Shown here piece after piece: positions 1 through 64,000 of a stretch of DNA of 64,000 bases; position 1 is the first letter of the stretch, and each line of letters begins with the position of its first letter. The DNA lies in assembly GCA_964473015.1 (NCBI GenBank), contig CAYYMS010000002.1:154550-218549 (forward strand). The letters run 5' to 3'. This DNA is from an uncultured Anaeroplasmataceae bacterium. Its GTDB lineage: Bacteria; Bacillota_I; Bacilli_A; Acholeplasmatales; Anaeroplasmataceae. Below the pieces are notes generated by a model. It saw nothing but the letters and a program-made list of their open reading frames with translations. It did no database searches and had not been told where the DNA came from. The translations under genes were made by a program, and so were the position numbers.

Positions 1-2
1 CG

Positions 3-233
3 ATTTGTATTTTAATTAATCTGATGATTTTTAGAAATTTTCAAAAATTATTAGCTTTTGGAATTGCTACTTTTTTAATTCTATTTGTTCTTATTTTAGA
101 TTTTATATATATAAAATGTGCGACAAAGGGAGAAGTTAAAAATACAAAAGTTGTGGTTTTAACCGATACCTTTATTATAGCTATAGCTGTTTATCTTTTA
201 CTTATATTTTTATACGTTATGGGGGTAATCTAA
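3..233 (+). CDS. Membrane protein, probably 5'-truncated by the window edge
   Basis: The frame is open from base 3 to the stop at 233. Two hydrophobic segments; no RBS before ATG 24; stop overlaps the lspA start (TAATG). Confidence 0.5.
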   Translation: MCILINLMIFRNFQKLLAFGIATFLILFVLILDFIYIKCATKGEVKNTKVVVLTDTFIIAIAVYLLLIFLYVMGVI

Positions 234-757
234 TGGGAATTACATGCTTATTATTTTTTATACTTTATATGCTGGACCAAATCTCAAAATATCTTGTACA
301 AGTTTGGCAGCCAACTTCAGTAAAGGCTATACCCCATTTTTTAACATTTGACTTAAATTATAATCGTGGTATGGCTTGGGGAATGTTTTCCGATAATACA
401 TGGATACTTGTTATTATAAGTGTGATTGCTTCGATTGCTTTGGGATATTTTTGCTTAAAGAATGATTGGAAAAGAGCCAAATTTCAATCTCTATCCTTAA
501 CTATGGCCTTTGCTGGATGTGTAGGGAATTTATTTGATAGAGCTATTTCCATCATTCCAAGATTGAATGAAGGTAGAATAGGTGTAGTTGATATGATCTC
601 CTTTGAACCATTAAATGCAATTTCAAGATTAATATCAGGAAATGATTTTCCAATATTCAATTTAGCGGATGCCTTTTTGGTTTGTGGAATTATAATGTAT
701 GGCATTGATTTTATATTTTTTGTGGATAAGAGGAAGAAAAAATATGCAAAAAATTAA
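233..757 (+). CDS. lspA: Lipoprotein signal peptidase II
   Basis: Motifs NRGMAWG, GNLFDR, VVD and FPIFNLAD; multiple TM segments; adjacent to a RluA-family gene as in Bacilli. Confidence 0.93.
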   Translation: MGITCLLFFILYMLDQISKYLVQVWQPTSVKAIPHFLTFDLNYNRGMAWGMFSDNTWILVIISVIASIALGYFCLKNDWKRAKFQSLSLTMAFAGCVGNLFDRAISIIPRLNEGRIGVVDMISFEPLNAISRLISGNDFPIFNLADAFLVCGIIMYGIDFIFFVDKRKKKYAKN

Positions 758-1640
758 AATTACAGAAGAAAATGTTGGCATCCGTATGGATAAGGCCATT
801 AAGAATTTATTACCGGACTATTCTAGGGCATACATATCAAAATGCATAGATGAAGAGAAAATTCTTCTTAATAATAAGCCTTTTAAACCATCCCTAATTA
901 CAAAACAAGGGGATGAAATCACTATTTTAGATATTGAGCCTAAAGAATTAGAAATCGCAGCAACCAATTTAAATTTAGATATAATTTATGAAGATAAGGA
1001 TATTGCTATTGTAAATAAACCAAAAGGTATGGTGGTTCATCCTGCAAATGGAAATTATGAAAATACATTGGTTAATGGCTTATTATACGAATTAGATGAT
1101 TTATCAGAAATAAATGGTGTGATTCGACCAGGTATCGTTCATAGAATTGATAAAGATACCACAGGTCTTTTAATGATTGCTAAAACAGATAAAGCTTCGA
1201 AATCTTTGACTGAGCAACTAAAAAATCATTTATGTAAAAGAACCTATCATGCCCTTGTATATGGTGTGATTCAAGAAAATAAAGGTAGAATTCATGCTCC
1301 TATTGGAAGAAGTAAAGAAGATAGAAAAAAGATGGCAGTAGATAAAGATGGTAAAGATGCAATTACCAATTTTACCGTTTTGAAAAGATTTAAGAATTTT
1401 ACCTACATAGAATGTCAGCTTGAAACTGGAAGAACACACCAAATTCGTGTTCATTTCGAATATATTGGACATCCTTTAGTAGGAGATCAAACGTATGGAA
1501 GAAGAAAAGTTATAGGAGACCAAGGTCAATTTCTACATGCAAAAACGATAGGATTTCTACATCCAAGTACAAATGAATTTATGGAGTTTGATAGTGAACT
1601 TCCTCAATATTTTAAAGACTTTATGGATACTTTAGATTAA
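744..1640 (+). CDS. rluD: RluA/RluD-family pseudouridine synthase with S4 domain
   Basis: Motifs VNKPKGMVVHP, HRIDKDTTG and TGRTHQIRVH. Start set at ATG 744 after the AGAGGA RBS. Confidence 0.9.
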   Translation: MQKIKITEENVGIRMDKAIKNLLPDYSRAYISKCIDEEKILLNNKPFKPSLITKQGDEITILDIEPKELEIAATNLNLDIIYEDKDIAIVNKPKGMVVHPANGNYENTLVNGLLYELDDLSEINGVIRPGIVHRIDKDTTGLLMIAKTDKASKSLTEQLKNHLCKRTYHALVYGVIQENKGRIHAPIGRSKEDRKKMAVDKDGKDAITNFTVLKRFKNFTYIECQLETGRTHQIRVHFEYIGHPLVGDQTYGRRKVIGDQGQFLHAKTIGFLHPSTNEFMEFDSELPQYFKDFMDTLD

Positions 1641-1747
1641 AAAATTAAAATCAATTATACTTTATGAAATCAGGGTTATATAAATAAAATCTTGGTTTTA
1701 TTTTTATTCTAAAATATTCAAAAAATATAGAAATTAATTCGATAATA

Positions 1748-1756
1748 TGCTATAAT
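1748..1756 (+). promoter_or_regulatory. Extended -10 sigma-A promoter element of the his operon
   Basis: TGcTATAAT about 37 nt before the hisZ ATG, followed by a GGAGG RBS. Confidence 0.55.
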
Positions 1757-1793
1757 CATAAAAATATATTTCAAAAAATGGAGGTTTTAACGT

Positions 1794-2984
1794 ATGAAAG
1801 ATTATAAACTGCAAATCTCAGAGGGATATCGCGATATATTTGGTAAAGAAATGCTAGTTAAAAAAGAAATTGAAAAAAGATTGCTTTCTTTATTTAAAAG
1901 TTTTGGTTATGAATTGATAAAAACTCCTACCGTAGAATATATTGATGTATATTCAAATGATGGACTACAAAAACCAGATGTTTATAATTTAATAAATCGA
2001 CAAGGTGAAGTTCTTGCATTATGTAATGATATGACATCCTCCATTGCTAGATTTGTATCATCTAATCCTATAGAACCACCATTGAAATATTGTTATAGTG
2101 CCGATGTCTTTCGATATCCAAAACAATATCAAGGAAAAAACCACCAATTTTTGCAGGGTGGTATAGAAATTATAGGGGATGATTCGATTCAAAGTGATGT
2201 AGAATCCATATATTTAGGTTATAAATGTTTAAAGAATTGTGGAATTAATACCTTTACAATACATATTGGATCTGCAGAGTTTTTAAGTTCTTTATTTGAA
2301 GATTTGCATATTTCAGAAAAAGTGAGGAAAGAAATCACCTTACAAATAGAACGTAAAAATTATGTAGAATTAGAAAATATTCTTAAAAGTAACTTAAAAG
2401 AAGAGGAAGTAAGCCTTATTATAGATCTTATGCTTAGAGGTGGTAGACTTACCTTTATAGAAGGCTTGCTAAAGAAATTTGAAAAATCAAAATCTTTTGT
2501 ATCCTTAAATTATTTAAAAAATTTATATTTAACTTTACAAAAACTTGGGGTTGAAAGCATTCTTTTTGATTTTTCCATTTATTCTTATGCGTCTTATTAT
2601 ACAGGAATTATATTTTCCTTTTATGTGGATGGCGTATCAAAGGCCATTCTAGAAGGTGGAAGGTGTGCAGATTTATTTAAAAGTTTTGGTAAAAACTATA
2701 ATGATGTTGGATTTGGAATCGATATAGATGCACTTACCTCTTATGTTCTTATCCATAATTTAATCAATTGTTCTCAAGAAAAATATCTATCTTTTTCAAA
2801 AGATGAGGACTTGACTTTTGCTAATTTAAAAAATGAAGATTTTCGAAATAAAAAAATTGTTGTGAATCATTTACATTTTTCTTCATTAAAAGATGCCATC
2901 GATTATGCCCAAAAGAACAAATATGATAAAGTGATTGAATATAAAGGAAATACATTTAAGCTTTGGGAGGTAGAAACATGTTAA
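1794..2984 (+). CDS. hisZ: ATP phosphoribosyltransferase regulatory subunit
   Basis: HisRS-like fold (EGYRD, TPTVEY, YYTGIIF, GGR, GFGIDID) directly upstream of a short hisG. Confidence 0.9.
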   Translation: MKDYKLQISEGYRDIFGKEMLVKKEIEKRLLSLFKSFGYELIKTPTVEYIDVYSNDGLQKPDVYNLINRQGEVLALCNDMTSSIARFVSSNPIEPPLKYCYSADVFRYPKQYQGKNHQFLQGGIEIIGDDSIQSDVESIYLGYKCLKNCGINTFTIHIGSAEFLSSLFEDLHISEKVRKEITLQIERKNYVELENILKSNLKEEEVSLIIDLMLRGGRLTFIEGLLKKFEKSKSFVSLNYLKNLYLTLQKLGVESILFDFSIYSYASYYTGIIFSFYVDGVSKAILEGGRCADLFKSFGKNYNDVGFGIDIDALTSYVLIHNLINCSQEKYLSFSKDEDLTFANLKNEDFRNKKIVVNHLHFSSLKDAIDYAQKNKYDKVIEYKGNTFKLWEVETC

Positions 2985-3619
2985 CATTTGCTCTACCAAA
3001 GGGAAGACTTGCAAATAAAATATTTGAATATTTAAGAGAATTAAATCTGTGCGATATTGAATTATCTGAAGATGATAGAAGATTAATACTTGAGTCAAAA
3101 GATAAAAAATATAAGTTTTTTTTAGCAAAACCAAGCGATGTACCAACGTTTGTTGAATATGGGGTTGCCGATTTAGGTGTAGTTGGCAAAGATACAATAT
3201 TAGAAGAAAATCGTGATATTACGGAAGTCTTGGATTTAGGATTTGGTGCTTGCAAAATGTGTATTTGTGCCAAAAAAGAAGATGGAAGTCGATATGAGGA
3301 AATGCCTATTGTTCGTGTAGCAACAAAATATCCAAATATTTCAAAAAGATATTTTGACCATCTACATAAAAACACAAACATAATTAAATTAAATGGATCA
3401 GTCGAATTAGGACCTATTACAGGTCTTTCGGATGTTATAATTGATATTGTAGAAAGTGGTAAAACCTTAAAGGAAAATGGGTTAGAGGTTGTTCGAGTAA
3501 TTCATGAATTATCTGCAAGACTTGTTGTGAATAATGCCTCGATAAAAACAAAGTATGAAGATATTCAAAAAATAATACATGGCTTTAGGGATATCATTGG
3601 AAGTGAGGGAAGAAAATGA
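2978..3619 (+). CDS. hisG: ATP phosphoribosyltransferase, short form
   Basis: Motifs ALPKGRL, ADLGVVGKD, VATKYP, GSVELGP and DIVESGKTL. Start at ATG 2978 after GGAGG. Confidence 0.95.
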   Translation: MLTFALPKGRLANKIFEYLRELNLCDIELSEDDRRLILESKDKKYKFFLAKPSDVPTFVEYGVADLGVVGKDTILEENRDITEVLDLGFGACKMCICAKKEDGSRYEEMPIVRVATKYPNISKRYFDHLHKNTNIIKLNGSVELGPITGLSDVIIDIVESGKTLKENGLEVVRVIHELSARLVVNNASIKTKYEDIQKIIHGFRDIIGSEGRK

Positions 3620-4902
3620 TAGATATAATAAAGAATAAAGTGGATATTGATTTTTTCTTCGAAGAATTAAAAACTCGTAATAAGGTATCGGAAGGAAAGC
3701 ATTATGATATTGTTAAAGATATTCTTCAGGATGTTTTAAAAAATAAAGATGAGGCTTTAGAAAAATATACAAAGCAATTTGATGATAGAAATTTTAGTAT
3801 ATCGAATGTTGAAGTTACAAAAGAAGAACAAAGAATGGCCTTTGAGAGCCTAGACAGCAAACTAAAGCAGGTATTATATCGTGCAAAGGATCGAATTTAT
3901 TCTTACCATTTGCATCAAAAAAGAGAAACCTGGATGTATGAAGGAGAATTAGGAGAACAATTAGGACAAAAAATAACCCCTATCTCTACCGTTGGAGTAT
4001 ATGTTCCAGGGGGCAAAGCTGCTTATCCATCGTCCGTATTGATGAATGTAATCCCTGCCAAGGTTGCAGGTGTAAAAAATATTACTATGGTTACTCCAGC
4101 AGTGAATGGGCAAATTAATCCTTTAGTTTTAGCGGCTGCCTATGTTTGTGAAGTGGATCATATTTATAAAATTGGTGGTGCTCAAGCAATAGCTGCTTTA
4201 GCCTATGGCACAGAAAGTATCCCTAAAGTAGATAAAATTGTTGGCCCAGGAAATATATTTGTTGCTCTAGCAAAAAAAGAAGTATATGGAGTCGTAGGCA
4301 TCGATTCTATAGCAGGTCCAAGTGAAATTTGTATAATAGCCGATCATACCTCTGATGAGGAATTTATAGCGGCAGACTTATTAGGTCAAGCCGAGCATGA
4401 TGAACTGGCTTCCTCTATACTCTTTATTACAGATGAAAGTAAGGCAACAGAAATTAAGAAAAATGTTAATAAGTTTTATAATCAATCGAATAGAAAAGGT
4501 ATTTTAGATTCATCCTTAAAAAAGTATTCTAAAATAATTATTGTAAAAGATGTTAAAGAGGCAATTGCCTATGTGAATTGGCTTGCTCCTGAGCATTTAG
4601 AATTGGCCTTTAACCAGGCGATGGATTATATTGACGACATAGAAAATGCAGGTGCTATTTTTATTGGACATTATTCTCCAGAAAGTTTAGGAGATTATAT
4701 GGCAGGTCCAAATCACGTTTTACCTACGGTACAAACAGCAAGATTTTTTTCACCACTTGGAGTCGATGATTTTATAAAGAAGAGTTCCTTAATTTCTTTT
4801 AGTAAAGAATCTGCAGAAAAACTAATCGATGATGTGGATATTTTTGCTATGGCAGAAGGACTAGAAATGCATGCTTTATCGGCAAGAGTAAGGAGAAAAT
4901 AA
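3616..4902 (+). CDS. hisD: Histidinol dehydrogenase
   Basis: Motifs [39 protein letters not shown] and GPNHVLPT. Confidence 0.96.
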
Positions 4903-4903
4903 T

Positions 4904-5926
4904 ATGAAGTATTTAAAGAAAAGTTTTACCTCTATGCAGCCATACATCTCTAAAAAGATGAAAGATGGTATTATCTTAAATGCGAATGAGGCACCTTATC
5001 TACCACCAAAAGAAGTATTAGAATGTTTCAAAAAAGAAATTCTAGATTTAGACTATAATCGATATCCTGATATGGAAGCAATCGAGTTACGTAGTGCAAT
5101 TGCCTCTCATTTTCACCTTGATACTAGTGAGGTTACTTGTGGAGTTGGATCAGACGAATTATTAGAGGTGACATTTAAAGCCGTTTTAGAAGAAAATGAT
5201 GTTGTATTATCTTTTTCTCCATCTTTTTCAATGTATAAAGTTTTTGCTGATTTAACTTTAGCAAATTTTCAAGAAATATTTTTTAAGGAAGATTATTCAT
5301 TTTCTATAGAAGAAATGATAAATGCCATAAAAAAATACAATCCTAAGTTAATTCTTATATGTAATCCAAATAATCCTACAGGAAGTTTCATTGAAAAAAA
5401 AGATATAATCCGAATAATTGAAGCAACAAAGGCTTTAGTTCTACTCGATTTTGCTTATATTGATTTTGCAAAAGAAGATTATTCTTTTTTGGCTAAAGAA
5501 TATACGAATGTTATCGTTTTTAGAACCTTTTCAAAAGCGATGGCACTTCCTTCTATACGAGTAGGGTATGCAATTTCTTGTAAGGAGAATATTGATATGA
5601 TAAATGCCGTTAAAGCACCTTATTCTGTAACTAGTATTTCCCAAATTCTTGCAAGAATAGCCATAGAGCACTATGATCTATATAAAATAAAAATTGATAA
5701 TGTCATTCTAGAGCGACAAAGAGTTTATGAAGCATTAAAAAATTATTTTACTATATATCCTTCTCAAGCAAATTTCTTATTTATAAAATTATCCGATGAT
5801 ATAAATAACGAATTAATTAAAAATCATATATATATTCGAAAAATGAAAAAGAATATGTATCGTATTACCATCGGAAATCAAGAAGAAAATAATCAATTGA
5901 TAAAGGTTGTGATGAAATATGCGTAA
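4904..5926 (+). CDS. hisC: Histidinol-phosphate aminotransferase
   Basis: Motifs LNANE, RYPD, GSDE, NPNNPTG and the PLP lysine in RTFSKA. Confidence 0.93.
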   Translation: MKYLKKSFTSMQPYISKKMKDGIILNANEAPYLPPKEVLECFKKEILDLDYNRYPDMEAIELRSAIASHFHLDTSEVTCGVGSDELLEVTFKAVLEENDVVLSFSPSFSMYKVFADLTLANFQEIFFKEDYSFSIEEMINAIKKYNPKLILICNPNNPTGSFIEKKDIIRIIEATKALVLLDFAYIDFAKEDYSFLAKEYTNVIVFRTFSKAMALPSIRVGYAISCKENIDMINAVKAPYSVTSISQILARIAIEHYDLYKIKIDNVILERQRVYEALKNYFTIYPSQANFLFIKLSDDINNELIKNHIYIRKMKKNMYRITIGNQEENNQLIKVVMKYA

Positions 5927-6503
5927 CGCAGTAATTGAAAGAAAAACAAAAGAAACGAATATAAAGTGCTTATTAGAATTAGATGGTGAAGGAAAGGCAA
6001 ATATTGAATCTGGAATTGGTTTTTTTGACCATATGCTTAATACTTTAGCCAAGCATGCAAATTTTAATTTAGATTTCCTATGCAAAGGAGATTTAAATGT
6101 AGATACGCATCATACAATAGAGGATAGCGGAATTGTTTTAGGACAAGCTTTTTATAAGGCATTAGGAAACAGAGAAGGAATTTCTAGATATCAAAATTTT
6201 GTTATGCCTATGGATGATGCTTTAGTACTATGCAGTATCGACATTTGCAATCGTGGCTATTATGCATCTAATGTAACTTTTAATTGCGATAAGGTTGGTG
6301 ATTTCGAAACTGAAACGACAAATGAATTTTTTAGAAGCTTTGCAGAACATGCAAAAATTAATTTACATTTTGTTGTTTATCGAGGAGAAAATGCGCATCA
6401 TCTAATTGAGGCAATGTTTAAATCCTTTGCAAAATGTCTAAAAGATTCTATTGTTATTCAGGCGGCTCTAAAAGGTCCATTATCGACAAAGGGTGTATTA
6501 TGA
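5919..6503 (+). CDS. hisB: Imidazoleglycerol-phosphate dehydratase (monofunctional)
   Basis: Motifs RKTKET, GFFDHML, DTHHTIED, PMDDAL, NAHH and STKG. Confidence 0.95.
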   Translation: MRNAVIERKTKETNIKCLLELDGEGKANIESGIGFFDHMLNTLAKHANFNLDFLCKGDLNVDTHHTIEDSGIVLGQAFYKALGNREGISRYQNFVMPMDDALVLCSIDICNRGYYASNVTFNCDKVGDFETETTNEFFRSFAEHAKINLHFVVYRGENAHHLIEAMFKSFAKCLKDSIVIQAALKGPLSTKGVL

Positions 6504-7096
6504 TTGCAATAATAGATTATGGGATTGGAAATCTTGGAAGTGTAAAAAATGCTTTTATAAATTTGCATTTTGATGTTATAGTAACTTCAAAAGAAGAGGA
6601 AATTTTATTGGCCGATAAAATCGTATTACCTGGTGTTGGTGCATTTGAAGATGCGATAAATGCCTTAAAGAAATTAAATTTGGACAAAGTCGTATTTAAG
6701 TGCATAGAAATGAAGAAACCCATTTTAGGTATTTGTGTTGGCATGCAAATGCTATTTGAATATTCCTATGAATATGGTAAACATAAGGGATTAGGTATTT
6801 TTAAAGGAAATATTATAAAATTTGATGAAGGTTTAGATAAGATTCCACATATTGGTTGGAATAAAATACATAAGCAATACCCAAGTAAATTATTAAATGG
6901 TTTAGATGATCCCTATGTTTATTTTGTTCACTCCTATCATGTGGATGCATCGTGCTATACCATTGCAACTACAAATTATGCAGGTGTAGAGTTTCCTTCG
7001 GTTGTTGCGAAGGATAATATTTATGCAACGCAATTTCATCCAGAAAAAAGTGGAGAAATCGGATTGAAAATTTTAAAGAATTTTGGTGATTTGTAA
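6500..7096 (+). CDS. hisH: Imidazole glycerol phosphate synthase glutaminase subunit
   Basis: Motifs DYGIGN, LPGVGAF, GICVGMQ, YFVHSY and QFHPEKS. Start at ATG 6500. Confidence 0.95.
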   Translation: MIAIIDYGIGNLGSVKNAFINLHFDVIVTSKEEEILLADKIVLPGVGAFEDAINALKKLNLDKVVFKCIEMKKPILGICVGMQMLFEYSYEYGKHKGLGIFKGNIIKFDEGLDKIPHIGWNKIHKQYPSKLLNGLDDPYVYFVHSYHVDASCYTIATTNYAGVEFPSVVAKDNIYATQFHPEKSGEIGLKILKNFGDL

Positions 7097-7806
7097 TGAA
7101 ATTATATCCAGCAATAGATTTACATAATGGAAAATGTGTACGGCTTTATAAAGGTGACTATAATGAAGTAACCGAATATGGGGATGCCATCTCTATGGCA
7201 CAAAAATGGAAAGATTGTGGAGCAAAATTTCTTCATTTGGTAGATTTGGATGGAGCCAAAGATGGAAATAGCCTAAATCTAACCTTAGTGAAAAAAATTA
7301 TTTCCGAAGTGAATATCGATTGTGAACTTGGTGGAGGAATCCGAACCATAAAGCAGATTCAAGAAATATTGGACTTAGGTATTTCTAGAGTTATTTTAGG
7401 CAGTGCGGCCCTAAATTTGTCTTTCGTAAAAGAAGCAATCGAAAAATTTGGAAATGAAAAAATTGTTATAGGTGTAGATTGTAAAGATTTTAAAGTGGCA
7501 ACAAATGGTTGGCTAAATGTTACTGAGATATCTGCTTTAGATTTTTCTTTAAAATTAAAAGAGGTAGGCGTGACAACAATTATATTTACTGATATTAGTA
7601 AGGATGGAACATTAGAAGGCATTAATCTAGAACAAACGAAAGTATTGCTTCAAACGGGTCTCAATGTTATTGCCTCTGGCGGAGCAAGGACACTAGCCGA
7701 TATTGAAAATGCGAAAGCTATTGGATGTGAGGGTATTATTTTAGGAAAATCCATCTATAGTGGTTCCATTGATCTTAAAGAAGCTATTTATAAATATGAG
7801 GATTAA
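7096..7806 (+). CDS. hisA: ProFAR isomerase
   Basis: Motifs PAIDL, HLVDLDGA, GGGIR, TDISKDG and ASGG. Confidence 0.95.
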   Translation: MKLYPAIDLHNGKCVRLYKGDYNEVTEYGDAISMAQKWKDCGAKFLHLVDLDGAKDGNSLNLTLVKKIISEVNIDCELGGGIRTIKQIQEILDLGISRVILGSAALNLSFVKEAIEKFGNEKIVIGVDCKDFKVATNGWLNVTEISALDFSLKLKEVGVTTIIFTDISKDGTLEGINLEQTKVLLQTGLNVIASGGARTLADIENAKAIGCEGIILGKSIYSGSIDLKEAIYKYED

Positions 7807-7809
7807 AAT

Positions 7810-8565
7810 ATGTTAACAAAACGAATTATTCCTTGCCTAGATGTAAAAGAAGGTAGGGTAGTAAAGGGCGTAAATTTCATAGATATAGTAGATGCTGGCG
7901 ATCCGGTTGCAGTTGCTAAGGCTTATTCAAATCTTCAGGCAGATGAACTTGTTTTTTTAGATATTACCGCTTCTTATGAAAAAAGAAGCATATTATTAGA
8001 TGTAGTCAAAAAAACGGCAGAGGTTGTTTTTATTCCTTTAACCGTCGGCGGTGGGATAAACACCTTAGAGGATATTAAGTCTATTTTAGATGCTGGTGCA
8101 GATAAAGTTTCAATTAATTCAGCTGCCGTAAAAGATCCAGATTTAATTAGTCGTGCAGCAAAAAAATATGGGAATCAATGTATAGTTGTTGCGATAGATG
8201 CAAAATTTAATGGGGAATTCTATGAAGTATATATTCATGGAGGAAGAACCAAAACAGGATTAAATGCTGTAGATTGGGCAAAAAAATGCGAACTATTGGG
8301 TGCTGGAGAAATCCTTTTAACAAGTATGGACTGCGATGGATGTAAAAAAGGATATGAATTAAATCTAACACGTGAAGTGGCAACCAAGGTAAATATTCCT
8401 GTTATTGCATCTGGAGGAGCCGGTTCTAAAAAAGATTTCTATGATGTTTTTACCATAGGTAAAGCAGATGCAGCACTTGCAGCATCCTTATTTCATTTTA
8501 AAGAATTAGAGATAAAAGAATTAAAAGAATATTTAAAGAATAAAGGAATTAATATGAGATTATGA
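7810..8565 (+). CDS. hisF: Imidazole glycerol phosphate synthase cyclase subunit
   Basis: Motifs [25 protein letters not shown] and [11 protein letters not shown]. Confidence 0.96.
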
Positions 8566-9209
8566 ATAAGAGTGAATTATTAAAGGAAGTAAAATATGAT
8601 TCGAACGGATTAGTCGTTTGTATCATTCAGGATTATCATTCGAAAAAAGTTAGAATGGTTGCTTATATGAATCAAGAGGCATTAGAACTCACTTTAAAAA
8701 CAAAACAAATGACCTATTTTTCAAGAAGCAGAAACACCTTATGGGTAAAAGGAGAAAGTTCAGGTTATTTTCAATACTTAAAAGGAGTTTCTATTGACTG
8801 TGATGGAGATGCCTTACTTTTCCAAGTGGAGCAAGTAGGTGGAATTTCTTGCCATACAGGAAATGCAAGTTGTTTTTATCGGGATTTAGAAGAGGATATT
8901 GAAATTACAGTGAATCGCAATAAAATCTCTTCTCATTTAAGTGAATTTCAAAATTTAGAGGAAACCATTCATGATAGAATGCTTCATCCTAAAGAGGGCT
9001 CTTACACGAATTATTTATTGGATAAGGGAGATAATAAAATCTTAAAAAAAATTGGAGAAGAAGCTACTGAGGTCATCATCGCTTGTAAAGAAAATAAAAA
9101 AGAAGAAATTATTTTTGAAATCACCGATTTGATTTATCATTTGACGGTAGAAATGGCTCTAAAAGGAATCTCTTGGAACAACATAGAAGAAGAATTAAAA
9201 AAAAGGTAA
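8562..9209 (+). CDS. hisIE: Bifunctional phosphoribosyl-AMP cyclohydrolase / phosphoribosyl-ATP pyrophosphatase
   Basis: Motifs SRSR..LW.KGESSG, DCDGD, CHTG..SCF, SYT..L and KKIGEEATE. Confidence 0.94.
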
Positions 9210-9364
9210 AATTGAAAAGAAATTTACCTTTTTTTCTTTTCTAAATAATGCAATATTCGCTAATTTTAATGAAAAAGATTGTTATTGTATAAAAAAATTG
9301 TTAAAATATAGATAGAATAGTTTTCGATAATCCCACCCACTTAAGTGCGAAAAGGAGAAAAAGT

Positions 9365-10798
9365 ATGATTGAATATAGAACCGAAGGAAAAATAATTGTT
9401 TTAACAGGTTGTACCGAAGAGGAAGAGGAACTTGATATACCTGAATACATTGAAGGAATGCCTGTAGGAAAAATAGATGCAAATTCTTTTAATGAATTAC
9501 CAAAATTGAAAAAGCTAATACTTCCTAAGACATTACGTGTAATTGGTGAATATGCTTTTGCAAGTTGCCAAAATCTTTCTGAAATTGTTTTTGAAGAGGG
9601 ATTGGAGGTTATTGATGACTGGGCTTTCATCAGCTGCAATATCTCTACGATTTTACTTCCGAATAGTGTTAAAAAAATTGGAGAGAATGCTTTTATGGGA
9701 AATGAGTGTAGAGACATGATTCTTGCACGCAAAACCCAAACGGAAAAAAAGAAAATTGCTTTACCAAAAAAATTTAATACAGCGGTATTTCCTATAGGGC
9801 TTGTTGATAGCATTGAGAATATAACTAAAGATATAATTATTGAACGTGCAAAGTACTATGATGCTTCCTATGAGGAGGTAGAAGAGAAAAATTTGGATCC
9901 TTCTACACTAGATTTACCATTCATATTTGATAATACAGAATTTCTTATCGCTTTAACCAGCCTACAGCCACTAGAGGCTCCTGTTATAAAAATTTCTAAG
10001 GAATCTGAAGAAATTATAGGGCTATATGAAGAAGAAGATCCTGACTTTTTAGTATTAAAGGTAGAGATATTAGAAAAAGAAATAGTCTTTGGAGAGTTTT
10101 TAATAAAAGTTCCTTATTTAGAGGAAGCAACTTTTGCTATAGAAAATATATATTCCGTTGAAGAACAAAATGGATACCGATATTTTATTCATACTTGTGC
10201 AAATTTATCTTGTTTTGGAAATGGAAATTTGAATAGAGAATTCGCTTTTAATCATTTTAAAGAATTAGAGGGTAAATTTCATACACAATTGAATCATCAA
10301 TTGATTTCTGAAGAGATTTATTTGGAATTAATCAATAAATTAAAAGAAATTTCTTTGGAAACCTTAAAAGATTTTTTCAAGCAAGTAAATGGATCTCCAA
10401 TACTTAATTATATTATAAAGGTTTTTAAAGCATTATTGAATGATAAAGATTTAGATAAGAATAAAATTATGCAATTCATCCAAAAAGAGTTACAAACGAT
10501 TTATGAAACTATTGGAGATTATACCTCCTTTGAAGAAATATGCTTTAATCTGAAAAATGCAACTAATTTTTTTACAGAATTAACCCATTTAAGTTTAGAC
10601 GAATTGAATCAAAAATATAGAGTGTATATTCAAGATGAAAAAGGTAAATTTCTATCGATTGAACGAATAGGAAAATATAGAAAGGATTTTATTGAGGATG
10701 AATTCAATTATACACTTCATGCCGATTTTTTAAACTATATATACCAAGTAATGGATTCAATCAATTTAGAATATTCTATGAAAACATATCAAGAATAG
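9365..10798 (+). CDS. Protein with N-terminal BspA-type leucine-rich repeats and an unassigned C-terminal region
   Basis: Repeats LPKTLRVIGEYAF, FEEGLEVIDDWAF and LPNSVKKIGENAF; strong RBS; no signal peptide visible. Confidence 0.7.
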   Translation: MIEYRTEGKIIVLTGCTEEEEELDIPEYIEGMPVGKIDANSFNELPKLKKLILPKTLRVIGEYAFASCQNLSEIVFEEGLEVIDDWAFISCNISTILLPNSVKKIGENAFMGNECRDMILARKTQTEKKKIALPKKFNTAVFPIGLVDSIENITKDIIIERAKYYDASYEEVEEKNLDPSTLDLPFIFDNTEFLIALTSLQPLEAPVIKISKESEEIIGLYEEEDPDFLVLKVEILEKEIVFGEFLIKVPYLEEATFAIENIYSVEEQNGYRYFIHTCANLSCFGNGNLNREFAFNHFKELEGKFHTQLNHQLISEEIYLELINKLKEISLETLKDFFKQVNGSPILNYIIKVFKALLNDKDLDKNKIMQFIQKELQTIYETIGDYTSFEEICFNLKNATNFFTELTHLSLDELNQKYRVYIQDEKGKFLSIERIGKYRKDFIEDEFNYTLHADFLNYIYQVMDSINLEYSMKTYQE

Positions 10799-10808
10799 GA
10801 GGGATTTT

Positions 10809-11657
10809 ATGGCAAAAACAACAATTGCAATTCTTTATGACTTTGATAAAACCTTATGTACTACCGATATGCAAGAATATGATTTCATTAAAAATTTAGG
10901 TCTTACTCCAGATGAGTTTTGGGGCTCAACCGCAGAATTAACTTCAAAACATGAGATGGATAAAATTTTAGCATATATGTTTATGATGATAAAAAAATGT
11001 AAGGAAAAAAATATACCTTTAACAGAAAAATACTTAAATTCTTGTGGTGAAAATGTTGTATTATATCGTGGTGTAACAACATGGTTTGATCGAATTAATG
11101 AAATTGGAAATACTTTAGGGGTAAATATTGAGCACTATATTGTTTCATCAGGTATAACCGAAATTATTGAGGGAACACCTATAGCTAAATATTTTAAAAA
11201 AATTTATGGTTGTAGATTTTGCTATGACGATAATGGTGAGGCAATATGGCCTGCAAATGCTATAAATTTTACACTTAAAACGCAATATGTATTCCGAATT
11301 TCTAAAGGAGTTTTAGATATAAGAGATGATGATAACCTAAATAAGCATACCCATGAAAGAAGGATTTCTTATCGAAATATAATATACATAGGGGATGGAC
11401 TTACCGATATTCCATGTATGAAGCTTGTAAGAGAAAAGGGTGGAAAAGCAATTGCTTTATATCCAAGTGGAAAAAAGGATAAGGTTTCACAATTGGTTGA
11501 AGACAACCGAATCAATTATGTTTGTGTTGCCGATTATTCTCAAAATTCAACGTTAGAAAAAATCGTAAAACTAATGATAGAAAATATGGCAATTTTAGAT
11601 ACGCTAGAGGCTAAGGAGGAAAAACAGTTAGCACAATTTATGAAAACTGTTGAATAA
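10809..11657 (+). CDS. HAD-superfamily hydrolase
   Basis: Motif I YDFDKTL, motif II VSSG, motif IV YIGDGLTDIP. Confidence 0.85.
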   Translation: MAKTTIAILYDFDKTLCTTDMQEYDFIKNLGLTPDEFWGSTAELTSKHEMDKILAYMFMMIKKCKEKNIPLTEKYLNSCGENVVLYRGVTTWFDRINEIGNTLGVNIEHYIVSSGITEIIEGTPIAKYFKKIYGCRFCYDDNGEAIWPANAINFTLKTQYVFRISKGVLDIRDDDNLNKHTHERRISYRNIIYIGDGLTDIPCMKLVREKGGKAIALYPSGKKDKVSQLVEDNRINYVCVADYSQNSTLEKIVKLMIENMAILDTLEAKEEKQLAQFMKTVE

Positions 11658-11661
11658 TTAA

Positions 11662-12087
11662 ATGAAGGTAAATTTTTTTAATCAAACAAATGATTCAGTA
11701 AAAGATTATGAAAAGTTGATACGTTCTATATTTAAACCTATGGGCTCTAGGAAAGAATTTAATATTATCTTTACTTCTAAAGAAGAAATACAAAGAATTA
11801 ATCGAGAATATCGAAAAATAGATAAAGTTACAGATGTTATTTCTTTTGCTTTATGCGATGATAAGGATATTATTCCCTCAAATGAATTAGGAGATATTTT
11901 TATATGTATTGACCGTGCGATTGAACAGGCCTCTGAATATGGGCATAGTGTGACACGTGAAGTCGCATTTTTGGCAGTTCACGGCTATCTACATCTATGT
12001 GGATACGATCATATGACAAAAGCAGAAGAGGATATTATGTTTCAAAAACAAGAGGATATTTTAAACCAGGCAGGTATAAAAAGATGA
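11662..12087 (+). CDS. ybeY: rRNA maturation endoribonuclease YbeY
   Basis: Motifs NREYR..D..TDVISF, LGDI and HGYLHLCGYDH. Confidence 0.95.
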   Translation: MKVNFFNQTNDSVKDYEKLIRSIFKPMGSRKEFNIIFTSKEEIQRINREYRKIDKVTDVISFALCDDKDIIPSNELGDIFICIDRAIEQASEYGHSVTREVAFLAVHGYLHLCGYDHMTKAEEDIMFQKQEDILNQAGIKR

Positions 12088-12491
12088 ATTTTGATAGATT
12101 AGAATTAATAGATAAAGCTATTGTTGCAAGAGAAAATGCATATGCACCTTACTCTAATTTTAAGGTTGGTGCCGCAATTTTATTAAAAGATGGAACCTTT
12201 GTCTTAGGATGTAATGTAGAGAATGCCTCTTTTGGTTTATCAAATTGTGCAGAAAGAACAGCACTTTTTTCTATGACGAGTAAGGGCTATAAAAAAGAGG
12301 ATATTGTCGCTATGGCAATTGTAGGAAATACGAGAGGCCCAATTTCTCCTTGTGGAGCATGTAGACAGGTAATGAGTGAATTATTACCAAAAGGATGCTC
12401 CATTTTTATGGCGAATCTAAATAAGGAATATAAAGAATATAAAATAGAGGAATTGTTACCCTACTCTTTTAATGATGGTGATTTAAAATGA
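12084..12491 (+). CDS. cdd: Cytidine deaminase
   Basis: Motifs AYAPYSNFKVGAA, NVEN, CAERTA and PCGACRQ. Start at ATG 12084. Confidence 0.95.
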   Translation: MNFDRLELIDKAIVARENAYAPYSNFKVGAAILLKDGTFVLGCNVENASFGLSNCAERTALFSMTSKGYKKEDIVAMAIVGNTRGPISPCGACRQVMSELLPKGCSIFMANLNKEYKEYKIEELLPYSFNDGDLK

Positions 12492-13402
12492 ACATAGATA
12501 CATATAAATCGGGATTTGTTGCTATAATTGGAAGACCGAATGTTGGTAAATCAACCTTTTTAAATCAAGTGGTTGGTAAAAAAGTAGCTATTATGTCTGA
12601 TAAGCCTCAAACAACCAGAAATCGTATTTTAGGAATTGTTACAACAGAGGAAATGCAAATTGCATTTACCGATACACCTGGAATTCATAAGCCAACCACA
12701 GAATTACAAAGAAGAATGGTAAATGCATCTTATGATTCTACAAAAGGAGTAGACTGTGTACTTTTTATGACAACTCCTTTAAAAAGCGTCTTAAAGGGTG
12801 ATGAAATTATTCTAGAAAATTTAAAAAAATGTAAGGTTCCTGTTTTTTTAGTTATCAATAAAGTAGATCAATTAAAAAAATTTAATGATATTGATTTAAC
12901 GATAAATCTTTATAAAGATTTATATCCATTTGAAGGGATTTTTCCTATCTCAGTATTAGAAAACAAAAATATGGATATCCTTTTAGATACAATAAAGAAA
13001 ACTTTGCCATTTGGACCTAAATTATACCCAGATGATATGTTATCGGATCATCCGGAACGATTTTTAGTTAGTGAATTAATTAGAGAAAAAGTATTACTTC
13101 AAACGATACAGGAAATTCCACATAGTATTGCCGTTGTGGTAGACAGTATGAAGCCTTGTGAGGAAAATGAAGCCTATATAGATATTTATGCTACAATTTA
13201 TGTCGAGAGGGATTCTCAAAAAAAGATAATCATTGGAAAAAATGGTGAAATGATAAAAACAATAAAGATAAAAGCAATGCAAGATATTAAGCATCTACTT
13301 AATCAAAAGGTTCATCTTGACCTATGGGTAAAAGTAAAAAAGGGTTGGAAAGATCGACCAAATGATTTAAAAGTATTAGGATATAGCACGGATAACTTCT
13401 AA
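12488..13402 (+). CDS. era: GTPase Era
   Basis: Motifs GRPNVGKST, QTTR, DTPG, NKVD and a KH domain (IIIGKNG). Confidence 0.96.
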   Translation: MNIDTYKSGFVAIIGRPNVGKSTFLNQVVGKKVAIMSDKPQTTRNRILGIVTTEEMQIAFTDTPGIHKPTTELQRRMVNASYDSTKGVDCVLFMTTPLKSVLKGDEIILENLKKCKVPVFLVINKVDQLKKFNDIDLTINLYKDLYPFEGIFPISVLENKNMDILLDTIKKTLPFGPKLYPDDMLSDHPERFLVSELIREKVLLQTIQEIPHSIAVVVDSMKPCEENEAYIDIYATIYVERDSQKKIIIGKNGEMIKTIKIKAMQDIKHLLNQKVHLDLWVKVKKGWKDRPNDLKVLGYSTDNF

Positions 13403-14070
13403 TGAATGAAATTAAAGGTCTAGTTGTATCCTCAATGGATTACAAGGAACAATCAAAAATTGTTTATCTTTATACACCATATGGTCATGATAGCGTTAAA
13501 GCAAACAAAGCCAAGGATTTATCTAAAGGACTTTTAGGATTTACAACAACCTTAAATGAGGTGAGTTATATAAAAACAAAGGCTAAATTTCCTACATTAC
13601 TAGAATATAATCTCTTAAACTCTCATTTTGATTTAACACAAAATCTTGATTCTGTGAAAGTATTATCTATTTTTTTAAAAGTCATTGCTGCAATTCCTGA
13701 AGATATAAATCATTTTAAAACATATGATTTTATTATTGAAATGTTAAATAATTTTAAAGATAATCCTCCTAAAAAAGTATTATCGATTTTTCTAATTAAA
13801 ATGCTCTATGTTTTTGGTGTTTTTCCTAACTTTAAGTATTGCATGAATTGTGAAAGTAAAAAATTAGTGTTCTTTTCAATCCCTAATGGTGGTTGCTACT
13901 GCGATAAGTGCTGCTCTAATTCAAATCATGAAACACTTAATTTATGGAAAGAATATTATTATGAGAAAAAAACTATAAAAGAATATACTGATACAAATTT
14001 TGATTCTCTATTAAAAGATATTTTTACTTATTACTCTATACATACACATATAAAAATAAATGAGTTGTAA
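13402..14070 (+). CDS. recO: DNA repair protein RecO
   Basis: Follows era; N-terminal OB-like region (DYKEQSKIV) and CxxC...CxCxxC zinc motif. Confidence 0.85.
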   Translation: MNEIKGLVVSSMDYKEQSKIVYLYTPYGHDSVKANKAKDLSKGLLGFTTTLNEVSYIKTKAKFPTLLEYNLLNSHFDLTQNLDSVKVLSIFLKVIAAIPEDINHFKTYDFIIEMLNNFKDNPPKKVLSIFLIKMLYVFGVFPNFKYCMNCESKKLVFFSIPNGGCYCDKCCSNSNHETLNLWKEYYYEKKTIKEYTDTNFDSLLKDIFTYYSIHTHIKINEL

Positions 14071-14113
14071 AAAATCATATTGAAATAATATCTTTTTTTG
14101 TTATAATACTAGT

Positions 14114-14456
14114 GGTAGTTGGGTAACTGAGCAAGAAATTGTTAGGAAAGTCCATGCTAGCACAGACTGAGATGTCTGTAGTGTTTGCGCCAATCGAAAA
14201 AATAAGATTGGGAACTCTTTAAGAGTTACGGCAAAGAAAAGCCTAAGTCTTCATAGATATGGTCTATCTTTTTAAAGTGCCACAGAGACGAATCTTTTAG
14301 AAATAAAAGATGTGAAACGTTGGTAAACCCCACAAGCTAGAAACCCAAATTTTGGTAGGGGAGCCTAAATAAACGAATTCAAGTTTTTAAGGACAATATA
14401 AGTAGATAAATAGTTACCGCCTTTTATAAGGTACAGAACATGGCTTATAGACTACT
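14114..14456 (+). ncRNA. rnpB: RNase P RNA, bacterial type B
   Basis: Conserved blocks AGGAAAGTCCATGCT, AGTGCCACAG, GGTAAACCCCAC and ACAGAACATGGCTTA. P1 pairing GTAGTT/GACTAC; upstream TTGAAA...TGtTATAAT promoter; downstream terminator. Confidence 0.93.
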
Positions 14457-14457
14457 A

Positions 14458-14482
14458 AAGAGGAGTATTATCTCCTCTTTTT
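14458..14482 (+). terminator. Intrinsic terminator of rnpB
   Basis: Hairpin AAGAGGAG-TATTAT-CTCCTCTT followed by a T-run. Confidence 0.75.
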
Positions 14483-14501
14483 AATTTTTTTTAAAAAAGT
14501 A

Positions 14502-14583
14502 TTGACATACTATATTATGCATAGTATACTAAATTTGAATTAAAGCTTTTATTTTTATGCCAATACTATGTAATGCACAGTAT
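14502..14583 (+). promoter_or_regulatory. Sigma-A promoter with two 21-bp palindromic operators (PadR operon)
   Basis: TTGACA (14502-14507), 17 bp, TATACT (14525-14530). Operators ATACTATATTATGCATAGTAT (14507-14527) and ATACTATGTAATGCACAGTAT (14563-14583). Confidence 0.7.
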
Positions 14584-14599
14584 TGAGATAGGAGGTATT

Positions 14600-14905
14600 A
14601 TGAACATTCAATTGAAGAAGGGAATTGTGGAGATTTGTGTTTTGGCTACTCTACGAAAGGAACCTTCTTATGGATATAAAATTATTTCCGATATTTCTGA
14701 ATTGATTGAGATATCGGAATCCACCTTATATCCTATATTAAGAAGATTAGAAGAACGAAATATGTTAACAACTTTTACGAAAGAATTTCATGGGAGAACG
14801 AGGAAATATTATAAAATAACAGAAGATGGCATAGATCGCATTAATGAATTTATTTCGGAATGGAAAGAAATGGAAAGAGTTTGTAAATTTATTTTAAAGA
14901 GGTAG
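14600..14905 (+). CDS. PadR-family transcriptional regulator
   Basis: Motifs QLKKG, SYGY, ESTLYPILRRLE and RKYYKIT. Start at ATG 14600 after GGAGG. Confidence 0.92.
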   Translation: MNIQLKKGIVEICVLATLRKEPSYGYKIISDISELIEISESTLYPILRRLEERNMLTTFTKEFHGRTRKYYKITEDGIDRINEFISEWKEMERVCKFILKR

Positions 14906-14911
14906 GAAATT

Positions 14912-15547
14912 ATGAGAAAAAGAGAGTTTTTAAGAGAACTTCGTACTAGACTTAATCGTACAAATTGTGAAGATACAGAAGATGTTATTGCATATTATAA
15001 TGAGTTAATTGAGGACACAATCGATAGAACTGGACAAACCGAAGAGGAAGTAATCGAAGATTTAGGTTCTATTACCGATATTATATTAAGAGTCAATCCA
15101 CCTGAAAATAGAAAAAAAGAAGCTACAAATAAGATATATTATGATGAATATGAAGATACACAAAAACGGATATCGAATTCTAATATAAAAAGAGAAAATA
15201 GGGATACCAAGGTTGCAGGTATTATCCTTACTATACTTACGGCTCCCTTATGGTTTTCTCTTTTAATAATGCTATTTAGTTTAATTATTTCTGTTGTTGC
15301 AGCAGGCATTAGTATTGGAGTTGGCGGTGTATATTCTATTGTATATGGGGCTATCCATTTTGGTAATGGCTTTGCCAATGCCTTATTCGAAATTGGTATT
15401 GGAATTACCCTTATTGGAGCTACATTTATCCTTTTCCCTCTAATCGTTAAATTAATTATTTTGATTGTTAAATTAATTATCAACTTTATAAAATGGCTAG
15501 TAGGAGCCACAAAAAATAATGGAAGGAGAGTTCGTTATGAAAATTAA
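14912..15547 (+). CDS. DUF1700-like membrane protein
   Basis: N-terminal EFLRELR...DVIAYYNELIED...EEEVIEDLG and C-terminal TM helices; typical PadR-operon partner. Confidence 0.75.
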   Translation: MRKREFLRELRTRLNRTNCEDTEDVIAYYNELIEDTIDRTGQTEEEVIEDLGSITDIILRVNPPENRKKEATNKIYYDEYEDTQKRISNSNIKRENRDTKVAGIILTILTAPLWFSLLIMLFSLIISVVAAGISIGVGGVYSIVYGAIHFGNGFANALFEIGIGITLIGATFILFPLIVKLIILIVKLIINFIKWLVGATKNNGRRVRYEN

Positions 15548-16325
15548 ATGGTTTATTATACTAGGGATTTGCTTTTTAGCCATAGGTCTGGGAATTACAG
15601 TAGTAGCTTTATCTAGTCCTGATTTTAACTTTAAGGAATTACAAAATCAAGAATTTGAAGAGGAAGAAAAAACTTTTGAAATCGATAATATTTCAACAAT
15701 CACCTGCAAATGCTTTGCAGACAATGTAAAAATTCTTCCAAGCGATGCAACTACGATTAAAATTATAGGTAAAAAAGGAAAATCTATACACTATGAATAT
15801 GCTTTAGATGAAGAAACAAAAACTTTATCTATCCATCAAATAGATGATGGAGAGAAAAACTTTGGGATAAAGTTTGATTTTAGTCCCTTTGGTTGGACGA
15901 CATCAATGGATTTATCTATATTTATTCCTAAAAGTATGTTACTTGATTTAAATTTGGATATTAATGCAGGTAATCTTACTATAAAGGACTTAAATTTTAA
16001 AACAGTAAATCTTGATATTGATGCAGGAAATGCAACTATCGATAATGTATATTCTTTAAACTATGATATTCAAATTAATGCAGGTAATTTAACTTTAAAA
16101 AATGGAAAAGCCGATACGATTAAATGTGATATATCTGCCGGAAATGCTACATGTAAAATCAATGTTTTAAATTTGGGGGATTTTAAGGTTAATTGTGGCA
16201 ATCTTACTTTAACACTTATTGGCTCTAATACGGATTATCAGATAAATGGAAAAGGAACAGGAAACAAGAAAATTTTAACCGATGTGGATTTGGGCTCTAC
16301 TAGTATAAATTATATGAATGAATAA
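15537..16325 (+). CDS. DUF4097-like beta-strand-repeat membrane-anchored protein
   Basis: N-terminal TM helix and repeated (I/L)x(I/V)xAGN(L/A)T(I/L) units. Confidence 0.72.
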   Translation: MKIKWFIILGICFLAIGLGITVVALSSPDFNFKELQNQEFEEEEKTFEIDNISTITCKCFADNVKILPSDATTIKIIGKKGKSIHYEYALDEETKTLSIHQIDDGEKNFGIKFDFSPFGWTTSMDLSIFIPKSMLLDLNLDINAGNLTIKDLNFKTVNLDIDAGNATIDNVYSLNYDIQINAGNLTLKNGKADTIKCDISAGNATCKINVLNLGDFKVNCGNLTLTLIGSNTDYQINGKGTGNKKILTDVDLGSTSINYMNE

Positions 16326-16521
16326 ATAGATTATTTTTATCAATAAGTCAACTTCCAAGTTGACTTTTATTTTTGAAAATTCGATAATTAATTATATGAC
16401 CTAAAGGAAAAGAAAGCATTATTTTAAAATTTGGAGTTTAGACCTATTCTTTTATTCCAGAGATATTCTTGAAAAATAATGGATAATTTGATAAAATAGG
16501 AAAAGAAATGGAAGTGAAAAT

Positions 16522-18345
16522 ATGAGCGATTTTGAAGAAATGAAAAAAAGACAAAAGATGATTCGTAATTTTTGTATTATTGCCCATATTGATCATGGCA
16601 AATCTACTTTAGCCGATCGAATTTTAGAAATTTGTGAATCGGTTGAACAAAGAGAGATGCAAGAGCAACTTCTAGATTCTATGGAATTAGAAAGAGAACG
16701 TGGCATTACAATTAAATTAAATGCGGTTGCTTTAAAATATAAAGCAGATAATGGATTAGAATATGAATTTCATTTAATCGATACTCCAGGACATGTAGAC
16801 TTTACCTATGAAGTTTCTAGATCCTTAGCTGCATGTGAAGGGGCTATATTGGTAGTCGATGCTACTCAAGGAGTAGAGGCACAGACCTTGGCAAATGTTT
16901 ATTTAGCTTTAGATAATAATTTGGAAATTTTACCTTTAATTAATAAAATTGATTTGCCTTCTGCAGATCCTGAACGTGCAAAGCATGAAATAGAAGATGT
17001 AATAGGTCTTCCTGCCTATGAGGCCGTTTTGGCATCGGCTAAAACAGGAGTTGGAGTAAAGGATATACTTGAACAAATCGTATCTTATGTATCCCCACCA
17101 ACGGGAAGGATTGATACACCAACAAGGGCCTTAATTTTTGATAGTGCCTTTGATGCTTATCGTGGTGTTGTTATTTTAGTATGCGTTAAAGAAGGTATTA
17201 TTCGAAGAGGAGATACCATTAAACTTATGGCAACTGGTGCCACCTATCAAGTGGTAGAATTAGGAGTGCGCACTCCTAAAGAAATACAAAGAGATTATCT
17301 TATGGCAGGTGATGTTGGCTTTATAACTGCCTCTATAAAAGATATTAATCATGTTCACGTTGGAGATACAATCACTACAACGCAAAATATGGCAGTAGAA
17401 CCACTTGCTGGTTATAGGAAATTAAATCCTATGGTATATTGTGGATTATATCCAATTGATTCTAAGCAATTTCAAGATTTAAGAGATGCTTTAGAAAAAT
17501 TAAAACTATCGGATGCTTCACTCGTTTTTGAGCCCGAAACCTCTCAAGCCTTAGGTTTTGGATTTAGAACTGGATTTTTAGGATTACTTCATATGGATAT
17601 TATTAAAGAAAGAATATCTAGAGAGTTCAATATTGAATTAATCGCAACGGCACCATCCGTATCCTATCATGTATATTTAACCGATGGAACGATGATAGAG
17701 ATAGACAATCCTGCACAGTTACCTGAAATACAGGTTATTTCAAGAATAGAAGAGCCCTTTGTTAAGGCAACCATAATGACGCCTTCGGAATATATAGGTG
17801 CTGTAATGGATCTATGTCAGAAAAAAAGAGGATTATTCATTGACATGCAATATGTGGAAGAAACTCGTGCAGTTATTCATTATAATATCCCTTTACTTGA
17901 AATTGTCTATGATTTTTTTGATAAGTTAAAAAGCTACACGAAGGGATATGCATCTTTTGATTATGAATTAGGCGAATATGAAGCTTCAAAACTAGTGAAA
18001 ATGGATATTATGCTAAATGGAGATGTCGTAGATGCTTTATCTACAATTGTACATAAGGATTTTGCCTATAATCGTGGGAAGGTTTTAGTTGAAAAATTAA
18101 AAGATATCATTCCAAGACAAATGTTTGAAGTGCCCGTTCAAGCAGTTATAAATCATAAAGTAATTGCAAGAAGTGATATAAAAGCTATGCGTAAAGACGT
18201 TCTTGCCAAATGCTATGGTGGAGATATCTCTAGAAAGAAAAAACTACTAGAAAAACAAAAAGAAGGTAAAAAGAAAATGAAAGCCATTGGTAGTGTAGAA
18301 GTACCTCAAGAAGCTTTCTTAGCAATCTTATCTACAGATGAATAA
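16522..18345 (+). CDS. lepA: Translation elongation factor 4
   Basis: Motifs [31 protein letters not shown] and [14 protein letters not shown]. Confidence 0.97.
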
Positions 18346-18378
18346 AAAAAATTTAAACATAAAAAGGAGAAAAAGAAA

Positions 18379-18804
18379 ATGAAAAAAGAAAATTGTCCAT
18401 ATTGTAATTATGGAGAAGCCCTTGCTAAATTTGGATATTTAGCATTTGAAACTGAGGTCTCTGAAATCATCGTTTTTAAAGACCAAACCCACAAAGGAAG
18501 AATGATTGTAGCCTATAAAAAAGATCATGTGGCAGAAATTCAAGATTTAAATGATGAAGAAAGAAATGCTTTTATGAAGGATGTGGCAGATGTTGCAAGA
18601 GCTATCCAAAGTGCATATCATCCGGATCGCATTAATTATGGAGCATATGGAGATACATTAGGTCATTTGCATATTCATTTATGTCCAAAGTATAAGGATG
18701 AATTTGAATGGGGAGAAACTTTCCAAATGAATACGGGTAACCTCTCCTCTGAAGAAGAATGTGCAAAAGTTGCTGAAATAATTAAAAAGCATTATAAAGC
18801 ATAA
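18379..18804 (+). CDS. HIT-family hydrolase
   Basis: N-terminal CPYC and HIT motif HLHIHL. Confidence 0.85.
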   Translation: MKKENCPYCNYGEALAKFGYLAFETEVSEIIVFKDQTHKGRMIVAYKKDHVAEIQDLNDEERNAFMKDVADVARAIQSAYHPDRINYGAYGDTLGHLHIHLCPKYKDEFEWGETFQMNTGNLSSEEECAKVAEIIKKHYKA

Positions 18805-18901
18805 TTCATAAAAAAAAGCATCGAAATATTATCGATGTTTTTTTATTTTTCTAATTAATGAAATTCTATCGCATTTAAAAGAAATAATTTATTTCTTTTC
18901 T

Positions 18902-19879
18902 TTATTTTATACTTTTTAATTTACTTTCTAAATATTCAGGTAACTCTTCTATAAATTTATATTTAGATATCGCCATATTCTTTGTATTCATTAACGTAGT
19001 TTTACAAATGAATCCATCTGCCTCAGGACATAATACTATGCCTATTGTATTAGAATCATTATTAGATTTTACATATGCATCTATATAGTTTGTATAAAAT
19101 AATAATTGTCCTATATATTCTGGTTTAAATTTAGTAGTCTTTAATTCTATAACAACATACGAATGTGAGGGTATATGATAAAAGAGTAGATCGATTTCAT
19201 AGCTTTCATTATCTGTCTTTAATTTGTATTTTTCACTGACAAAGGAAAAACCTGTACCTAACTCTAAAATAAATTTAGATATATTTTGTAAAAGGATGCT
19301 TTGAAGGTGTCTTTCGTTTTTAATTTGATTTATATTTATAAAATCAAAGACGTAAGTATCCTTAAATAATTCTTTTGTTAAATTGAAATCATTTGTGATA
19401 TGAATAGAAGTAGTAGGTATTATTAAGTTTCTTTCATAAGCCCTAAGTTTGAATTGATTTAAAACCATAGATCTTGACCATCCATTTTTATGTGTTTGAT
19501 TTATATACCACAACATTTCTTCATGAGAATTGCTTTTCGATATTATTTGGACAAGGGTGAACCAAGGAATTTGGCCAGCATGTTGCTGACTAATTTCAGA
19601 AATTGTAAATTTTTTGGCAAAAGTCACCATATATTTCAAATTTGAGATAGAATAGCCTTTTCCATATTCTTTTAAATCGTTCGATAACTTTTCTATATAT
19701 TTATTTCCCCATTGTTTTCTTTCATTTATGATAGTACCTATTTGATAATAGGTCATAATCATAGCGCTATTTACAACAATCATAGCCTTATTTTGGTTTT
19801 GTTTAATCGTTTCTTTAATTTTGGATAAATCTTTTAAATAATTTTTTTCAAATGATGTAATTTCTTTTTCTTTATTCAT
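18902..19879 (-). CDS. DUF1016/YhcG-family PD-(D/E)XK nuclease-domain protein
   Basis: N-terminal VNSAMIMTYYQIG..I...QWG..YIEKLS.DL; C-terminal ELGTGF.FV, EIDLLFYH, VVIELK and GQL.FY. Only minus-strand gene on this arm. Confidence 0.88.
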   Translation of the reverse strand: MNKEKEITSFEKNYLKDLSKIKETIKQNQNKAMIVVNSAMIMTYYQIGTIINERKQWGNKYIEKLSNDLKEYGKGYSISNLKYMVTFAKKFTISEISQQHAGQIPWFTLVQIISKSNSHEEMLWYINQTHKNGWSRSMVLNQFKLRAYERNLIIPTTSIHITNDFNLTKELFKDTYVFDFININQIKNERHLQSILLQNISKFILELGTGFSFVSEKYKLKTDNESYEIDLLFYHIPSHSYVVIELKTTKFKPEYIGQLLFYTNYIDAYVKSNNDSNTIGIVLCPEADGFICKTTLMNTKNMAISKYKFIEELPEYLESKLKSIK

Positions 19880-19900
19880 AGTAAATTCTTCCTCTTTTCT

Positions 19901-19938
19901 AAAAAATAAAAATCCTGCTAAGCAAAACTTAGCAGGAT
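19901..19938 (-). terminator. Terminator-like hairpin in the 5' leader of the DUF1016 gene
   Basis: Perfect 11-bp stem ATCCTGCTAAG-N5-CTTAGCAGGAT followed on - by TTTTATTTTTT, ending just before the RBS. Confidence 0.6.
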
Positions 19939-20215
19939 ATAAGAATATTAAGTTTATAAGTTAAATCATACTTAATATTTATTATTGTTTTCATAGTTTA
20001 ATTATAACATATAATTAGATTATGAAAAGTACTATTTTAAAATATTAAAGTCTTACTTTATTTTATTTAAAACAAAATAGAATTATGTTATAATTTGATA
20101 AAAGAAGGTATTATTGTTTATATTCAAAATGTTAAATTTGAATATATTTGTTGAAGGTTGGTTTTTGTTAAACTATATCAAAATTCAAAATTTGAATATC
20201 ATTGGAGGTATATAA

Positions 20216-21829
20216 ATGAAGAAAATAGATGTTATCGTTAAGGATAGAAACACTTTAATATTAGAAAGTGATGCGTTAAAAGGAGATTATATAGATTTAA
20301 CTCGTTTAAGCAATGTAGATTTTTCTATGATAGAATCTTTAATTGAAAGCGGTAAAGATAGAATCTATGAATCTAAATTAAATGATTTAAAAAAGACATT
20401 TTTATTAGAAAGTGAAAATAAAAACTTACAACTAAAAAAAGAATTGGAAAATAAAATTGTAGAATTAAACAATACCATATTGGAACTTACGAAAGAAAAA
20501 GAAAATTCATTAAAAGTAAAAGAATTAGAACTTAATAACATTCATCAAAAAGAGATTAATGATTTAAATTATCAATTGGAAACTTTAAAAAGAGAGCAAG
20601 AAAGTATTCTTAATTCTAAGATTTCAGATATGAAAGAAAATTATAATAAAACGATAAGTGATTTGAATTATGAAATTCAAAATTTGAAAAAAGAGAATTT
20701 GGATGCTCTTAAAGTAAAAGAATTAGAACTTAATAGCATTCATCAAAAAGAAATCAATGATTTAACTCATCAGCTAAATGTTTTAAAGGCCCAACATGAG
20801 GATATGGTTCTATTAAAGCTTGCTGGAGTGAAAGAAGAATATACAGAAAAGATAAATAACTTAACTATTTCTAAAGAAAAAGAGATATCTGATTTATCAA
20901 TGAAGTTAGAAAAATTAAAAGCAGAATATGCGATTGCTGAAGAAAAGAAAGCTGGAGAATTTAACAAGGTTATAAATGATTTAAAAATTAAATATCAAAA
21001 TGAGATAAATGAAAAGGAAAATACAATACATTCTTTACAACGTCAAAAAGCCTCTTTAAATGTAAAACAAACTGGAGAGGATTTGGAAAGCTGGTGTAAT
21101 AATGAGATGATTTCTTATATGCAAAATGGACTTTTTAATTGTACATGGAGCAAGGATAATCTTGTTGTTAAAGAAGATGGAGAAGTAAAGGGTAGCAAAG
21201 CAGATTATATCTTTAAGATATATGCAGACTCCTCTCATAAGGAAGAGGAGTTACTTGCAGGTGTTTGCTTAGATATGAAGGATGAAAACCCAGATTCTAT
21301 AAATAAAAAGAAAAATGCCGATTACTACAAAGATTTAGATAAGAACCGAAATAAAAAGAATTGCAAATATGCCGTTTTAGTTTCGAATTTAGAATTAGAT
21401 AAGCCGAATGATTTGCCTATATATAAGGTTTTAGAGTACAAGGATATGTATGTTGTTCGACCAGCCTATATGATTACGCTATTAAATCTTTTAGCCTCTT
21501 TATCCAAACGCTTTGCCGATTTAATACTGGCCGATAGCAATGAGAAATTAGAGTTAAAGAATTCGAGAGAATTAATGGAAGAATTTGATGATCTTAAAAA
21601 AACATATTTAGATAAGCCTTTAGAAAAATTAGGAAAAGATATTGAGAGTATTAAGAATAGTAATGATAGTATCTTGAAGGCATCTAGAAAAATAGATGAA
21701 TTATGTGATTCTATAACTAGAAGTTATGTAGGACAAATTAAGGATAAATTAGAAAAATTTGAAATAAAGTTAAGTCGTGAATATAAAAAATATGTAAAAA
21801 AAGAAGAAAAAATAGTTGTTAGTGATTAA
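20216..21829 (+). CDS. DUF2130-like coiled-coil protein
   Basis: Long coiled coil followed by KQTGEDLESWC, KADYIF, MKDE and YAVLVSNLE, which resemble DUF2130 proteins. Confidence 0.7.
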   Translation: MKKIDVIVKDRNTLILESDALKGDYIDLTRLSNVDFSMIESLIESGKDRIYESKLNDLKKTFLLESENKNLQLKKELENKIVELNNTILELTKEKENSLKVKELELNNIHQKEINDLNYQLETLKREQESILNSKISDMKENYNKTISDLNYEIQNLKKENLDALKVKELELNSIHQKEINDLTHQLNVLKAQHEDMVLLKLAGVKEEYTEKINNLTISKEKEISDLSMKLEKLKAEYAIAEEKKAGEFNKVINDLKIKYQNEINEKENTIHSLQRQKASLNVKQTGEDLESWCNNEMISYMQNGLFNCTWSKDNLVVKEDGEVKGSKADYIFKIYADSSHKEEELLAGVCLDMKDENPDSINKKKNADYYKDLDKNRNKKNCKYAVLVSNLELDKPNDLPIYKVLEYKDMYVVRPAYMITLLNLLASLSKRFADLILADSNEKLELKNSRELMEEFDDLKKTYLDKPLEKLGKDIESIKNSNDSILKASRKIDELCDSITRSYVGQIKDKLEKFEIKLSREYKKYVKKEEKIVVSD

Positions 21830-21913
21830 TAAATTAAAGAAAAAAAGATAGAATATAAAAGTTCTATCTTTTTTCCTTGTGTTTGAAAGTTTTATAGAGT
21901 ATAATAAATTTGT

Positions 21914-21998
21914 CATATTAAGGGGAGGCGTAAAGCCTGAGAGGATAAGGATCTACCCTTGACCTGATCTAGGTAATGCTAGCGTAGGGAATAATGTG
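21914..21998 (+). ncRNA. TPP riboswitch aptamer
   Basis: Elements GGGG...CTGAGA...ACCCTT-GACCTGATCTAGGTAATGCTAGCGTAGGGAA. Downstream terminator ATGTCC-TAGC-GGACAT-T-run (22046-22066) precedes thiT. Confidence 0.92.
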
Positions 21999-22087
21999 AG
22001 AAGTAGTTTTTTGGATTTATACTTCATCTATATTCTTTTTTAAGCATGTCCTAGCGGACATTTTTTATTTTTAAAAAGGAGAAAGAC

Positions 22088-22774
22088 ATGAAAACAAAAA
22101 AATTTTCAACGAGAGTCCTTGCTGAAATCGCTATTTTTGCAGCTTTAGCTTTTGCTCTTGACGCACTTCAAGGAGGTATCTGGAAAGGCGTATTTTTAAG
22201 TGGTGGATCAATTGGATTTGCCATGGTACCAGTATTTTTAATTTCTTATCGTAGAGGATTAATTCCTGGTATTTTATGTGGTTTTATTTTAAGTATTGTT
22301 CAAATGCTTGGAGGGGTATATTCCATCAATGCTTCAAGCTTCGAAAATCAATTTTTACAGGTTATGGGACCATTTTTACAAATAATGCTTGATTATGTTT
22401 TGGCATATACAGTAGTAGGCTTTGCAGGTGCTTTTGCCAAAGTATACAGCAAAGGTAAATCTAATTATCAAAAAATAACTTGTATCATTTTAGGTTGTTT
22501 GGTTGGAGGGTTATTAAAATATGCCTGCCATGTAATAGCTGGTGGTGTATTTTGGCTAAATCAAGGTTCAACCTTCTGGAATGTATCCGATACAGGATGG
22601 GGATATTCCTTCTTATATAATGGTGCTTATTGTATACCTAATATTATGATTTGTACAGCCGTTATGATTATACTTGCAAAAGTATATCCACAATTAGTAA
22701 ATCCAAATGAAGTTGTAATGGAAAAGGAGGAAATTATAAATGAAGAATTTAAAGAAGAATCTAGTCAAGAATAG
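22088..22774 (+). CDS. thiT: ECF transporter S component for thiamine
   Basis: Motifs LAEIAIF.ALA..LD, GGSIG, DYVLAY and YSFLYNG; lies under a TPP riboswitch. Confidence 0.88.
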   Translation: MKTKKFSTRVLAEIAIFAALAFALDALQGGIWKGVFLSGGSIGFAMVPVFLISYRRGLIPGILCGFILSIVQMLGGVYSINASSFENQFLQVMGPFLQIMLDYVLAYTVVGFAGAFAKVYSKGKSNYQKITCIILGCLVGGLLKYACHVIAGGVFWLNQGSTFWNVSDTGWGYSFLYNGAYCIPNIMICTAVMIILAKVYPQLVNPNEVVMEKEEIINEEFKEESSQE

Positions 22775-23183
22775 TGAACTTATTAAAAGATGCTTCATTA
22801 TCGCTCTTGCGACTGCTCTTGCAATTATTTCTCTTATTGGATTCTTTCTAAGTTATCAAAAGTATAATGATGGATATGGAACAGATATTTCCTTTGATAT
22901 GGATGCTATAGTATTATTTATTTGTTCTTTGGCGATTTTGATTTATGGAGTTTATTCAGTATATGCTTTAAAAAAAGATAAATCTTTAAAGACCGCTTAT
23001 TATGCTTCCTTTGGTACAGTTTCTGTATTAATTGCCTTTTATCCATTAGGTATGTTCTTTAAGGCTTTAGCAAAAGGGAAAAAATTTGAGGATTATCAGG
23101 ATTATTTGTATATTGGAATTATAGGTATTCTTATGATTTTCTATCTTATTTTTAGTTACATTTCTGATAACAAAAAGAATTAA
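22740..23183 (+). CDS. Hypothetical membrane protein with four predicted TM helices
   Basis: AAGGAGG RBS inside the thiT 3' end; four hydrophobic stretches; followed by a terminator. Confidence 0.65.
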   Translation: MKNLKKNLVKNSELIKRCFIIALATALAIISLIGFFLSYQKYNDGYGTDISFDMDAIVLFICSLAILIYGVYSVYALKKDKSLKTAYYASFGTVSVLIAFYPLGMFFKALAKGKKFEDYQDYLYIGIIGILMIFYLIFSYISDNKKN

Positions 23184-23367
23184 TTTAAAATTAAATAATA
23201 TGAAAGAAGGCCAAACAAGGCCTTTTTATTTCTAATAATATGAAAGAAAATCATAATAGTCTAAAATTCTTTAAAATAATATTATAAAAATTTGGAAAAT
23301 TATTTTTATAATTTTTTTAAAATGGTATAATAGAAATATAAAGTTTTACATAAGTGAGGGTTACCTT

Positions 23368-24276
23368 ATGAAAAAAATTGATGTGCATACCCATTTAATA
23401 GGAAATATATGTGGAATTGGTTCTAAAGGAGAACTAAGACCTTTAGGCAAGGGAAAAGCCCAATATGCAAATGGTGATATTATACAGCTCATTCCTGAGA
23501 AATATGGAGATAAAGAGTTAACCCCAGAAACTCTTTTATCGGTACTTAAGGAACATGACGTAGAATATACGATTTGTCTACAAGGAAATTATGCTGGTTT
23601 TCAAAATTTATATACCTATGAGGCAATGAAAAACTACCCAAATAAGATATATGCAGCAGCAACTTTTGATCCTTTTTCCTATAATAAAAAAGCGATAATT
23701 GAGCATTTATTTGATGAGCTCAAAATAAAAATAATAAAGATGGAAGTATCAAATGGTTCTGGTCTTATGGCAAATCATGAAACGGTTGATTTAAATGGTT
23801 CTATAATGCACGAGGTTTACCAAATGGCGGATAAAAGGAATTTGATATTTTTTATTGATATTGGAAGACCAGGAAATAATTGCTATCAGATAGATGCATT
23901 ATGTGAGGTGGTAAAAAAGTATTCATCTATGACATTTATCATTTGTCATTTAACCGCACCTCAGCATAACCAAATGAATATTTTAGAAGAAAATATGAAA
24001 AAATTGAATTTTAAAAATGTTTATTTTGACATTGCATCTTTACCAAATAACACAAAGCAAGCATATCCCTTTATTGAGGCACAAGAATATATACGTAAGG
24101 CTATAGATATCGTAGGAGAGGATTCTATTTTATGGGGAAGTGACTTCCCTGCAGCAATGAATTATTGTAGTTATGAGGAGAGTTATCGATACATTGAAGA
24201 AAGTCTTTTATTTAGTGAGGAAGAAAAAAGAAAAATTTTATATGAAAATGCGAAAAGGATTTTTTCAAAAATATGA
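23368..24276 (+). CDS. Amidohydrolase-2 family protein
   Basis: Motifs IDVHTH, IICHL, YFDIASL and LWGSDFP. Confidence 0.85.
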   Translation: MKKIDVHTHLIGNICGIGSKGELRPLGKGKAQYANGDIIQLIPEKYGDKELTPETLLSVLKEHDVEYTICLQGNYAGFQNLYTYEAMKNYPNKIYAAATFDPFSYNKKAIIEHLFDELKIKIIKMEVSNGSGLMANHETVDLNGSIMHEVYQMADKRNLIFFIDIGRPGNNCYQIDALCEVVKKYSSMTFIICHLTAPQHNQMNILEENMKKLNFKNVYFDIASLPNNTKQAYPFIEAQEYIRKAIDIVGEDSILWGSDFPAAMNYCSYEESYRYIEESLLFSEEEKRKILYENAKRIFSKI

Positions 24277-25370
24277 AAGGATTATATATACACATTCCTT
24301 TTTGTAAATCAATATGTAGCTATTGTGATTTTCCAAAACAAATAGCCAAAAAAGAAGAACAACATAAGTATATTACTTATTTGATAAAAGAAATCGATTC
24401 TTATAAAAAGGATCTTACCGATGTGGACACCATATACATAGGTGGAGGCACTCCGAATCTATTAGACCTATCCCTTTTTAAAAAATTATTACTGCATATC
24501 GAACCATATTTAAATCAATCCATAGAGACCACGATAGAATTAAATCCCGAGCTAATTACAGAAGATTTTGTTAAACTCTTAAAAGAATTTCATATTAAAA
24601 GAGTTAGCCTAGGTGTCCAAACGATTGATCCATCTTCCCTTTTTCTTTTACGCAGATGTCATAAAAAAGAAGAAGTAAAAGAAAGTATAGTTCTGTTAAA
24701 GAAATATGGAATAGAGAATATAAATGTGGATTTAATTTTTGGAATACCAAATACTTCATTAAAACAGATAAAAGAAGATTTAGATTTTATTACTTCCCTA
24801 CCAATTACCCATATATCCTACTATAGTCTTATATTAGAGGATAAAACTATTTTAAAATCTTTAATTCAAAAAAAAGAAGTAAAAGAATTAGAGGATGATA
24901 CAATTGCGGATATGTATGAATGGATTTGTGGAAAATTAGAAGAATTAGGCTATGAGCATTATGAAATATCTAATTTTGCTAAAAAGGGATATGAATCAAA
25001 ACATAACTTACTTTATTGGAATTGTGAAGAATATATTGGCGTTGGCGCTGGTGCATGTGGATATTTACATCATAAAAGATATCAAAATCATAGAATTTTG
25101 CATAAGTATTACGATCATCCAATTGAAAATATTGAGAATATTGACGTTTATGAAGAAAAAAAAGAATTTTTTTTACTGGGATTTCGATTAATAAAGGGTG
25201 TAAATTTAAAGGATTATGTTAAAAAGTTTTCCTCAGATCCTTTTAAGGATTTTAATCTTAAAAAATTGATTTCACAAAATTTGATTGAAATTAAAGAGGA
25301 TTATGCTTTTATAACAAAAAATAAATTATTTGTCGCAAATTTAGTTTTTGAAGAATTTGTAGGTGATTAG
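24273..25370 (+). CDS. hemW: Radical SAM heme chaperone HemW (HemN-like)
   Basis: Motifs LYIHIPFC..IC.YCDF, YIGGGTP, YEISNFA and HNLLYW. Confidence 0.9.
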   Translation: MKGLYIHIPFCKSICSYCDFPKQIAKKEEQHKYITYLIKEIDSYKKDLTDVDTIYIGGGTPNLLDLSLFKKLLLHIEPYLNQSIETTIELNPELITEDFVKLLKEFHIKRVSLGVQTIDPSSLFLLRRCHKKEEVKESIVLLKKYGIENINVDLIFGIPNTSLKQIKEDLDFITSLPITHISYYSLILEDKTILKSLIQKKEVKELEDDTIADMYEWICGKLEELGYEHYEISNFAKKGYESKHNLLYWNCEEYIGVGAGACGYLHHKRYQNHRILHKYYDHPIENIENIDVYEEKKEFFLLGFRLIKGVNLKDYVKKFSSDPFKDFNLKKLISQNLIEIKEDYAFITKNKLFVANLVFEEFVGD

Positions 25371-26303
25371 ATGAAGAAAAAAGAAGAGAAAGAAATTATA
25401 TTTTATGAGATTTCTGATTTTAAATACTATTTACAAACCGATAAAAGGGCATCGAAAAATACGATTAATGCTTATTTAAGTGATTTAGAACTTTATGCTG
25501 AATTCTTAAAAAAGTATCAGGGAGTATCAGATGTTACAGAAATAGATAGAGAACATATACAAAAATATATTTTATCTCTTAAAAGAAAAGAGCTATCTAA
25601 GCAATCAATCGCAAGAAAAATTATAGCTATCAAAGAATTTCATAAATTCTTATTTACCGAAAATATTATGAGAGAAAATCCAGCGCATCTTATTGATACG
25701 CCTAAAGCAGATAAAGCATTACCTGTCGTATTAACCAAAGAAGAAATTGATAAGATGCTTTCGTCTATACCATTAGATAAGCCCATAGACATTCGAAATC
25801 GAGCAATGATGGAAACCTTATATGCTTCTGGTCTTCGTATTTCAGAATTGCTAGAGCTTCGCCTTTCAAATCTACATTTAAGAGAAAAATACATGATTGT
25901 TATTGGTAAGGGGAATAAAGAACGTATGGTTCCTTTAGGAGAGATGGCAGTTATATATTTAAGAAAATATATAGAATCAGCTAGAACAAGTCTTACGAAA
26001 GGAAATACGGATTTATTATTCTTTAATTATAAGGGCGATAAAATGTCTAGACAAGGATTTTATAAGTATATCGTTACCCTTGCAAAAGATTGTGGAATTA
26101 AAAAGGAAATATCTCCTCATACGATTCGACATAGCTTTGCAACCCACCTTTTAGAAGGTGGTGTAGACTTAAGAATTGTACAAGAACTTTTAGGGCATGA
26201 AGATATTTCTACAACACAAATTTATACGCATATTGATAAGTCAAAATTAAAAAATATGTATGATCAAACCCATCCCCTAGCAAAAAGAAAGGAAGAAGAA
26301 TAA
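25371..26303 (+). CDS. xerD: Site-specific tyrosine recombinase XerD (RipX-like)
   Basis: Motifs [32 protein letters not shown] and LLGH..ISTTQIY; adjacent to deoB like Bacillus ripX-drm. Confidence 0.9.
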
Positions 26304-27475
26304 TGTTTAAAAGAATTTTTTGTATTGTAATCGATTCGGTAGGCTGTGGTACTGCCCCTCTTAGTTATGAATATAAAGATGATGGCGCAAACACAATTGC
26401 TCATATTGCAGAATATGGTAATGGTATATCCTTACCAACAATGGAAGAATTGGGATATGGAAATCTTACCGATATAAAGGGTGTAAAAAAAGAAAATAAA
26501 AAAGGCTATTACGGAAAGATGGATGAGCTTTCAAAAGGAAAAGATACCATGACAGGTCATTGGGAAATTATGGGAATAGAAACCACTACGCCTTTTAAAA
26601 CCTTTACAGACTATGGATTTCCTAAAGAGTTAATCCAGGAACTTGAAGAGAAAACAGGTCATCCTATTATAGGAAATTATGCAGCATCTGGAACAGAAAT
26701 ATTAAAGGAGCTAGGAGAAGAGCATATAAAGACGGGTGCTATGATAGTTTATACCTCAGCCGATAGTGTTTTGCAAATTGCTGCACACGAAGAATATTTT
26801 GGTTTAGATGAGCTTTATCGCTGCTGTAAAATTGCAAGAGAGATTTGCATGAAAGAAGAATATAAAGTAGGAAGAATTATCGCAAGGCCATTTATTGGGG
26901 AAACAAAGGACACATTCAAACGTACGACAAATCGTCATGATTATGCTTTATCTCCAAGTGGAGTTACCGTTTTAGATCATTTAAAAGAAAATGGATATGA
27001 TGTAATATCTATCGGTAAAATAAATGATATCTTTAATACCTGTGGAATTACAAAAGCCTATAAAACCACTTCGAATCATCATGGAATGGAACTTGCAATC
27101 GATTTGGCCAATCAGGACTTTTCTGGTCTATGCTTTTCTAATTTAGTAGATTTCGATGCTTTGTATGGTCATAGAAGAGATGCAATTGGCTATAAGAAGG
27201 CTTTAGAGGAATTTGATAAGGATTTATCCATCCTTATAGAAAATCTTAAGGAAGACGATTTATTAATTGTTACGGCCGATCATGGAAACGATCCTACCTG
27301 GACTGGAACGGATCATACAAGAGAATATGTTCCATTATTAGTTTATTCTAAAAAAATTGGTAAAGGAAATCTAAATACAAGAAAAAGCTTTGCAGATATA
27401 GGTGCTACAATTGCTACTAACTTCAATGTAAAACTTCCAGATATTGGAACCTCTTTTCTGAAGGAGTTAAACTAA
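26303..27475 (+). CDS. deoB: Phosphopentomutase
   Basis: Motifs [44 protein letters not shown] and TDHTRE. Confidence 0.95.
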
Positions 27476-28647
27476 TGGAAAATTTTATATATAATAATCC
27501 AACAAGAGTTTATTTTGGAAAGGGACAAGAAGAGCATCTAGGAGAAATTTTAAAATCCTATGCGGTTAAAACTATTTTATTACATTATGGTAAAGGTTCT
27601 ATAAAAAAATCTGGACTATATGATAAAATTATAAGTCAATTAAAGGCCTCTAAAATCGATTTTATTGAATTAGGAGGAGTAGAACCTAATCCAAAATTAA
27701 GTCTTGTTTTAGAAGGCATAGAAATATGTAAAAAAAGCCCTATCGATTTAATACTTGCAGTTGGTGGAGGATCAGTCATAGACTCTGCAAAAAGTATTGC
27801 AGTTGGTGCTAAAGTTGATTTTAACCCTTGGCTCTTTAATTTAAAAGAAAAAGAACCAAAGGATCATATTCCCGTAGGTGTGGTTTTAACGATTGCTGCT
27901 GCAGGAAGTGATATGTCTAACTCTTGTGTGATCACAAATGATATAACCTTGGAAAAAAGAGGATTCACAAGCGAAGAAAATCGCCCCCTTTTTTCTATAT
28001 TAAATCCTGAACTTACCTATACCGTTAGTCCTTATCAAACGGCTTGTGGTATCGTAGATATTTTAATGCACACCTTAGAACGATATTTTTCTATAGGCGA
28101 AGAAACACCTATAACAGATAATTTAGCTTTAGGATTATTATCTGCAGTAATTCAAGCAGGAAAAATCATCATAAAAGATCCGAATAACTACAATGCAAGG
28201 GCAACACTTTTATGGGCAAATAGTTTATCCCATAATGGCCTAACTGGTTATGGTAGAAACTTTATAATGTCAGTGCATCAATTAGAACATGAAGTTAGCG
28301 GTATGTTCGATTATATAGCTCATGGAGCTGGACTGGCCGTTTTATGGCCAGCATGGGCAAAATTATCATATTTGAGCTCTATACCACGTTTTAAAAGATT
28401 CGCTTATGAAGTAATGGACGTAGAAAATTCAGGAGATGAAGAACAAGATATTTTAAAGGCCATTAATGACCTACAAACCTTCTTCATTGATCTTGGAATG
28501 CCAAAGTCATTAAGTGAATTAAACGTACCAGAAACGGCGTTAAAAGACCTAGCATATAATGCAATGTTCAAAGGGAAAAGAACATTAAAAGATATCATAG
28601 AAGTCAATTATGATATGGCATTAAAAATACTAAATCTTGCTTACTAA
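27475..28647 (+). CDS. Iron-containing alcohol dehydrogenase (butanol dehydrogenase-like)
   Basis: Motifs NPTRVYFGKG, GVEPNP, VGGGSVID, H.LE.Y, HQLEH and HGAGLA. Confidence 0.88.
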   Translation: MENFIYNNPTRVYFGKGQEEHLGEILKSYAVKTILLHYGKGSIKKSGLYDKIISQLKASKIDFIELGGVEPNPKLSLVLEGIEICKKSPIDLILAVGGGSVIDSAKSIAVGAKVDFNPWLFNLKEKEPKDHIPVGVVLTIAAAGSDMSNSCVITNDITLEKRGFTSEENRPLFSILNPELTYTVSPYQTACGIVDILMHTLERYFSIGEETPITDNLALGLLSAVIQAGKIIIKDPNNYNARATLLWANSLSHNGLTGYGRNFIMSVHQLEHEVSGMFDYIAHGAGLAVLWPAWAKLSYLSSIPRFKRFAYEVMDVENSGDEEQDILKAINDLQTFFIDLGMPKSLSELNVPETALKDLAYNAMFKGKRTLKDIIEVNYDMALKILNLAY

Positions 28648-28660
28648 TCGTCTATATAAT

Positions 28661-28685
28661 AGGTGGTGAAAACCACCTTTTTTTT
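28661..28685 (+). terminator. Intrinsic terminator after the ADH gene
   Basis: AGGTGGT-GAAA-ACCACCT followed by a T-run. Confidence 0.75.
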
Positions 28686-28695
28686 CGTCAATAAA

Positions 28696-28969
28696 TTAGT
28701 TTTTAATACTAGATAAAACTATGTTTGTTATTTTAGTTTATGTTTTTCAATAATTCATTATAGAGTGAATAAAAACTTTTAGTTTCTGAAATATTTAAAG
28801 AATCGGATTCATAAATGAACTCTTTTTCCATAAAATAATAGCAATAAAAAATCAAAAAAGAAGTAGTTTATAATGAATAATTCTTTAAAAAAGAGTCTAA
28901 GAAAAGAAGTAACTTAAGGAAAAAGCATATATTAAAAAATTTCGAAAATAATCTAGTTTTTAATACTAG
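28696..28969. repeat. 17-bp quasi-palindrome (C/T)TAGTTTTTAATACTAG, two copies left of dif
   Basis: Copies at 28696-28712 and 28953-28969; further copies at 33396-33412 (variant) and 33509-33525. Confidence 0.7.
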
Positions 28970-29614
28970 AAAATAAAAATCTTTCTATAACGTCAATAAA
29001 ATAAAATGAACCGTTATTTAGTAATAAAAATTAGAAACATATTATAAAATTATATAAAGATCTTAGTCCATAATCAAACGGATTATTGAAAATAAATTTA
29101 AAAGCTAAATACAAGAGATAATCATCTATAGAATTAATATAAACTAAAGAAATTTTTTTGGCATTCATTTAGTTTTCAAAACTATATTAAGCGAGTTTTA
29201 AAAATATAATTAAACATATATAAATATAGAATAACTATTTTTTAAAATCTTATATTTATTGAAATTATTTTAAGAAAATAGTTGTAATTTGAAAGTTAAA
29301 TGTAAATATTTTATAAATTGAGCATTTCAGGCCATAAACTATATAAAATCTGTAAAAATGGACCTCAAATGGGCACATTGACTATATTTAATACGTAAGC
29401 AAAGCTAAATTAACCAATTCATCTATGACACGTTGATAATGATTCTGGATCGCGATGCTTCAAACAATTTTATTTTATATTAAAAATCAAAAAAATGAAC
29501 ATGTCCAAAATATCGACAAATCGATTTATGATTATCCTTAAAAAAAATTTGTCAAACGCTTAAATAAAAGGTTGAAAAAACATTGATTTCAAGCCATTTT
29601 TCAAGATAGAGGGA

Positions 29615-29642
29615 TATGTGTATAATTTTCGTTATACACATA
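29615..29642. repeat. Perfect 11-6-11 inverted repeat with dif-like geometry
   Basis: TATGTGTATAA-TTTTCG-TTATACACATA, 36 bp left of dif. Confidence 0.75.
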
Positions 29643-29678
29643 CATTAAATAAATCGCATAGTTAAGCCATTTTTAAAT

Positions 29679-29706
29679 GGTTTACATAATATATATTATG
29701 ATAACT
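29679..29706 (-). other. dif chromosome dimer resolution site
   Basis: Minus strand reads AGTTATCATAA-TATATA-TTATGTAAACC. Central hexamer and XerD arm match B. subtilis dif as recalled (ACTTCCTAGAA-TATATA-TTATGTAAACT). Lies at the gene-orientation switch near xerD and parEC. Confidence 0.85.
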
Positions 29707-30402
29707 TATTAAGATATCCAAAAACATAAAATATCCCATTTGAAAATAACTAGAAGAGGTGTTTGACTACGTTTATTTACATAAAAACTGAAACTTCTAC
29801 TTCTTAAACACGTTCAAATGAATATATTTGAGCATGTTTAGGTTTTTGACCTTTTTTGACATATCAATCGATTTATTGTTTTTCGGGTATTCCACCATCT
29901 CATCGCCTATTTTCACTCAAATTCTGAAACAACTGCGTTTTAAGGATATATTTAAAATATCCAAATAATATCTAAAATTCCCTCGCTTCTTCTCTACTTC
30001 TTCTCTGTTTTTGGATATATACACCTGAATATGCCCTAAAATTGGGCCTATTTTCCCCCTTGCTTCTTCTATTTATTTTTAAGGGAAAAGCCCTTATTTT
30101 CTCATATTTTAAGAAAATTAGCTTATTTAGAAGGTTTTTTATGCTTATTTCTATTTACATTTAAATTTTATTCTTTATTTGTACACTATTTATGTCTATT
30201 TTAAAAATAAATGAAATATGTTATTTGTCTATTTTAATGTTGAAAAATGTTAATATAGTCTTCTCATTTTTATGCTTATTCTTTATCATTTTATTTGATT
30301 CTTTTAATTTTCATTTATTAAAAACAATTTTTTTTATTTCAATTATAAAATTATTCTAACAAAAAAAAGAGACATTATTTATGTCTATAAAAAAAGAGGG
30401 AG

Positions 30403-31491
30403 TTATTCCTCTCCCTCTATATTAAACATTAAATCAAATAAAGTTAATTGTTTCATCTTTGTTCCCATTACCTCATCTGGAACGAGTCTAACCCATGTTG
30501 CGGATCTTCCAGTTCCATTTGATCTAATCTTATTTTGATTTTTTAAATTGGTTAATGCTCTATTAATTGTAGATTCCGAAAATTGTGGATGAGCATTTTT
30601 TATTTCATCCTTTGTGAATACCTCTCCTAGTTTTAAAATCGTTGCTTCTACGTTATCGATTTTTCTTATCTTTTTATCAAATTTATAATCATCTGCTTTA
30701 TTTTCCACTTCTTGATATCCTTCAAGCATTGTCTTAATTGTTAGAATGTTAAGTGGAGCGGTTTGAGAAAAGCCTTGTTCCCAGTTATATCCTGCAGATA
30801 TAATGGCTGTTTCAAACTCGTTTTTATGCTCGTAATATAATTGAAAAAAGCTAACATATTTAAAGACATTAAATCTCTGTCTAAATAATAAACAATAATA
30901 AATTAGTAATGCCAGAAAATCATTATGCGATGTATATACATTTAGATGTAATAAATCGACAAAGACATTTGTTATTAATTGGGTTGGCTCAATCAAGTTT
31001 TGATTTAATAGTTTACTATATTCCTTTAATTCCTCAGCTAACTTCTCTCTTTTAGAAATTTTCTTTTTCTCTTCTAGTAAATTTACTCTTACTTTAACCA
31101 CTTCAGATGCAAAATCTATGTTTCCTACATCATGAAATATTTTTTTCGCTAACTGTAAAAATTCGTTCGTCGTCAATTCAATCTCTGATGGTTTTCTTTG
31201 AATTAAAGTAAAAACTTGTTTTAAATTTGCAAGTATCTTTTCATCCTTAGTTCTGGGAATAGCATTTTTTCTTATGATTAGTCTTATCCTATTTTCCGTT
31301 ATTGTTAAATTTAAGAGTTTCGATGCATAAAAGGTATCACGTTCTATTGTAACTCGAATTATGCCTGTAAGATCACTTTTTAAGATATCTTCATAATAAA
31401 AATCTTTTCCTTTAAATTGATATAAATTCATTAAATCCATTACCAATTCTGCAGGATATGAAATTCTATCTAGATTCTTTAAACACTTCAT
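30403..31491 (-). CDS. Fic-family-like protein with degenerate active site and C-terminal HTH
   Basis: Overall pattern resembles Firmicute Fic proteins (PRTKDEK..AN, KYVSF, FTKDEI...P.FSESTINRAL..L....I...G.GR), but HPFxxGNGR is replaced by NVYTSHNDF. Start set at MKCLK. Confidence 0.65.
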   Translation of the reverse strand: MKCLKNLDRISYPAELVMDLMNLYQFKGKDFYYEDILKSDLTGIIRVTIERDTFYASKLLNLTITENRIRLIIRKNAIPRTKDEKILANLKQVFTLIQRKPSEIELTTNEFLQLAKKIFHDVGNIDFASEVVKVRVNLLEEKKKISKREKLAEELKEYSKLLNQNLIEPTQLITNVFVDLLHLNVYTSHNDFLALLIYYCLLFRQRFNVFKYVSFFQLYYEHKNEFETAIISAGYNWEQGFSQTAPLNILTIKTMLEGYQEVENKADDYKFDKKIRKIDNVEATILKLGEVFTKDEIKNAHPQFSESTINRALTNLKNQNKIRSNGTGRSATWVRLVPDEVMGTKMKQLTLFDLMFNIEGEE

Positions 31492-31669
31492 TTTTATCAC
31501 ATCCATTTTATCGTTATAATTATATCAAAATCCTATTCATTTTTCAATTTAAAACAATAAAAATAAGTCAAATAGATTATAAGGCTTATAAAGCTTTATT
31601 TTCTATTTGACTTATACTTTTCTTTTTATAATATTCAAATGCGTTCTAGGGGCAATTTTACCCCTTATA

Positions 31670-33316
31670 TTAGATTTTATCCTCTGTATAGAATATAGAA
31701 TCACCTATAAATTCACGTAGGATAGAATTACATGGAATCCATCGATCGGATATTTCCTTAAAATATTTTAAAAATTTCAATAATCGGTTTGCGGTTATAT
31801 AATTCGGACTATCTGTTTTAACTGCTTCTAAAAGCGGTATGGCGTGCTTTTGCATTACACATAATTCATAACTTAATTCCGAATTGAATACAAAATCAGC
31901 GTTATTTTGGAATGGATAAATCCATTTAAATTCTCCATTACGAACAGATTGCCATGTCTCTAATGTTTTTTCACAATTCGTATTACGATATTGATAATCT
32001 CTTACCATTCTTCTTATCAAACGAATATCAGAAATGCTGATAGGATTATGATCATCGATTCGATATTGGCTTAAAGGTGCAATATATATTTTATATTTTG
32101 AATCATTGGAAATCGATGGCGTAAGATCATCATTTAGTGCATGGATACCTTCTATTAATATTGGTTGCCTGTATTTTAATTTGACTGCCGGTTGAAAATA
32201 TCTTCCTTGGGTTTTAAAGTCGTAAACGGGAAGTTCTACACTTTCTCCTTGAATTAGTCTATAGATTACCTCATTAAATAATTTAAGATCTAATGCATCG
32301 ATATGCTCAAAATCAGGTTTCCCATTTTCATCTAATGGTGCATCCTTAGGATATTTATAGAAATTATCTATACTAATCATTAATGGTTCGATTCCTCTAC
32401 TTTTTAACTCAATACGTAATCGATTCGTAAATGTTGTTTTACCACTAGAGGATGGTCCTGCTACAGCGATCAATTTAATATTATCGATATTTTGCATAAT
32501 TTTATTTCCCAAATCGGCAAGCTGTCTATTATGTCTAGCCTCACAAATATTAATAAATTCTAATGCATTTCCTGATTCTATGATTTCATTCATTTGACTA
32601 ATATAGCTTGCCTTTGAAACATCTGCCCATAAATTTGCCTCTTTTAAAACATCTCTAAATACACGTTCATCTTGAAATTTTGGTATCACACCACCACATT
32701 CACTTCTTGGATAAGTAATTAAGAAACCTGGAGAATATAATTTCAAAATAAAACTCTTCAAGTATCCAGTTGATGGTAGCATATAACCAAACATATAATT
32801 CTTATAGCCAGCACATTCATACATATGTACCGTGTCTTCTTTTCTATATTTTAATATGCGCACCTTGTCCATACTTCCTACGGCTTTATAGTATTTTATT
32901 GCTTCTTCCTTCGTTACAGAATACCTAGAAATTGGATAATCCTTAGCTATAATATGACTTAATTCTTTAGAAATCGCCTCTAAATCCTCTTGCATAAATG
33001 GATGTCCTAAATTAGAAACACTAGCAAAAATAGATCTAGAAACGCTAAAATTAAAAATAATTCTCGCATTTGGATAAACTTTTTTAGCTGCCATTAAAAC
33101 ACAATATCTTAAGGTTGCTTGATAAATTCTTGTTACTGCAGCATCTTTTAAATCTAAAAGTTGAACATCCGCATCCTCCGTAATAATATAATCCAATTCT
33201 CTTAAGCGATTATTAACATTTGCTGCCATATATTTATACCCTGAATTATCAAACAAATCCACTATTCTACATGGCTTTTTTACCTCTTTTTCCTGATTAT
33301 TCATCTTAATTTTCAT
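31670..33316 (-). CDS. Nucleoside (uridine-kinase/PRK-like) kinase with ThrRS-like N-terminal domains
   Basis: P-loop AGPSSSGKTT, ISIDNFY, DFEHIDALD, IEGIHALN, RLIRRMVRD; N-terminal TGS/SAD-like region. Start at ATG 33316 after GAGGGTG. Confidence 0.85.
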   Translation of the reverse strand: MKIKMNNQEKEVKKPCRIVDLFDNSGYKYMAANVNNRLRELDYIITEDADVQLLDLKDAAVTRIYQATLRYCVLMAAKKVYPNARIIFNFSVSRSIFASVSNLGHPFMQEDLEAISKELSHIIAKDYPISRYSVTKEEAIKYYKAVGSMDKVRILKYRKEDTVHMYECAGYKNYMFGYMLPSTGYLKSFILKLYSPGFLITYPRSECGGVIPKFQDERVFRDVLKEANLWADVSKASYISQMNEIIESGNALEFINICEARHNRQLADLGNKIMQNIDNIKLIAVAGPSSSGKTTFTNRLRIELKSRGIEPLMISIDNFYKYPKDAPLDENGKPDFEHIDALDLKLFNEVIYRLIQGESVELPVYDFKTQGRYFQPAVKLKYRQPILIEGIHALNDDLTPSISNDSKYKIYIAPLSQYRIDDHNPISISDIRLIRRMVRDYQYRNTNCEKTLETWQSVRNGEFKWIYPFQNNADFVFNSELSYELCVMQKHAIPLLEAVKTDSPNYITANRLLKFLKYFKEISDRWIPCNSILREFIGDSIFYTEDKI

Positions 33317-33395
33317 TATTTTCACCCTCTTTTTATTTTTAAAACTACATAATTTGTTATTTTTTACTATAATCATTTTATCTATAAATTATTAT

Positions 33396-33545
33396 TTGGT
33401 TTTAAAAACTAGATATGTTTTGAAATTAAATTTCATTGATAAAAAATTAATAAAACTATATCACGCATTTGAGCAAATCATTTATAATGCATTTTATAAA
33501 CATTTATTCTAGTTTTTAATACTAGGTATGTTTTGAAATTAAATT
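33396..33545. repeat. Direct repeat ACTAG(A/G)TATGTTTTGAAATTAAATTT, each preceded by the 17-bp motif
   Basis: Two near-identical copies about 113 bp apart upstream of the nucleoside kinase gene. Confidence 0.7.
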
Positions 33546-33598
33546 TTATCAAAAAAATGGGAGTTAAGGACTCCCATTTTCATACATAATCTACTCAT

Positions 33599-34360
33599 TT
33601 AATCTTGTGCATCATCTTCAGCAAATAACATTTCTTCTTCATTTTCCTCTGCATTTTCTGCGTTTTCTTCCATTTCTATGGATGAGGTATCTTCCTCTAT
33701 AGTATTTTCCTCATTCATAGCTTCTCTAAGCTCTTGAACTAAGACATCTGGATTTAAAAAATCCTTTAAGTCTGAATCTAGGTCTATATTATATTTAATT
33801 TCCGTCTTATTTTCAAATTCTGCTTTATGTTCTAAGACCGATTGTGTAGCAAGCTCTAAAGATTCAATATTAGTTTCTTGTTCATAATTGATAACTCTAT
33901 TTTTCAGTCTAAAAAATGCTAAATTTACTTTAGAAAATGTATATATCCTTTTTTTGGGAGTTAAAGAAAAACTCAATCTTTTCGCTTTTCTTTCACGTGA
34001 TAAAACTTTTCCAACGACATCTTCTCTATGGATAATACGATATTCTTTTTCGTTATCACCGGCAACATAAATATCATCCGTTTTATATTTTATGATTCTT
34101 CGTAAAAAATATTCCTCATGCGACTGATATAAAACAAAATCTTTAATACTTAATTTAGAAGGCGCACGAAGCAATACATAATCACCCTTTTTGAAAATCG
34201 GCTTATTTATATCGCTTTCTATCCTTAAAGATCCAATCAAACCACTCTTTACACGTTCTACAACAACTTCTATAGAGTGAACATCTATCTTTTCTTCTTC
34301 CTCGTCTTGTTCAGGTGATTCGGAAGCCTCTGTATTTAATTTCTTTTTATATTTTTTCAT
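33599..34360 (-). CDS. S24/S26 peptidase-like domain protein with acidic tail, apparently non-catalytic
   Basis: P..KKGDYV...DFVLY...FLRRII....VAGDN...VVGKV pattern; Glu/Asp-rich C-terminus. Confidence 0.55.
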   Translation of the reverse strand: MKKYKKKLNTEASESPEQDEEEEKIDVHSIEVVVERVKSGLIGSLRIESDINKPIFKKGDYVLLRAPSKLSIKDFVLYQSHEEYFLRRIIKYKTDDIYVAGDNEKEYRIIHREDVVGKVLSRERKAKRLSFSLTPKKRIYTFSKVNLAFFRLKNRVINYEQETNIESLELATQSVLEHKAEFENKTEIKYNIDLDSDLKDFLNPDVLVQELREAMNEENTIEEDTSSIEMEENAENAEENEEEMLFAEDDAQD

Positions 34361-34530
34361 ATAATCACCTTTAACAACAAATCGTATATATCCTAGTACT
34401 ATAATTATATAAAATTATGCTTAAAATTGCAAGAACAAAGGTATTTATCCCTAGAATAGTAAAAATAAGTATTTAAAATTATTTGTTATTAATGTTATAA
34501 TATAACTAATAAATAGAATAACCGAGGTGA

Positions 34531-35274
34531 ATGGTAATGCATTTTTTATTTAAACTTATTGATCCTTTAACGAAACTTCTACACTGGGACTGGATGGCAG
34601 ACATTGAGATTCCTTCTATCCTTCTTCGCTTGTTTTTGGCAATCCTGTGTGGCGGTATCATTGGCATTGAAAGAACAAAAAAACATTATGCTGCAGGTTT
34701 AAGAACCTATATTATTGTTTGTGTGGGTGCAACCATTGCAATGATGACAAATGAATTTATTGCCCAAGCAACCGACTCAACCGATATGGCTAGAATGGGT
34801 GCTCAAGTGGTTTCTGGTATTGGATTTTTGGGTGCTGGAACTATCTTAATCACCTCTAGAAGTCAAATAAAAGGACTTACCACTGCAGCCGGATTATGGG
34901 GCTGTGCATGTTTAGGTCTTGCGATTGGTGTAGGGTATTATACTCTTGCAATTTTAGGTGCTATCCTTATTATGGTAGTCATATCTATTTTACCTAAAAT
35001 TGAAGGAATTTTTATTGAACAGTCTAAAAGTTTTTCTATACACATAGAACTAAAAGAAAAAGAAAATTTAAAGGATTTTGTAAATTATGTTCGAAGCAAT
35101 AATTTTAAAATATTATCTTTAGAATGTAATCAAGCCTATTCTTCTTCAGGATTAAGTGTTTATTCTTTATCTATATTAGATATTGAAAAAGGGAGAAAGA
35201 CAAATCATGCAAAGCATATTGAAGTTTTTTCAAATCTTCCCTATGTGAACTATGTAGAAGAAATTATTCATTAA
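34531..35274 (+). CDS. MgtC/SapB-family membrane protein
   Basis: Motifs GGIIGIER, AGLRTY, RMGAQVVSGIGFLGAGTI and GLTTAAGLW. Confidence 0.9.
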   Translation: MVMHFLFKLIDPLTKLLHWDWMADIEIPSILLRLFLAILCGGIIGIERTKKHYAAGLRTYIIVCVGATIAMMTNEFIAQATDSTDMARMGAQVVSGIGFLGAGTILITSRSQIKGLTTAAGLWGCACLGLAIGVGYYTLAILGAILIMVVISILPKIEGIFIEQSKSFSIHIELKEKENLKDFVNYVRSNNFKILSLECNQAYSSSGLSVYSLSILDIEKGRKTNHAKHIEVFSNLPYVNYVEEIIH

Positions 35275-35394
35275 AATTATTAAATTTTTTTAGAGGTTAT
35301 CTATAAGAGATGACCTCTTTTTTAATTTTTATAAGAAAAAAGGATATGCTTTTCATCCAAATTTTAATGGATTTTCATATCCTTTTTCATTTTA

Positions 35395-38112
35395 TTAATC
35401 CTCAAATAATGAAATCTTTTTATATTGAATATCTTTTTTCTCTTTATCTTCCGATTCATCAATTTCTGGATTCAAAATATTATTCGATTTTTTTCCTGTT
35501 TCCTTAGCTAAAATTGCATCAAGTTCATTTAGAATATTTGGGGCTTGTGTATTTTTTTTCGTTAAGATTGGCTTTTCGTAATCACTTCCATCATCCATAT
35601 GGAAGATAGTTTCCTTTTGTTCCATTAAATAATCGGGCGAAACAGCTTGATCAGGTTTACTTGGATTTGGCAATGTCATTCCTATAAGCTTAGATAATTC
35701 TTTATTTTCACTTTGAATGGATCTTCCAACATCCGATACATTATATTTTAAACTAAATGCTTCTACTGAATCATTACCATTTTTGTAAATAATATTGATA
35801 TTTACATTTTCCTTATACTGATTAGGTGTAAGTTTTTTTGCATCCACTATTAAGTATGGATTAGATTTCAAAAGCTTTATAACTGAATTTCCACTTCTAG
35901 AACGTTTCGTTAAAGGAACATCGGTCACTTTCATTCGTTTTAATGTCATTCTAGATGTAAGCAATAAGAAGTCATCATTTTTATTACAATAGAAGGCAGA
36001 TTTTACTATATCATTTGCTTTCAAATTGATTGATTTCACTCCACCAGCCATTGTTCCATATAAAGATATATCACTTGCTCTAAAACGTAAGGCTTCACAA
36101 TTCTTAGTAAATACCATTATTTCAAGCGGATCTTGGATAATATCAGCTGAGATTAACTCCTCCTGATCAGCTAATTTCATTGCACGAACAGGTTTAGAGT
36201 ATCTAGTCACATTAAATTCGGATAATAAGGTTTGCTTCATATTTCCCTTGCTGGTTGCAAGTAAAACTGTTTTAGCACTATTAAATTCAGTAATAGGAAA
36301 AACCGCAATAAATTTTTCTTTTGGATGAATAGCAACTAAGCTATTAATAAATGTACCAACCTCTTTAAATTTACATTCTGCAATCTTATAAACTGGCAAA
36401 TAAATGAAATTACCTAGCGTAGTAAAAATAAGTAGAGTATCTAAAGTAGAGACCTCTCCAAGATATAAAATAGAATCATTTTCTTTTATTCCATTTACTC
36501 TAGAGGAATTAAAGGATTTTAAATTTGTTCTTTTTATATATCCTTCTTTAGATATAGAGACTACCGTTTGTTCCTTTGTAATCAAATCAGTTTCATCTAT
36601 TTTTAAAGAAGAAACCTTATCTTCAATCATAGTTCTTCTTGGACATACTAAGACTTTATTCATTTGATTTAATTCATTTTTTATTACTTTTAAAAGTTCT
36701 TTTTCTGAAGATAGTATTTTTTGATAATGAAGAACATTTTCATTTAATTCTTTATCCTCATTTCTTAAAGCCTCAATATCCTGATTGGATAAAGAGTATA
36801 AACGCATCATTACAATGGCTTCAGCTTGGTCTTCCGTAAAGTCAAATTTTTGCGTTAAATTCAATTTAGAGTCTGCTTTATTTTTACTTTCTCTAATGGT
36901 TTTAATTACCTCATCTACAATATCAATCATTTTCATTAAGCCTTCTACAATATGTAGACGCTTTAAAGCTTTATTTAATTCGAAATTTGTTCGATTGGTA
37001 ATAACATCCTTTTGATGATTGATATATGCATCTAAAATAGGTAATACACCTAAACGCATTGGACGGCGATTACATATAGAAACCATATTATAATTTAGAT
37101 TTACTTGTAAATCTGTATTCTTTAATAAGAAAGTAATTATAGCATTTGCATTTGCATTCTTTTTCAAATCAACGGCAATACGAAGTCCATCTCTACCAGA
37201 TTCATCCCTAATTTCTAAGACATCCGGAATTTTGCCATCCATTCGAAGTTGTTCCATTTTTTCTACGGTCTTTGATTTAAAGGTATCATATGGAATTTCG
37301 GTGATAACGATTCTTTGCTGTCCATTACCCATTTCTTCAAATTCATATTTTGAACGAACGATAACCGTTCCACTACCCGTTAAAAATGCTTCACGAATTC
37401 CCTCTTTGCCTTGGACAATACCACCGGTAGGGAAGTCTGGACCTGGCATGATTTCTAATAAATCGTCTACGGTCATATTCGGATTTTCTATCCTTGCGAT
37501 AGTCGCATTTACAACTTCGTTAATATTATGGGTTGGAATATAGGTTGCATATCCAGAAGAAATACCCATTGCTCCATTTACTAAAAGATTAGGAAATTTC
37601 GCAGGTAATACGGTTGGTTCTGTTTCTTCCTCATCAAAGTTAGGAATAAACGGAACCGTATTTTTATCAATATCCTGTAATAGGTATTCTGCATTTTTAC
37701 TCATACGAGTTTCGGTATAACGCATAGCAGCTGGCCCATCTCCATCAATGGAACCATTATTACCATGCATATCAATTAAAGTTACACCCATTTTCCAGTT
37801 TTGGCTCATACGAACCATAGCCTCATAAATAGAAGAGTCACCATGTGGATGGTATTTACCCATAACCTCTCCTACAATACGAGCCGACTTTTTATATGGA
37901 GCATTAGAGGTGACTCTTAATTCATTCATACCATATAAAATACGACGTTGAACAGGTTTAAGTCCATCACGGATGTCTGGAATTGCACGCTCTTGAATAA
38001 TGTATTTTGAATACCTTCCAAAGCGATCTCCGATAACCTCTTCTAGTCTTGTTTCTTGAAACTTTTCTGCCAAGAAAATATCTAGTTTCTTTTTTATAGA
38101 ACTTGTAGCCAT
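35395..38112 (-). CDS. parC: DNA topoisomerase IV subunit A
   Basis: Motifs RAIPDIRDGLKPVQRR, YHPHGDSS and AAMRYTE; downstream of parE. Confidence 0.93.
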   Translation of the reverse strand: MATSSIKKKLDIFLAEKFQETRLEEVIGDRFGRYSKYIIQERAIPDIRDGLKPVQRRILYGMNELRVTSNAPYKKSARIVGEVMGKYHPHGDSSIYEAMVRMSQNWKMGVTLIDMHGNNGSIDGDGPAAMRYTETRMSKNAEYLLQDIDKNTVPFIPNFDEEETEPTVLPAKFPNLLVNGAMGISSGYATYIPTHNINEVVNATIARIENPNMTVDDLLEIMPGPDFPTGGIVQGKEGIREAFLTGSGTVIVRSKYEFEEMGNGQQRIVITEIPYDTFKSKTVEKMEQLRMDGKIPDVLEIRDESGRDGLRIAVDLKKNANANAIITFLLKNTDLQVNLNYNMVSICNRRPMRLGVLPILDAYINHQKDVITNRTNFELNKALKRLHIVEGLMKMIDIVDEVIKTIRESKNKADSKLNLTQKFDFTEDQAEAIVMMRLYSLSNQDIEALRNEDKELNENVLHYQKILSSEKELLKVIKNELNQMNKVLVCPRRTMIEDKVSSLKIDETDLITKEQTVVSISKEGYIKRTNLKSFNSSRVNGIKENDSILYLGEVSTLDTLLIFTTLGNFIYLPVYKIAECKFKEVGTFINSLVAIHPKEKFIAVFPITEFNSAKTVLLATSKGNMKQTLLSEFNVTRYSKPVRAMKLADQEELISADIIQDPLEIMVFTKNCEALRFRASDISLYGTMAGGVKSINLKANDIVKSAFYCNKNDDFLLLTSRMTLKRMKVTDVPLTKRSRSGNSVIKLLKSNPYLIVDAKKLTPNQYKENVNINIIYKNGNDSVEAFSLKYNVSDVGRSIQSENKELSKLIGMTLPNPSKPDQAVSPDYLMEQKETIFHMDDGSDYEKPILTKKNTQAPNILNELDAILAKETGKKSNNILNPEIDESEDKEKKDIQYKKISLFED

Positions 38113-38113
38113 T

Positions 38114-40042
38114 CTAGATATCCTCCTCTTCTAATGTAAAAGATACATGGCTTTCTAGCCAATCTCTTCTTCTCGTTGCGTTATTTCCCATAAGAACTTC
38201 AATTTGAGATTCTGCATCAGCTAAATCCTCTATTTGCACTTGAATTAAAGTTCTAGTTTCAGGATTCATTGTCGTTTCCCATAATTGCTCCGCATTCATT
38301 TCACCAAGTCCCTTATATCTTTGAACTAAGGTTTGAACCTTGCAATCACTTAATATCTTTTCCTTTTCCTCATTGGTCCAAGCATATAATATTTCTTCTT
38401 TCTTTCCACGTTTGGTAATTTTAAACAATGGTGGTAATGCTATATATACTCGTCCATCTTCAATTAAAGGGCGCATATATCTAAAAAAGAAGGTTAGCAA
38501 TAATACCTGAATATGTGCACCATCATCATCCGCATCGGTCATAATTATGATTTTTTTGTAATTACATTTTTTCAAATCAAAAGACTCTCCATAATCGGCA
38601 CCAATCGTATAAATCATTGTAGCAATCTCTTCATTTTTAAGCGCAGAATCTGCAGTAGCTTTTTCTGTATTTAATACTTTACCACGAAGAGGTAAAATCG
38701 CTTGATATCTTCGATCTCTTCCCTGCTTTGCAGATCCACCTGCAGAATCTCCCTCAACTAAGTATAATTCATTTATTTCTTTATTCTTTTCACTTGTAGG
38801 AGCAAGTTTACCTGAAATGTTTTTTTCGCCCTTGTCCTTCTTGTCCATTCTTGCCTGCTCTCTTGCCTTACGAGCGGCTGCACGGGACTCGGCTTCTCGA
38901 ATCGCCTTTTTTACGATTGTTTCTGTTAAATCTTTATTTTCAATCAGATAATAAGATAGTTTATCATAAAGTACACTGTCCACTGCAGTTTTAGCAGCTG
39001 GGGTTCCTAATTTTCCTTTGGTTTGGCCTTCAAATTCCAAAAGTTTTTCCCCTATACGCACAGATACAACTGAGGTCATTCCAGCACGAATATCAGTACC
39101 CTCTAATGTTTGTGCAGCTTTAATCAAATTAAACTTATGCGCATAATCATTAAATGCTCTTGTAAGAGCTGTTTTAAATCCTGTTTCATGGCTTCCACCA
39201 TCCCCAGTTTTAACGTTATTAACAAAAGATACAATCGTTTCCGAATAAGAATCTACAAATTGTAAAGCAACTTCCACTTCTATTTGATCTTTTGCCTCGG
39301 GTATATTGTAAACCCCTTCAAAATATGCAACATTATGAACAGGTTTTTTACCACTTGTCATAAAGGCTACATACTCAGAAATACCATTTTCATAAACAAA
39401 GGATTCACTTTTATGGCTTCTTTTATCTTTTAGTACCATTTTTAAATTTTTAATTAAAAATGCACTCTCTCTTATTCTTGTTTTTATCGTATCATAGGAA
39501 TACATTGTAGTAGTAAATATTGAAGGATCTGGTTTGAAAGTAACCGTAGTACCCGTCTTTTTTGTCTCACCTAAAATTTCAATAGGAGAAATTCTTGTAC
39601 CACCATTTTCAAATTTCATTTGATGGATTTTTCCTTCACGATAAGAGGTAACAAACATATAGGAGGATAATGCATTAACTACCGATGCACCCACTCCATG
39701 AAGTCCTCCTGTCGTCTTATATCCATTGCCACCAAACTTTCCACCGGCATTTAATTTTGTATAAATAATTTCCATGGTATTTTTTCCTGTAGAATGTTTA
39801 CCACAAGGTACACCTCTACCATTATCCTCTACCGTTATGGAATTATCCTCATTAATCGTTACAACAATTTCTCTTCCATAGCCTGCCAAGGCCTCATCAA
39901 TGGCATTATCAACAATTTCCCATACCAAATGATGTAAACCTCGTTCATCGGTTGAACCGATATACATACCTGGACGTTTTCTAACGTGTTCTAACCCCTC
40001 CAAAACGGTTATCGAATCGTCATTGTAAGCATTATTTTGCAT
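38114..40042 (-). CDS. parE: DNA topoisomerase IV subunit B
   Basis: Motifs VRKRPGMYIG, EIVDNAIDE, GGLHGVGASVVNALS, EGDSAGGS, PLRGK and QRYKGLGEM; divergent from plsY as in Firmicutes. Confidence 0.93.
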   Translation of the reverse strand: MQNNAYNDDSITVLEGLEHVRKRPGMYIGSTDERGLHHLVWEIVDNAIDEALAGYGREIVVTINEDNSITVEDNGRGVPCGKHSTGKNTMEIIYTKLNAGGKFGGNGYKTTGGLHGVGASVVNALSSYMFVTSYREGKIHQMKFENGGTRISPIEILGETKKTGTTVTFKPDPSIFTTTMYSYDTIKTRIRESAFLIKNLKMVLKDKRSHKSESFVYENGISEYVAFMTSGKKPVHNVAYFEGVYNIPEAKDQIEVEVALQFVDSYSETIVSFVNNVKTGDGGSHETGFKTALTRAFNDYAHKFNLIKAAQTLEGTDIRAGMTSVVSVRIGEKLLEFEGQTKGKLGTPAAKTAVDSVLYDKLSYYLIENKDLTETIVKKAIREAESRAAARKAREQARMDKKDKGEKNISGKLAPTSEKNKEINELYLVEGDSAGGSAKQGRDRRYQAILPLRGKVLNTEKATADSALKNEEIATMIYTIGADYGESFDLKKCNYKKIIIMTDADDDGAHIQVLLLTFFFRYMRPLIEDGRVYIALPPLFKITKRGKKEEILYAWTNEEKEKILSDCKVQTLVQRYKGLGEMNAEQLWETTMNPETRTLIQVQIEDLADAESQIEVLMGNNATRRRDWLESHVSFTLEEEDI

Positions 40043-40211
40043 TAAAAATCACCAAACCTTTTACTTAATTATAATAACATAATTTGACATTTTAAACAAT
40101 AATTCTATTAATTATTTCATATATTTTTTTTATGATTTTATTTACATATTAAAATAATAATTATATAATATATTGAACACTTTAAGGAGGGAGCAAGTTT
40201 TTGCGAAAATA

Positions 40212-40907
40212 ATGATTTTAAATATTAGTGCATCCTATGCGATGCTATCTGTTTTATTTATAATATTATCTTATCTCATAGGTTCTATACCCTTTGGTAT
40301 TGTAATCGGAAAAGGATTATGCCATATTGACATTAGAGAGCATGGAAGCAAAAATATAGGCTCTACAAATGCAATACGTGTTTTAGGGAAAAAGGTAGGA
40401 TTTTTAGTATTCTTTTGCGATGTATTTAAAGGAATGGCCGTAATTGCTTTGCTTAAAATACTATCTGCATTAAATATATGGACTACCCCAATCGAATATT
40501 TCTTTTATGGTGCTGCAGCAATTATTGGTCATTGCTTTTCCATATTTTTAGATTTTAAAGGCGGTAAAGCTGTGGCAACTTCGCTTGGTGTAGTGTTAAT
40601 TCTTACTCCAATACCTGCCATTGCCTGTCTTGTTATATTCTTAATAATCTTATATACAACCGGATATGTTTCTTTGGCATCAACAGGTGCTACAATAACA
40701 GTAATTCTATCAACATGGCTCTTGTATTTCTTTGGAGTAAAGGCTACAAATTTTTGGGATTTTTTCATTTCAAAGCCATCCCTTTTAGTCTCCGTCCTTT
40801 ATTCTATTTTAAGTCTTTTAATTATTTTTAAGCATTTTAAGAATTATAAAAGACTCATCCAAGGAACGGAAAACAATTTTAAAAAAAGAAAAAAATTAGA
40901 ACAATAA
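40212..40907 (+). CDS. plsY: Glycerol-3-phosphate acyltransferase PlsY
   Basis: Motifs SYLIGSIPFG, DIREHGSKNIGSTNA.R, D..KG, GH.FS...FKGGKAVAT and H..N..RL..GTE. Start position uncertain. Confidence 0.92.
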   Translation: MILNISASYAMLSVLFIILSYLIGSIPFGIVIGKGLCHIDIREHGSKNIGSTNAIRVLGKKVGFLVFFCDVFKGMAVIALLKILSALNIWTTPIEYFFYGAAAIIGHCFSIFLDFKGGKAVATSLGVVLILTPIPAIACLVIFLIILYTTGYVSLASTGATITVILSTWLLYFFGVKATNFWDFFISKPSLLVSVLYSILSLLIIFKHFKNYKRLIQGTENNFKKRKKLEQ

Positions 40908-40927
40908 TCGTTCTAACTGGGGTAATT

Positions 40928-41488
40928 TTAATTACCCTTTTTTTCTTGGTAATGTTTTAGCGCCTCAGCAAATCTTTGATAATGTATATTCTCTCTTTGT
41001 CTTAAGAAGGATAAAGGGCCTAAAATTTCTGGATTATCGGTTAAATCCATTAGATGCTCATAAACCGCTCTAGCTTTTTCTTCTGCTGCCATATCCTCAG
41101 TTAAATCCGCAATTACGTCTCCTGAAGAAGCTAGAAGTTTTACTGTATAAGGATTATCTCCTGCATCGGTAGGATAAATTCCTCCTGCATGATCAGCATA
41201 CAACGCTTCAAGTCCTGCTTTCTTGTAATCTTCTGCTGTACAGCCTTGCGTTAAACCTTTCATCATAGCAATCAGAATTTCGATATGAGCCATTTCTTCT
41301 GTAGCAATTTCGGTAAGTAAATTTCTACCAACCAAATCAGGCATAGTCGGTGCCTGCATAAAATAACGAATGCATGCGTTTAATTCTCCTGCATAGCCTC
41401 CAACTTGTGTAATCAAAATTTTTGCAAATTTTAAATCCGGTTTGCTTATATGAACAGGAAATTCTAAATATTTTTTATATTCCCACAT
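40928..41488 (-). CDS. cotJC: Manganese catalase-family spore coat protein CotJC
   Basis: Motifs TQVGG..GEL....RY, IATEEMAHIE, EDMAAEEKAR..YE.L and FLRQRE..H.QRF. Confidence 0.88.
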   Translation of the reverse strand: MWEYKKYLEFPVHISKPDLKFAKILITQVGGYAGELNACIRYFMQAPTMPDLVGRNLLTEIATEEMAHIEILIAMMKGLTQGCTAEDYKKAGLEALYADHAGGIYPTDAGDNPYTVKLLASSGDVIADLTEDMAAEEKARAVYEHLMDLTDNPEILGPLSFLRQRENIHYQRFAEALKHYQEKKGN

Positions 41489-41871
41489 TATTTTTCACTC
41501 CAAGGAAGTTTTAAATCAAAGAAACCATTTAATATTTCACTACCACAGGAAAGAGCAGAAAATTTAGTTTCTATAAATTCACAAATTTTTTTCTTTTCAG
41601 AATTTACTTTTTTTAACATTTCAAATGCTTCTTTATTATTTGGATGTGTACATATATATAAAGTCAATTCAATTCCAGTAAACGTGTATACCTCTAACAT
41701 ATAGATTGCACGTTCAAAATCGGAATTAAAACTAATTTTATCTACTTTATACTTATAAGGGATATATAAATTTTCCCAAATAGAGCCTTTTAAAAATCCT
41801 TTTTCTATATCATTATCAATCACAAATGGCTGAGAGTTTATTTCTAATGTCTTAATAAATATCACTCCCAT
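41488..41871 (-). CDS. cotJB: CotJA-CotJB-like fused spore coat protein
   Basis: CotJA-like GFLKGSIWENLYIPYK followed by CotJB-like ELTLYICTHPNNKEA and terminal PW; directly upstream of cotJC. Start uncertain (41871 ATG or 41856 ATT). Confidence 0.75.
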   Translation of the reverse strand: MGVIFIKTLEINSQPFVIDNDIEKGFLKGSIWENLYIPYKYKVDKISFNSDFERAIYMLEVYTFTGIELTLYICTHPNNKEAFEMLKKVNSEKKKICEFIETKFSALSCGSEILNGFFDLKLPWSEK

Positions 41872-41961
41872 AGTTATTCTATGAGTGGGTATATTATAAT
41901 CATAGGCAAAAATCAAAACCTTTTAGAAAAAAGAAAAAAGCCGTTAACCGGCTTTATATTC

Positions 41962-42129
41962 TTATTCAGCAACGATAGCATCTACTGGGCAAACTGCTTC
42001 ACAAGCACCACAATCAATACAAGTATCAGCATCAATAACAGATACTTCTTCAACTGTAATTGCACTAACAGGACACTCAGGAGCGCATGCGCCACATCCA
42101 ATACAAGAATCTGTAACTTTTCTAGGCAT
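41962..42129 (-). CDS. 2[4Fe-4S] ferredoxin, 55 aa (absent from the ORF track)
   Basis: Hand translation MPRKVTDSCIGCGACAPECPVSAITVEEVSVIDADTCIDCGACEAVCPVDAIVAE; two CxxCxxCxxxCP motifs; AAAGGAGGA RBS and downstream terminator. Confidence 0.95.
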   Translation of the reverse strand: MPRKVTDSCIGCGACAPECPVSAITVEEVSVIDADTCIDCGACEAVCPVDAIVAE

Positions 42130-42252
42130 TGTCGATTCCTCCTTTAGATTTCTATCCTTATTTTAGCACTATTCTATAAATTTGTCTATATTAAGGTTGA
42201 AAAATTAGACATTAAAGTGTAAAATAATAAAAGTAAAAGGAGTGAAAATGAA

Positions 42253-42528
42253 GTGAATACAAATTTATTTTTAACTGCAGTTGAATTAGGTACTGGTGAA
42301 TTTGTTTTAGCTTGGTGGATGTTGGTAATTATAATTCTTGGATGTATCCTTCTTGCTGCAATAGTAACATTCTTTGTAACTAGAAAGATATTTACGAATC
42401 AATTAAAGAAAAACCCTCCAGTAACGGAAGCTATGATACGTGCAATGATGACACAAATGGGACGCACCCCTTCTGAAAAACAAGTTAGAGCAGTTATGCG
42501 TTCTATGAATGATGCAAAAGATAATTAG
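42253..42528 (+). CDS. yneF: YneF/UPF0154-family membrane protein
   Basis: TM helix followed by KKNPPVTEAMIRAMMTQMGRTPSEKQV. Confidence 0.88.
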   Translation: MNTNLFLTAVELGTGEFVLAWWMLVIIILGCILLAAIVTFFVTRKIFTNQLKKNPPVTEAMIRAMMTQMGRTPSEKQVRAVMRSMNDAKDN

Positions 42529-42547
42529 GATGAATTCTCATCCTTTT

Positions 42548-42841
42548 TTATTTGCCTGTAATTTTACAATATCTTTTTGCCGCCTCTTTTGGAGGCATTT
42601 CTCTTAAATTTTTTTGAGAAAATATATTAAAGCGCACTCCTAAGAAAATATTAAAAAAGCCAGCCACAACCATAATGATACCTACGATTTTTAAAGCAAA
42701 CTCTATTTTTAAGCAAAAATAAATGCCAAATCCTAAAAATAATCCGCCAATAAGTACGATAAAAATCATGACTCCAATACTCAATTTTTTTTGTACACTT
42801 TTATATCTTTTGCTGTATTCTTCCATTGTTTGCTTATCCAT
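42548..42841 (-). CDS. Hypothetical small membrane protein (2 TM)
   Basis: GAGGA RBS; two hydrophobic helices; convergent with yneF at a shared hairpin. Confidence 0.6.
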   Translation of the reverse strand: MDKQTMEEYSKRYKSVQKKLSIGVMIFIVLIGGLFLGFGIYFCLKIEFALKIVGIIMVVAGFFNIFLGVRFNIFSQKNLREMPPKEAAKRYCKITGK

Positions 42842-42955
42842 TATCTATATCCTCAATTCTTATTTTAATTTTATCATAAAAAATAGAATTTTTTATAGAT
42901 AAATGTAAAAAATAGTATTATAATAAATAAGAAATTAAGATAAAATGAGGATTTT

Positions 42956-43945
42956 ATGAAAAAAATATTATTACTTACTACTGGAGGAACTATATCTAGT
43001 ATTGAAAGCGATAACGGATTAGTACCTACCGATGCATCTAAAATTATGACAGAAGCACTAAAGGATTCGGATTCAATTATTACAACAAAAAACATTATGG
43101 TATTGGATAGTTCTAATATTCAACCCGAAGAATGGAAAATCATTGCTAAAGAAATATTTACTTCTATGAATCACTATGATGGAATCATTATAACCCATGG
43201 AACTGATACTATGGCATATACAGCTTCTATGATGTGCTTTATGATTCAAAATCCAACGATTCCTATTGTGTTTACAGGATCCCAGCTTCCTATCACACAC
43301 CCTTTAACTGATGCTGTATTAAATTTAAAATCTGCTTTAGTTATGGCCAAAACAAATCATCAAGGAATATTTTTGGTCTTTGATAGAAAGATAATTTTAG
43401 GATGTAGAGCCGTAAAAGTTCGAACCAGTGGTTTTACAGCTTTCGAATCGATTAATTTAAAATCCATAGGAAAAATAAATTCAAATGGATTAATGATTCG
43501 AGAAGAAATGCTAACTAAATATGAGAAAGAACCAAAATTAGTTCTAGATATTGAAACGAATGTTTTTTTACTAAAACTAACACCTACAACGAATCCAAAT
43601 ATAATTGATCTTTTAATCTCTTCTGGAATAAAGGGAATTGTTATTGAAGCATATGGGGCTGGAGGTATTTCCTTTATACGTAGAGACTTTGTATCAAAAA
43701 TAAAAAAAGCAACTGAAGCAAATATTCCTGTCGTTGTTTGTTCCCAATGTCTTTATGAAAGTTCTAATTTCCAAATTTATGAAGTAGGAAATAAAGCTAT
43801 TGAAAATGGTGCAATAGAGGCATTAGATATGACAACAGAGTCTGCCGTTTGTAAGCTTATGTATGCTTTAGGACAAACAAAAGACTTAAAAAAAGTAAAA
43901 GAAATCTTTTCTTCTCCTATCGCTAGAGAAATTGCTTCTAACTAA
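42956..43945 (+). CDS. ansA: L-asparaginase, type I
   Basis: Motifs TTGGTI, DSSN, HGTDTMAY and TGSQ.P. Confidence 0.92.
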   Translation: MKKILLLTTGGTISSIESDNGLVPTDASKIMTEALKDSDSIITTKNIMVLDSSNIQPEEWKIIAKEIFTSMNHYDGIIITHGTDTMAYTASMMCFMIQNPTIPIVFTGSQLPITHPLTDAVLNLKSALVMAKTNHQGIFLVFDRKIILGCRAVKVRTSGFTAFESINLKSIGKINSNGLMIREEMLTKYEKEPKLVLDIETNVFLLKLTPTTNPNIIDLLISSGIKGIVIEAYGAGGISFIRRDFVSKIKKATEANIPVVVCSQCLYESSNFQIYEVGNKAIENGAIEALDMTTESAVCKLMYALGQTKDLKKVKEIFSSPIAREIASN

Positions 43946-43970
43946 AAAAACAGTTCAATTTGAACTGTTT

Positions 43971-44591
43971 TTATTTTACAATTTCTTTTATTTTAGCGGA
44001 TAATATCTCAAGAGCAACATCATGCTTATTATCGTTAGGTATAATAATATCTGCATACCTTTTTGTAGGGGCAACATAGGCATCATACATTGGTTTTACC
44101 GTGTTTAAATATTGCGATATAACTTCATCCATACTTCTTCCTCTTTGAGCGATATCTCGCTTTAATCTCCTTATAAATCGGATATCCGCATCAGATTCTA
44201 CATAAATATGAATATCGGATAAAGCTCTAATATCTACATCATATAAGGAAAGAATTCCCTCTAGAATGATTACCTTCGTAGGCTTTATGTATATTTGCTT
44301 TGAACTATGCCGATTATGTGTTGCAAAATCATAAACAGGAGTATATATGCTTTCATAATGTAAAAGCTTTCCTAAATCCTTTTTTAAAAGATCTAAGTCG
44401 TAAGAATCTGGATGATCATAATTTATTTTTTTCCGTTCTTCTAAGGTTAAATCATCCCTTTTTTTATAATAATTATCCATATATAATACAGAAATGTCAT
44501 CCGTTTTAAAGAGATTTACAATCTCATTCACGACTGTGGTTTTTCCACTAGCGGTACCACCTGCAACTAAAATTAACATTGGCTTACTCAT
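43971..44591 (-). CDS. udk: Uridine kinase
   Basis: Motifs AGGTASGKTT, MDNYYK, NYDHPD, ILEGIL and RFIRRLKRD...RGR. Confidence 0.93.
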   Translation of the reverse strand: MSKPMLILVAGGTASGKTTVVNEIVNLFKTDDISVLYMDNYYKKRDDLTLEERKKINYDHPDSYDLDLLKKDLGKLLHYESIYTPVYDFATHNRHSSKQIYIKPTKVIILEGILSLYDVDIRALSDIHIYVESDADIRFIRRLKRDIAQRGRSMDEVISQYLNTVKPMYDAYVAPTKRYADIIIPNDNKHDVALEILSAKIKEIVK

Positions 44592-45249
44592 AATCTACTC
44601 CCACCCAACTTACTACTGCTAAAGAATTTAAATATTTTTTTGAATCATTCGTTAAATAATGAGAATACACTTTAACCGAATTTAGGGCAAAACAATCATA
44701 AAAACAATCATTCCCAACATCAAAAACCGATTTAGGTATACTAATTTTTTGTATTTTTGTATCCGCAAACGCCATACTTCCTATACTCTCTACACCTTCT
44801 TTAAGATTTACGATATTTAAAGAATCACACTTGTAAAAGGCAGACGCTCCAATATTGGTAGCAGATAGCGTTATATTATCTAGCTTTTTACAATAACTAA
44901 AGGCATTTCTGTAAATTGTATCCACCTTATCTAAATTTATCGTTTCTAATTTAGAACACTCACTAAAGGCTAATCGATCAATATAAATAACATTTTCACC
45001 TAAAATAATATATTTCACATTATTCTTCTTGTAAAATGCACGTGTTCCTATTCCTATGACTTCTTTGTTCTTATAGGTATCTGGAATAACATATTTACTT
45101 GCATTGCCATAAACCTTAGATACGTAATAAGCATCATAATCTTTACTATAGGTGTAGGAAAGCCTTGGTATATTAAAGAAAAGAATTAAAAATAGAAATA
45201 ATCCAAAAGCTAGGATAGAAATAGGTAAGATAATCTTAAGTTTTTTCAT
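44584..45249 (-). CDS. Membrane-anchored BspA-type leucine-rich repeat protein
   Basis: N-terminal TM helix; repeats IG.RAF, ID..AF.EC, IGASAFYKC and IGSMAF. Confidence 0.8.
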   Translation of the reverse strand: MKKLKIILPISILAFGLFLFLILFFNIPRLSYTYSKDYDAYYVSKVYGNASKYVIPDTYKNKEVIGIGTRAFYKKNNVKYIILGENVIYIDRLAFSECSKLETINLDKVDTIYRNAFSYCKKLDNITLSATNIGASAFYKCDSLNIVNLKEGVESIGSMAFADTKIQKISIPKSVFDVGNDCFYDCFALNSVKVYSHYLTNDSKKYLNSLAVVSWVGVDYE

Positions 45250-47050
45250 TTTTTATATCCTCACTTTCTAGATGTTTATATTGTAGTTCATATAAATTAT
45301 AATACAAACCTCTTCTACTTAAAAGAGTTTGATGATTTCCCTGCTCCATAATTTTTCCTTTGTGGAGTACAATGATATGATCGGCATGCTGAATGGTAGA
45401 TAATCTATGGGCAACAATAAGCATTGTTCCAATATTTTTCATTTTCTCTAAGGAATCCTGTATAAGAATTTCCGTTTCCGTATCAATGTTTGCGGTTGCC
45501 TCATCTAAAATCATAATATTAGGCTTATGGATTATCGTCCGAGCAAAGGATAAGAGTTGTCTTTGACCACTAGAGAAATTAATTCCTCTTTCTAACACCT
45601 GGTGATTTAAACCATCGCTAAGCTGTAAAACAATTTTATCGGCATTGACATATCTACAAGATGCCATTACCTCTTCTATTGTAAAATTCGGATCTCTTAA
45701 GGTTATATTTGATAAAATACTTCCCGAAAATAAAAATACATCTTGAAGCATTTGTCCTATGTGCTTTCTTAGTGAACTTATTTTAATCTTTTTTATATTT
45801 ATTCCATCAATTCTTATTTCACCCTTTTGTATTTCATAATTTCTTACAATTAAGGCTAGAATTGTCGTTTTTCCTGCCCCAGTCGCTCCAACAAAGGCAA
45901 CCGTCTCTTTTGGCTCTACGCTGAAGGTTATATCCTTTAAAATCCAATGTCCCTCATGATAGGCAAACCACACATGGTCAAACTCAATTTTACCTTTAAA
46001 TTCTTCAATTTCAATTGCATCTTCTGTATCAAGTATTTGTGGTTTTATATCCAAAATTTCAAAAATACGTTCTGCAGATGCAAAAGAAGACTGCAGCATA
46101 TTAAACTGATCCGCAAGCTGCTGAATCGGATTAAAGAAGCTGTCAATATACCGGTAAAAAGATACATATAAAGCTAATTCTAATTGTTTGTTTCTAACCA
46201 AAAGAAAGCCATTATATAATACAATAATTTGAGTTAAAACATATAAAACGTAAATTGCTGGACGAAAAATTCCAAAGATAAGAACCTCTTTTATTGAATT
46301 TTTTCTAAGTTCATTATTCTTCCTTTTAAATTCCTCTAGCTTTTTATCTTCTTGATTGAAAATTTGCGTAATTTTCATTCCAGAAATATTTTCAGATAAA
46401 AAAGCATTCATATTTGATATGGAGCCTCTTACTAATCGATACTGCTTACGGGATAAATGCTTAAAAATAACATATAAGAAAATTAGGATAGGCGCAATAA
46501 TACAGACATACATCGTTAAAATAGGCGATATAATCAGCATCATTACAACCACAAAAATAATGGTTAATATATAACGAATTAAATTAACGATTACATTTGT
46601 AAATAATTCATTCACTGCATTAATATCGGAGGTAACTCTCGTTACAAGCTTTCCAATCGGAGTTTCATTTATCTGGGCTATAGCTAAAGACTCTATATGT
46701 ACAAAGACTTCTTTACGCATTTTTAAAACGATTTTTTGTCCTGCTTTTTGTAGCATCATAGTATTCAAATAATTGAAAAAAGCGGAACAAAAAATGATAA
46801 CAACATAAATAACAACGAGTATTAAGGAGAATTTTAATTTTTGATGGTCAGCAAGAGTTTCATTTCCTAAGGTTCCAATGACCTGTCCTTCTAAGAATGC
46901 GGGAATCAAATCCGCTAAAACAAGTAGAGTTGTTAAAAAGAAAGACAATATAAAATATATGCCTACTGGCTTTAAATATAGGAATAATCTTTTTATAATT
47001 TTATTATCCTTATAGACTTTTATATTTTTGGTATCGTCAAATTTTTGCAT
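45236..47050 (-). CDS. ABC exporter, fused permease/ATPase (heterodimer subunit)
   Basis: TM domain plus GATGAGKT, FSSGQRQL, ILDEATA and AHRLST. Confidence 0.92.
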   Translation of the reverse strand: MQKFDDTKNIKVYKDNKIIKRLFLYLKPVGIYFILSFFLTTLLVLADLIPAFLEGQVIGTLGNETLADHQKLKFSLILVVIYVVIIFCSAFFNYLNTMMLQKAGQKIVLKMRKEVFVHIESLAIAQINETPIGKLVTRVTSDINAVNELFTNVIVNLIRYILTIIFVVVMMLIISPILTMYVCIIAPILIFLYVIFKHLSRKQYRLVRGSISNMNAFLSENISGMKITQIFNQEDKKLEEFKRKNNELRKNSIKEVLIFGIFRPAIYVLYVLTQIIVLYNGFLLVRNKQLELALYVSFYRYIDSFFNPIQQLADQFNMLQSSFASAERIFEILDIKPQILDTEDAIEIEEFKGKIEFDHVWFAYHEGHWILKDITFSVEPKETVAFVGATGAGKTTILALIVRNYEIQKGEIRIDGINIKKIKISSLRKHIGQMLQDVFLFSGSILSNITLRDPNFTIEEVMASCRYVNADKIVLQLSDGLNHQVLERGINFSSGQRQLLSFARTIIHKPNIMILDEATANIDTETEILIQDSLEKMKNIGTMLIVAHRLSTIQHADHIIVLHKGKIMEQGNHQTLLSRRGLYYNLYELQYKHLESEDIKNEKT

Positions 47051-48822
47051 CAGATTTCACCTCCACCAACTTCTTTTTCTAAAGATTGAAGATGAACCAT
47101 TTCTTGATAGTATTTATTTGTTTTCAGTAAATCGTTATGTGAGCCAATACCTATAATTTTGCCCTTATCCATAATAATTATTTTATCTAAAGTCTCAACG
47201 GTAGATATTCGATGTGCAATAAGAATGGTTGTTTTATTTTGTCTTATTTTTTTAATATTCTTTAAAATCGTTTCCTCTGTTTTTGTATCTACAGCAGAAA
47301 CCGAATCATCAAAAATTAAAATCGGAGGATTTTTAATTAAGGCTCTTGCAATCGCAACTCTTTGCTTTTGACCTCCAGATAGGGTTACACCGCGTTCACC
47401 TAATATGGTTTGATATTTCTCATTGAATTCTATGATATTATTATGTACATCAGCCAGTTTTGCAGCATCCTCTATTTTTTCTTCTTCAATATTTTCAAAT
47501 GCAAAGGAAATATTATTAGCAATCGTATCTGAAAATAAAAAATTATCTTGTGGGACATATCCAATATTTTCTCTAACCCTTTTAAATGGCAGGCGCATAA
47601 TATCGATACCATCGATAAAAAGTTGATTTTCATCTATGTTATAGGTTCTTAAAAGTAAATCCACAATGGTAGTTTTACCACAACCTGTTTTACCAATAAT
47701 TCCTATATGTTCTCCTTCTTTAATCTCAAAACTTATATTCTCTAGAATATTATGGGTTGCATCCGGATAATGAAAGCATAAATTCTTAAAAATAATGCTA
47801 CCCTTTATTTTTTCTAATTCTACAGATTCATTATCTTTAATGTCTATTTTTTCTTCTAAGAGCGTAGCAATTCTTTTATAAGATGCTTTTGCTTGCGCTC
47901 TCATATTAATTAATTGTGCCACAGCCATAAAAGGCCAAATCAATGTATCAAAATAAGCCACAAATTCAAATAGTTCTCCACCACCAAAAACGACACCATG
48001 AAATGTTGCTTTTTGTATTACAAAATAAGAACCCAAGCCGAATAAAATAGCAATAATCGAAGACAAAATTAGGGTAAGTAAAACATTCAATAGGGTAGAA
48101 TATCTTACAAAGCTCATATTTTTATCATAGTATTCTTGATTTAGTTTATCGAAGTGACGTATCTCGTGTAATTCCTTAACAAATGCTTTTACTACAGCAA
48201 TACCACTAAAATTTTCTTGCGAAAAATCAGAAAGCTTATCATAAGCCTCTTGTCTTTTTAAAAACTTTTTTTCCATTACTCTTCCAACTAATATAGATAC
48301 GATTGCTATAAGGGTCATAGGAAATAAAGAAATTAGCGCTAAAATCCAATTACAGCAAAACATACGATATAAGGCAAAGCTTCCTAAAAACAATGCATCA
48401 ATTAGCATAATCGTCCCAGAACCAAAGGATTGCCGAATGGTTTGTAAATCATTCGTAAAAAGTGCCATAAGTGTTCCTGTTTTATGCTCTTTGTAATATT
48501 GATTTGAAAGCTTTTCTGCATGAATAAACATGTCTTCCCTTAAATCTCCTTCTATTCTTGCAGCCACTCCTAAAACACAATATCTCCACATAAAGCGTCC
48601 GAAAAATAAAACAAGAGCAATAATACCCAGATAAATCATATATTGCAAAACTTTATTTTCATCATTAAATAAGGATTTATCACTAACACCATTTACAATG
48701 TTTTTGCAAACGACAGGTATTTCTAATTGAAAATAATCAACTAAAATAAGAGCGAATACACCAAATAAAAAAAATATAAAATACTTTTTATAAAACTTAT
48801 TTACATGTTTTCCTATGAGCAT
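47050..48822 (-). CDS. ABC exporter, fused permease/ATPase (heterodimer subunit)
   Basis: Motifs GKTGCGKT, LSGGQKQR, degenerate Walker B IFDDSVS and AHRIST. Confidence 0.92.
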   Translation of the reverse strand: MLIGKHVNKFYKKYFIFFLFGVFALILVDYFQLEIPVVCKNIVNGVSDKSLFNDENKVLQYMIYLGIIALVLFFGRFMWRYCVLGVAARIEGDLREDMFIHAEKLSNQYYKEHKTGTLMALFTNDLQTIRQSFGSGTIMLIDALFLGSFALYRMFCCNWILALISLFPMTLIAIVSILVGRVMEKKFLKRQEAYDKLSDFSQENFSGIAVVKAFVKELHEIRHFDKLNQEYYDKNMSFVRYSTLLNVLLTLILSSIIAILFGLGSYFVIQKATFHGVVFGGGELFEFVAYFDTLIWPFMAVAQLINMRAQAKASYKRIATLLEEKIDIKDNESVELEKIKGSIIFKNLCFHYPDATHNILENISFEIKEGEHIGIIGKTGCGKTTIVDLLLRTYNIDENQLFIDGIDIMRLPFKRVRENIGYVPQDNFLFSDTIANNISFAFENIEEEKIEDAAKLADVHNNIIEFNEKYQTILGERGVTLSGGQKQRVAIARALIKNPPILIFDDSVSAVDTKTEETILKNIKKIRQNKTTILIAHRISTVETLDKIIIMDKGKIIGIGSHNDLLKTNKYYQEMVHLQSLEKEVGGGEI

Positions 48823-48824
48823 AT

Positions 48825-49688
48825 TTACCTCCTTTTAAGAAGACATTTCATATCATATGGTAAATCCTTTGTAAGTTGGATTTCTTCTTTCGTTACCGGA
48901 TGAACAAACGCAATACGATAGCTATGAAGAGCTACTCTATTTATTCGATTTTTATTGCCATAATATAGAGTATCTCCCAATAACGGATGTCCTAAGTGCG
49001 AAAAATGAACACGAATTTGGTGTGTTCTTCCTGTCTCAAGATTTACTTCTAGTAAGGTATAGTCTTTAAATTCCTCTATTACCTCATAATGGGTAATTGC
49101 ATTTTGTCCCGTCTTAGAGACTCTTCTTCTTGACTTATGGTGCCGATCTTCTCCAATAGGAAGAGAAATACTTCCTGTTTTTTCTTTCAATTTTCCTTCA
49201 ACAAAACAGCGATAATATCTTTTTACTTGATGTAGGGCTATCATATGATTCATATAAGACATGGAAAGCATATCTTTACAAAAAAGAATAATACCCGTAG
49301 TTTCTATATCTAATCTATGGGCATATTTTATGCTTAAATCATATCCCTTATTCTTATAATATTGTGCCACAATATTACATAAGCTTCCCGTTTTATCCTT
49401 GGAATCTGGATGAACAATTAACTGAGCAGGCTTATTTATAATAAGTAAATAATCATCCTCATATATAATATTTAGCTTTTTAGAATCGCCTTTAAAATCG
49501 ATTTCTTCTTTTTCTATTATCGACACAATATCTCCGGGAAATAATATCGAATCTTTATTACATTCTTTTTGATTTATCTTTATATTCTTCTCTAAAAACA
49601 AAGTATAAATTTTAGATTTCGAAAGATAAAAATCATTTAAAAATTCTAAAATTGTTTCCTTTTCTAATACGGGATAGTTAAAAATCAT
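48825..49688 (-). CDS. RluA-family pseudouridine synthase
   Basis: Motifs INKPAQ..VHP, HRLDIETTG and TGRTHQIRVH. Confidence 0.9.
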   Translation of the reverse strand: MIFNYPVLEKETILEFLNDFYLSKSKIYTLFLEKNIKINQKECNKDSILFPGDIVSIIEKEEIDFKGDSKKLNIIYEDDYLLIINKPAQLIVHPDSKDKTGSLCNIVAQYYKNKGYDLSIKYAHRLDIETTGIILFCKDMLSMSYMNHMIALHQVKRYYRCFVEGKLKEKTGSISLPIGEDRHHKSRRRVSKTGQNAITHYEVIEEFKDYTLLEVNLETGRTHQIRVHFSHLGHPLLGDTLYYGNKNRINRVALHSYRIAFVHPVTKEEIQLTKDLPYDMKCLLKRR

Positions 49689-50805
49689 CTTCGATATACT
49701 TTGTTTCAATTAATCCGATATACCCATTCTTTTTTACTAAAGTATAAGGCTGTGCCTTTTTGATTATAGAGATTTCTTCCTTTTCCTTTACAGAAATAAA
49801 TTGATTACTTCCTTCATAACAATAATACTTTTGCTTATTTTCATCTTTATAGATAAAGGAGTTATGTACCCACATACAAGTGTTTGAAGTCAAATGTCTT
49901 ATATAGCAAAAATCTAAATCGGTATCTAATAATTCTACTTCATTTTCTCCAAAAACGATATTTACCTCATGAATAGGCTTTTCATAATCTACACTGCTCT
50001 TCATTAAAAATTTTGGATAATGATCCACATAAGTAAAACTAAACTTCATAGAAGCTAAGGATTCTAGCATAACAAAATTAATTTGTCCACCCTTTACCAC
50101 ATGATTACCACCATCGATAGAAATAATTCTTTTCTTAAAATCAAAAATAGGATTTACACAAGCCATATCACTTCTATAGTTTCTCGTAGGATAATGTCCC
50201 ACAATCATTAGCTTCTTTTGTGGCTTAGATAATTCATAAAAACGATCATACTTAAGTAAAGATAAAGAATATTCAGGTATATGATTTAGATCATCAATTC
50301 CTCCATGAACAAGAACTAAAGTATCATTAAGAATAATGACATCATTTAATGTATCCATAAATTGATATAAGTCGTTATATTTCTCATAGATTAAATGAAC
50401 AAATTCCTCCACATTCATATCCATAGATAGGGGATAGGAAAGTTCATCGGCAATATCATTTATGATCGATCTTTTCTTAATATTAGCATAATATAAAAAC
50501 TTTTTTTCTTGATCTTTTGGAAGAATAAAGCGAAAAACCTCATCACAGTTTCCAGCCATAGGAAAAACATGAGGATTTTCTTTTGCTAACTGCATTACAT
50601 AGCGCATAGTAGAAAGATTTTCTTTAAAATCCCCTTTTTCATAAATGTCACCGATAATAAATAAATAATCCTCTTTTGAGAAACCAATTTTATTTAATCC
50701 CTCTTTTAGAGTATTTATATCGCCGTGTATATCACTTATAAATATGATTCTCTTATCGGTAGGAATGGTTAAATTTTTAATTTTTGTCTTCTTCTGTAAA
50801 TCCAT
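49678..50805 (-). CDS. Calcineurin-like metallophosphoesterase with C-terminal beta-rich extension
   Basis: Motifs SDIHG, GDIYEKG, GNCD, VHGG, VGH and IDGG. Confidence 0.82.
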   Translation of the reverse strand: MDLQKKTKIKNLTIPTDKRIIFISDIHGDINTLKEGLNKIGFSKEDYLFIIGDIYEKGDFKENLSTMRYVMQLAKENPHVFPMAGNCDEVFRFILPKDQEKKFLYYANIKKRSIINDIADELSYPLSMDMNVEEFVHLIYEKYNDLYQFMDTLNDVIILNDTLVLVHGGIDDLNHIPEYSLSLLKYDRFYELSKPQKKLMIVGHYPTRNYRSDMACVNPIFDFKKRIISIDGGNHVVKGGQINFVMLESLASMKFSFTYVDHYPKFLMKSSVDYEKPIHEVNIVFGENEVELLDTDLDFCYIRHLTSNTCMWVHNSFIYKDENKQKYYCYEGSNQFISVKEKEEISIIKKAQPYTLVKKNGYIGLIETKYIEDDF

Positions 50806-51409
50806 TTACTACTCGCTTCCTTTCCTGATAAGAATATATGCACCCACAATAATCTTGGCGATATAGCCCATATTTTTTTGATAGTTCAATCGAATGTTGA
50901 TATCCACTATCCTTTTTAAAATTCGAATATAAATAGGCAATGTTATATTTTTTTTCTAATAAAAATCCAATCTCATTTATCCACTCATCTTTTTTATGTG
51001 GGGATATGGATAAAGTCGTTGTAAAATAATCAAAATTCTCTTCTTTTGCATATTTAGCCGTTTTTTCTAAGCGTAATTTATAACAGTTATAACAACGTAA
51101 AGATTTTTCTCCTAAATGCTCATAGCCTTTAATTGCCTGAATAAAATCCTCCTCTTTATAATCATCCTGAATTACTTTTATGGAGGAATCGATATTTTCA
51201 CAAAACCGTTTTATCTCATCTAAACGTTTAAAATATTCCTTTTTTGGATATATATTATCATTACTAAAAAAAATGGTTATATCAAAATACTTTTTTAACA
51301 AGAAAAGCACATGACTAGAACATGGCGCGCAACAGGAATGTAACAACAATTTCGGTCTTTCATCTAACGTCTTTAAAAAATTTAATAAATCTTTATAGGT
51401 TGTTATCAT
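50777..51409 (-). CDS. queH: Epoxyqueuosine reductase QueH
   Basis: Motifs LLHSCCAPCS, RC..CY, FTTTLSISPHK and YRQDYCGC. Confidence 0.9.
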   Translation of the reverse strand: MITTYKDLLNFLKTLDERPKLLLHSCCAPCSSHVLFLLKKYFDITIFFSNDNIYPKKEYFKRLDEIKRFCENIDSSIKVIQDDYKEEDFIQAIKGYEHLGEKSLRCYNCYKLRLEKTAKYAKEENFDYFTTTLSISPHKKDEWINEIGFLLEKKYNIAYLYSNFKKDSGYQHSIELSKKYGLYRQDYCGCIYSYQERKRVVNGFTEEDKN

Positions 51410-51566
51410 TTCATCACCGCCTTTTTATCATTATATATTATATAATAATTAATTAAAACTGTATAGAAAAAAAGAAAATAAAATTATAAATTCATTTTGA
51501 AAATTGACGAAAAAATGTTATAATAGAGGTATAATGAAGAGTTTTTTGTTAAAGGAGGGGATTAAA

Positions 51567-52073
51567 ATGTATTCTGTTGGTGAAACCATTATATATACCA
51601 CATATGGCCTATGTAAAATATCGGATATCATTCAAAAAGAATTTAATGGCAGTCTATTGGATTATTATATTTTAAAACCCCTTAACGATGCGAAATCCTC
51701 TCTTCAAGTACAGGTCAACAACCCTATAACAAAAGAAAAGCTTCGAGCGATTCTTTCTAAAACGGAAATTATAGAATTGATTCATCAAATCCCTTCCATA
51801 GAGCCCTATTGGATTGAAAATGAAAATGAAAGAAAGAAACACTTCTCTTCCATTTTACGTTGTGGAAAACGAATTGAAATTATCGGAATCTTAAAGAGTA
51901 TATTTGAACATCAAAATGAATTAAGGCTGCGTGGAAGAAAACTTCATGCCTGTGATGAGCAATATTTTAAGGATGCGGAAAAGATAATTTATGAAGAAAT
52001 GGCTTATGTTTTAAATATAAACAAAAATGACATTGTGCAATTTATCGTACAAGAAATTGGAAATATAAAATAA
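51567..52073 (+). CDS. CarD-family RNA polymerase-binding protein
   Basis: Motifs YSVGE.IIY...G.C.I, WIENENER and KLH..DE.Y...AE.II..E. Start at ATG 51567 after AAAGGAGGGG. Confidence 0.82.
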   Translation: MYSVGETIIYTTYGLCKISDIIQKEFNGSLLDYYILKPLNDAKSSLQVQVNNPITKEKLRAILSKTEIIELIHQIPSIEPYWIENENERKKHFSSILRCGKRIEIIGILKSIFEHQNELRLRGRKLHACDEQYFKDAEKIIYEEMAYVLNINKNDIVQFIVQEIGNIK

Positions 52074-52102
52074 GACTTTAGAAAAATTTCTAAAGTCTTT
52101 TT

Positions 52103-53086
52103 TTAACCTAAATTTGCTTTAAATACTCTTAAAGCATTCAAATGGGTTATTTTATCAATTTCTAAATCTGTAAAGTCTTCTTCTTTCATTCTCTTTATTA
52201 ACCGAGTCATTAAAGAAGCATCTTTTAATTCAATGTCGGAAGGTATTCCATCAAAATCACTTCCTAAGGCCAAAACATCTACTCCTACTAAATTTTTAAT
52301 ATATTTCATATGAGCAATAACACAATCGATTGTATTTTTTCCTTGTTCTTCATTATCATCTAAAAATGCGGCACAATAATTCATTCCCATAATACCACCA
52401 TTTTTAGAAAGCGCAACAATCATATCATCCGTTAAATTGCGAACATGATGACAAACCGACCTTGCATTGGAATGAGAAGCAACGATAGGTTTATTTGTTA
52501 TATTTATAACATCCCAAAAGCCTCGATCCGATAAGTGAGAAACATCAACAATCATACCCAATCGATTCATTTCTTTTACCATGGATTTCCCAAAATCAGT
52601 TAATCCATTTACAGTATTTGGAGTTACAAAATCAGGTATACCATTGTAATATTTTCCATAATTTGGATGACCAACTCCATTTTCGTAATTCCAATTTAAG
52701 CAAATCATTCGGACACCCAAACGATAAAAATTTCTTAAAAAGGAAAGATTGGATTTACATACGCCGCCCTCTTCTATTGTTAGTATTGTTGAAATTTTTT
52801 TGTTGCTATGATTGGATAACAAATCTTGATAGGTATACGCTATTTTTACATTTGTATTTTTTTCAATTTCCTGATAAAATAAATCAATCATTTCAAGGCA
52901 AGTTTCCAAAGGATTATCCTCTGTGTAATGCACAAACATAGCAAAGCATTGGGCATAATAATCCACATGAACTAATTTTTCAATATCAATTTGTAGATTG
53001 GATCTTGATAGTTCCATCTTATTTCCTTTTTTATTTTCTTGATAAATCCTACCTATTGTATCACAATGTAAATCAAAAAAACTCAA
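52103..53086 (-). CDS. Membrane dipeptidase family (M19) peptidase
   Basis: Motifs DLHCDT, TIEEGG, VDVSHL, ASHSNAR, HVRNLTD and GSDFDG. Confidence 0.9.
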   Translation of the reverse strand: MSFFDLHCDTIGRIYQENKKGNKMELSRSNLQIDIEKLVHVDYYAQCFAMFVHYTEDNPLETCLEMIDLFYQEIEKNTNVKIAYTYQDLLSNHSNKKISTILTIEEGGVCKSNLSFLRNFYRLGVRMICLNWNYENGVGHPNYGKYYNGIPDFVTPNTVNGLTDFGKSMVKEMNRLGMIVDVSHLSDRGFWDVINITNKPIVASHSNARSVCHHVRNLTDDMIVALSKNGGIMGMNYCAAFLDDNEEQGKNTIDCVIAHMKYIKNLVGVDVLALGSDFDGIPSDIELKDASLMTRLIKRMKEEDFTDLEIDKITHLNALRVFKANLG

Positions 53087-53788
53087 TTATAATACCTCCT
53101 TAACAAAATTTAAGAACTCTGTTAAAGTATATGTAGGCATATCGATTTTTAAGTTATTCGTATTAATTAAAAAATCAGTAATTAATATTTTTTTTATTTC
53201 TTTTGGTAAATCGGAGAAATCATCTTCTACATCATTTCCAACCATGATGCTACCTTCCATTTTTAAATTTAGTTTTTCAAAAATTTCTTCATAATATAAA
53301 TGATTTGGTTTACAATAGGTACTATTTTCATAAGTGGAAATATAGTCAAAATCATCCGGATTCATATTAGCCCATCGAATTCTTTGTTCGGTACAAATTC
53401 TAGGAAATAACGGATTAGTAGCTAATATAATAAAATAGCCTTTTTTCTTTAATTCTTTAATAATCTCATTTGAGATAGATTGCACCTGAACTATATTGGA
53501 AATGGTATTAAATTCATTTAAATAAAAATCATAAAATACATCTTTTAACCGATCTACATCTGGGTAAGTTTTTTTCATTTGCTTCCAAAATAATTCTTCA
53601 TTCGTTACCCTACCATCATTTTTAACGATGGTATAAGCCGCTTTAGAAAAGGTTTGAAGAAATTCATCTGGCTGATAGCCTAATTCTTTTGCCTTCATAT
53701 ATACTAAATTAAAGTATTGTTTTAAAAATATATCTTGATTCATCTGTAATAGGGTACAATCCAAATCAAATAATATTACAGGTTTCAT
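53087..53788 (-). CDS. HAD-family hydrolase
   Basis: Motifs LFDLDCTL, ATNP, CKPN..YY and MVGND..DD. Confidence 0.85.
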   Translation of the reverse strand: MKPVILFDLDCTLLQMNQDIFLKQYFNLVYMKAKELGYQPDEFLQTFSKAAYTIVKNDGRVTNEELFWKQMKKTYPDVDRLKDVFYDFYLNEFNTISNIVQVQSISNEIIKELKKKGYFIILATNPLFPRICTEQRIRWANMNPDDFDYISTYENSTYCKPNHLYYEEIFEKLNLKMEGSIMVGNDVEDDFSDLPKEIKKILITDFLINTNNLKIDMPTYTLTEFLNFVKEVL

Positions 53789-53790
53789 AT

Positions 53791-54297
53791 TTATTCCTCA
53801 TTTACAAGATATTGCATAATTTCACAAACATACATTTTATGCATATCTCCACTCGAATAAAATTTGTTTTTTAAATCCTCAGGTAAGGCATCATATGGAA
53901 GATCTAAAGCATAAAGTTTTTTCATTTTTAATACATAGTCTGCCTCACATACATAATATCCATTAAAATCGATATCAAAAGTTGCATGTAATCCAGTTTC
54001 TTTAAATTTATCGATTTTATTTCCAGATACGGTTCCAAAATAATTCTTTGCTTCTTTATAGGAATCATTTAAAAAAGATAATGTTACACTATTTGATTTT
54101 TCTATGAAATTATAGGTATGTCTAGAATGTCTTACAAATATAAATGCAATATTTTTTCCCCATAATACTCCTAAGCCACCCCAAGATACGAGCATAGAGT
54201 TAAATCCATTTTGATCTCCACAGGTAAGGATAGGACATACATCTTTAAAATTTTGAAATATATTGTGATTAAATTCTTCTAATCTCTTTTTTAACAT
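53791..54297 (-). CDS. Flavin reductase-like protein
   Basis: Motifs FNSM..SWGG.G.LWGK, FVR.SR.T, GTVSG...DK and D.H.MY.CEI. Confidence 0.8.
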   Translation of the reverse strand: MLKKRLEEFNHNIFQNFKDVCPILTCGDQNGFNSMLVSWGGLGVLWGKNIAFIFVRHSRHTYNFIEKSNSVTLSFLNDSYKEAKNYFGTVSGNKIDKFKETGLHATFDIDFNGYYVCEADYVLKMKKLYALDLPYDALPEDLKNKFYSSGDMHKMYVCEIMQYLVNEE

Positions 54298-54309
54298 ATT
54301 TTTCTCCTT

Positions 54310-55179
54310 TTAATTAAAAATCAGAACTAAAATACATGCTAACAAATTATTTGCCATATGAGCGGCTATTGAAGCGTAAACATTATGATCGGATTTATGA
54401 TAGATGAAACATAATAAAGCTCCACTTGATGCATAGGGAACACATTGTAAAAGCCATACACCAAAATTGGTCATATTCGTAGAAATCATATGTGGTAAAG
54501 TAAATAAGATAATGGAGATAATATAGCAGGCAACGATGCTATATTTTTTAAATACAGAAAATATGACTTTACGGTAAATTAATTCTTCTACTACCGGTGC
54601 AAGTAAAACAGTAGCTAAAATCATAGGAAGCATTCCGCCATTACTTAAAATTATTTCAATTGTGGATTGATTGGCTGAACTTGGCACACAAAAACCAATA
54701 ACAAAATCGATAAGATACGTTACGACTACAAAAAATACTGCCATTACAGGAATGTAGATTGACAAATAATTCTTCTTTTCTTTTAAAGCATTAAAATCAG
54801 TAACAATGTCATCACGCATAAAAAAGGCAACACCAACTAAGGCAATGAAATATCCTAAAAAATTTCCCCAGCCTTGGGCAATGGCATTAACTTTTAGATA
54901 AGGCGCTTCATAAGAACTTAAATCGGTAGTCGAAAGGCTTTCTAATACTGTAGCCGTATCCAAACGATTTAGAATTCCAAGAAAAAGAGCAATACCAATT
55001 GAAATAAATCCTGCAAATAAAAAAAGCATTAAAATATATATTACCGTTGCGACTCCTTTATTGGGACTAAAAATGGTCTTTTTCTTTTTAATGGTGACAT
55101 TTGCATTTTGATTTTGCATATTTACGTTTTGATTTTCAATATTTTCATTTTCTATATCTTTATTTTGATTTTCATTCAT
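54310..55179 (-). CDS. CPBP (CAAX-protease-like) intramembrane metalloprotease
   Basis: Motifs APVVEELIYR, FT.PH and H..NN; multiple TM helices. Confidence 0.87.
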   Translation of the reverse strand: MNENQNKDIENENIENQNVNMQNQNANVTIKKKKTIFSPNKGVATVIYILMLFLFAGFISIGIALFLGILNRLDTATVLESLSTTDLSSYEAPYLKVNAIAQGWGNFLGYFIALVGVAFFMRDDIVTDFNALKEKKNYLSIYIPVMAVFFVVVTYLIDFVIGFCVPSSANQSTIEIILSNGGMLPMILATVLLAPVVEELIYRKVIFSVFKKYSIVACYIISIILFTLPHMISTNMTNFGVWLLQCVPYASSGALLCFIYHKSDHNVYASIAAHMANNLLACILVLIFN

Positions 55180-55267
55180 AAACTATCACATCCTTCATAT
55201 GTATTATATCATTAATACAGGTAAATAAAAAGATTAAATTCATTTTCTGAACTTAATCTTTTTCAAA

Positions 55268-55618
55268 TTATGATTTTGGTTTGAAAATTAAAGCGATTAG
55301 CACGGAAAGAAAAATAGCAAAGGCAATACCACCAGAGGTCTTATCATACATTCCTGTAAAGATTCCTATGAAGCCTACCTCTTGTGCTTTTGCAAAGCTT
55401 GCATGAGCTAAAGAATGCCCAAAGCTTGTTATAGGAAGTAAAGCACCTGCCCCACTTATTTTAATTAATTGCTCATAGGCATGATTAAAATCTAAAAGTG
55501 TTCCTAAGCATACAAACATAACCGTCATATGCCCTGTGGTAAGCTTTAATGCATTTTTTATTAATTCTGCTAATGCACAAATGCCACCACCAATGAAAAA
55601 CGCACATAAATATATCAT
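55268..55618 (-). CDS. spoVAE: Stage V sporulation protein AE
   Basis: Motifs AFFIGGGICALAE, GAGALLPITSFGHSL and ALIFKPK. Start at ATG 55618. Confidence 0.88.
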   Translation of the reverse strand: MIYLCAFFIGGGICALAELIKNALKLTTGHMTVMFVCLGTLLDFNHAYEQLIKISGAGALLPITSFGHSLAHASFAKAQEVGFIGIFTGMYDKTSGGIAFAIFLSVLIALIFKPKS

Positions 55619-55620
55619 AA

Positions 55621-56595
55621 TTATACTGCCTCCAATTCTATCACATGTGCAATACATGGCAACGAATTTTTTTGATTGATCATAGTAGGATTCATTAAGA
55701 CTCCAGTTGCACATAGTAAAACACGTTTTAATTCTTTTTTCTCCATTTTCTTTTTTACGTAGGATAATAGTACAGCAGCACTTGTTCCTGGACCACTACC
55801 ACCTGCAAAGACTGGTTGCTTCTCAACATCATATAATATTAAGCCGCAATCCTGATAATTCGTAAGGGTAGGATACCAATCTTCTAAGCCTTTTTTTACG
55901 ACTTCATATCCATAACTAGATAAATCTCCTGTAAGAATTAAATCATAATTTTCTGGTTTTGTTCGTGTCTCTCTAAAATGTTCTATTAAAGATTCTAAGG
56001 CTGCGGGTGCCATTGCTCTACCAAAGTCTAAAGCATCGGTAAATCCTATATCAATGACTTTCCCTAAAGTAAAGCTATTTATTTTAATTTTTGATTTCGT
56101 ATTTCCAATAATGCAGGATGCCGCGATCGTCGAGGTAAAGGTTTGCGTATCTTCTTTTTCTCCTCCATATTCCACTGGATTACGGAATTGTCTTTCCGCA
56201 CTTTGATTATTACTTGAAGTAAAAACCAAAGCATTCTTGACGGTATTTTTATCGATTAATAAGGAGGCAAGACCAATCCCTAAAGCAATGGTCGAGCAGG
56301 CAGAATAAATACCAATTAAGCTAATTAAAAGCTTTCGCATCGTATAGCTTGTTGTGGTAAGCTGGTTGGATAGTTCTCCACCAACAGCTATATCTATATC
56401 TTCTGGCTTTACATTCATTTTTTCAAAAAGCATATCGATGGACTGAGATAACATGGATATTTCACTATTTTCGAAGCAATCCTCTTTAAAATCGGATACA
56501 TAATCCAAATAGGAGGCGATAGGCCCTTTGCCCTCTAGTTTTCCTCCTAATACCATACTATCTAAAAGATAAACATTATTTATTTTGAAGTTCAT
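55621..56595 (-). CDS. spoVAD: Stage V sporulation protein AD
   Basis: Motifs GKLEGKGP, SACST, SAERQFR.P.EYG, G.AMAPAA, TGDL, GGSG and ATG.LM.P. Confidence 0.9.
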   Translation of the reverse strand: MNFKINNVYLLDSMVLGGKLEGKGPIASYLDYVSDFKEDCFENSEISMLSQSIDMLFEKMNVKPEDIDIAVGGELSNQLTTTSYTMRKLLISLIGIYSACSTIALGIGLASLLIDKNTVKNALVFTSSNNQSAERQFRNPVEYGGEKEDTQTFTSTIAASCIIGNTKSKIKINSFTLGKVIDIGFTDALDFGRAMAPAALESLIEHFRETRTKPENYDLILTGDLSSYGYEVVKKGLEDWYPTLTNYQDCGLILYDVEKQPVFAGGSGPGTSAAVLLSYVKKKMEKKELKRVLLCATGVLMNPTMINQKNSLPCIAHVIELEAV

Positions 56596-57035
56596 AGTAA
56601 CACCTCAAAAATATATCGAATTGCAGAAACAACAATAGCACAGGTAGTACCTAAAACAATAACACTTCCAGCAAGCTTTAAACAGTTACTACCAATACCT
56701 AAAACAATACCCTCTTTTTTATATTCCATTGCAGAGCTTACACAGGCATTTGCAAAGCCTGTAATCGGAATGGCAAGACCACATTTTGCAATTTGTCCTA
56801 AATCATCATATATTCCGATTGCAGATAATATACCTGCAAAAGAAATCATTATAATTAATAAATAAAAATTCGCATCATCGGGACTTGTAAAATTTTTTAA
56901 TACATCTAATATGATTTGTCCGGTTAGACATAAAACTCCTCCAAAGAAAAAAGCCTGTAAAAAGTTAAGAAGCATTCGTTTATAATCTCGTTCATAACTA
57001 ACAAGCTTTGCATAATATTTTTTTGAATTCTGCAT
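56592..57035 (-). CDS. spoVAC: Stage V sporulation protein AC
   Basis: Motifs AF..GG..C..GQ, G.YD, PITGFAN...S.A.EYKKEG and LAGSVIV. Confidence 0.9.
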   Translation of the reverse strand: MQNSKKYYAKLVSYERDYKRMLLNFLQAFFFGGVLCLTGQIILDVLKNFTSPDDANFYLLIIMISFAGILSAIGIYDDLGQIAKCGLAIPITGFANACVSSAMEYKKEGIVLGIGSNCLKLAGSVIVLGTTCAIVVSAIRYIFEVLL

Positions 57036-57049
57036 AATATCACCAAATA

Positions 57050-57079
57050 TATTATGCTTACAAAATTATCCTTTTATAC
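57050..57079 (-). promoter_or_regulatory. Sigma-G-type promoter upstream of spoVAC
   Basis: Minus strand GTATA-N18-CATAATA, matching the B. subtilis sigma-G consensus; spoVA is a known sigma-G operon. Confidence 0.7.
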
Positions 57080-57495
57080 TACCATTTTTTTTCAAAATGT
57101 AAAAAGGTTCCTTCATTTTTTTTACTTTCGACGATTAGATTATCGCAAAACATTTCCATAATTGTAAATCCTAATCCACTTCTTTCTTCATCCGCTTTTG
57201 TAGAAAATAAAGCTTCTCTTGCTAAATCGATATCTTCTATTCCAACGCCTTTATCCATAATTTCAATGATCACCTTGTCCGCTTTAACAAAAATATTCAT
57301 ATCAATATATTTATCTTCGTTATTATCATAGCCATGAACAATGGCATTCGTTATCGCTTCACTTACTACTGTTTTTAATTCATTAATAAAAGTAATGGTA
57401 GGATTATTATCTACTAACATAGCTCCCAACATATTTCTTATAACTGCAATATTTGTTCTTTTTGATAAAAAAGTCATTCTTACTTCATTTTCCAT
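57079..57495 (-). CDS. spoIIAB: Anti-sigma factor / Ser kinase SpoIIAB
   Basis: N box ELKTVVSEAITNAIVHGY, G1 DKGVGI, G2 ERSGLGFTIME. Confidence 0.92.
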   Translation of the reverse strand: MENEVRMTFLSKRTNIAVIRNMLGAMLVDNNPTITFINELKTVVSEAITNAIVHGYDNNEDKYIDMNIFVKADKVIIEIMDKGVGIEDIDLAREALFSTKADEERSGLGFTIMEMFCDNLIVESKKNEGTFLHFEKKW

Positions 57496-57496
57496 T

Positions 57497-57847
57497 CTAA
57501 TTTCCCCCTATTGTCATTAAAGTAGCATCTTCTGTTTCTTTTATTAAACAAATTTTTCCTAATCCTGATAATTGTATAATACGTTCTATTTTTGGATTTA
57601 TACTGCAAATCATTACATCACCATTTAACTTTTTTAACTGATGAAATCTTCCTATGATAAAGCCTATACCAGAAGAATCCATAAAATCAAGCTTTTCTAC
57701 ATTGATAATTAAATGCTTTATTTTATAATCATCAATATACCTACTTATTCTTGTTCTTAAATCCGTTACAGATAAATCATCTAGCTCTCCTTTTAATCTT
57801 AGGATTAAAGCATTGCCTTTTACATATACTCCAACAGAAAGTCCCAT
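57497..57847 (-). CDS. spoIIAA: Anti-anti-sigma factor SpoIIAA (STAS)
   Basis: Motif RLKGELD and phosphoacceptor motif DFMDSSGIG.IIGR. Confidence 0.9.
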   Translation of the reverse strand: MGLSVGVYVKGNALILRLKGELDDLSVTDLRTRISRYIDDYKIKHLIINVEKLDFMDSSGIGFIIGRFHQLKKLNGDVMICSINPKIERIIQLSGLGKICLIKETEDATLMTIGGN

Positions 57848-57895
57848 ATCATCACCAGCAAGATTATAAAATATAATTTACGGAAAAAAAACAGA

Positions 57896-57902
57896 TTCGA
57901 CA
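57896..57902 (-). promoter_or_regulatory. Spo0A box upstream of spoIIAA
   Basis: Minus strand TGTCGAA, a perfect TGNCGAA match, 48 bp before the start codon. Confidence 0.45.
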
Positions 57903-57986
57903 AAACTAGAACTTTATTTCGTTTTACAAATTTCGTGCATTTTTATAAAAAAGAAAACGGCTAAATTAGCCGCTTATATTTTATAC

Positions 57987-58060
57987 TGGTGCTCACTGTA
58001 AGAATCGAACTTACCTTTTGGCCTTACCATGGCCACGTTCTACCGATGAACTAAGAGAGC
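57987..58060 (-). tRNA. tRNA-Thr (GGT)
   Basis: Cloverleaf GCTCTCT / GTTC D-stem / TGGCC-ATGGTAA-GGCCA / GTAAG-TTCGATT-CTTAC / AGTGAGC-A-CCA. Confidence 0.93.
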
Positions 58061-58180
58061 ATACGACATTACTATATCACAAGACGGAAATTTTTACAAT
58101 ACTAAAATGAAACTTTTCCCTAGGATATACCTTTTAAAACTTACTTCTTATTATCAAAAAAAAGGCTATTATAGCCTTTT

Positions 58181-59140
58181 TTAATGTTCACTTGTTACTT
58201 TTGCCAAATGTCTTGCCGATATAAAATTAAGTCCTACAAAGCAAAGAATAAAAAAGAAATTAATCCCGCTTTGAATTTCAGGAGTTAAGGTAATATTAAA
58301 GAAATTTATATTATAACCAAAGCTATTCGTTAAATTAGAAATTAACTCTTGATTTCCTATTCCAGCCGTTTCTAAATATTCCACTAAATTATGAATCGGT
58401 GTACTTAAAAAGGTATAGCGCATAATAGAGCATGCGTAGGTTCCTGGAAAGAAACAACATAAATTCGATAACCAGCTTGGAAACATTGCAAGAGGCATAT
58501 AGGCACCAATTAAGAATCCTGCTGCTGCCGAAAAAACGGCGATAATACTTGCCAAAGTTGATTCTCTATTAATAAAAGAACAAATAAAGATGGTAAATAA
58601 GGTGGATGCAATCGTTGTAAAAATTAAAACAATTAACATCATAAGGAAGTCTGTAAAATGGATAACAAATTCCTGCATACAGACTAAATAAAGTAAACAA
58701 ATTACTAGCACGATAAAACAAATAAATAGTGTCACAATAAAATTAAATAAGAAATAACTTGCAATCAAATAATTTTTGTTTATTGGAGAGGATGCAAAAT
58801 CACGATTTACTCCATTTTCCTTATCATTAATAATAATATTATTGGTTTGAATGGATATGGTTATGGTGCTTAATGCAATGATCCCACTTAGCATCCAAGA
58901 GTCTACGACGATATTTACATACTTCATAAGCTCTTTTGTTGGTTCAATATCCAATTGGTATAAGGTGTTTTTTACAGTTTCTAATTCAAGACCTCTTAAA
59001 AAACATATGTATACCGCAAGGATAATTAAAGGTACCATTAGAGTATAAAATACACGAATTTTATTTTTAAAAAATACTAGGAAATGTCTTTTTGTCAATT
59101 GAAAAAAGATATCCCATTTTCTAGATAATCTATTCTGCAT
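58181..59140 (-). CDS. ABC-2 type transporter permease
   Basis: Six or more TM helices; D.ENGVNRDFASSP motif; overlaps the ATPase gene. Confidence 0.85.
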   Translation of the reverse strand: MQNRLSRKWDIFFQLTKRHFLVFFKNKIRVFYTLMVPLIILAVYICFLRGLELETVKNTLYQLDIEPTKELMKYVNIVVDSWMLSGIIALSTITISIQTNNIIINDKENGVNRDFASSPINKNYLIASYFLFNFIVTLFICFIVLVICLLYLVCMQEFVIHFTDFLMMLIVLIFTTIASTLFTIFICSFINRESTLASIIAVFSAAAGFLIGAYMPLAMFPSWLSNLCCFFPGTYACSIMRYTFLSTPIHNLVEYLETAGIGNQELISNLTNSFGYNINFFNITLTPEIQSGINFFFILCFVGLNFISARHLAKVTSEH

Positions 59141-60071
59141 ATCCTTCACCCTGGACAATATTTTTTCCTGTAACATTTAAAAATACATCATCCATATTTC
59201 CCTTTAATATTTCAAAATCACTGATTTCCTTTTTATATTTATTTAAGATACTTCTAGCCTCATCACTATTTTTTATTAACAGTTTATACGCACCAACATC
59301 TTCTAAATAATGATACTCAATATGATCGGTTTCTAATTGATGCTCAAAGGCATCATTTTCCTTCATATAACTTAAAATATAGTCACTACTATAAAGATTT
59401 TTTAATTCTACTGGCGTCCCCCTAGCAATAATTTTACCTTTATCCATAATAACAACATCCGTTGCTAAATCCGCTTCTTCTAAATAATGTGTCGTTAAAA
59501 AAACCGTCATATTGGTTTCTTTTCTTATTTTGTCAATTAAAGACCAGACCACTAATCTTGTTTTAGGATCTAAGCCAGTTGTGGGCTCATCTAAGATTAA
59601 AAGCCTAGGCTGATGGACCATAGCTCTTGCAATGTCCACTCTTCTTTTTTGTCCACCACTTAAATTTTTAATTTGTCGATGTAAAAGGGGTTCTAATTCT
59701 AACAAAGAAACAATAGAATCGATATTCTTTCTTTTTTCTTCTTTCGTTAAAGAATAAAAGGAAGTTCTGATTTCTAAATTTTCTTTTACAGTTAATTCTT
59801 GATCGAGTACACTATTTTGAAAAACAATTCCTATTTTATTTTTGATATCAAAGCTATGGGTATCCAAATTTGAGCCATATACAAGAACTTTACCAGAATC
59901 CTTTGGCAAGATAGAGCAAATGATATTTATCGTTGTAGATTTTCCAGCACCATTTATTCCTAAAAAGGCAAATAAAGAGCCCTCGGTAACCTTAAAAGAG
60001 ATATCATTAACTGCTTTTACTTCTCCATAGGACTTTATTAAGTTTTCTATTTCTAAAGCATAATGTTCCAT
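59130..60071 (-). CDS. ABC transporter ATP-binding protein
   Basis: Motifs GINGAGKST, LSGGQKRR, LDEPTTGLD and TTHYLEE. Confidence 0.93.
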   Translation of the reverse strand: MEHYALEIENLIKSYGEVKAVNDISFKVTEGSLFAFLGINGAGKSTTINIICSILPKDSGKVLVYGSNLDTHSFDIKNKIGIVFQNSVLDQELTVKENLEIRTSFYSLTKEEKRKNIDSIVSLLELEPLLHRQIKNLSGGQKRRVDIARAMVHQPRLLILDEPTTGLDPKTRLVVWSLIDKIRKETNMTVFLTTHYLEEADLATDVVIMDKGKIIARGTPVELKNLYSSDYILSYMKENDAFEHQLETDHIEYHYLEDVGAYKLLIKNSDEARSILNKYKKEISDFEILKGNMDDVFLNVTGKNIVQGEGYAE

Positions 60072-60078
60072 AATTCAC

Positions 60079-61386
60079 CTACGATTTTGCATTTCGTTTT
60101 ACCTTTCCCCAGCTTGGTTTGGAAAGTGCACCAATACAAAGAGTGATGGCATATAAAATTAAAAATAAAGGAAATAAGAATACGGCAGATAATAATTGTC
60201 TTCTATTCTTCGCACCAATTTTCTTATAATCTACGATGGCTAAAATAAGACCTTGCAAAATACCAAAGAAAACAAATAATCCCACGATAATTCCTGCCCC
60301 TATATATATAGTATACCAAAGCATATTATAATAATACGAAACATCAAACATCGTTAGTTCGATATATCCATATCCGGCATAATATAGGAAAACAAAATTA
60401 TAAACATAGAATAAAGGAATCCACGTACATAATAGAATCGTTAAAAAATTAAATATATAGGTTAAAAACATTTCAATAAAGGAAAAATTACCTGTAGTAA
60501 AGAACTTTCTTACCATCGCCATAAGCTTGGTTTTTAAAAGTTTCATTCCTCCACTACCGATGCGTTTATTTCGATTAAGTGTATCTTTAAAGGAGGATGG
60601 CATATCTTCATATACGACCGCATCCTCAATAAAATGTCCCTTATATCCATCAAGCATTCGATTGAAATTAAATTCGGCATCATCGGAGATGGATATAGCA
60701 TCATAGCCGCCACACTTAAGAAGCATTCTTTGGCTCATCATCGCACCACTTCCATTGACATGTGCTGCGATACCTAAACGTTCTCTTACTCTACTTCCGT
60801 ATCTTGAATCAAAGGTATAGAATAAGGTACATGCCTTTGTGTAAAAGTTTTGCGTAGCATTTAAGGCTCCTTCATATGGTCTTGCAAAATCAACTCCCGA
60901 TTGATAGGCATCATTCATTAAAGAAGAAAATTCCTTATTGATATGATTATCTGCATCTAGGTGAATAATCATATCATAAGGGTCTTCTAAATGAATTAAA
61001 TAATCAATTCCATATTTAAGCGGATATAAAGCCATATGATGCGCTGGATCTGGATCATTATGAATCAAAACTTTAGCACCAGCCTCACGAGCAAGATTAG
61101 CTGTATTATCCGTACAGTTATCTGCAATTACATATACATCATATAATTCTTTAGGATAATCCTGATTATCTAAAACATCTTTTACTGCTTCAAATATAAC
61201 ACTTTCTTCATTGTGGGCAGGGATAATGTAGGCAATTTTACCCTTAACCTCACTTTTCGGAAACCTTCTTTTCTTAATCCATGAAAATAATACATAAAAC
61301 AATTGAAGGGCTACTGGAATAGCAATAATAATTAAGATAATATAATTTATTATACTTAATACTCGATATAATATTTCATACCACAT
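60079..61386 (-). CDS. Membrane glycosyltransferase family 2
   Basis: Motifs IIPAHNEE, VIADNC.D, HLDADN and SDDAEF; N- and C-terminal TM helices. Confidence 0.87.
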   Translation of the reverse strand: MWYEILYRVLSIINYIILIIIAIPVALQLFYVLFSWIKKRRFPKSEVKGKIAYIIPAHNEESVIFEAVKDVLDNQDYPKELYDVYVIADNCTDNTANLAREAGAKVLIHNDPDPAHHMALYPLKYGIDYLIHLEDPYDMIIHLDADNHINKEFSSLMNDAYQSGVDFARPYEGALNATQNFYTKACTLFYTFDSRYGSRVRERLGIAAHVNGSGAMMSQRMLLKCGGYDAISISDDAEFNFNRMLDGYKGHFIEDAVVYEDMPSSFKDTLNRNKRIGSGGMKLLKTKLMAMVRKFFTTGNFSFIEMFLTYIFNFLTILLCTWIPLFYVYNFVFLYYAGYGYIELTMFDVSYYYNMLWYTIYIGAGIIVGLFVFFGILQGLILAIVDYKKIGAKNRRQLLSAVFLFPLFLILYAITLCIGALSKPSWGKVKRNAKS

Positions 61387-61469
61387 AAATCATTTCTCCA
61401 TTAAATCTTCTCTATTTGCGATTTTATATTATATCATACTCTCCTATTGATTTCTACCTTTTTAAACAA

Positions 61470-62615
61470 TTAACTCTCCTTTATTCTATTTTTCCTATAT
61501 ATTAGACAAATTATAACAATCGATATAAAAATAAATATAAATTGTGGCCAAATATACGAAAAATATTTTCCAAATTCAATTGTATTACTAGAAGCAATAT
61601 ACTGATTACAGCAAACTGCATAATATTGTGGTAATAGATGAGCAACTCCAATAACTTCTTTTGATAAAAATTCCATTGGTACAAAAAGACCAGAAAGGAA
61701 AGCCGTTCCTAAGGGTAAAACGACATTTAATACCTGCATTACAATTTGTGAAGATACAAGCATAGCTACCGCATAAGAAATCCCAACTAGAGTAAAGCTA
61801 AAGATTAAAATATTTATCAAGTAAAATATTGCGTTTTTTCCTACTATATTTGGTCCAATAAGGAAATAGGCCATAATATATATGATACAAGAAAATAGAA
61901 TTCCTATACAAATATTTCCAATAATTAAAGAGGTATTTAGCTTTAAACCTGAAACGGAGGAAATATTCATTCTTCTTTTAATTTCTGTGGATTTAAAAGC
62001 CATCATGATGGTTCCTATTAAAGAAATAACAACAGCAAAAATAACATATAAAGCATAGCCATATAATGAGGTCACTATCGATGTATCTCCATTAGAGGAA
62101 ACTAGGGATGTTTCCATTTGCTTTTCTGAATTTTCTAATAGCAATATCGCATCTTTCATCGCTTGATTTTTATCGGATAAATTATGCTTTGCATTTACCT
62201 TAGTTAAATTGAAAAGATCGGTTATTCTTTCTTTTAAGGAATATGCCGTAGTGCTATTTGGAGTAGTCTTAATTAAAATGATATTCTCTTCCTCTTCTAA
62301 AAGCTTGGTATAAAAATCTTCAGGAATTTCAATATACATATCGATTTCATCCCAAAAGAGTCCATCATCAACACTTAAATTATTTAGTTTCTTTTCCTTT
62401 ATATAAGGATTTAAATAAGCCAATAAATCCTTGGAATATTCGGTAGAATCTTCATTTTTTATAGCCACATTTACTTTTTGTATTTCATAAGAATTATTTG
62501 TCTTTTTTAGTGTGGATCCTATGATAAGGGTAAGAATTGCAAACACAACAAAATAAACAATTACTACATTAATGTTTTTTAAAAGAATCTTAAAAAAGCC
62601 TTTAAATACTTGCAT
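61470..62615 (-). CDS. ABC-2 type transporter permease
   Basis: TM helix, extracellular domain, then five TM helices; LSGLFVP motif. Confidence 0.82.
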   Translation of the reverse strand: MQVFKGFFKILLKNINVVIVYFVVFAILTLIIGSTLKKTNNSYEIQKVNVAIKNEDSTEYSKDLLAYLNPYIKEKKLNNLSVDDGLFWDEIDMYIEIPEDFYTKLLEEEENIILIKTTPNSTTAYSLKERITDLFNLTKVNAKHNLSDKNQAMKDAILLLENSEKQMETSLVSSNGDTSIVTSLYGYALYVIFAVVISLIGTIMMAFKSTEIKRRMNISSVSGLKLNTSLIIGNICIGILFSCIIYIMAYFLIGPNIVGKNAIFYLINILIFSFTLVGISYAVAMLVSSQIVMQVLNVVLPLGTAFLSGLFVPMEFLSKEVIGVAHLLPQYYAVCCNQYIASSNTIEFGKYFSYIWPQFIFIFISIVIICLIYRKNRIKES

Positions 62616-63747
62616 ACTTCTCACCCCTTATCTTCCAAATAACAAGCCCAATCATAACGAAATTCATTCCTAATAAAATCCCAAGCCTTATCCAGTAGAA
62701 ACTTAGATCCGAATAATAATATAAAGAATATAGCATATCGGTAATCATTTGGGCAGGATTTATATATTTCATAAACGGCAAATGCATATCAATCATTTGC
62801 TTAATATTTGCAAACATTAAACCAGATAATATACATAATGCTAAAACAATAATAGATAAAATAGCCTCCTTCTTCTCTGGAGTTCCCTTTAAGAAAATAC
62901 TAACAACCATTCCTAAGGATATTCCTGTAAATGAGCCGATCACCATAGCCAGTAGGGCTAAATACCACTCCTGTCCTAAAGGAACACCCAAAATAAATTT
63001 AAGGTAGGTAAATAACGTAAGACAGGAAATCAGCTGTAAAACAACAGCAGCTAAATAATATAAAAGAATTAATTTATATTTTGATGTTGGCGCAACACAA
63101 ATACGGATTCCTAAAGCACTTTGATCAGCACGAATATCCTGAATGATTTGCTTACCCCAGAAGGTTGCATATAGGCACATCATCGCAATTAAACTATAAA
63201 AATATATCGTGGAAAAATTAGCATCAATATTTTTCGTTGTATCATTAAAATAATGAGATTCAGCAACTAGATCTTTGATGATTTCTTTAATATAAGCTTG
63301 CGCCATATCACTAGCATATTTTTCATAAGCCTTTTGAATCGTCTTACTAGAAACGATATATTTTTCTATGATTTGATTCGTAATAACAGATTCGATCGAG
63401 TTATTTTGTGATTTTAAAATATAATTTTCTTCCTTATATAAGAGTAAATCTATTTTTTTATCTAAAATATTTTGTAAACCTTCCTCTTTTGTGGGAACCA
63501 TTTTAAGGTCAAATAAATGTTTATCCTTGTCTAGTTCTATTTCTTCTAAAACATTAATTAAGTCATTTTCTACTTTAAAACTCTCTTCTTCTACGATATG
63601 TAATTCAATCGTATCAATAATCGAATTAGTAGAAAGCTTACCAAAGGCAGCATATTCTAGGGTAGCTAAAACTAGAGGAAAAACTAAAGTCCATACCCAA
63701 ATGCTTGGTTGCCTTAATAAGGTTTTTAATCGATTAAGAAAAATCAT
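62602..63747 (-). CDS. ABC-2 type transporter permease
   Basis: Motifs WTLVFPLVLA.L, R...APT.K and LSGLM; paired with the adjacent permease. Confidence 0.82.
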   Translation of the reverse strand: MIFLNRLKTLLRQPSIWVWTLVFPLVLATLEYAAFGKLSTNSIIDTIELHIVEEESFKVENDLINVLEEIELDKDKHLFDLKMVPTKEEGLQNILDKKIDLLLYKEENYILKSQNNSIESVITNQIIEKYIVSSKTIQKAYEKYASDMAQAYIKEIIKDLVAESHYFNDTTKNIDANFSTIYFYSLIAMMCLYATFWGKQIIQDIRADQSALGIRICVAPTSKYKLILLYYLAAVVLQLISCLTLFTYLKFILGVPLGQEWYLALLAMVIGSFTGISLGMVVSIFLKGTPEKKEAILSIIVLALCILSGLMFANIKQMIDMHLPFMKYINPAQMITDMLYSLYYYSDLSFYWIRLGILLGMNFVMIGLVIWKIRGEKYASI

Positions 63748-63998
63748 TAATCCCTCAACTCCTTACCCGTAATCTGTAAGAATACATCATTTAAGGTTGG
63801 AAGTTCGGAATAAATATTGCCAAAAGAAATATGATTTTCCTCTAAATAATGAAGTAAATTTGGAATATAGGTATTGCCTTTTTTTGTTTTTAGGATAACC
63901 TCATTATTTTTATATTCCTTTGAAATTACAAAATCCAAATCCAGTTTTGCTGCATCTTCTTCTTTCATCTCTATGGTTATCGTTGAACTAAACTCGAC
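63747..63998 (-). CDS. C-terminal part of an ABC transporter ATP-binding protein (truncated by window edge)
   Basis: Frame open to the window end; ends with PTLNDVFLQITGKELRD, typical of drug-export ABC ATPases. Confidence 0.75.
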   Translation of the reverse strand, partial: VEFSSTITIEMKEEDAAKLDLDFVISKEYKNNEVILKTKKGNTYIPNLLHYLEENHISFGNIYSELPTLNDVFLQITGKELRD

Positions 63999-64000
63999 AC

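Follow-up and report, generated by a model that had tools for sequence, protein, structure and literature searches.

Two 9-mers that match the consensus of the DnaA box stand beside the dif site of the chromosome analysed here, and it is these 9-mers, rather than the perfect palindrome in which they are embedded, that are conserved among related Anaeroplasmataceae. From their sequence, their conservation pattern and their fixed spacing, we infer that DnaA is the protein that binds them; we give the identification of the pair as DnaA-type boxes an even chance of being correct, and any physiological role of the pair beside dif is speculative.

Results

The locus and its dif site

The window, that is, the whole 64-kb stretch of DNA analysed, comes from an organism with a GC content of ~30%, which its class B RNase P, its gene content and its protein matches assign to the Anaeroplasmataceae. 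Its cumulative GC skew peaks at ~29 kb, and the genes on both sides converge toward a 1755-bp gene-less gap (28648-30402), in which the longest ORF is 55 aa and none attains 60 aa; together, the skew peak and the converging genes identify the locus as the replication terminus. The dif core lies within this gap (Table 1). When reverse-complemented, it is identical to the dif site of Bacillus subtilis, ACTTCCTAGAATATATATTATGTAAACT (PMC3025954), at 10/11 positions of the XerD arm and at 6/6 positions of the spacer. To the left of the gap are xerD, deoB and an iron alcohol dehydrogenase gene, and to the right are the gene for a 367-aa protein, a PRK-family kinase gene, mgtC and parC. Among 30 ORFs scanned with NCBIfam, xerD encodes the sole tyrosine recombinase, the remaining scanned genes being housekeeping genes. 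A 253-aa conserved protein encoded further right (33599-34360, minus strand) has merely a weak match to Peptidase_S24 (LexA-like; E 0.005).

The xerD gene is 3.3 kb from dif, and the order hemW-xerD-deoB-adh is kept in every relative whose left flank was read (25371-28647 in the window). This layout recalls the single-recombinase Xer systems, in which the recombinase gene lies beside its site; yet the dif site described here has two differing arms. An imperfect inverted repeat, AAGCCATTT-TT-AAATGGTTT (29664-29690), runs into the beginning of the dif arm on the XerD side, and pairings akin to it (AAGCCA..TGGTTT) are present in L019, L010, L013 and L015. A small ORF running through dif was considered and rejected: although roughly half of the relatives keep frame +0 open, no start codon is conserved, stops interrupt the frame in the window and in L017, L015, L031, L032, L024, L028 and L022, and similarity extends to all six frames.

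Table 1. Features of the terminus locus, in coordinates of the 64-kb window. Offsets are relative to dif.
Feature	Position	Strand	Description
xerD	25371-26303	+	TIGR02225 XerD, 366.6 bits
Block TGAACATGTCCAAAA	29496-29510	+	Family consensus GAACGCGTCC-AAAA; includes TGTCCAAAA
Block AAGCCATTTTTCAAGATAGAGG with first AAGCCATTTTT copy	29591-29612	+	Directly left of the palindrome
Palindrome TATGTGTATAA-TTTTCG-TTATACACATA	29615-29642		Perfect 11-bp arms, 6-bp spacer, 28 bp
Left DnaA-box-type 9-mer TGTGTATAA (TTATACACA on the minus strand)	29617-29625	-	Offset -62 to -54
Spacer TTTTCG	29626-29631		6 bp, unconstrained
Right DnaA-box-type 9-mer TTATACACA	29632-29640	+	Offset -47 to -39, 38 bp before dif
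Second AAGCCATTTTT copy	29664-29674	+	Abuts the XerD-side arm of dif
dif core GGTTTACATAATATATATTATGATAACT	29679-29706		28 bp, 36 bp right of the palindrome, at the skew switch
Parts of dif			GGTTTACATAA, XerD-type arm in reverse; TATATA; TTATGATAACT, XerC-type arm
Motif M TTTGAMYATGTTTA	29762-29775, 29805-29818, 29827-29840	+, -, +	Three copies right of dif
KOPS-like polar words AGAAGAAG	29986-30006	-	Pointing at dif; also 29794-29805 and 30063-30070
Predicted Fic-fold neighbour gene	30403-31506	-	367 aa, C-terminal winged helix

The palindrome and its chance expectation

An earlier note, made from the window's sequence alone, had reported a perfect 11-6-11 palindrome 36 bp from dif, and this observation was borne out. 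The accompanying strings are also all present: AAGCCATTTTT precedes both the palindrome (29591-29601) and dif (29664-29674), the short repeats on the left are TGTCCAAAA (within 29496-29510) and TTTGTCAAACG (29548-29558), and those on the right are TTTTTGACC and TTTTTTGACA (29843-29861). The inner bases of the palindrome, ATAA-N6-TTAT, are those of dif.

By itself, the palindrome is only mildly improbable in AT-rich DNA. Perfect inverted repeats with arms of at least 11 bp and a spacer of 0-10 bp were counted and compared with first-order Markov simulations. The window holds 16 of them (~9 distinct hairpins) against 1.15 expected, and two with a spacer of exactly 6 bp against 0.05 expected; ~8% of simulated 1755-bp AT-rich gaps hold at least one such repeat. 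Because the palindrome is only weakly unusual when taken alone, its significance comes from comparison with 20 relatives, all of which have a dif identical at 28/28 positions. Its arm was also considered as a dispersed repeat and rejected as such, since the word shows no excess (53 versus 52 at two or fewer mismatches). The word TTATNCACA occurs four times in the 64 kb, two of these being the palindrome arms.

Eight contigs that carry the window's genes are 100% identical to it across the gap, palindrome included; they derive from the same strain and are uninformative on conservation of the palindrome. Among the sequences compared, exact 11-bp symmetry is confined to the species of the window, and searches allowing up to seven mismatches did not find the palindrome in L009, L010 or L012.

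Comparison with relatives

The comparison comprised 20 further distinct versions of the locus which, with the window, make 21 sequences. They were reached through homologues of two flanking genes and through exact-match searches for the dif core, which gave 10 loci in species-representative genomes and 10 in metagenomes. All relatives are metagenome-derived, and because each was reached by way of either an identical dif or syntenic genes, they are phylogenetically non-independent. The more distant P0224 was left out, as its contig stops short of dif.

In every relative retrieved through flanking genes, dif is identical at 28/28 positions, and the order hemW-xerD-deoB-adh, gap, Fic-like gene is the same in every locus with called flanking genes. 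Across the 21 sequences, the non-coding DNA around dif has zero indels from approximately -110 to +240, with an identity to the window of 40-77% in the left flank and 38-63% in the right flank, compared with 29% for shuffled sequence; in a gapped alignment, recognisable blocks extend to about -330 and +335. The left-hand short repeats fall inside such conserved blocks, while the right-hand TTTTTGACC/TTTTTTGACA pair has no evident counterpart in the relatives when inspected by eye.

These comparisons bear on the possibility that the palindrome is a second Xer-type core, whether as a further dif (tandem or alternative), as an XerD-only site or as a scar left at dif by an IMEX-type element. Its 11-6-11 geometry, seen in this one genome, its distance of 36 bp from dif, the inner ATAA-N6-TTAT that the two share and the presence of xerD 3.3 kb away would all fit such a site. 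The arms, however, do not: TTATACACATA matches the XerC-type arm TTATGATAACT at 5/11 positions and the XerD-type arm TTATGTAAACC at 6/11, and beyond the inner TTAT it agrees at only 1/7 and 2/7 outer positions, respectively. While dif is invariant in relatives, the outer bases, spacer sequence and spacer length of the palindrome all change, and its left arm is absent in 11/21 sequences. Conserved synteny and the indel-free surroundings of dif (gapless from -110 to +240, with gene order constant wherever it was read) indicate that nothing has been inserted. The 30 scanned ORFs include neither a further recombinase nor a phage gene in the vicinity of dif, and a blastn search against phage genomes gave no match. 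We consider a second Xer-type core extremely unlikely, and conclude that perfect 11-6-11 symmetry next to dif does not by itself indicate a site for a recombinase.

The interpretation in the earlier note was accordingly divided in its fate. A tandem or alternative Xer site does not withstand the comparison, in which dif stays at 28/28 while the palindrome, whose arms agree with those of dif at only 5-6 of 11 positions, decays. An att scar of a dif-targeting element fares no better: the comparison of the locus in relatives that the note had called for revealed no element between or beside the palindrome and dif, and the right-hand repeats read as arm-type sites are not conserved. What the comparison of sequences does support is the alternative mentioned in the same note, an inverted pair of DnaA boxes at the terminus, for the conserved units proved to be exactly TGTGTATAA and TTATACACA. 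The practical lesson is that a conserved unit must be read from relatives.

Two conserved 9-mers

In relatives the 11-6-11 unit is lost, its outer TA pairs and spacer having drifted. Mean identity to the window among the nine nearer relatives is 0.65 for the left 9-mer and 0.89 for the right, as against 0.35 for the spacer, 0.33 for the left outer TA and 0.67 for the right outer TA; from this contrast, the constrained unit is 9-6-9, with each half of DnaA-box length. In the three closest relatives, the site reads TGTGATTAA-ATCCAG-TTATACACC, TGTGTATAA-ATGAAT-TTATGCACT and TGTTGAAAA-GTTAAG-TTATACACA.

The right 9-mer is the more widely kept of the two. TTATNCAC(A) recurs in relatives, invariably 38 bp from dif, and in 10/10 nearer sequences positions 1-4, 7 and 8 are invariant while position 5 can be A, C, G or T. 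A forward box with no more than one mismatch is found at -47 or -55 in 19/21 sequences. The left 9-mer, allowing one mismatch, is present at -62 to -60 in 9/10 nearer relatives and absent from the 11 deeper ones. It varies at position 3 (A in five, T in four), at position 5 (all four bases) and at position 6 (C in six, A in three); in the nearer relatives it forms an inverted TGTGNAWAA 4-6 bp upstream of the right 9-mer. The spacer between them reads ATCCAG, ATGAAT, GTTAAG, TTACAT or TTATAG in relatives, and ranges from 4 to 6 bp in length, being 4-5 bp in L018, L017 and L032. Several of the 11 deeper relatives, all of which lack the left half, have a direct repeat (-55/-47) instead, for example TTATCCACAAAATCACA. 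Across these 11, A is frequent at positions 1-2 of the -47 box, which then reads WWATTCACA. What has been conserved longest is thus ATTCACA, a core that a protein other than DnaA could recognise as well.

A third box lies further out. A perfect box in reverse orientation, TGTGGATAA, occurs at -143 to -145 in L009, L018, L021, L022, L024, L025, L028, L032, L039 and L044, 82-97 bp beyond the proximal boxes of these 10 relatives; the -144 box reads TTATCCACA in 10/12 sequences and TTGTCCACA in the other two. At this position (29529-29545) the window reads ATGATTATCC, with four mismatches, and the box has been lost. Of all 21 sequences, only the window has two perfect proximal boxes, which may compensate for the lost -144 box.

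Retention of the right box in 19/21 sequences, and restriction of the left to the nearer subclade, could also mean that only the right box is functional and that the left arm, and with it the palindrome, arose by lineage-specific accident or neutral drift. Exact 11-bp symmetry in this species alone would agree with such an origin, as would the share of simulated intergenic regions that hold a perfect inverted repeat of this kind (see above). Against it, a reverse box with at most one mismatch is found in 9/10 nearer relatives and is identical in L042, even as the spacer turns over. Because the left 9-mer is kept while the spacer next to it is replaced, selection appears to act on the left 9-mer too, and we think it rather improbable that the right box functions alone.

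Match to the DnaA box

The consensus of the DnaA R-box is TT(A/T)TNCACA (PMC4585315, PMC6868365). Both 9-mers of the window match TTWTNCACA exactly, TTATACACA having A at position 5. Positions 3 and 5, the most variable in the left box, are the W and N of the consensus, and variation across the orthologous sites falls mostly on degenerate positions, with left position 6 varying as well. The window has a pair of boxes, and its relatives have two to three (-144, -62 and -47/-55). In 250 kb of fetched sequence, 11/14 perfect copies of TTATCCACA lie in this flank of dif, and exact matches to TTWTNCACA are 66-fold denser in the interval -160 to -30 than elsewhere, a density that reflects conservation and not independent events. 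Several points count against reading the 9-mers as DnaA boxes: two to three boxes are too few for titration of the kind performed by datA or the B. subtilis box clusters, the pair is divergent, unlike the convergent boxes I and II of E. coli DARS1, and it stands at the terminus, for which no DnaA-box cluster was found described in the literature.

A variable spacer of 4-6 bp, together with a direct repeat in deeper clades, argues for independent monomers and not for a rigid dimer. In the arrangement that we propose, a single monomer with a DnaA-type helix-turn-helix, most likely domain IV of DnaA, would occupy each 9-mer independently of the other, leaving the 6-bp spacer free of protein contact. 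The right box would be the ancient and obligatory element, kept at 38 bp from the dif arm on the XerD side, and the left box a subclade addition, with the perfect third box at -144 completing a small cluster in most relatives but lost in this species. Such a cluster would serve as a regulatory DnaA-binding locus and not as a recombination substrate. Its role might be that of a local titration or status site where replication finishes, or the control of a weak promoter that reads toward dif and whose -10 element, TATAAT, lies inside the left box, or both.

The promoter scan that points to this element places TTTTCA at 29598, 17 bp from the TATAAT within the left box. This putative promoter is not conserved, the -10 position of relatives being occupied by GAAAAG, ATTAAA or CACAAA. 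Also inside the gap is a terminator-like hairpin, TAAGGGAAAAGCCCTTA followed by a T-run (30080-30096, plus strand), which by eye is not conserved. It faces the "wrong" way for the minus-strand neighbour gene, hinting at a plus-strand transcript that crosses dif.

Alternative readings of the palindrome

A palindrome over a promoter could also be the operator of a different regulator that shares the TTATNCACA specificity, such as the winged-helix protein encoded next to the gap or a dimeric HTH repressor, and would then control the promoter overlapping its left arm. Dimeric HTH operators typically show perfect two-fold symmetry around a spacer of 6 bp, the left arm contains TATAAT with TTTTCA 17 bp upstream, and the gene for the family-specific Fic-fold, winged-helix protein stands beside the dif gap in each locus with called flanking genes. 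Only ATTCACA makes up the longest-conserved core, and the same 9-6-9 arrangement occurs within longer symmetric arms, in intergenic DNA, in five IMG/VR contigs, as would be expected of phage operators. However, the symmetry is not kept, the left half being missing in 11/21 sequences and replaced by a direct repeat in some; a spacer that varies between 4 and 6 bp would be intolerable for a rigid dimer; and the isolated third box at -144 is a perfect match to the DnaA consensus in 10 species. The 11 distinct viral matches are close to a rough chance estimate and have unrelated flanks, and nothing links the Fic-like protein to the 9-mer block in particular. On this evidence, we regard an operator for another regulator as unlikely.

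The viral sites merit a brief description of their own. TGTGTATAA-N6-TTATACACA is set within longer arms (..AAGTG / CACTT..) in L049, L050, L051, L058 and L061, which are unrelated viral contigs, and these sites may form an operator family of their own; the ORFs neighbouring the five long-armed sites provided no lead. A phage or IMEX origin of the palindrome was rejected, given that the 9-6-9 arrangement occurs in 13 IMG/VR contigs (11 distinct), approximately the rough chance estimate, in unrelated contexts. Operators of the CtsR, Rex, CRP, NrdR, LexA and Spo0A types were likewise set aside, by informal comparison, because spacing or orientation does not fit their consensus.

The palindrome might, finally, act as a structure, either an RNA stem-loop (a terminator, attenuator or sRNA element) or a DNA cruciform. 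In this species, the predicted RNA fold has a free energy of -11.6 kcal/mol, with z = -2.95 relative to shuffled sequences. No U-run follows the stem on either strand, though, and the terminator scan has no entry at the palindrome. RNAalifold returned an empty consensus for both strands and four sub-blocks of 16 sequences, and relatives alter one arm without compensation. A search of Rfam at E <= 1 gave two chance-level matches elsewhere in the gap and none at the palindrome. A structural hairpin is very improbable.

A conserved module around dif

The DnaA-type boxes belong to a larger conserved region. Approximately 650 bp of gene-less DNA around dif (29350-30010; -330 to +335) is conserved in the 21 Anaeroplasmataceae sequences, and the stretches of it that were tested yielded neither a conserved ORF nor a consensus RNA structure. 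Its repeated or conserved blocks are GAACRYGTCC-AAAA, AAGCCATTTTTCAAGATAGAGG, ATCGCAT and TTTGAMYATGTTTA. AAGCCATTTTTCAAGATAGAGG is 100% identical in L039, L042, L044 and L009, with a mean identity of 0.86. AAGCCATTTTT is found at -88/-87 in 14/21 sequences, and its second copy, at -15, is kept in four of the 21 (the window, L019, L010 and L013). All three matches to motif M in the 64 kb, allowing one mismatch, fall at 29762-29840, and a copy at +148 is present in 19/21 sequences.

The word GAAGAAG occurs 29 times in the window pointing toward dif and twice pointing away, its orientation being opposite on the two sides of dif; the KOPS-like words at offsets +118 and +306 to +318 are conserved and non-coding. 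GAAGAAG is the KOPS word of Lactococcus lactis (PMC3384302), which makes it a candidate FtsK/SpoIIIE guide sequence in these genomes. Judged by sequence, the polar words are consistent with guidance of an FtsK/SpoIIIE-type translocase to a functional dif.

The neighbour gene to the right of the gap encodes a protein that belongs to no Pfam or NCBIfam family and whose named matches are nearly all from Anaeroplasmataceae. Its AF2 model (pLDDT 83.7) matched 8uqu (E 8e-12), as well as 3eqx and 3cuc, in Foldseek searches. The canonical Fic motif HxFx(D/E)GNGR was not seen in its sequence, so that the protein, modelled as a Fic fold plus a C-terminal winged helix, probably represents a degenerate Fic that carries a DNA-binding domain. 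It is also a candidate for binding to one or another of the module's blocks. That all of these elements form one terminus module, in which dif is held in register with DnaA boxes, repeats, GAAGAAG guides and the Fic/winged-helix neighbour, is a tentative and still doubtful proposal.

Discussion

The known locations of DnaA boxes are origins, a few promoters and initiator-tuning loci of the datA and DARS types. A conserved set of boxes 38 bp from dif, in the last-replicated DNA, does not belong to any of these classes, and conserved initiator-type boxes at a replication terminus are unusual; a full-text literature search found no description of DnaA boxes beside dif or of a DnaA-box cluster at the terminus. 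If DnaA binds these sites, the initiator would be physically coupled to the place where replication ends and chromosome dimers are resolved, and the state of the initiator could be tied, in a directly testable way, to the completion of replication or to dimer resolution. The locus might then act as a terminus sensor or regulator of the DnaA cycle, or afford DnaA-dependent control of Xer/FtsK, neither of which has yet been described. The organisms are gut and rumen bacteria from a lineage that has reduced genomes and has received little study, and the module is a compact candidate for studies of terminus organisation beyond the E. coli and B. subtilis models.

Compared with the DnaA boxes of oriC and promoters, the 9-mers are alike in that they match exactly, vary mostly at degenerate positions and are accompanied by the -144 box in 10 relatives. 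They differ in their location at the replication terminus, 38 bp from dif, and dnaA is absent from the window ORFs scanned.

The core of E. coli DARS1 reads TTATCCACT-ATTCC-TGTGGATAA-CCA-TGTGTATTA, its boxes I and II being convergent with a 5-bp gap and box III lying beside box II in the same direction (PMC6868365). Like DARS1 and DARS2, the site in the window is a very small, non-coding cluster away from oriC, in which two 9-mers of opposite orientation stand a few base pairs apart (5 bp in DARS, 6 bp here). A DARS-type sequence was nevertheless rejected, as the pair in the window is divergent (TGTG...-N6-TTAT...), with a 6-bp gap and without an adjacent third box, whereas box III of DARS1 follows 3 bp on. 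The taxa are also unrelated.

The datA locus and the DnaA-box clusters of B. subtilis contain from 5 to >9 boxes and are origin-proximal or mid-replichore. They resemble the boxes described here as non-coding chromosomal clusters outside oriC, and differ from the two to three boxes at ter, which are in fixed register with a recombination site.

With XerCD/dif and the XerD-only sites of B. subtilis, the palindrome shares a 28-bp 11-6-11 layout, the inner ATAA/TTAT and a location at the terminus. Unlike dif, which is invariant, it is not conserved as an 11-6-11 unit.

For the module as a whole, the plasmid Xer sites cer and psi offer a parallel; their accessory DNA is confined to the XerC side, where ArgR/PepA or ArcA/PepA binds it. 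Here, too, conserved DNA at strict spacing surrounds a core Xer site, and by analogy such flanks imply an architectural nucleoprotein complex around dif. In contrast to cer and psi, conservation extends to both sides of dif, the boxes are on the XerD side, and the polar GAAGAAG words point to control of the FtsK/SpoIIIE type.

Follow-up and report, generated by a model that had tools for sequence, protein, structure and literature searches.

A conserved spoIIA–spoVA locus without sigF in Anaeroplasmataceae-type gut bacteria

Few gene arrangements of endospore formers are as constant as the placement of sigF immediately 3' of spoIIAB. In the switch encoded there, Arg20 of SpoIIAB contacts both the sigma factor and SpoIIAA; the SpoIIAB of Bacillus subtilis also binds σG, a close paralogue of σF, and sigG, which shares a transcript with spoIIGA-sigE, is expressed before septation from a promoter that depends on Spo0A. 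The locus described here resembles the canonical spoIIA operon of Bacillus and Clostridium in that the first two genes are orthologous, with matching motifs, order and overlap, both loci have a Spo0A-box-like site upstream, and SpoIIAB aligns end-to-end with the solved Geobacillus stearothermophilus protein. The canonical operon, however, has sigF as its third gene, whereas the present locus has neither sigF nor an upstream dacF.

For the Anaeroplasmataceae, sporulation genes including spo0A, together with peptidoglycan genes, have been reported (Field, Bowerman and Hugenholtz 2024, PMC10868615); sporulation is not mentioned in PMC7301438. Sporulation genes in this family are known since 2024, and the sigF-less operon has not previously been noted. 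The original prediction of an undescribed system was too strong in the form given.

A two-gene spoIIA block joined to spoVA

On the minus strand of the window (the whole 64-kb stretch of DNA that was analysed), the order is spoIIAA, spoIIAB, a 43-nt spacer, spoVAC, spoVAD and spoVAEb, and a sigma gene is missing. The gene spoIIAA (57497–57847) encodes a 116-aa STAS-domain anti-anti-sigma factor (PF01740, 2.9e-23), and spoIIAB (57079–57495) a 138-aa GHKL protein that is by homology an anti-sigma factor and serine kinase (TIGR01925). As originally described, the open reading frames and the 43 nt from the spoIIAB stop codon to the spoVAC ATG leave no sigF between the two genes; spoIIAB is thus not immediately upstream of sigF, and spoIIA consists of two genes instead of three throughout the clade. 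The products of spoVAC (56592–57035; PF03862, 2e-32), spoVAD (55621–56595; PF07451, 7e-103) and spoVAEb (55268–55618; 116 aa, PF03862) carry the domains of the SpoVA core in C-D-Eb order. All three are divergent members of their families, scoring below the NCBIfam equivalog cutoffs (TIGR02838, 133 bits versus 164; TIGR02845, 331 versus 412; TIGR02839, 118 versus 131). The start of spoVAEb is most likely at 55618 and not at the longest-ORF start 55714, the protein having 116 aa in all public-contig gene calls.

The next gene upstream of the block is a minus-strand tRNA-Thr(GGT) (57987–58060; ARAGORN and Rfam RF00005), located where sister lineages carry dacF. A terminator-like hairpin with a T run lies 3' of it (57955–57975, minus strand) and is predicted to insulate spoIIAA from upstream transcription. 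The absence of dacF upstream of spoIIAA, claimed from the outset, is borne out: the tRNA gene with its terminator and an ABC transporter occupy that place. On the other side, 3' of spoVAEb, a block encoding a CPBP/Rce1-like protease, a flavin reductase, a HAD hydrolase and an M19 dipeptidase (52103–55179, minus strand) is found across the whole clade; we do not claim it as a component of the switch.

Six-frame searches in which B. subtilis SigF and two profile HMMs were run against the whole window revealed no sigma-70-family ORF, and no sigma gene was found within 10 kb past its left end or about 4 kb past its right end. Similarly, tblastn and a profile HMM detected no sigma remnant in approximately 307 kb of clade DNA. 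A sigma gene hidden nearby is ruled out by phmmer, tblastn and the two profile HMMs over the window, its flanks and the clade loci. The B. subtilis SigF and SigG probe sequences served solely for homology detection, in which they picked up all of the 150-odd sigma genes adjoining spoIIAB.

The window belongs to a genome assembled from metagenomes (NCBI and Logan are the only sources), and an assembly or binning artefact could in principle have deleted sigF at 57036–57078. The same gene order is, however, present in Logan contigs from at least ten different runs of the species, that is, in independent metagenome assemblies, as well as in other species, and a related-strain contig from run X1 covers 57002–57186 without a joint. 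Because of these independent contigs and the spanning contig we reject the artefact as vanishingly improbable, and the misassembly at the junction that had been considered at the start falls away.

Conservation of the arrangement and of the switch proteins

A synteny comparison across the clade, suggested along with the original prediction, found the sigF-less order in every related species seen, comprising four GTDB Anaeroplasmataceae species, two very abundant gut species and a sister human-gut lineage. All loci of Anaeroplasmataceae type (L009–L012, L100, L107–L112 and L186–L190) are without a sigma gene and group as one clade in SpoIIAB trees; one species of this clade occurs in over 3,000 indexed blocks of the sequence collection. 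The homologues come from Acholeplasmatales and Anaeroplasmataceae MAGs, in keeping with the Mollicutes-related host that had been surmised, and the label 'Anaeroplasma bactoclasticum' on one SpoIIAB homologue denotes MAGs and not the cultured type strain. Among the matches listed, a sigma gene directly follows spoIIAB in 75 of 80 loci from genomes and in 66 of 80 from metagenomes. Contig ends aside, it is missing only from the loci of the sigF-less clade and from L113, a short contig of 1.6 kb that was positioned by a neighbour-joining tree alone. A metagenome scan with SpoIIAB yielded at least seven sigF-less loci, none of them carrying a sigma gene. In all of about 140 loci from other Bacilli and Clostridia the sigma gene lies directly 3' of spoIIAB, and unlinking of sigF was seen in none of these roughly 140 other lineages. 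The sigF-less operon is an old trait of the whole clade; misassembly, a strain-level accident and gene decay are all excluded.

Both partner-switch proteins were originally described as intact, and retention of their catalytic motifs and alignment to solved structures agree with this. SpoIIAB scores 155.5 bits on the anti-sigma-F equivalog model TIGR01925 (cutoff 135) and only 50 and 45.6 bits on the RsbW models (cutoffs 145 and 155). Its residues 1–136 align gap-free to SpoIIAB of 1TH8/1L0O (1TH8_A), and the N box SEAITNAIVHGY, the G1 box DKGVGI, the G2 box ERSGLGFT and R20 are all present. Across the SpoIIAB proteins of 24 clade members there are 49 invariant columns, which include E46/N50, D81xGxG85, G107xG109 and R20. 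In SpoIIAA, the STAS domain harbours a DSSG phosphoacceptor serine, the sequence FMDSSGIG aligning with the phosphoserine motif FMDSSGLG of B. subtilis SpoIIAA (1AUZ); the protein also aligns to SpoIIAA of 1TH8_B. SpoIIAA falls just below the cutoff of TIGR02886 (110.8 bits versus 114.75) and passes the superfamily model TIGR00377 (90 versus 53). The five genes of the block are all intact and under purifying selection over family-level divergence, at which dS is saturated; spoIIAB has the lowest dN/dS of the five (0.09–0.30) and is thus the most constrained.

The 43-nt spacer contains a forespore (σG/σF-type) promoter-like site before spoVA, GTATA-N18-CATAATA (57050–57079, minus strand); the stop codon of spoIIAB runs into its −35 element. 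GTATA-N17/18-CATANTA matches once in 64 kb on both strands, with 0.16 matches expected, and appears somewhere in 15 of 100 shuffles. Counterpart sites with CATACTA or AATACTA precede spoVAC in L009, L010, L012 and L100. The spoVA −10 element of the sigF-less clade is of the classical σG form CATACTA/CATAATA, versus AAAAAATA in the sigF-bearing sisters. By consensus match, namely a −35 G-ATA and a CATACTA-like −10 at 17–18 nt distance, the site is a candidate σG-dependent spoVA promoter. The sequence TGTCGAA (57896–57902, minus strand; putative function), which precedes the ATG of spoIIAA by about 50 nt, matches the Spo0A-box (0A-box) consensus. At the equivalent place TTTGTCGAA is kept in L009, L010 and L011, and TTTGTCAAA in L012. 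The Spo0A-box and promoter readings are both consensus matches.

Conservation of this kind bears on whether sporulation in the clade might be defunct or repurposed, with spoIIAA, spoIIAB and spoVA being relics or controlling a non-sporulation target such as a general stress response or a DPA/ion channel in vegetative cells. The clade has no cultured member and no spores have been seen, dacF is lost at the locus, and SpoIIAA and the SpoVA proteins score below their equivalog cutoffs; moreover, PMC10868615 describes the cultured Anaeroplasma as lacking a wall and not forming spores. Nevertheless, the purifying selection on five intact genes at saturated dS, the clear preference of SpoIIAB for the anti-sigma-F over the RsbW models and the conserved forespore-type promoter make this explanation unlikely. 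The clade also keeps spoIVA, cotJB and cotJC, the latter two confirming the cotJ genes previously noticed in the window. A match to a σE/σK-type promoter upstream of cotJB is ambiguous.

Candidate partners of the switch

The order dacF-spoIIAA-spoIIAB-sigF-spoVAC/D/Eb, found in L014, L089, L092 and L095, is ancestral. Comparison with the nearest sigF-bearing relatives, which keep this order, shows that sigF alone was cleanly excised from an ancestral dacF-spoIIAA-spoIIAB-sigF-spoVAC-spoVAD-spoVAEb cluster in the common ancestor of the Anaeroplasmataceae-type gut clade. The excision brought the spoIIAB stop codon against the −35 element of a pre-existing spoVA promoter. Intact motifs and purifying selection suggest that the partner switch formed by SpoIIAA and SpoIIAB still works, and the conserved 0A-box-like site that Spo0A probably still turns on their genes before septation. 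The two proteins would act in trans on an unlinked forespore sigma factor of the σF/σG family, and spoVA would be transcribed separately from its own σG-type promoter in the spacer. Judged from sequence, it is probable that an ancient and real excision, a functional switch and a partner encoded elsewhere apply jointly.

As to the identity of this partner, we lean slightly, and with somewhat less than even confidence, towards an unlinked and probably divergent sigF, in which case the cascade would be standard apart from a simple rearrangement. This preference derives from the survey of Galperin et al. (bioRxiv 10.1101/2022.02.25.481979), in which all spore-formers had sigF, and from several SigF-like families without assigned context. 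The latter emerged when the SigF profile of the sister lineages was searched against a set of 5.8 billion proteins, and exhaustively against 1.84 billion representatives. Families P0178, P0185, P0238, P0225, P0191 and P0207 are all located directly after spoIIAB, as are the further SigF-like families matched to fetched loci, so that no unlinked sigF was found among the families with visible context. The single exception is an RF39-like family, which follows spoIIAA alone; P0379, an AT-rich SigF-like family considered as the sigF of the clade, is this RF39-like lineage with a STAS-sigma gene pair and no spoIIAB, and was dismissed. A scan of viral_contigs with one unplaced SigF-like family gave no match, and the source names of the sigma hits carry only the labels 'Bacilli', 'Acholeplasmataceae' and 'Mycoplasmatota', none tying them to the Anaeroplasmataceae.

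Several observations count against an unlinked sigF. The exact adjacency of spoIIAB and spoVAC fits one deletion, whereas relocation needs a duplication as well as a deletion; no such gene was found, the families with visible context lying after spoIIAB with the RF39-like exception; unlinking is absent from the roughly 140 other lineages; and the top SigF-like hits all fall short of the very high contig numbers seen for proteins from the abundant clade species. A somewhat less probable alternative is that sigF is truly gone. In this case σG would be the sole forespore sigma factor, made before septation and held by SpoIIAB until the SpoIIAA cycle frees it in the forespore, leaving a three-sigma cascade in which σG drives spoVA. 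One clean deletion is the most parsimonious event and agrees with reductive evolution. In the nearest sigF-bearing relatives SigF is already miniaturized to 150–206 aa, has lost all or part of region 3 and scores 57–77 bits versus the SigF equivalog cutoff of 321. The module is also evolutionarily labile among reduced Bacilli: the RF39-like lineage has spoIIAA and sigF but no spoIIAB. In the families searched, none of the orphan SigF-like families was assigned to the clade, whose classical σG-type spoVA −10 element differs from that of the sigF-bearing sisters, and L113 may represent a second, independent sigF-less case. On the other hand, L113 is a short contig with a neighbour-joining placement, the spore-formers surveyed so far all have sigF, and many sister lineages keep their short SigF, which is consequently not generally dispensable. 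Furthermore, the sequences seen are loci and not whole genomes, with neither sigG nor any other clade sigma among them. The data may fit a rewired SpoIIAA/SpoIIAB circuit or one that is simply unlinked.

Under either explanation, a gut-abundant clade of family level or above keeps the switch proteins under selection without a linked sigma factor. Thus, either the tight linkage of SpoIIAB and σF with its translational coupling is dispensable, or σF itself is dispensable when σG replaces it. The latter, if true, would bear on the origin of the four-sigma cascade and the limits of its reduction, and a Mollicutes-grade gut clade would represent a living three-sigma cascade with endospore-like development. 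The locus also bears on whether uncultured Anaeroplasmataceae, long filed with the wall-less, non-sporulating Mollicutes, spread between hosts as spores.

Relation to known systems

A close counterpart is the supra-cluster from dacF to spoVAEb in Clostridia and reduced Bacilli (L014, L089, L092, L095, L044 and L045), with which the locus has its flanking genes and their order in common, as well as a GTATA…A/T-rich −10 site before spoVAC. It differs in that sigF is excised, leaving spoIIAB and spoVAC 43 nt apart, and in that the CPBP protease block takes the place of gerA, which follows spoVAEb in the sister lineages. The mini-SigF sisters, known as 'Bacilli bacterium' and 'Acholeplasmataceae bacterium' MAGs, are, like the clade, part of one broader group of gut Bacilli with reduced genomes. 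They share with the clade the SpoIIAB changes of E16 to V/I and E36 to V/F, but they retain a sigma gene directly after spoIIAB, where the clade has none.

At the RF39-like locus (L184, GCA_017536505.1, 'Bacilli bacterium') a STAS gene is directly followed by the gene for a 218-aa SigF-like sigma factor, without spoIIAB, in agreement with the earlier report of RF39 lacking spoIIAB (PMC10868615). This is likewise a dismantled σF partner switch in reduced Bacilli, with the converse loss: the anti-sigma kinase is gone and the sigma factor kept. If σF has indeed been lost, one could line up the sigF-less clade, the mini-SigF lineages and RF39 without spoIIAB as a natural series that shows ways of dismantling the σF switch. 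Finally, the RsbV-RsbW-SigB stress module follows the same STAS and GHKL partner-switch logic, but SpoIIAB of the present locus reaches 155 bits with the anti-sigma-F model as opposed to 46–50 bits with the RsbW models, and its context of spoVA and spoIVA is that of sporulation.

The spoIIAA-spoIIAB-spoVA block and its junction

On the minus strand the block comprises spoIIAA (57847-57497, 116 aa), spoIIAB (57495-57079, 138 aa), spoVAC (57035-56592), spoVAD (56595-55621) and spoVAEb (55618-55268). Only 43 nt separate spoIIAB from spoVAC, and the ORF coordinates thus bear out the adjacency without sigF claimed in the original prediction. Its account of the block stands in all particulars except the length of spoVAEb, which is likelier to encode 116 aa than 148 aa. 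The missing dacF was also called correctly, as a tRNA-Thr gene and a terminator lie upstream of spoIIAA instead. Pfam and NCBIfam agree on the gene names. SpoIIAB passes the NCBIfam anti-sigma-F equivalog (155.5 bits versus a cutoff of 135) but reaches only 50 of the 145 bits needed on the RsbW model; SpoIIAA scores 110.8 bits versus an equivalog cutoff of 114.75 and passes the superfamily model. SpoVAC, SpoVAD and SpoVAEb pass Pfam, and since all three stay below their NCBIfam equivalog cutoffs they are divergent members. The window SpoIIAB aligns gap-free with the G. stearothermophilus protein of solved structure over residues 1-136 and retains R20 and the N, G1 and G2 boxes, while alignment with B. 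subtilis SpoIIAA shows the DSSG phosphoserine motif to be retained; both partner-switch proteins are hence as intact in their motifs as predicted.

With a SigF probe and two profile HMMs, no sigma-70-family ORF was found in the whole 64 kb. A misassembly at about 57040-57080, raised in the original prediction, is ruled out: the window's exact SpoVAD, lspA and ABC-permease proteins recur on contigs of many independent sequencing runs with unchanged gene order across the junction, and a small related-strain contig (run X1) spans 57002-57186 without a joint. That an artefact made the sigF gap is exceedingly improbable.

Distribution of the sigF-less order

Across the clade, sigF was lost cleanly and long ago from its otherwise universal place, and the flanking genes are intact and constrained. 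A SpoIIAB alignment served as query against a single genome for each GTDB species, and our own script scored the synteny. The four closest species (loci L009-L012, all Anaeroplasmataceae; SpoIIAB 57-69% identical) carry spoIIAA-spoIIAB-spoVAC-D-Eb and no sigma. At 75 of the 76 remaining genome loci a sigma ORF directly follows spoIIAB, and the other stops at a contig edge. JGI/ENA metagenome contigs, scanned likewise, gave among the matches listed at least 66 loci with sigma, at least seven contig ends and at least seven loci without sigma; the seven listed are L100, the human-gut lineage L107-L112 and the 1.6-kb contig L113. Two more species, both abundant in the gut, have the same block; the collection indexes one of these species in 3,254 blocks. 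The synteny comparison proposed in the original prediction thus finds the sigF-less order common to L009-L012 and further relatives. In these two abundant gut species, spoIVA lies 3-6 kb downstream of the block (L186, 15580-17046; L189, 18078-19544) and encodes 488 aa with all three SpoIVA Pfam domains, placing a hallmark mother-cell coat gene in a Mollicutes-related clade.

Neighbour-joining trees of SpoIIAB unite all sigF-less loci except L113 in one clade, sister to a genome-reduced Bacilli group that retains the sigma. L113 (318-1583; JAEIGA010688160.1) reads spoIIAA-spoIIAB-spoVAC without sigma, and its SpoIIAB is placed among sigma-bearing lineages; judged from this short contig and a distance tree, it may represent a second, independent sigF excision. 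Downstream of spoVAEb the clade shares the order CPBP/Rce1-like intramembrane protease, flavin reductase, sometimes a HAD hydrolase, and M19 dipeptidase (window 52103-55179; L012, 12342-15245; L186, 12335-14654), whereas the sister lineages have gerA and RNase J there.

The sister lineages are arranged dacF-spoIIAA-spoIIAB-sigma-spoVAC-D-Eb(-gerA). Their sigma, a miniaturised SigF (mini-SigF) of 150-206 aa encoded directly after spoIIAB (153-198 aa at L013, 4607-5104; L014, 10404-10979; L017, 10407-10994; L089, 10001-10597; L098, 10001-10462), retains regions 2 and 4 but has a reduced region 3 or lacks it altogether. Against a cutoff of 321, the SigF equivalog gives this sigma 57-77 bits, and PGAP labels it merely 'sigma-70 family'. 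In the sigF-less clade, neither the spoIIAB-spoVAC gap nor the ~307 kb of clade DNA examined showed a sigma remnant, SpoIIAB ends at a conserved KKW, and the spacer measures 34-160 nt. The absence of sigF therefore looks like a clean one-gene excision in the clade ancestor.

Constraint, putative promoters and the partner of SpoIIAB

An alignment of 24 SpoIIAB proteins from the clade has 49 invariant columns out of 138, and pairwise dN/dS for spoIIAB is the lowest of the five block genes (0.09-0.30 across five species, rough values since dS is saturated). Helix 1, which holds R20, is at least as conserved as in sigma-bearing groups. Canonical SpoIIAB has Glu16 in 95% and Glu36 in 74% of cases; position 16 is V or I and position 36 is V or F in the mini-SigF lineages and the sigF-less clade alike (I16 and F36 in the window). 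The sigF-less clade has few replacements of its own (E16 to I, E36 to F), and the mini-SigF sisters show changes of the same kind. The helix 1 change thus went along with the reduction of SigF and is older than the loss of SigF. So well kept a switch must still have a partner; that the spoIIA-spoVA module is a relic or repurposed is unlikely.

About 50 nt 5' of the spoIIAA start lies TTTGTCGAA, kept in L009-L011, which includes TGTCGAA, a match to the Spo0A-box consensus; on this sequence match only, spoIIAA and spoIIAB would be expressed from a Spo0A-dependent promoter. Inside the 43-nt spacer, GTATA-N18-CATAATA is the sole match to GTATA-N17/18-CATANTA on both strands of the window. The -10 at the spoVAC site is CATACTA, of the classical sigma-G type, in L009, L010 and L100, and AATACTA in L012. 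Because sister lineages carry GTATA-N16/17-AAAAAATA between sigF and spoVAC, the putative spoVA promoter is older than the excision, which spared it. Its conservation as a forespore-type match argues that an F/G-family sigma is encoded somewhere in the sigF-less genomes. SpoIIAA and SpoIIAB, probably still a working partner switch, would act in trans on this unlinked sigma, and spoVA would be driven by an F/G-family sigma from its own promoter. Since the spoIIAB-spoVAC spacer of the window showed no terminator, transcription may also read through from spoIIA into spoVA.

A plain rearrangement, with an unlinked and probably divergent sigF as partner, has a substantial chance of being correct, if short of an even one: every spore-former surveyed has sigF (Galperin et al. 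2022, bioRxiv 10.1101/2022.02.25.481979), and our search for an unlinked copy was not exhaustive. A mini-SigF profile brought up 629 relatives among the indexed proteins; run exhaustively against 1.84 billion representatives, it gave 78 with E below 1e-30. All SigF-like families with context obtained (six look-ups and families matched to fetched loci) lie directly after spoIIAB, except an RF39-like one, and no unlinked sigF of the clade was among them. A large, AT-rich SigF-like family (of the 8,000 candidates scored, 5,389 proteins reached E<=1e-10) was rejected as the missing sigma because it belongs to the RF39-like lineage.

True loss of sigF, leaving sigma-G as the partner of SpoIIAB, is a somewhat less likely alternative. 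A single deletion would be the most parsimonious event, erosion of SigF has already begun in the sister lineages, and the sigma-F switch module is labile in reduced Bacilli. Moreover, SpoIIAB is able to bind sigma-G in B. subtilis, where the Spo0A-dependent spoIIG promoter already includes sigG in its transcript.

Host setting and relation to known systems

The nearest SpoIIAB proteins (61-87% identical) come from metagenomes and MAGs only, the named ones labelled Acholeplasmatales, Anaeroplasmataceae or Anaeroplasma; every named accession being a MAG protein, they are no evidence for these genes in cultured Anaeroplasma bactoclasticum, which lacks a wall. The window has a G+C content of 26-35%. 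The predicted cotJ genes are present as cotJB (41488-41916) and cotJC (40928-41488, Mn-catalase family), both on the minus strand; no cotJA was recognised at 40928-42129. A 55-aa ORF (42129-41962), 2x[4Fe-4S] ferredoxin-like as read from sequence, and a terminator-like hairpin precede cotJB, and the -10-like CATAGAATA upstream might be read as either the sigma-E or the sigma-K type.

The window also holds a full histidine biosynthesis operon (1794-9209; hisZ-like, hisG, D, C, B, H, A, F, IE), unexpected in a small Mollicutes-related genome, a class B RNase P RNA after recO (14115-14452, 271 bits) and a TPP riboswitch (21911-22008) preceding a YuaJ-type thiamine transporter gene (22088-22774). 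Between lepA/HIT and this transporter, a minus-strand YhcG-type PD-(D/E)XK nuclease gene adjoins a gene for a 537-aa DUF2130 protein (18902-21829); the pair may be a small insert of mobile or defence type. The 1.75-kb A+T-rich stretch at 28648-30402, where no ORF reaches 60 aa, is a likely replication terminus, since GC skew turns from positive to negative and gene orientation from plus to minus there; a XerC/D-type recombinase gene (25371-26303) lies 2.3 kb to its left.

Sporulation genes including spo0A occur in most Anaeroplasmataceae genomes and mur genes in 40-60% (Field, Bowerman, Hugenholtz 2024, PMC10868615); that study is silent on sigF. The 'undescribed system' of the original prediction must be narrowed accordingly: sporulation genes in this family are already known, whereas no mention of the sigF-less spoIIA-spoVA operon, the mini-SigF series or a STAS-sigma pairing was found in the literature searched. 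We regard the block as a variation on a known system, worth the attention of those who study how sporulation evolved. The STAS-sigma pairing occurs in an RF39-like 'Bacilli bacterium' (L184, 9649-10657, GCA_017536505.1, JAFXHG010000027.1; also L185), where 4 nt separate a 115-aa STAS (SpoIIAA-like) gene from the downstream gene for a 218-aa SigF-like sigma and no spoIIAB was found between or near them, consistent with the reported absence of spoIIAB in RF39 (PMC10868615). There the anti-sigma gene is lost and the sigma kept, the converse of the reduction in the sigF-less clade.

What the first reader, a model, noticed from the sequence alone, without database searches (positions are those of the whole stretch)
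57036..57079. Consensus sigma-G promoter in the 43-bp gap where sigF would be
Seen: the minus strand reads TAG(stop)TATA..., giving GTATA-N18-CATAATA and then GGTGA-N4-ATG. The -35 element shares its G with the spoIIAB stop codon. Established: this matches the forespore sigma-G consensus, and spoVA is sigma-G-dependent in B. subtilis. Inference: retaining both boxes at the right spacing implies ongoing selection, so the spoVA genes are probably not dead relics and a sigma-G-like factor is probably active.
Basis: partly seen in the sequence, partly recalled or inferred. Interest (0 to 1): 0.62.

Follow-up and report, generated by a model that had tools for sequence, protein, structure and literature searches.

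The report
Conserved forespore promoter of spoVAC operon
The 43-base gap holds a real, evolutionarily conserved spore-compartment promoter for the spoVA (dipicolinate channel) genes in an uncultured, mycoplasma-related gut bacterium. This shows its sporulation genes are in use, although I could not check which sigma factor reads the promoter.

Summary
On the minus strand the spoIIAB stop TAG (57081-57079) overlaps GTATA. Then come 18 nt, CATAATA (57056-57050), GGTGA, 4 nt and the spoVAC ATG (57035).

One sequence alone proves nothing: the exact pattern is expected 0.56 times per window by chance. The evidence is comparative. Ten diverged relatives share the sigF-less order spoIIAA-spoIIAB-spoVAC-AD-AE, with synonymous sites saturated and dN/dS about 0.1. 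They keep the -10 box (9 of 10 CATNNTA, one AATAATA), an NWATA -35 at exactly 18 nt and the GGTGAT ribosome site, while the spacer has drifted to 37% identity. Sister lineages that still carry a sigF-like gene have the same boxes between sigF and spoVAC, so the promoter is ancestral. It matches the position of the mapped sigma-G promoter of C. difficile spoVAC.

One addition: the -10 box pairs with the start-codon region. This hairpin could silence read-through mRNA from the conserved Spo0A-box promoter of spoIIAA.

Verdict: a real but ordinary kind of element, a new member of a known class.

The parts
57497..57847 (-). spoIIAA, the anti-anti-sigma STAS protein, with the phosphorylatable serine in DSSG
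   Evidence: TIGR02886, 110.8 bits, just under the 114.75 cut-off; aligns over its full length to SpoIIAA structures 1AUZ and 1TH8_B; 'fmdssgig'
57079..57495 (-). spoIIAB, the anti-sigma F/G kinase, intact (R20, N, G1 and G2 boxes); its stop codon overlaps the -35 box
   Evidence: TIGR01925, 155.5 bits, above the cut-off of 135; residues 1-136 aligned to 1TH8_A and 1L0O_A
57075..57079 (-). -35 box GTATA (consensus GHATR)
   Evidence: In 13 related junctions the last three bases, ATA, are invariant at exactly 18 nt from the -10. The box keeps that spacing where it no longer touches a stop codon (L022, L016, L036, L031).
57057..57074 (-). 18-nt spacer, not conserved
   Evidence: mean pairwise identity 37% among relatives
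57050..57056 (-). -10 box CATAATA (consensus CATNHTA)
   Evidence: 12 of 13 related junctions read CATNNTA and one reads AATAATA, which is the -10 of the mapped C. difficile spoVAC sigma-G promoter
57042..57045 (-). predicted transcription start, 5-8 nt after the -10 (inferred, not mapped)
   Evidence: by analogy with the mapped C. difficile spoVAC start, 5 nt after its -10; the RNA data gave no resolution
57039..57044 (-). ribosome-binding site GGTGAT
   Evidence: invariant in all 10 sigF-less relatives
57032..57057 (-). predicted mRNA hairpin. The 5' arm GCAUAAUAU (57057-57049) contains the -10 box. The loop (57048-57041) holds most of the SD. The 3' arm AUAUUAUGC (57040-57032) contains the start codon. 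It can form only in transcripts that start upstream of the promoter.
   Evidence: -8.8 kcal/mol, z -3.7; the same hairpin is the MFE structure in 10 of 13 relatives; 47 of 65 non-trivial pairs against 28.1 +/- 3.4 expected from other gene starts
56592..57035 (-). spoVAC
   Evidence: TIGR02838, E 5e-39, 133.2 bits, below the cut-off of 164; Pfam PF03862
55621..56595 (-). spoVAD
   Evidence: NF006160, E 1e-105; Pfam PF07451
55268..55618 (-). spoVAE (spoVAEb type, 116 aa as called on the identical contigs)
   Evidence: TIGR02839, E 3e-34
57896..57905 (-). Spo0A-box TTTTGTCGAA upstream of spoIIAA, in the -35 position of the upstream promoter
   Evidence: invariant in all 10 sigF-less relatives, 55-59 nt before the spoIIAA ATG
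57863..57868 (-). TATAAT -10 of the presumed Spo0A-activated sigma-A-type promoter of spoIIAA-spoIIAB
   Evidence: TTATAAT is invariant in all 10 relatives

Best explanation
The gap holds the working forespore-type promoter (sigma-G/sigma-F class) of the spoVAC-spoVAD-spoVAE operon. It is the counterpart of the sigma-G-dependent promoter mapped upstream of spoVAC in Clostridioides difficile.

Shown: the GTATA -35 and CATAATA -10, 18 nt apart, lie 15 nt before the spoVAC ATG. The boxes, their spacing and the ribosome site are held constant across a whole clade of Anaeroplasmataceae-like gut bacteria, while everything between them has drifted. The same promoter sits between a sigF-like gene and spoVAC in sister lineages. 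It is therefore older than the removal of sigF from this locus and survived that removal.

Inferred: RNA polymerase carrying a forespore sigma factor encoded elsewhere in the genome starts transcription about 5-8 nt after the -10, at the GGUGAU ribosome site. This makes the DPA-channel proteins in the developing spore.

Inferred with less confidence (about 0.4): no terminator follows spoIIAB, so the Spo0A-box promoter of spoIIAA also reads into spoVAC. On that longer mRNA the -10 box sequence pairs with the start-codon region and blocks translation. Only the forespore transcript would then be translated well.
For: Anatomy.

Same sigF-less gene order: found in identical contigs from 23 metagenome contigs and in ten diverged lineages with SpoVAD identity 55-82%.

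Junction comparison: the -10 is CATNNTA in 12 of 13 junctions. The ATA of the -35 is invariant at N18 in 13 of 13, including L022, where the box is displaced 7 nt from the stop codon, and L016, where it follows an inserted gene. GGTGAT is invariant in the clade. Spacer identity is only 37%.

Neutral sites are saturated (pS 0.6-0.9) and dN/dS is 0.08-0.17 for spoIIAA, spoIIAB, spoVAC and spoVAD.

Sister lineages with spoIIAA-sigF-spoVAC have exact GTATA-N18-CATAATA (L036, L031) or TCATA-N18-CATAATA (L029) after sigF.

Specificity: a composite scan (boxes + SD + start + ORF) over 22 loci gave 13 hits. Eleven were at the first gene of a spoVA operon, including spoVAA in a Bacilli-type locus.

Literature: C. 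difficile spoVAC-AD-AE is a sigma-G regulon operon with a mapped promoter (PMC3789822).

Other points: no terminator or significant structure in the gap. Hairpin. Precedent at B. subtilis sigG: PMC5942855. Intact partner switch. Conserved Spo0A box upstream of spoIIAA.
Against: No sigma-F/G-type gene was found in the 64-kb window or in any sigF-less locus I hold.

No transcription start is mapped. No RNA run holds the window. For the relative L024 only assembled contigs were available. Some cross the junction (X13, X16, X9, X10, X7) and some break there (X12, X14), and several libraries clearly contain DNA.

The motif is not enriched in the window, and no second forespore gene was available to show a regulon.

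One relative (L035) has AATAATA instead of CATAATA.

The predicted start leaves a very short leader, with the SD at the extreme 5' end.

Part of the conservation of the -10 could be due to the hairpin rather than to promoter function.
Confidence: 0.8

Rival explanations
1. It is a forespore promoter, but it is read by a sigma-F-type factor (a relocated sigF) rather than by sigma-G, or by both in turn.
For: [quoted passage not shown] In C. difficile they differ mainly by a G just upstream of the -10 (PMC3789822). The window, L014, L015 and L022 have that G. In sister lineages the gene directly upstream is a SigF-like sigma (best NCBIfam hit SigF), and the promoter there is identical. Intact SpoIIAA/SpoIIAB implies a cognate sigma.
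Against: In B. subtilis terms the -10 is of the CATNHTA type rather than GGNNANANT. spoVA is sigma-G-dependent in both model organisms (B. subtilis from established knowledge; C. difficile). The G upstream of the -10 is not conserved: the other six of ten relatives have T or C.
Confidence: 0.25
2. The conserved sequence is not a promoter. It is kept only as one arm of an mRNA hairpin, or as a DNA palindrome bound by a regulator, that controls spoVAC translation or transcription within a single spoIIAA-to-spoVAE transcript.
For: The -10 region is complementary to the start-codon region. The hairpin is the MFE structure in 10 of 13 relatives, with z down to -3.9. Pairing exceeds the background from 58 other gene starts, 47 against 28.1 +/- 3.4. 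L035 lost the C of the -10 but keeps a shifted hairpin. There is no terminator after spoIIAB, and some RNA-library contigs span the junction.
Against: A hairpin does not explain the invariant ATA of the -35 at exactly 18 nt in 13 of 13 junctions, including four where it is free of any stop codon. It does not explain why the same two boxes precede spoVAA in a locus with another gene order. It does not explain the match to an experimentally mapped promoter. The hairpin is weak or absent in L016, L023 and L031. CAT/ATG complementarity is trivial.
Confidence: 0.1
3. It is a housekeeping (sigma-A) or other non-sporulation promoter that happens to resemble the sigma-G consensus.
For: CATAAT is 5 of 6 of TATAAT. 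The consensus scan lists a weak TTGTAA-18-TATTAT site in the gap.
Against: The variants CATACTA and CATGCTA in relatives fit CATNHTA but are poor sigma-A -10 boxes. No TTGACA-like -35 is conserved. Sigma-70-like sites in the region are no more frequent than in shuffles, 25 against 29.
Confidence: 0.04
4. It is a chance match in AT-rich DNA with no function.
For: The exact pattern is expected 0.56 times per window, and the degenerate pattern occurs at chance frequency.
Against: The boxes and their spacing are conserved across lineages whose synonymous sites are saturated, while the spacer is random.
Confidence: 0.02

Closest known systems
Sigma-G-dependent promoter of spoVAC-spoVAD-spoVAE (CD0773-0775) in Clostridioides difficile 630, with its start mapped by RNA-seq (Saujet et al. 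2013, PMC3789822)
   Same: It lies directly upstream of spoVAC, immediately after the spoIIA operon. It drives the same three-gene operon and has the same architecture, a G-type -35, about 18 nt, then (C)AATAATA, with the start a few nt downstream.
   Different: Here the upstream gene is spoIIAB, not sigF, and the -35 shares a base with its stop codon. The -10 has the canonical CAT. The leader is only about 10-12 nt. Dependence on sigma-G is not shown here.
Bacillus subtilis spoVA operon promoter (sigma-G regulon; consensus GHATR-N17-18-CATXHTA; from established knowledge)
   Same: Perfect match to the consensus in both boxes and in the spacing. It controls DPA-channel genes and lies next to the spoIIA operon.
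   Different: B. subtilis starts the operon with spoVAA-AB. Those genes are absent here, as in Clostridia.
Hairpin that blocks translation of sigG on read-through transcripts from PspoIIG in B. subtilis and cannot form in transcripts from PsigG (PMC5942855)
   Same: An internal forespore promoter lies inside or next to the 5' arm of a hairpin that occludes the translation start of the downstream gene. Only the long upstream transcript can fold it.
   Different: It is at a different gene (spoVAC rather than sigG). The stem is much shorter, 6-9 A-U-rich pairs against more than 20. It is predicted only and has not been tested.
Canonical spoIIAA-spoIIAB-sigF operon of Bacilli and Clostridia
   Same: SpoIIAA and SpoIIAB are intact and under purifying selection. 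A Spo0A box precedes the operon.
   Different: The sigma gene is missing from the operon throughout this clade. Sister lineages instead lack spoIIAB and keep the sigma.

Membership tests
Sigma-G-dependent promoters (GHATR-N17-18-CATXHTA) | -35 box matching GHATR | tested here: met
   GTATA at 57079-57075. In relatives the box reads GTATA, GAATA, TAATA or AAATA, with ATA invariant.
Sigma-G-dependent promoters (GHATR-N17-18-CATXHTA) | 17-18 nt spacing between the boxes | tested here: met
   18 nt in the window and in all 13 related junctions.
Sigma-G-dependent promoters (GHATR-N17-18-CATXHTA) | -10 box matching CATXHTA | tested here: met
   CATAATA at 57056-57050; CATNNTA in 12 of 13 relatives.
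Sigma-G-dependent promoters (GHATR-N17-18-CATXHTA) | Transcription start 5-9 nt downstream of the -10 | tested here: inconclusive
   No RNA run holds the window. For the relative L024 only assembled contigs were available, and some of those libraries contain DNA.
Sigma-G-dependent promoters (GHATR-N17-18-CATXHTA) | A sigG gene in the same genome, and dependence of the promoter on it | not testable with these tools
There is no sigma gene in the window or in the clade loci. SigG-like genes in spoIIGA-sigE-sigG clusters were found in AT-rich MAGs of unknown lineage, but I could not link them to this clade.
Sigma-F-dependent promoters (GCATR-N15-GGNNANANT) | G residues just upstream of the -10 | tested here: inconclusive
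   One G precedes CAT in the window and in 3 of 9 relatives; the others have T or C. This cannot exclude dual recognition.
Clostridial-type spoVA operon (spoVAC-spoVAD-spoVAEb) | Three adjacent genes matching the SpoVAC, SpoVAD and SpoVAE families | tested here: met
   Best NCBIfam hits have E 5e-39, 1e-105 and 3e-34, but all three score below the curated equivalog cut-offs. Pfam families are PF03862, PF07451 and PF03862.
spoIIA partner-switch operon | The operon spoIIAA-spoIIAB-sigF includes the sigma gene | tested here: not met
   Only 43 nt separate spoIIAB and spoVAC. The same holds in ten related lineages.
Read-through-silencing hairpin (as at B. subtilis sigG) | Complementary arms that occlude the translation start and lie partly upstream of the internal promoter's start site | tested here: inconclusive
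   The hairpin is predicted in 10 of 13 sequences and pairing is above background. However, the stems are short and A-U-rich, covariation is limited, and no experiment has been done.

The most novel reading that the evidence does not exclude
This clade has lost sigF from the genome altogether, not merely moved it. A single sigma-G-type factor, held in check by the retained SpoIIAA/SpoIIAB switch (SpoIIAB is known to inhibit sigma-G in B. subtilis), runs the whole forespore programme, including this promoter. That would be a three-sigma sporulation cascade in a family classed with the wall-less, non-sporulating mollicutes. In the same reading, the promoter's -10 box doubles as the arm of a hairpin that keeps spoVAC untranslated on mRNA coming from the Spo0A-dependent spoIIA promoter.
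Probability: 0.2. Interest if true: 0.8.

Novelty: new member of a known kind. Interest (0 to 1): 0.4.

Why it matters
A conserved forespore promoter, with spoVA and spoIIA genes under purifying selection, is direct sequence-level evidence for a live sporulation programme. It occurs in a clade of uncultured gut bacteria labelled Anaeroplasmataceae, a family long treated as non-sporulating. A 2024 genome survey only suspected this (PMC10868615).

It also sharpens a testable question. These genomes keep the anti-sigma switch and a sigma-F/G-type promoter but have no sigma gene in the operon, so which sigma factor does the switch control? A single whole-genome profile search would answer it.

The predicted hairpin suggests how an internal compartment-specific promoter can stay meaningful without a terminator upstream.

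Tried and rejected

2. Genome-contig scan with SpoVAD. It gave only three distant loci, because the peptide patterns were poor.

3. Indirect hunts for the clade's sigma factor.
- hmmsearch of a SigF-like profile against the window and all clade loci found nothing.
- A profile search of 1.84 billion representatives gave 150 unnamed hits. Cluster look-ups returned no organism names.
- A lead that cotJ lies beside ftsZ in a relative led only to loci syntenic with the window, with no sigma gene.
- Divergent SigG-like baits found spoIIGA-sigE-sigG clusters (L037, L038) in AT-rich MAGs. Their lineage could not be tied to this clade. The accessions are not in the paper's table, and DnaJ is only 38% identical to a sister-lineage DnaJ.
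- A walk upstream of ileS in Ca. Pelethenecus found no sigma cluster.

4. RNA evidence.
- No RNA run holds the window.
- Runs holding the relative L024 are stored only as contigs, and several contain DNA, with contigs of 50-110 kb. No 5' ends could be read.

5. Regulon test inside the window. No other correctly placed motif and no other known forespore gene was found.

6. Rejected readings. An intrinsic terminator in the gap is not supported. The 180-aa ORF inserted in L016 is not a sigF remnant: it is a membrane protein with no sigma similarity.

Full report
THE OBSERVATION. On the minus strand the sequence reads ...AAATGG TAG TATAAAAGGATAATTTTGTAAG CATAATA TATTT GGTGA TATT ATG CAG....
- The TAG at 57081-57079 ends a 138-aa ORF. 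That ORF is SpoIIAB by NCBIfam (TIGR01925, 155.5 bits, above the curated cut-off) and aligns over its full length with SpoIIAB crystal structures, keeping R20 and the N, G1 and G2 boxes.
- The ATG at 57035 starts SpoVAC. SpoVAD and SpoVAE follow, and SpoIIAA with its DSSG serine precedes.
The G of the -35 is the last base of the stop codon.
- There is no room for a sigma gene.

IS IT MORE THAN CHANCE? Not as a string.
- GTATA-N17/18-CATNNTA occurs once in the window against 0.56 expected, and 45 of 100 shuffles have at least one match.
- The degenerate consensus occurs 4 times against 3.6 expected.

WHO THE RELATIVES ARE.
- Identical SpoIIAB is encoded on 23 gut-metagenome contigs with the same gene order.
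- SpoVAD homologues of 55-82% identity come from uncultured gut MAGs. NCBI labels them 'Anaeroplasmataceae bacterium' or 'Erysipelotrichaceae bacterium'.
- A CotJC homologue in a locus syntenic with the window is labelled Candidatus Pelethenecus, placed under Mollicutes incertae sedis.
- A published survey noted that most Anaeroplasmataceae genomes carry sporulation genes, including spo0A, and may form spores (PMC10868615).

THE SIGF-LESS ORDER IS A CLADE TRAIT. Ten distinct lineages have spoIIAA-spoIIAB-spoVAC-AD-AE with a 41-50 nt gap: the window, L014/L018, L015, L019, L035, L017, L020/L023, L024, L021/L022 and L016. L016 has an unrelated 180-aa membrane ORF inserted.
- Pairwise comparisons give pN 0.09-0.25 and pS 0.6-0.9 (saturated).
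- dN/dS is 0.08-0.17 where it can be computed, for spoIIAA, spoIIAB, spoVAC and spoVAD.
- The genes are under strong purifying selection, and neutral positions between these genomes are randomised.

THE PROMOTER IS CONSERVED.
- The -10 box is CATAATA in 4 lineages, CATACTA in 4, CATGCTA in 1 and AATAATA in 1.
- Exactly 18 nt upstream lies GTATA (5), TAATA (3), GAATA (1) or AAATA (1). The ATA is invariant.
- GGTGAT is invariant.
- Mean pairwise identity is 87% for the -10, 77% for the -35, 100% for the SD and 37% for the 18-nt spacer.
- In L022 the -35 is displaced 7 nt from the stop codon, and in L016 it follows the inserted gene. In both it keeps the 18-nt spacing, so the conservation is not a side effect of the stop-codon context.
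- The AATAATA variant (L035) is the -10 of the experimentally mapped C. difficile spoVAC promoter, AATAGGTTTATTTTTTTAAA-ATTAACAATAATACTTTA (supplementary table of PMC3789822).

THE PROMOTER IS OLDER THAN THE LOSS OF SIGF. Lineages with SpoVAD of 49% identity or less have spoIIAA, a SigF-like sigma of 216-221 aa, then spoVAC, and no spoIIAB (L011, L029, L031, L036).
- Between that sigma gene and spoVAC they carry GTATA-N18-CATAATA (L031, L036), TCATA-N18-CATAATA (L029) or GCATA-N18-AATAAAT (L011).
- In a Bacilli-type locus (L025) the two boxes stand before spoVAA, the first gene of that operon.
- A composite scan (boxes, SD, start, ORF of 50 aa or more) over 22 loci gave 13 hits. Eleven were at the first gene of a spoVA operon.
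- The element therefore tracks the start of the spoVA operon, whichever gene lies upstream.

WHAT IS KNOWN.
- In C. difficile, spoVAC-AD-AE follows sigF, belongs to the sigma-G regulon and has a mapped sigma-G promoter.
[quoted passage not shown] They differ mainly by a G just upstream of the -10 for sigma-F and an A downstream of it for sigma-G (PMC3789822).
- In B. subtilis, spoVA is sigma-G-dependent, and the consensus is GHATR-N17-18-CATXHTA (established knowledge).
- The window matches that consensus perfectly.
- The base before CAT is G in 4 of 10 lineages and T or C in the others.
- 'Forespore sigma-F/G class, best fit sigma-G' is as far as sequence goes.

WHICH SIGMA READS IT? This could not be settled.
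- No sigma gene lies in the window or in any clade locus.
- I found divergent SigG-like genes in canonical spoIIGA-sigE-sigG-ylmC-sepF-ylmH-divIVA-ileS clusters in AT-rich MAGs (L037, L038). They have a sigma-F-type GAATA-N14/15-GGTGAGACT promoter before sigG.
- I could not show that those MAGs belong to this clade.
- Indirect support for a cognate sigma: SpoIIAA and SpoIIAB are intact and constrained, and SpoIIAB also inhibits sigma-G in B. subtilis (PMC5942855).
- All ten clade loci keep an invariant Spo0A box, TTTTGTCGAA, plus TTATAAT upstream of spoIIAA.
- The survey by Galperin and colleagues reports all four sporulation sigma genes in every spore-former examined. Complete loss of sigF would therefore be unusual.

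A SECOND LAYER: A HAIRPIN. No terminator or significant structure separates spoIIAB from spoVAC, so the spoIIAA promoter should read through.
- In the window, GCAUAAUAU (57057-57049, containing the -10) pairs with AUAUUAUGC (57040-57032, containing the start codon). The SD lies in the loop. The energy is -8.8 kcal/mol and z is -3.7.
- The equivalent hairpin is the MFE structure in 10 of 13 related junctions.
- CAT:ATG pairing is trivial, so I set it aside. Of the remaining anchored positions, 47 of 65 pair. Pairing the same arms with 58 other gene starts of the window gives 28.1 +/- 3.4, and none of 5,000 draws reaches 47.
- L022 shows a partly compensated variant (CATGCTA with TAGAATG). The pair flanking CAT/ATG switches from G-C to C-G or U-G.
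- A transcript starting 5-8 nt after the -10 lacks the 5' arm.
- The same logic has been described for B. subtilis sigG and read-through from PspoIIG (PMC5942855).
- Caveats: the sequences are related, the stems are short and A-U-rich, and the hairpin is weak in L016, L023 and L031. I hold this part at about 0.4.

RNA DATA.
- No RNA run holds the window.
- The relative L024 is present in mouse-gut metatranscriptome libraries, but only as assembled contigs.
- Two libraries with short contigs break at the junction: X12 ends 73 nt before the ATG, and X14 starts 24 nt after it.
- Five others span the junction, and several contain 50-110 kb contigs, meaning DNA.
- The genes are represented in RNA libraries, but no start site can be read.

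VERDICT.
This is a functional, selected forespore promoter, and the spoVA genes are not relics.
- The sigma-G label and the existence of the sigma factor remain untested.
- As a kind of element it is ordinary: the counterpart of a known, mapped promoter.
- Its value lies in context. It marks a live sporulation programme in a mollicute-affiliated gut clade. It also frames the open question of what the sigF-less SpoIIAA/SpoIIAB switch controls.

Noticed in passing
window 57863-57905 (-), and 55-59 nt upstream of spoIIAA in L014-L017, L019, L022-L024, L035: An invariant Spo0A box, TTTTGTCGAA, is followed about 22 nt later by an invariant TTATAAT. A second, looser TTTGTC-type box lies about 25-35 nt further upstream. 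Together they look like a Spo0A-activated sigma-A-type promoter for spoIIAA-spoIIAB, conserved in all ten sigF-less lineages.
   Followed up: partly
L011, L029, L031, L036 (sister lineages): A complementary arrangement: spoIIAA, then a short SigF-like sigma (216-221 aa, lacking the N-terminal ~40 residues), then spoVAC, with no spoIIAB. The SpoVAD tree therefore splits into a 'no sigma' branch (55% identity or more to the window) and a 'no anti-sigma' branch (49% or less).
   Followed up: partly
L040/L041 1-1000 (Ca. Pelethenecus-type contigs syntenic with the window at cotJ-plsY-parEC): The trio Rce1-like, flavin reductase and M19 dipeptidase follows spoVAE in the window's clade. Here it stands alone behind a divergent CdAMP_rec gene, and the whole spoIIA-spoVA block is absent from this position.
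   Followed up: no
L016 3829-4554: A 180-aa predicted membrane protein with no family match is inserted between spoIIAB and spoVAC. It is preceded by a long perfect palindrome (AAAGCAATAAAAATGGATTAG...CTAATCCATTTTTATTGCTTT). The spoVAC promoter is retained downstream of it.
   Followed up: no
window 57010-57039 (+): A mirror-image match, GCATA-N18-CATAATA, lies on the opposite strand and overlaps the spoVAC start. It is a consequence of the inverted repeat GCATAATAT/ATATTATGC plus a second ATTATGCA at spoVAC codons 7-9.
   Followed up: partly
window 40928-41916 (-): A fused or short cotJB (PF12652) and cotJC (Mn-catalase family) pair, which are mother-cell spore-coat genes, lies next to plsY-parE-parC. 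The synteny is conserved in relatives L033 and L034.
   Followed up: partly
window 57987-58060 (-) and 57955-57975: A tRNA-Thr(GGU) gene with its own hairpin terminator lies directly upstream of the spoIIAA promoter region.
   Followed up: no
L037 1700-1800; L038 7910-8000: In AT-rich MAGs of unknown lineage, sigG in a spoIIGA-sigE-sigG-ylmC-sepF-ylmH-divIVA-ileS cluster is preceded by a sigma-F-type promoter, GAATA-N15 (N14 in L038)-GGTGAGACT.
   Followed up: no
window 55180-55267 and downstream genes 52103-55179 (-): No terminator was detected after spoVAE. The Rce1-like CPBP protease, flavin reductase, HAD hydrolase and M19 dipeptidase genes follow in the same orientation, and they are syntenic in L014, L016, L017 and L035. 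They may belong to the same transcription unit.
   Followed up: no
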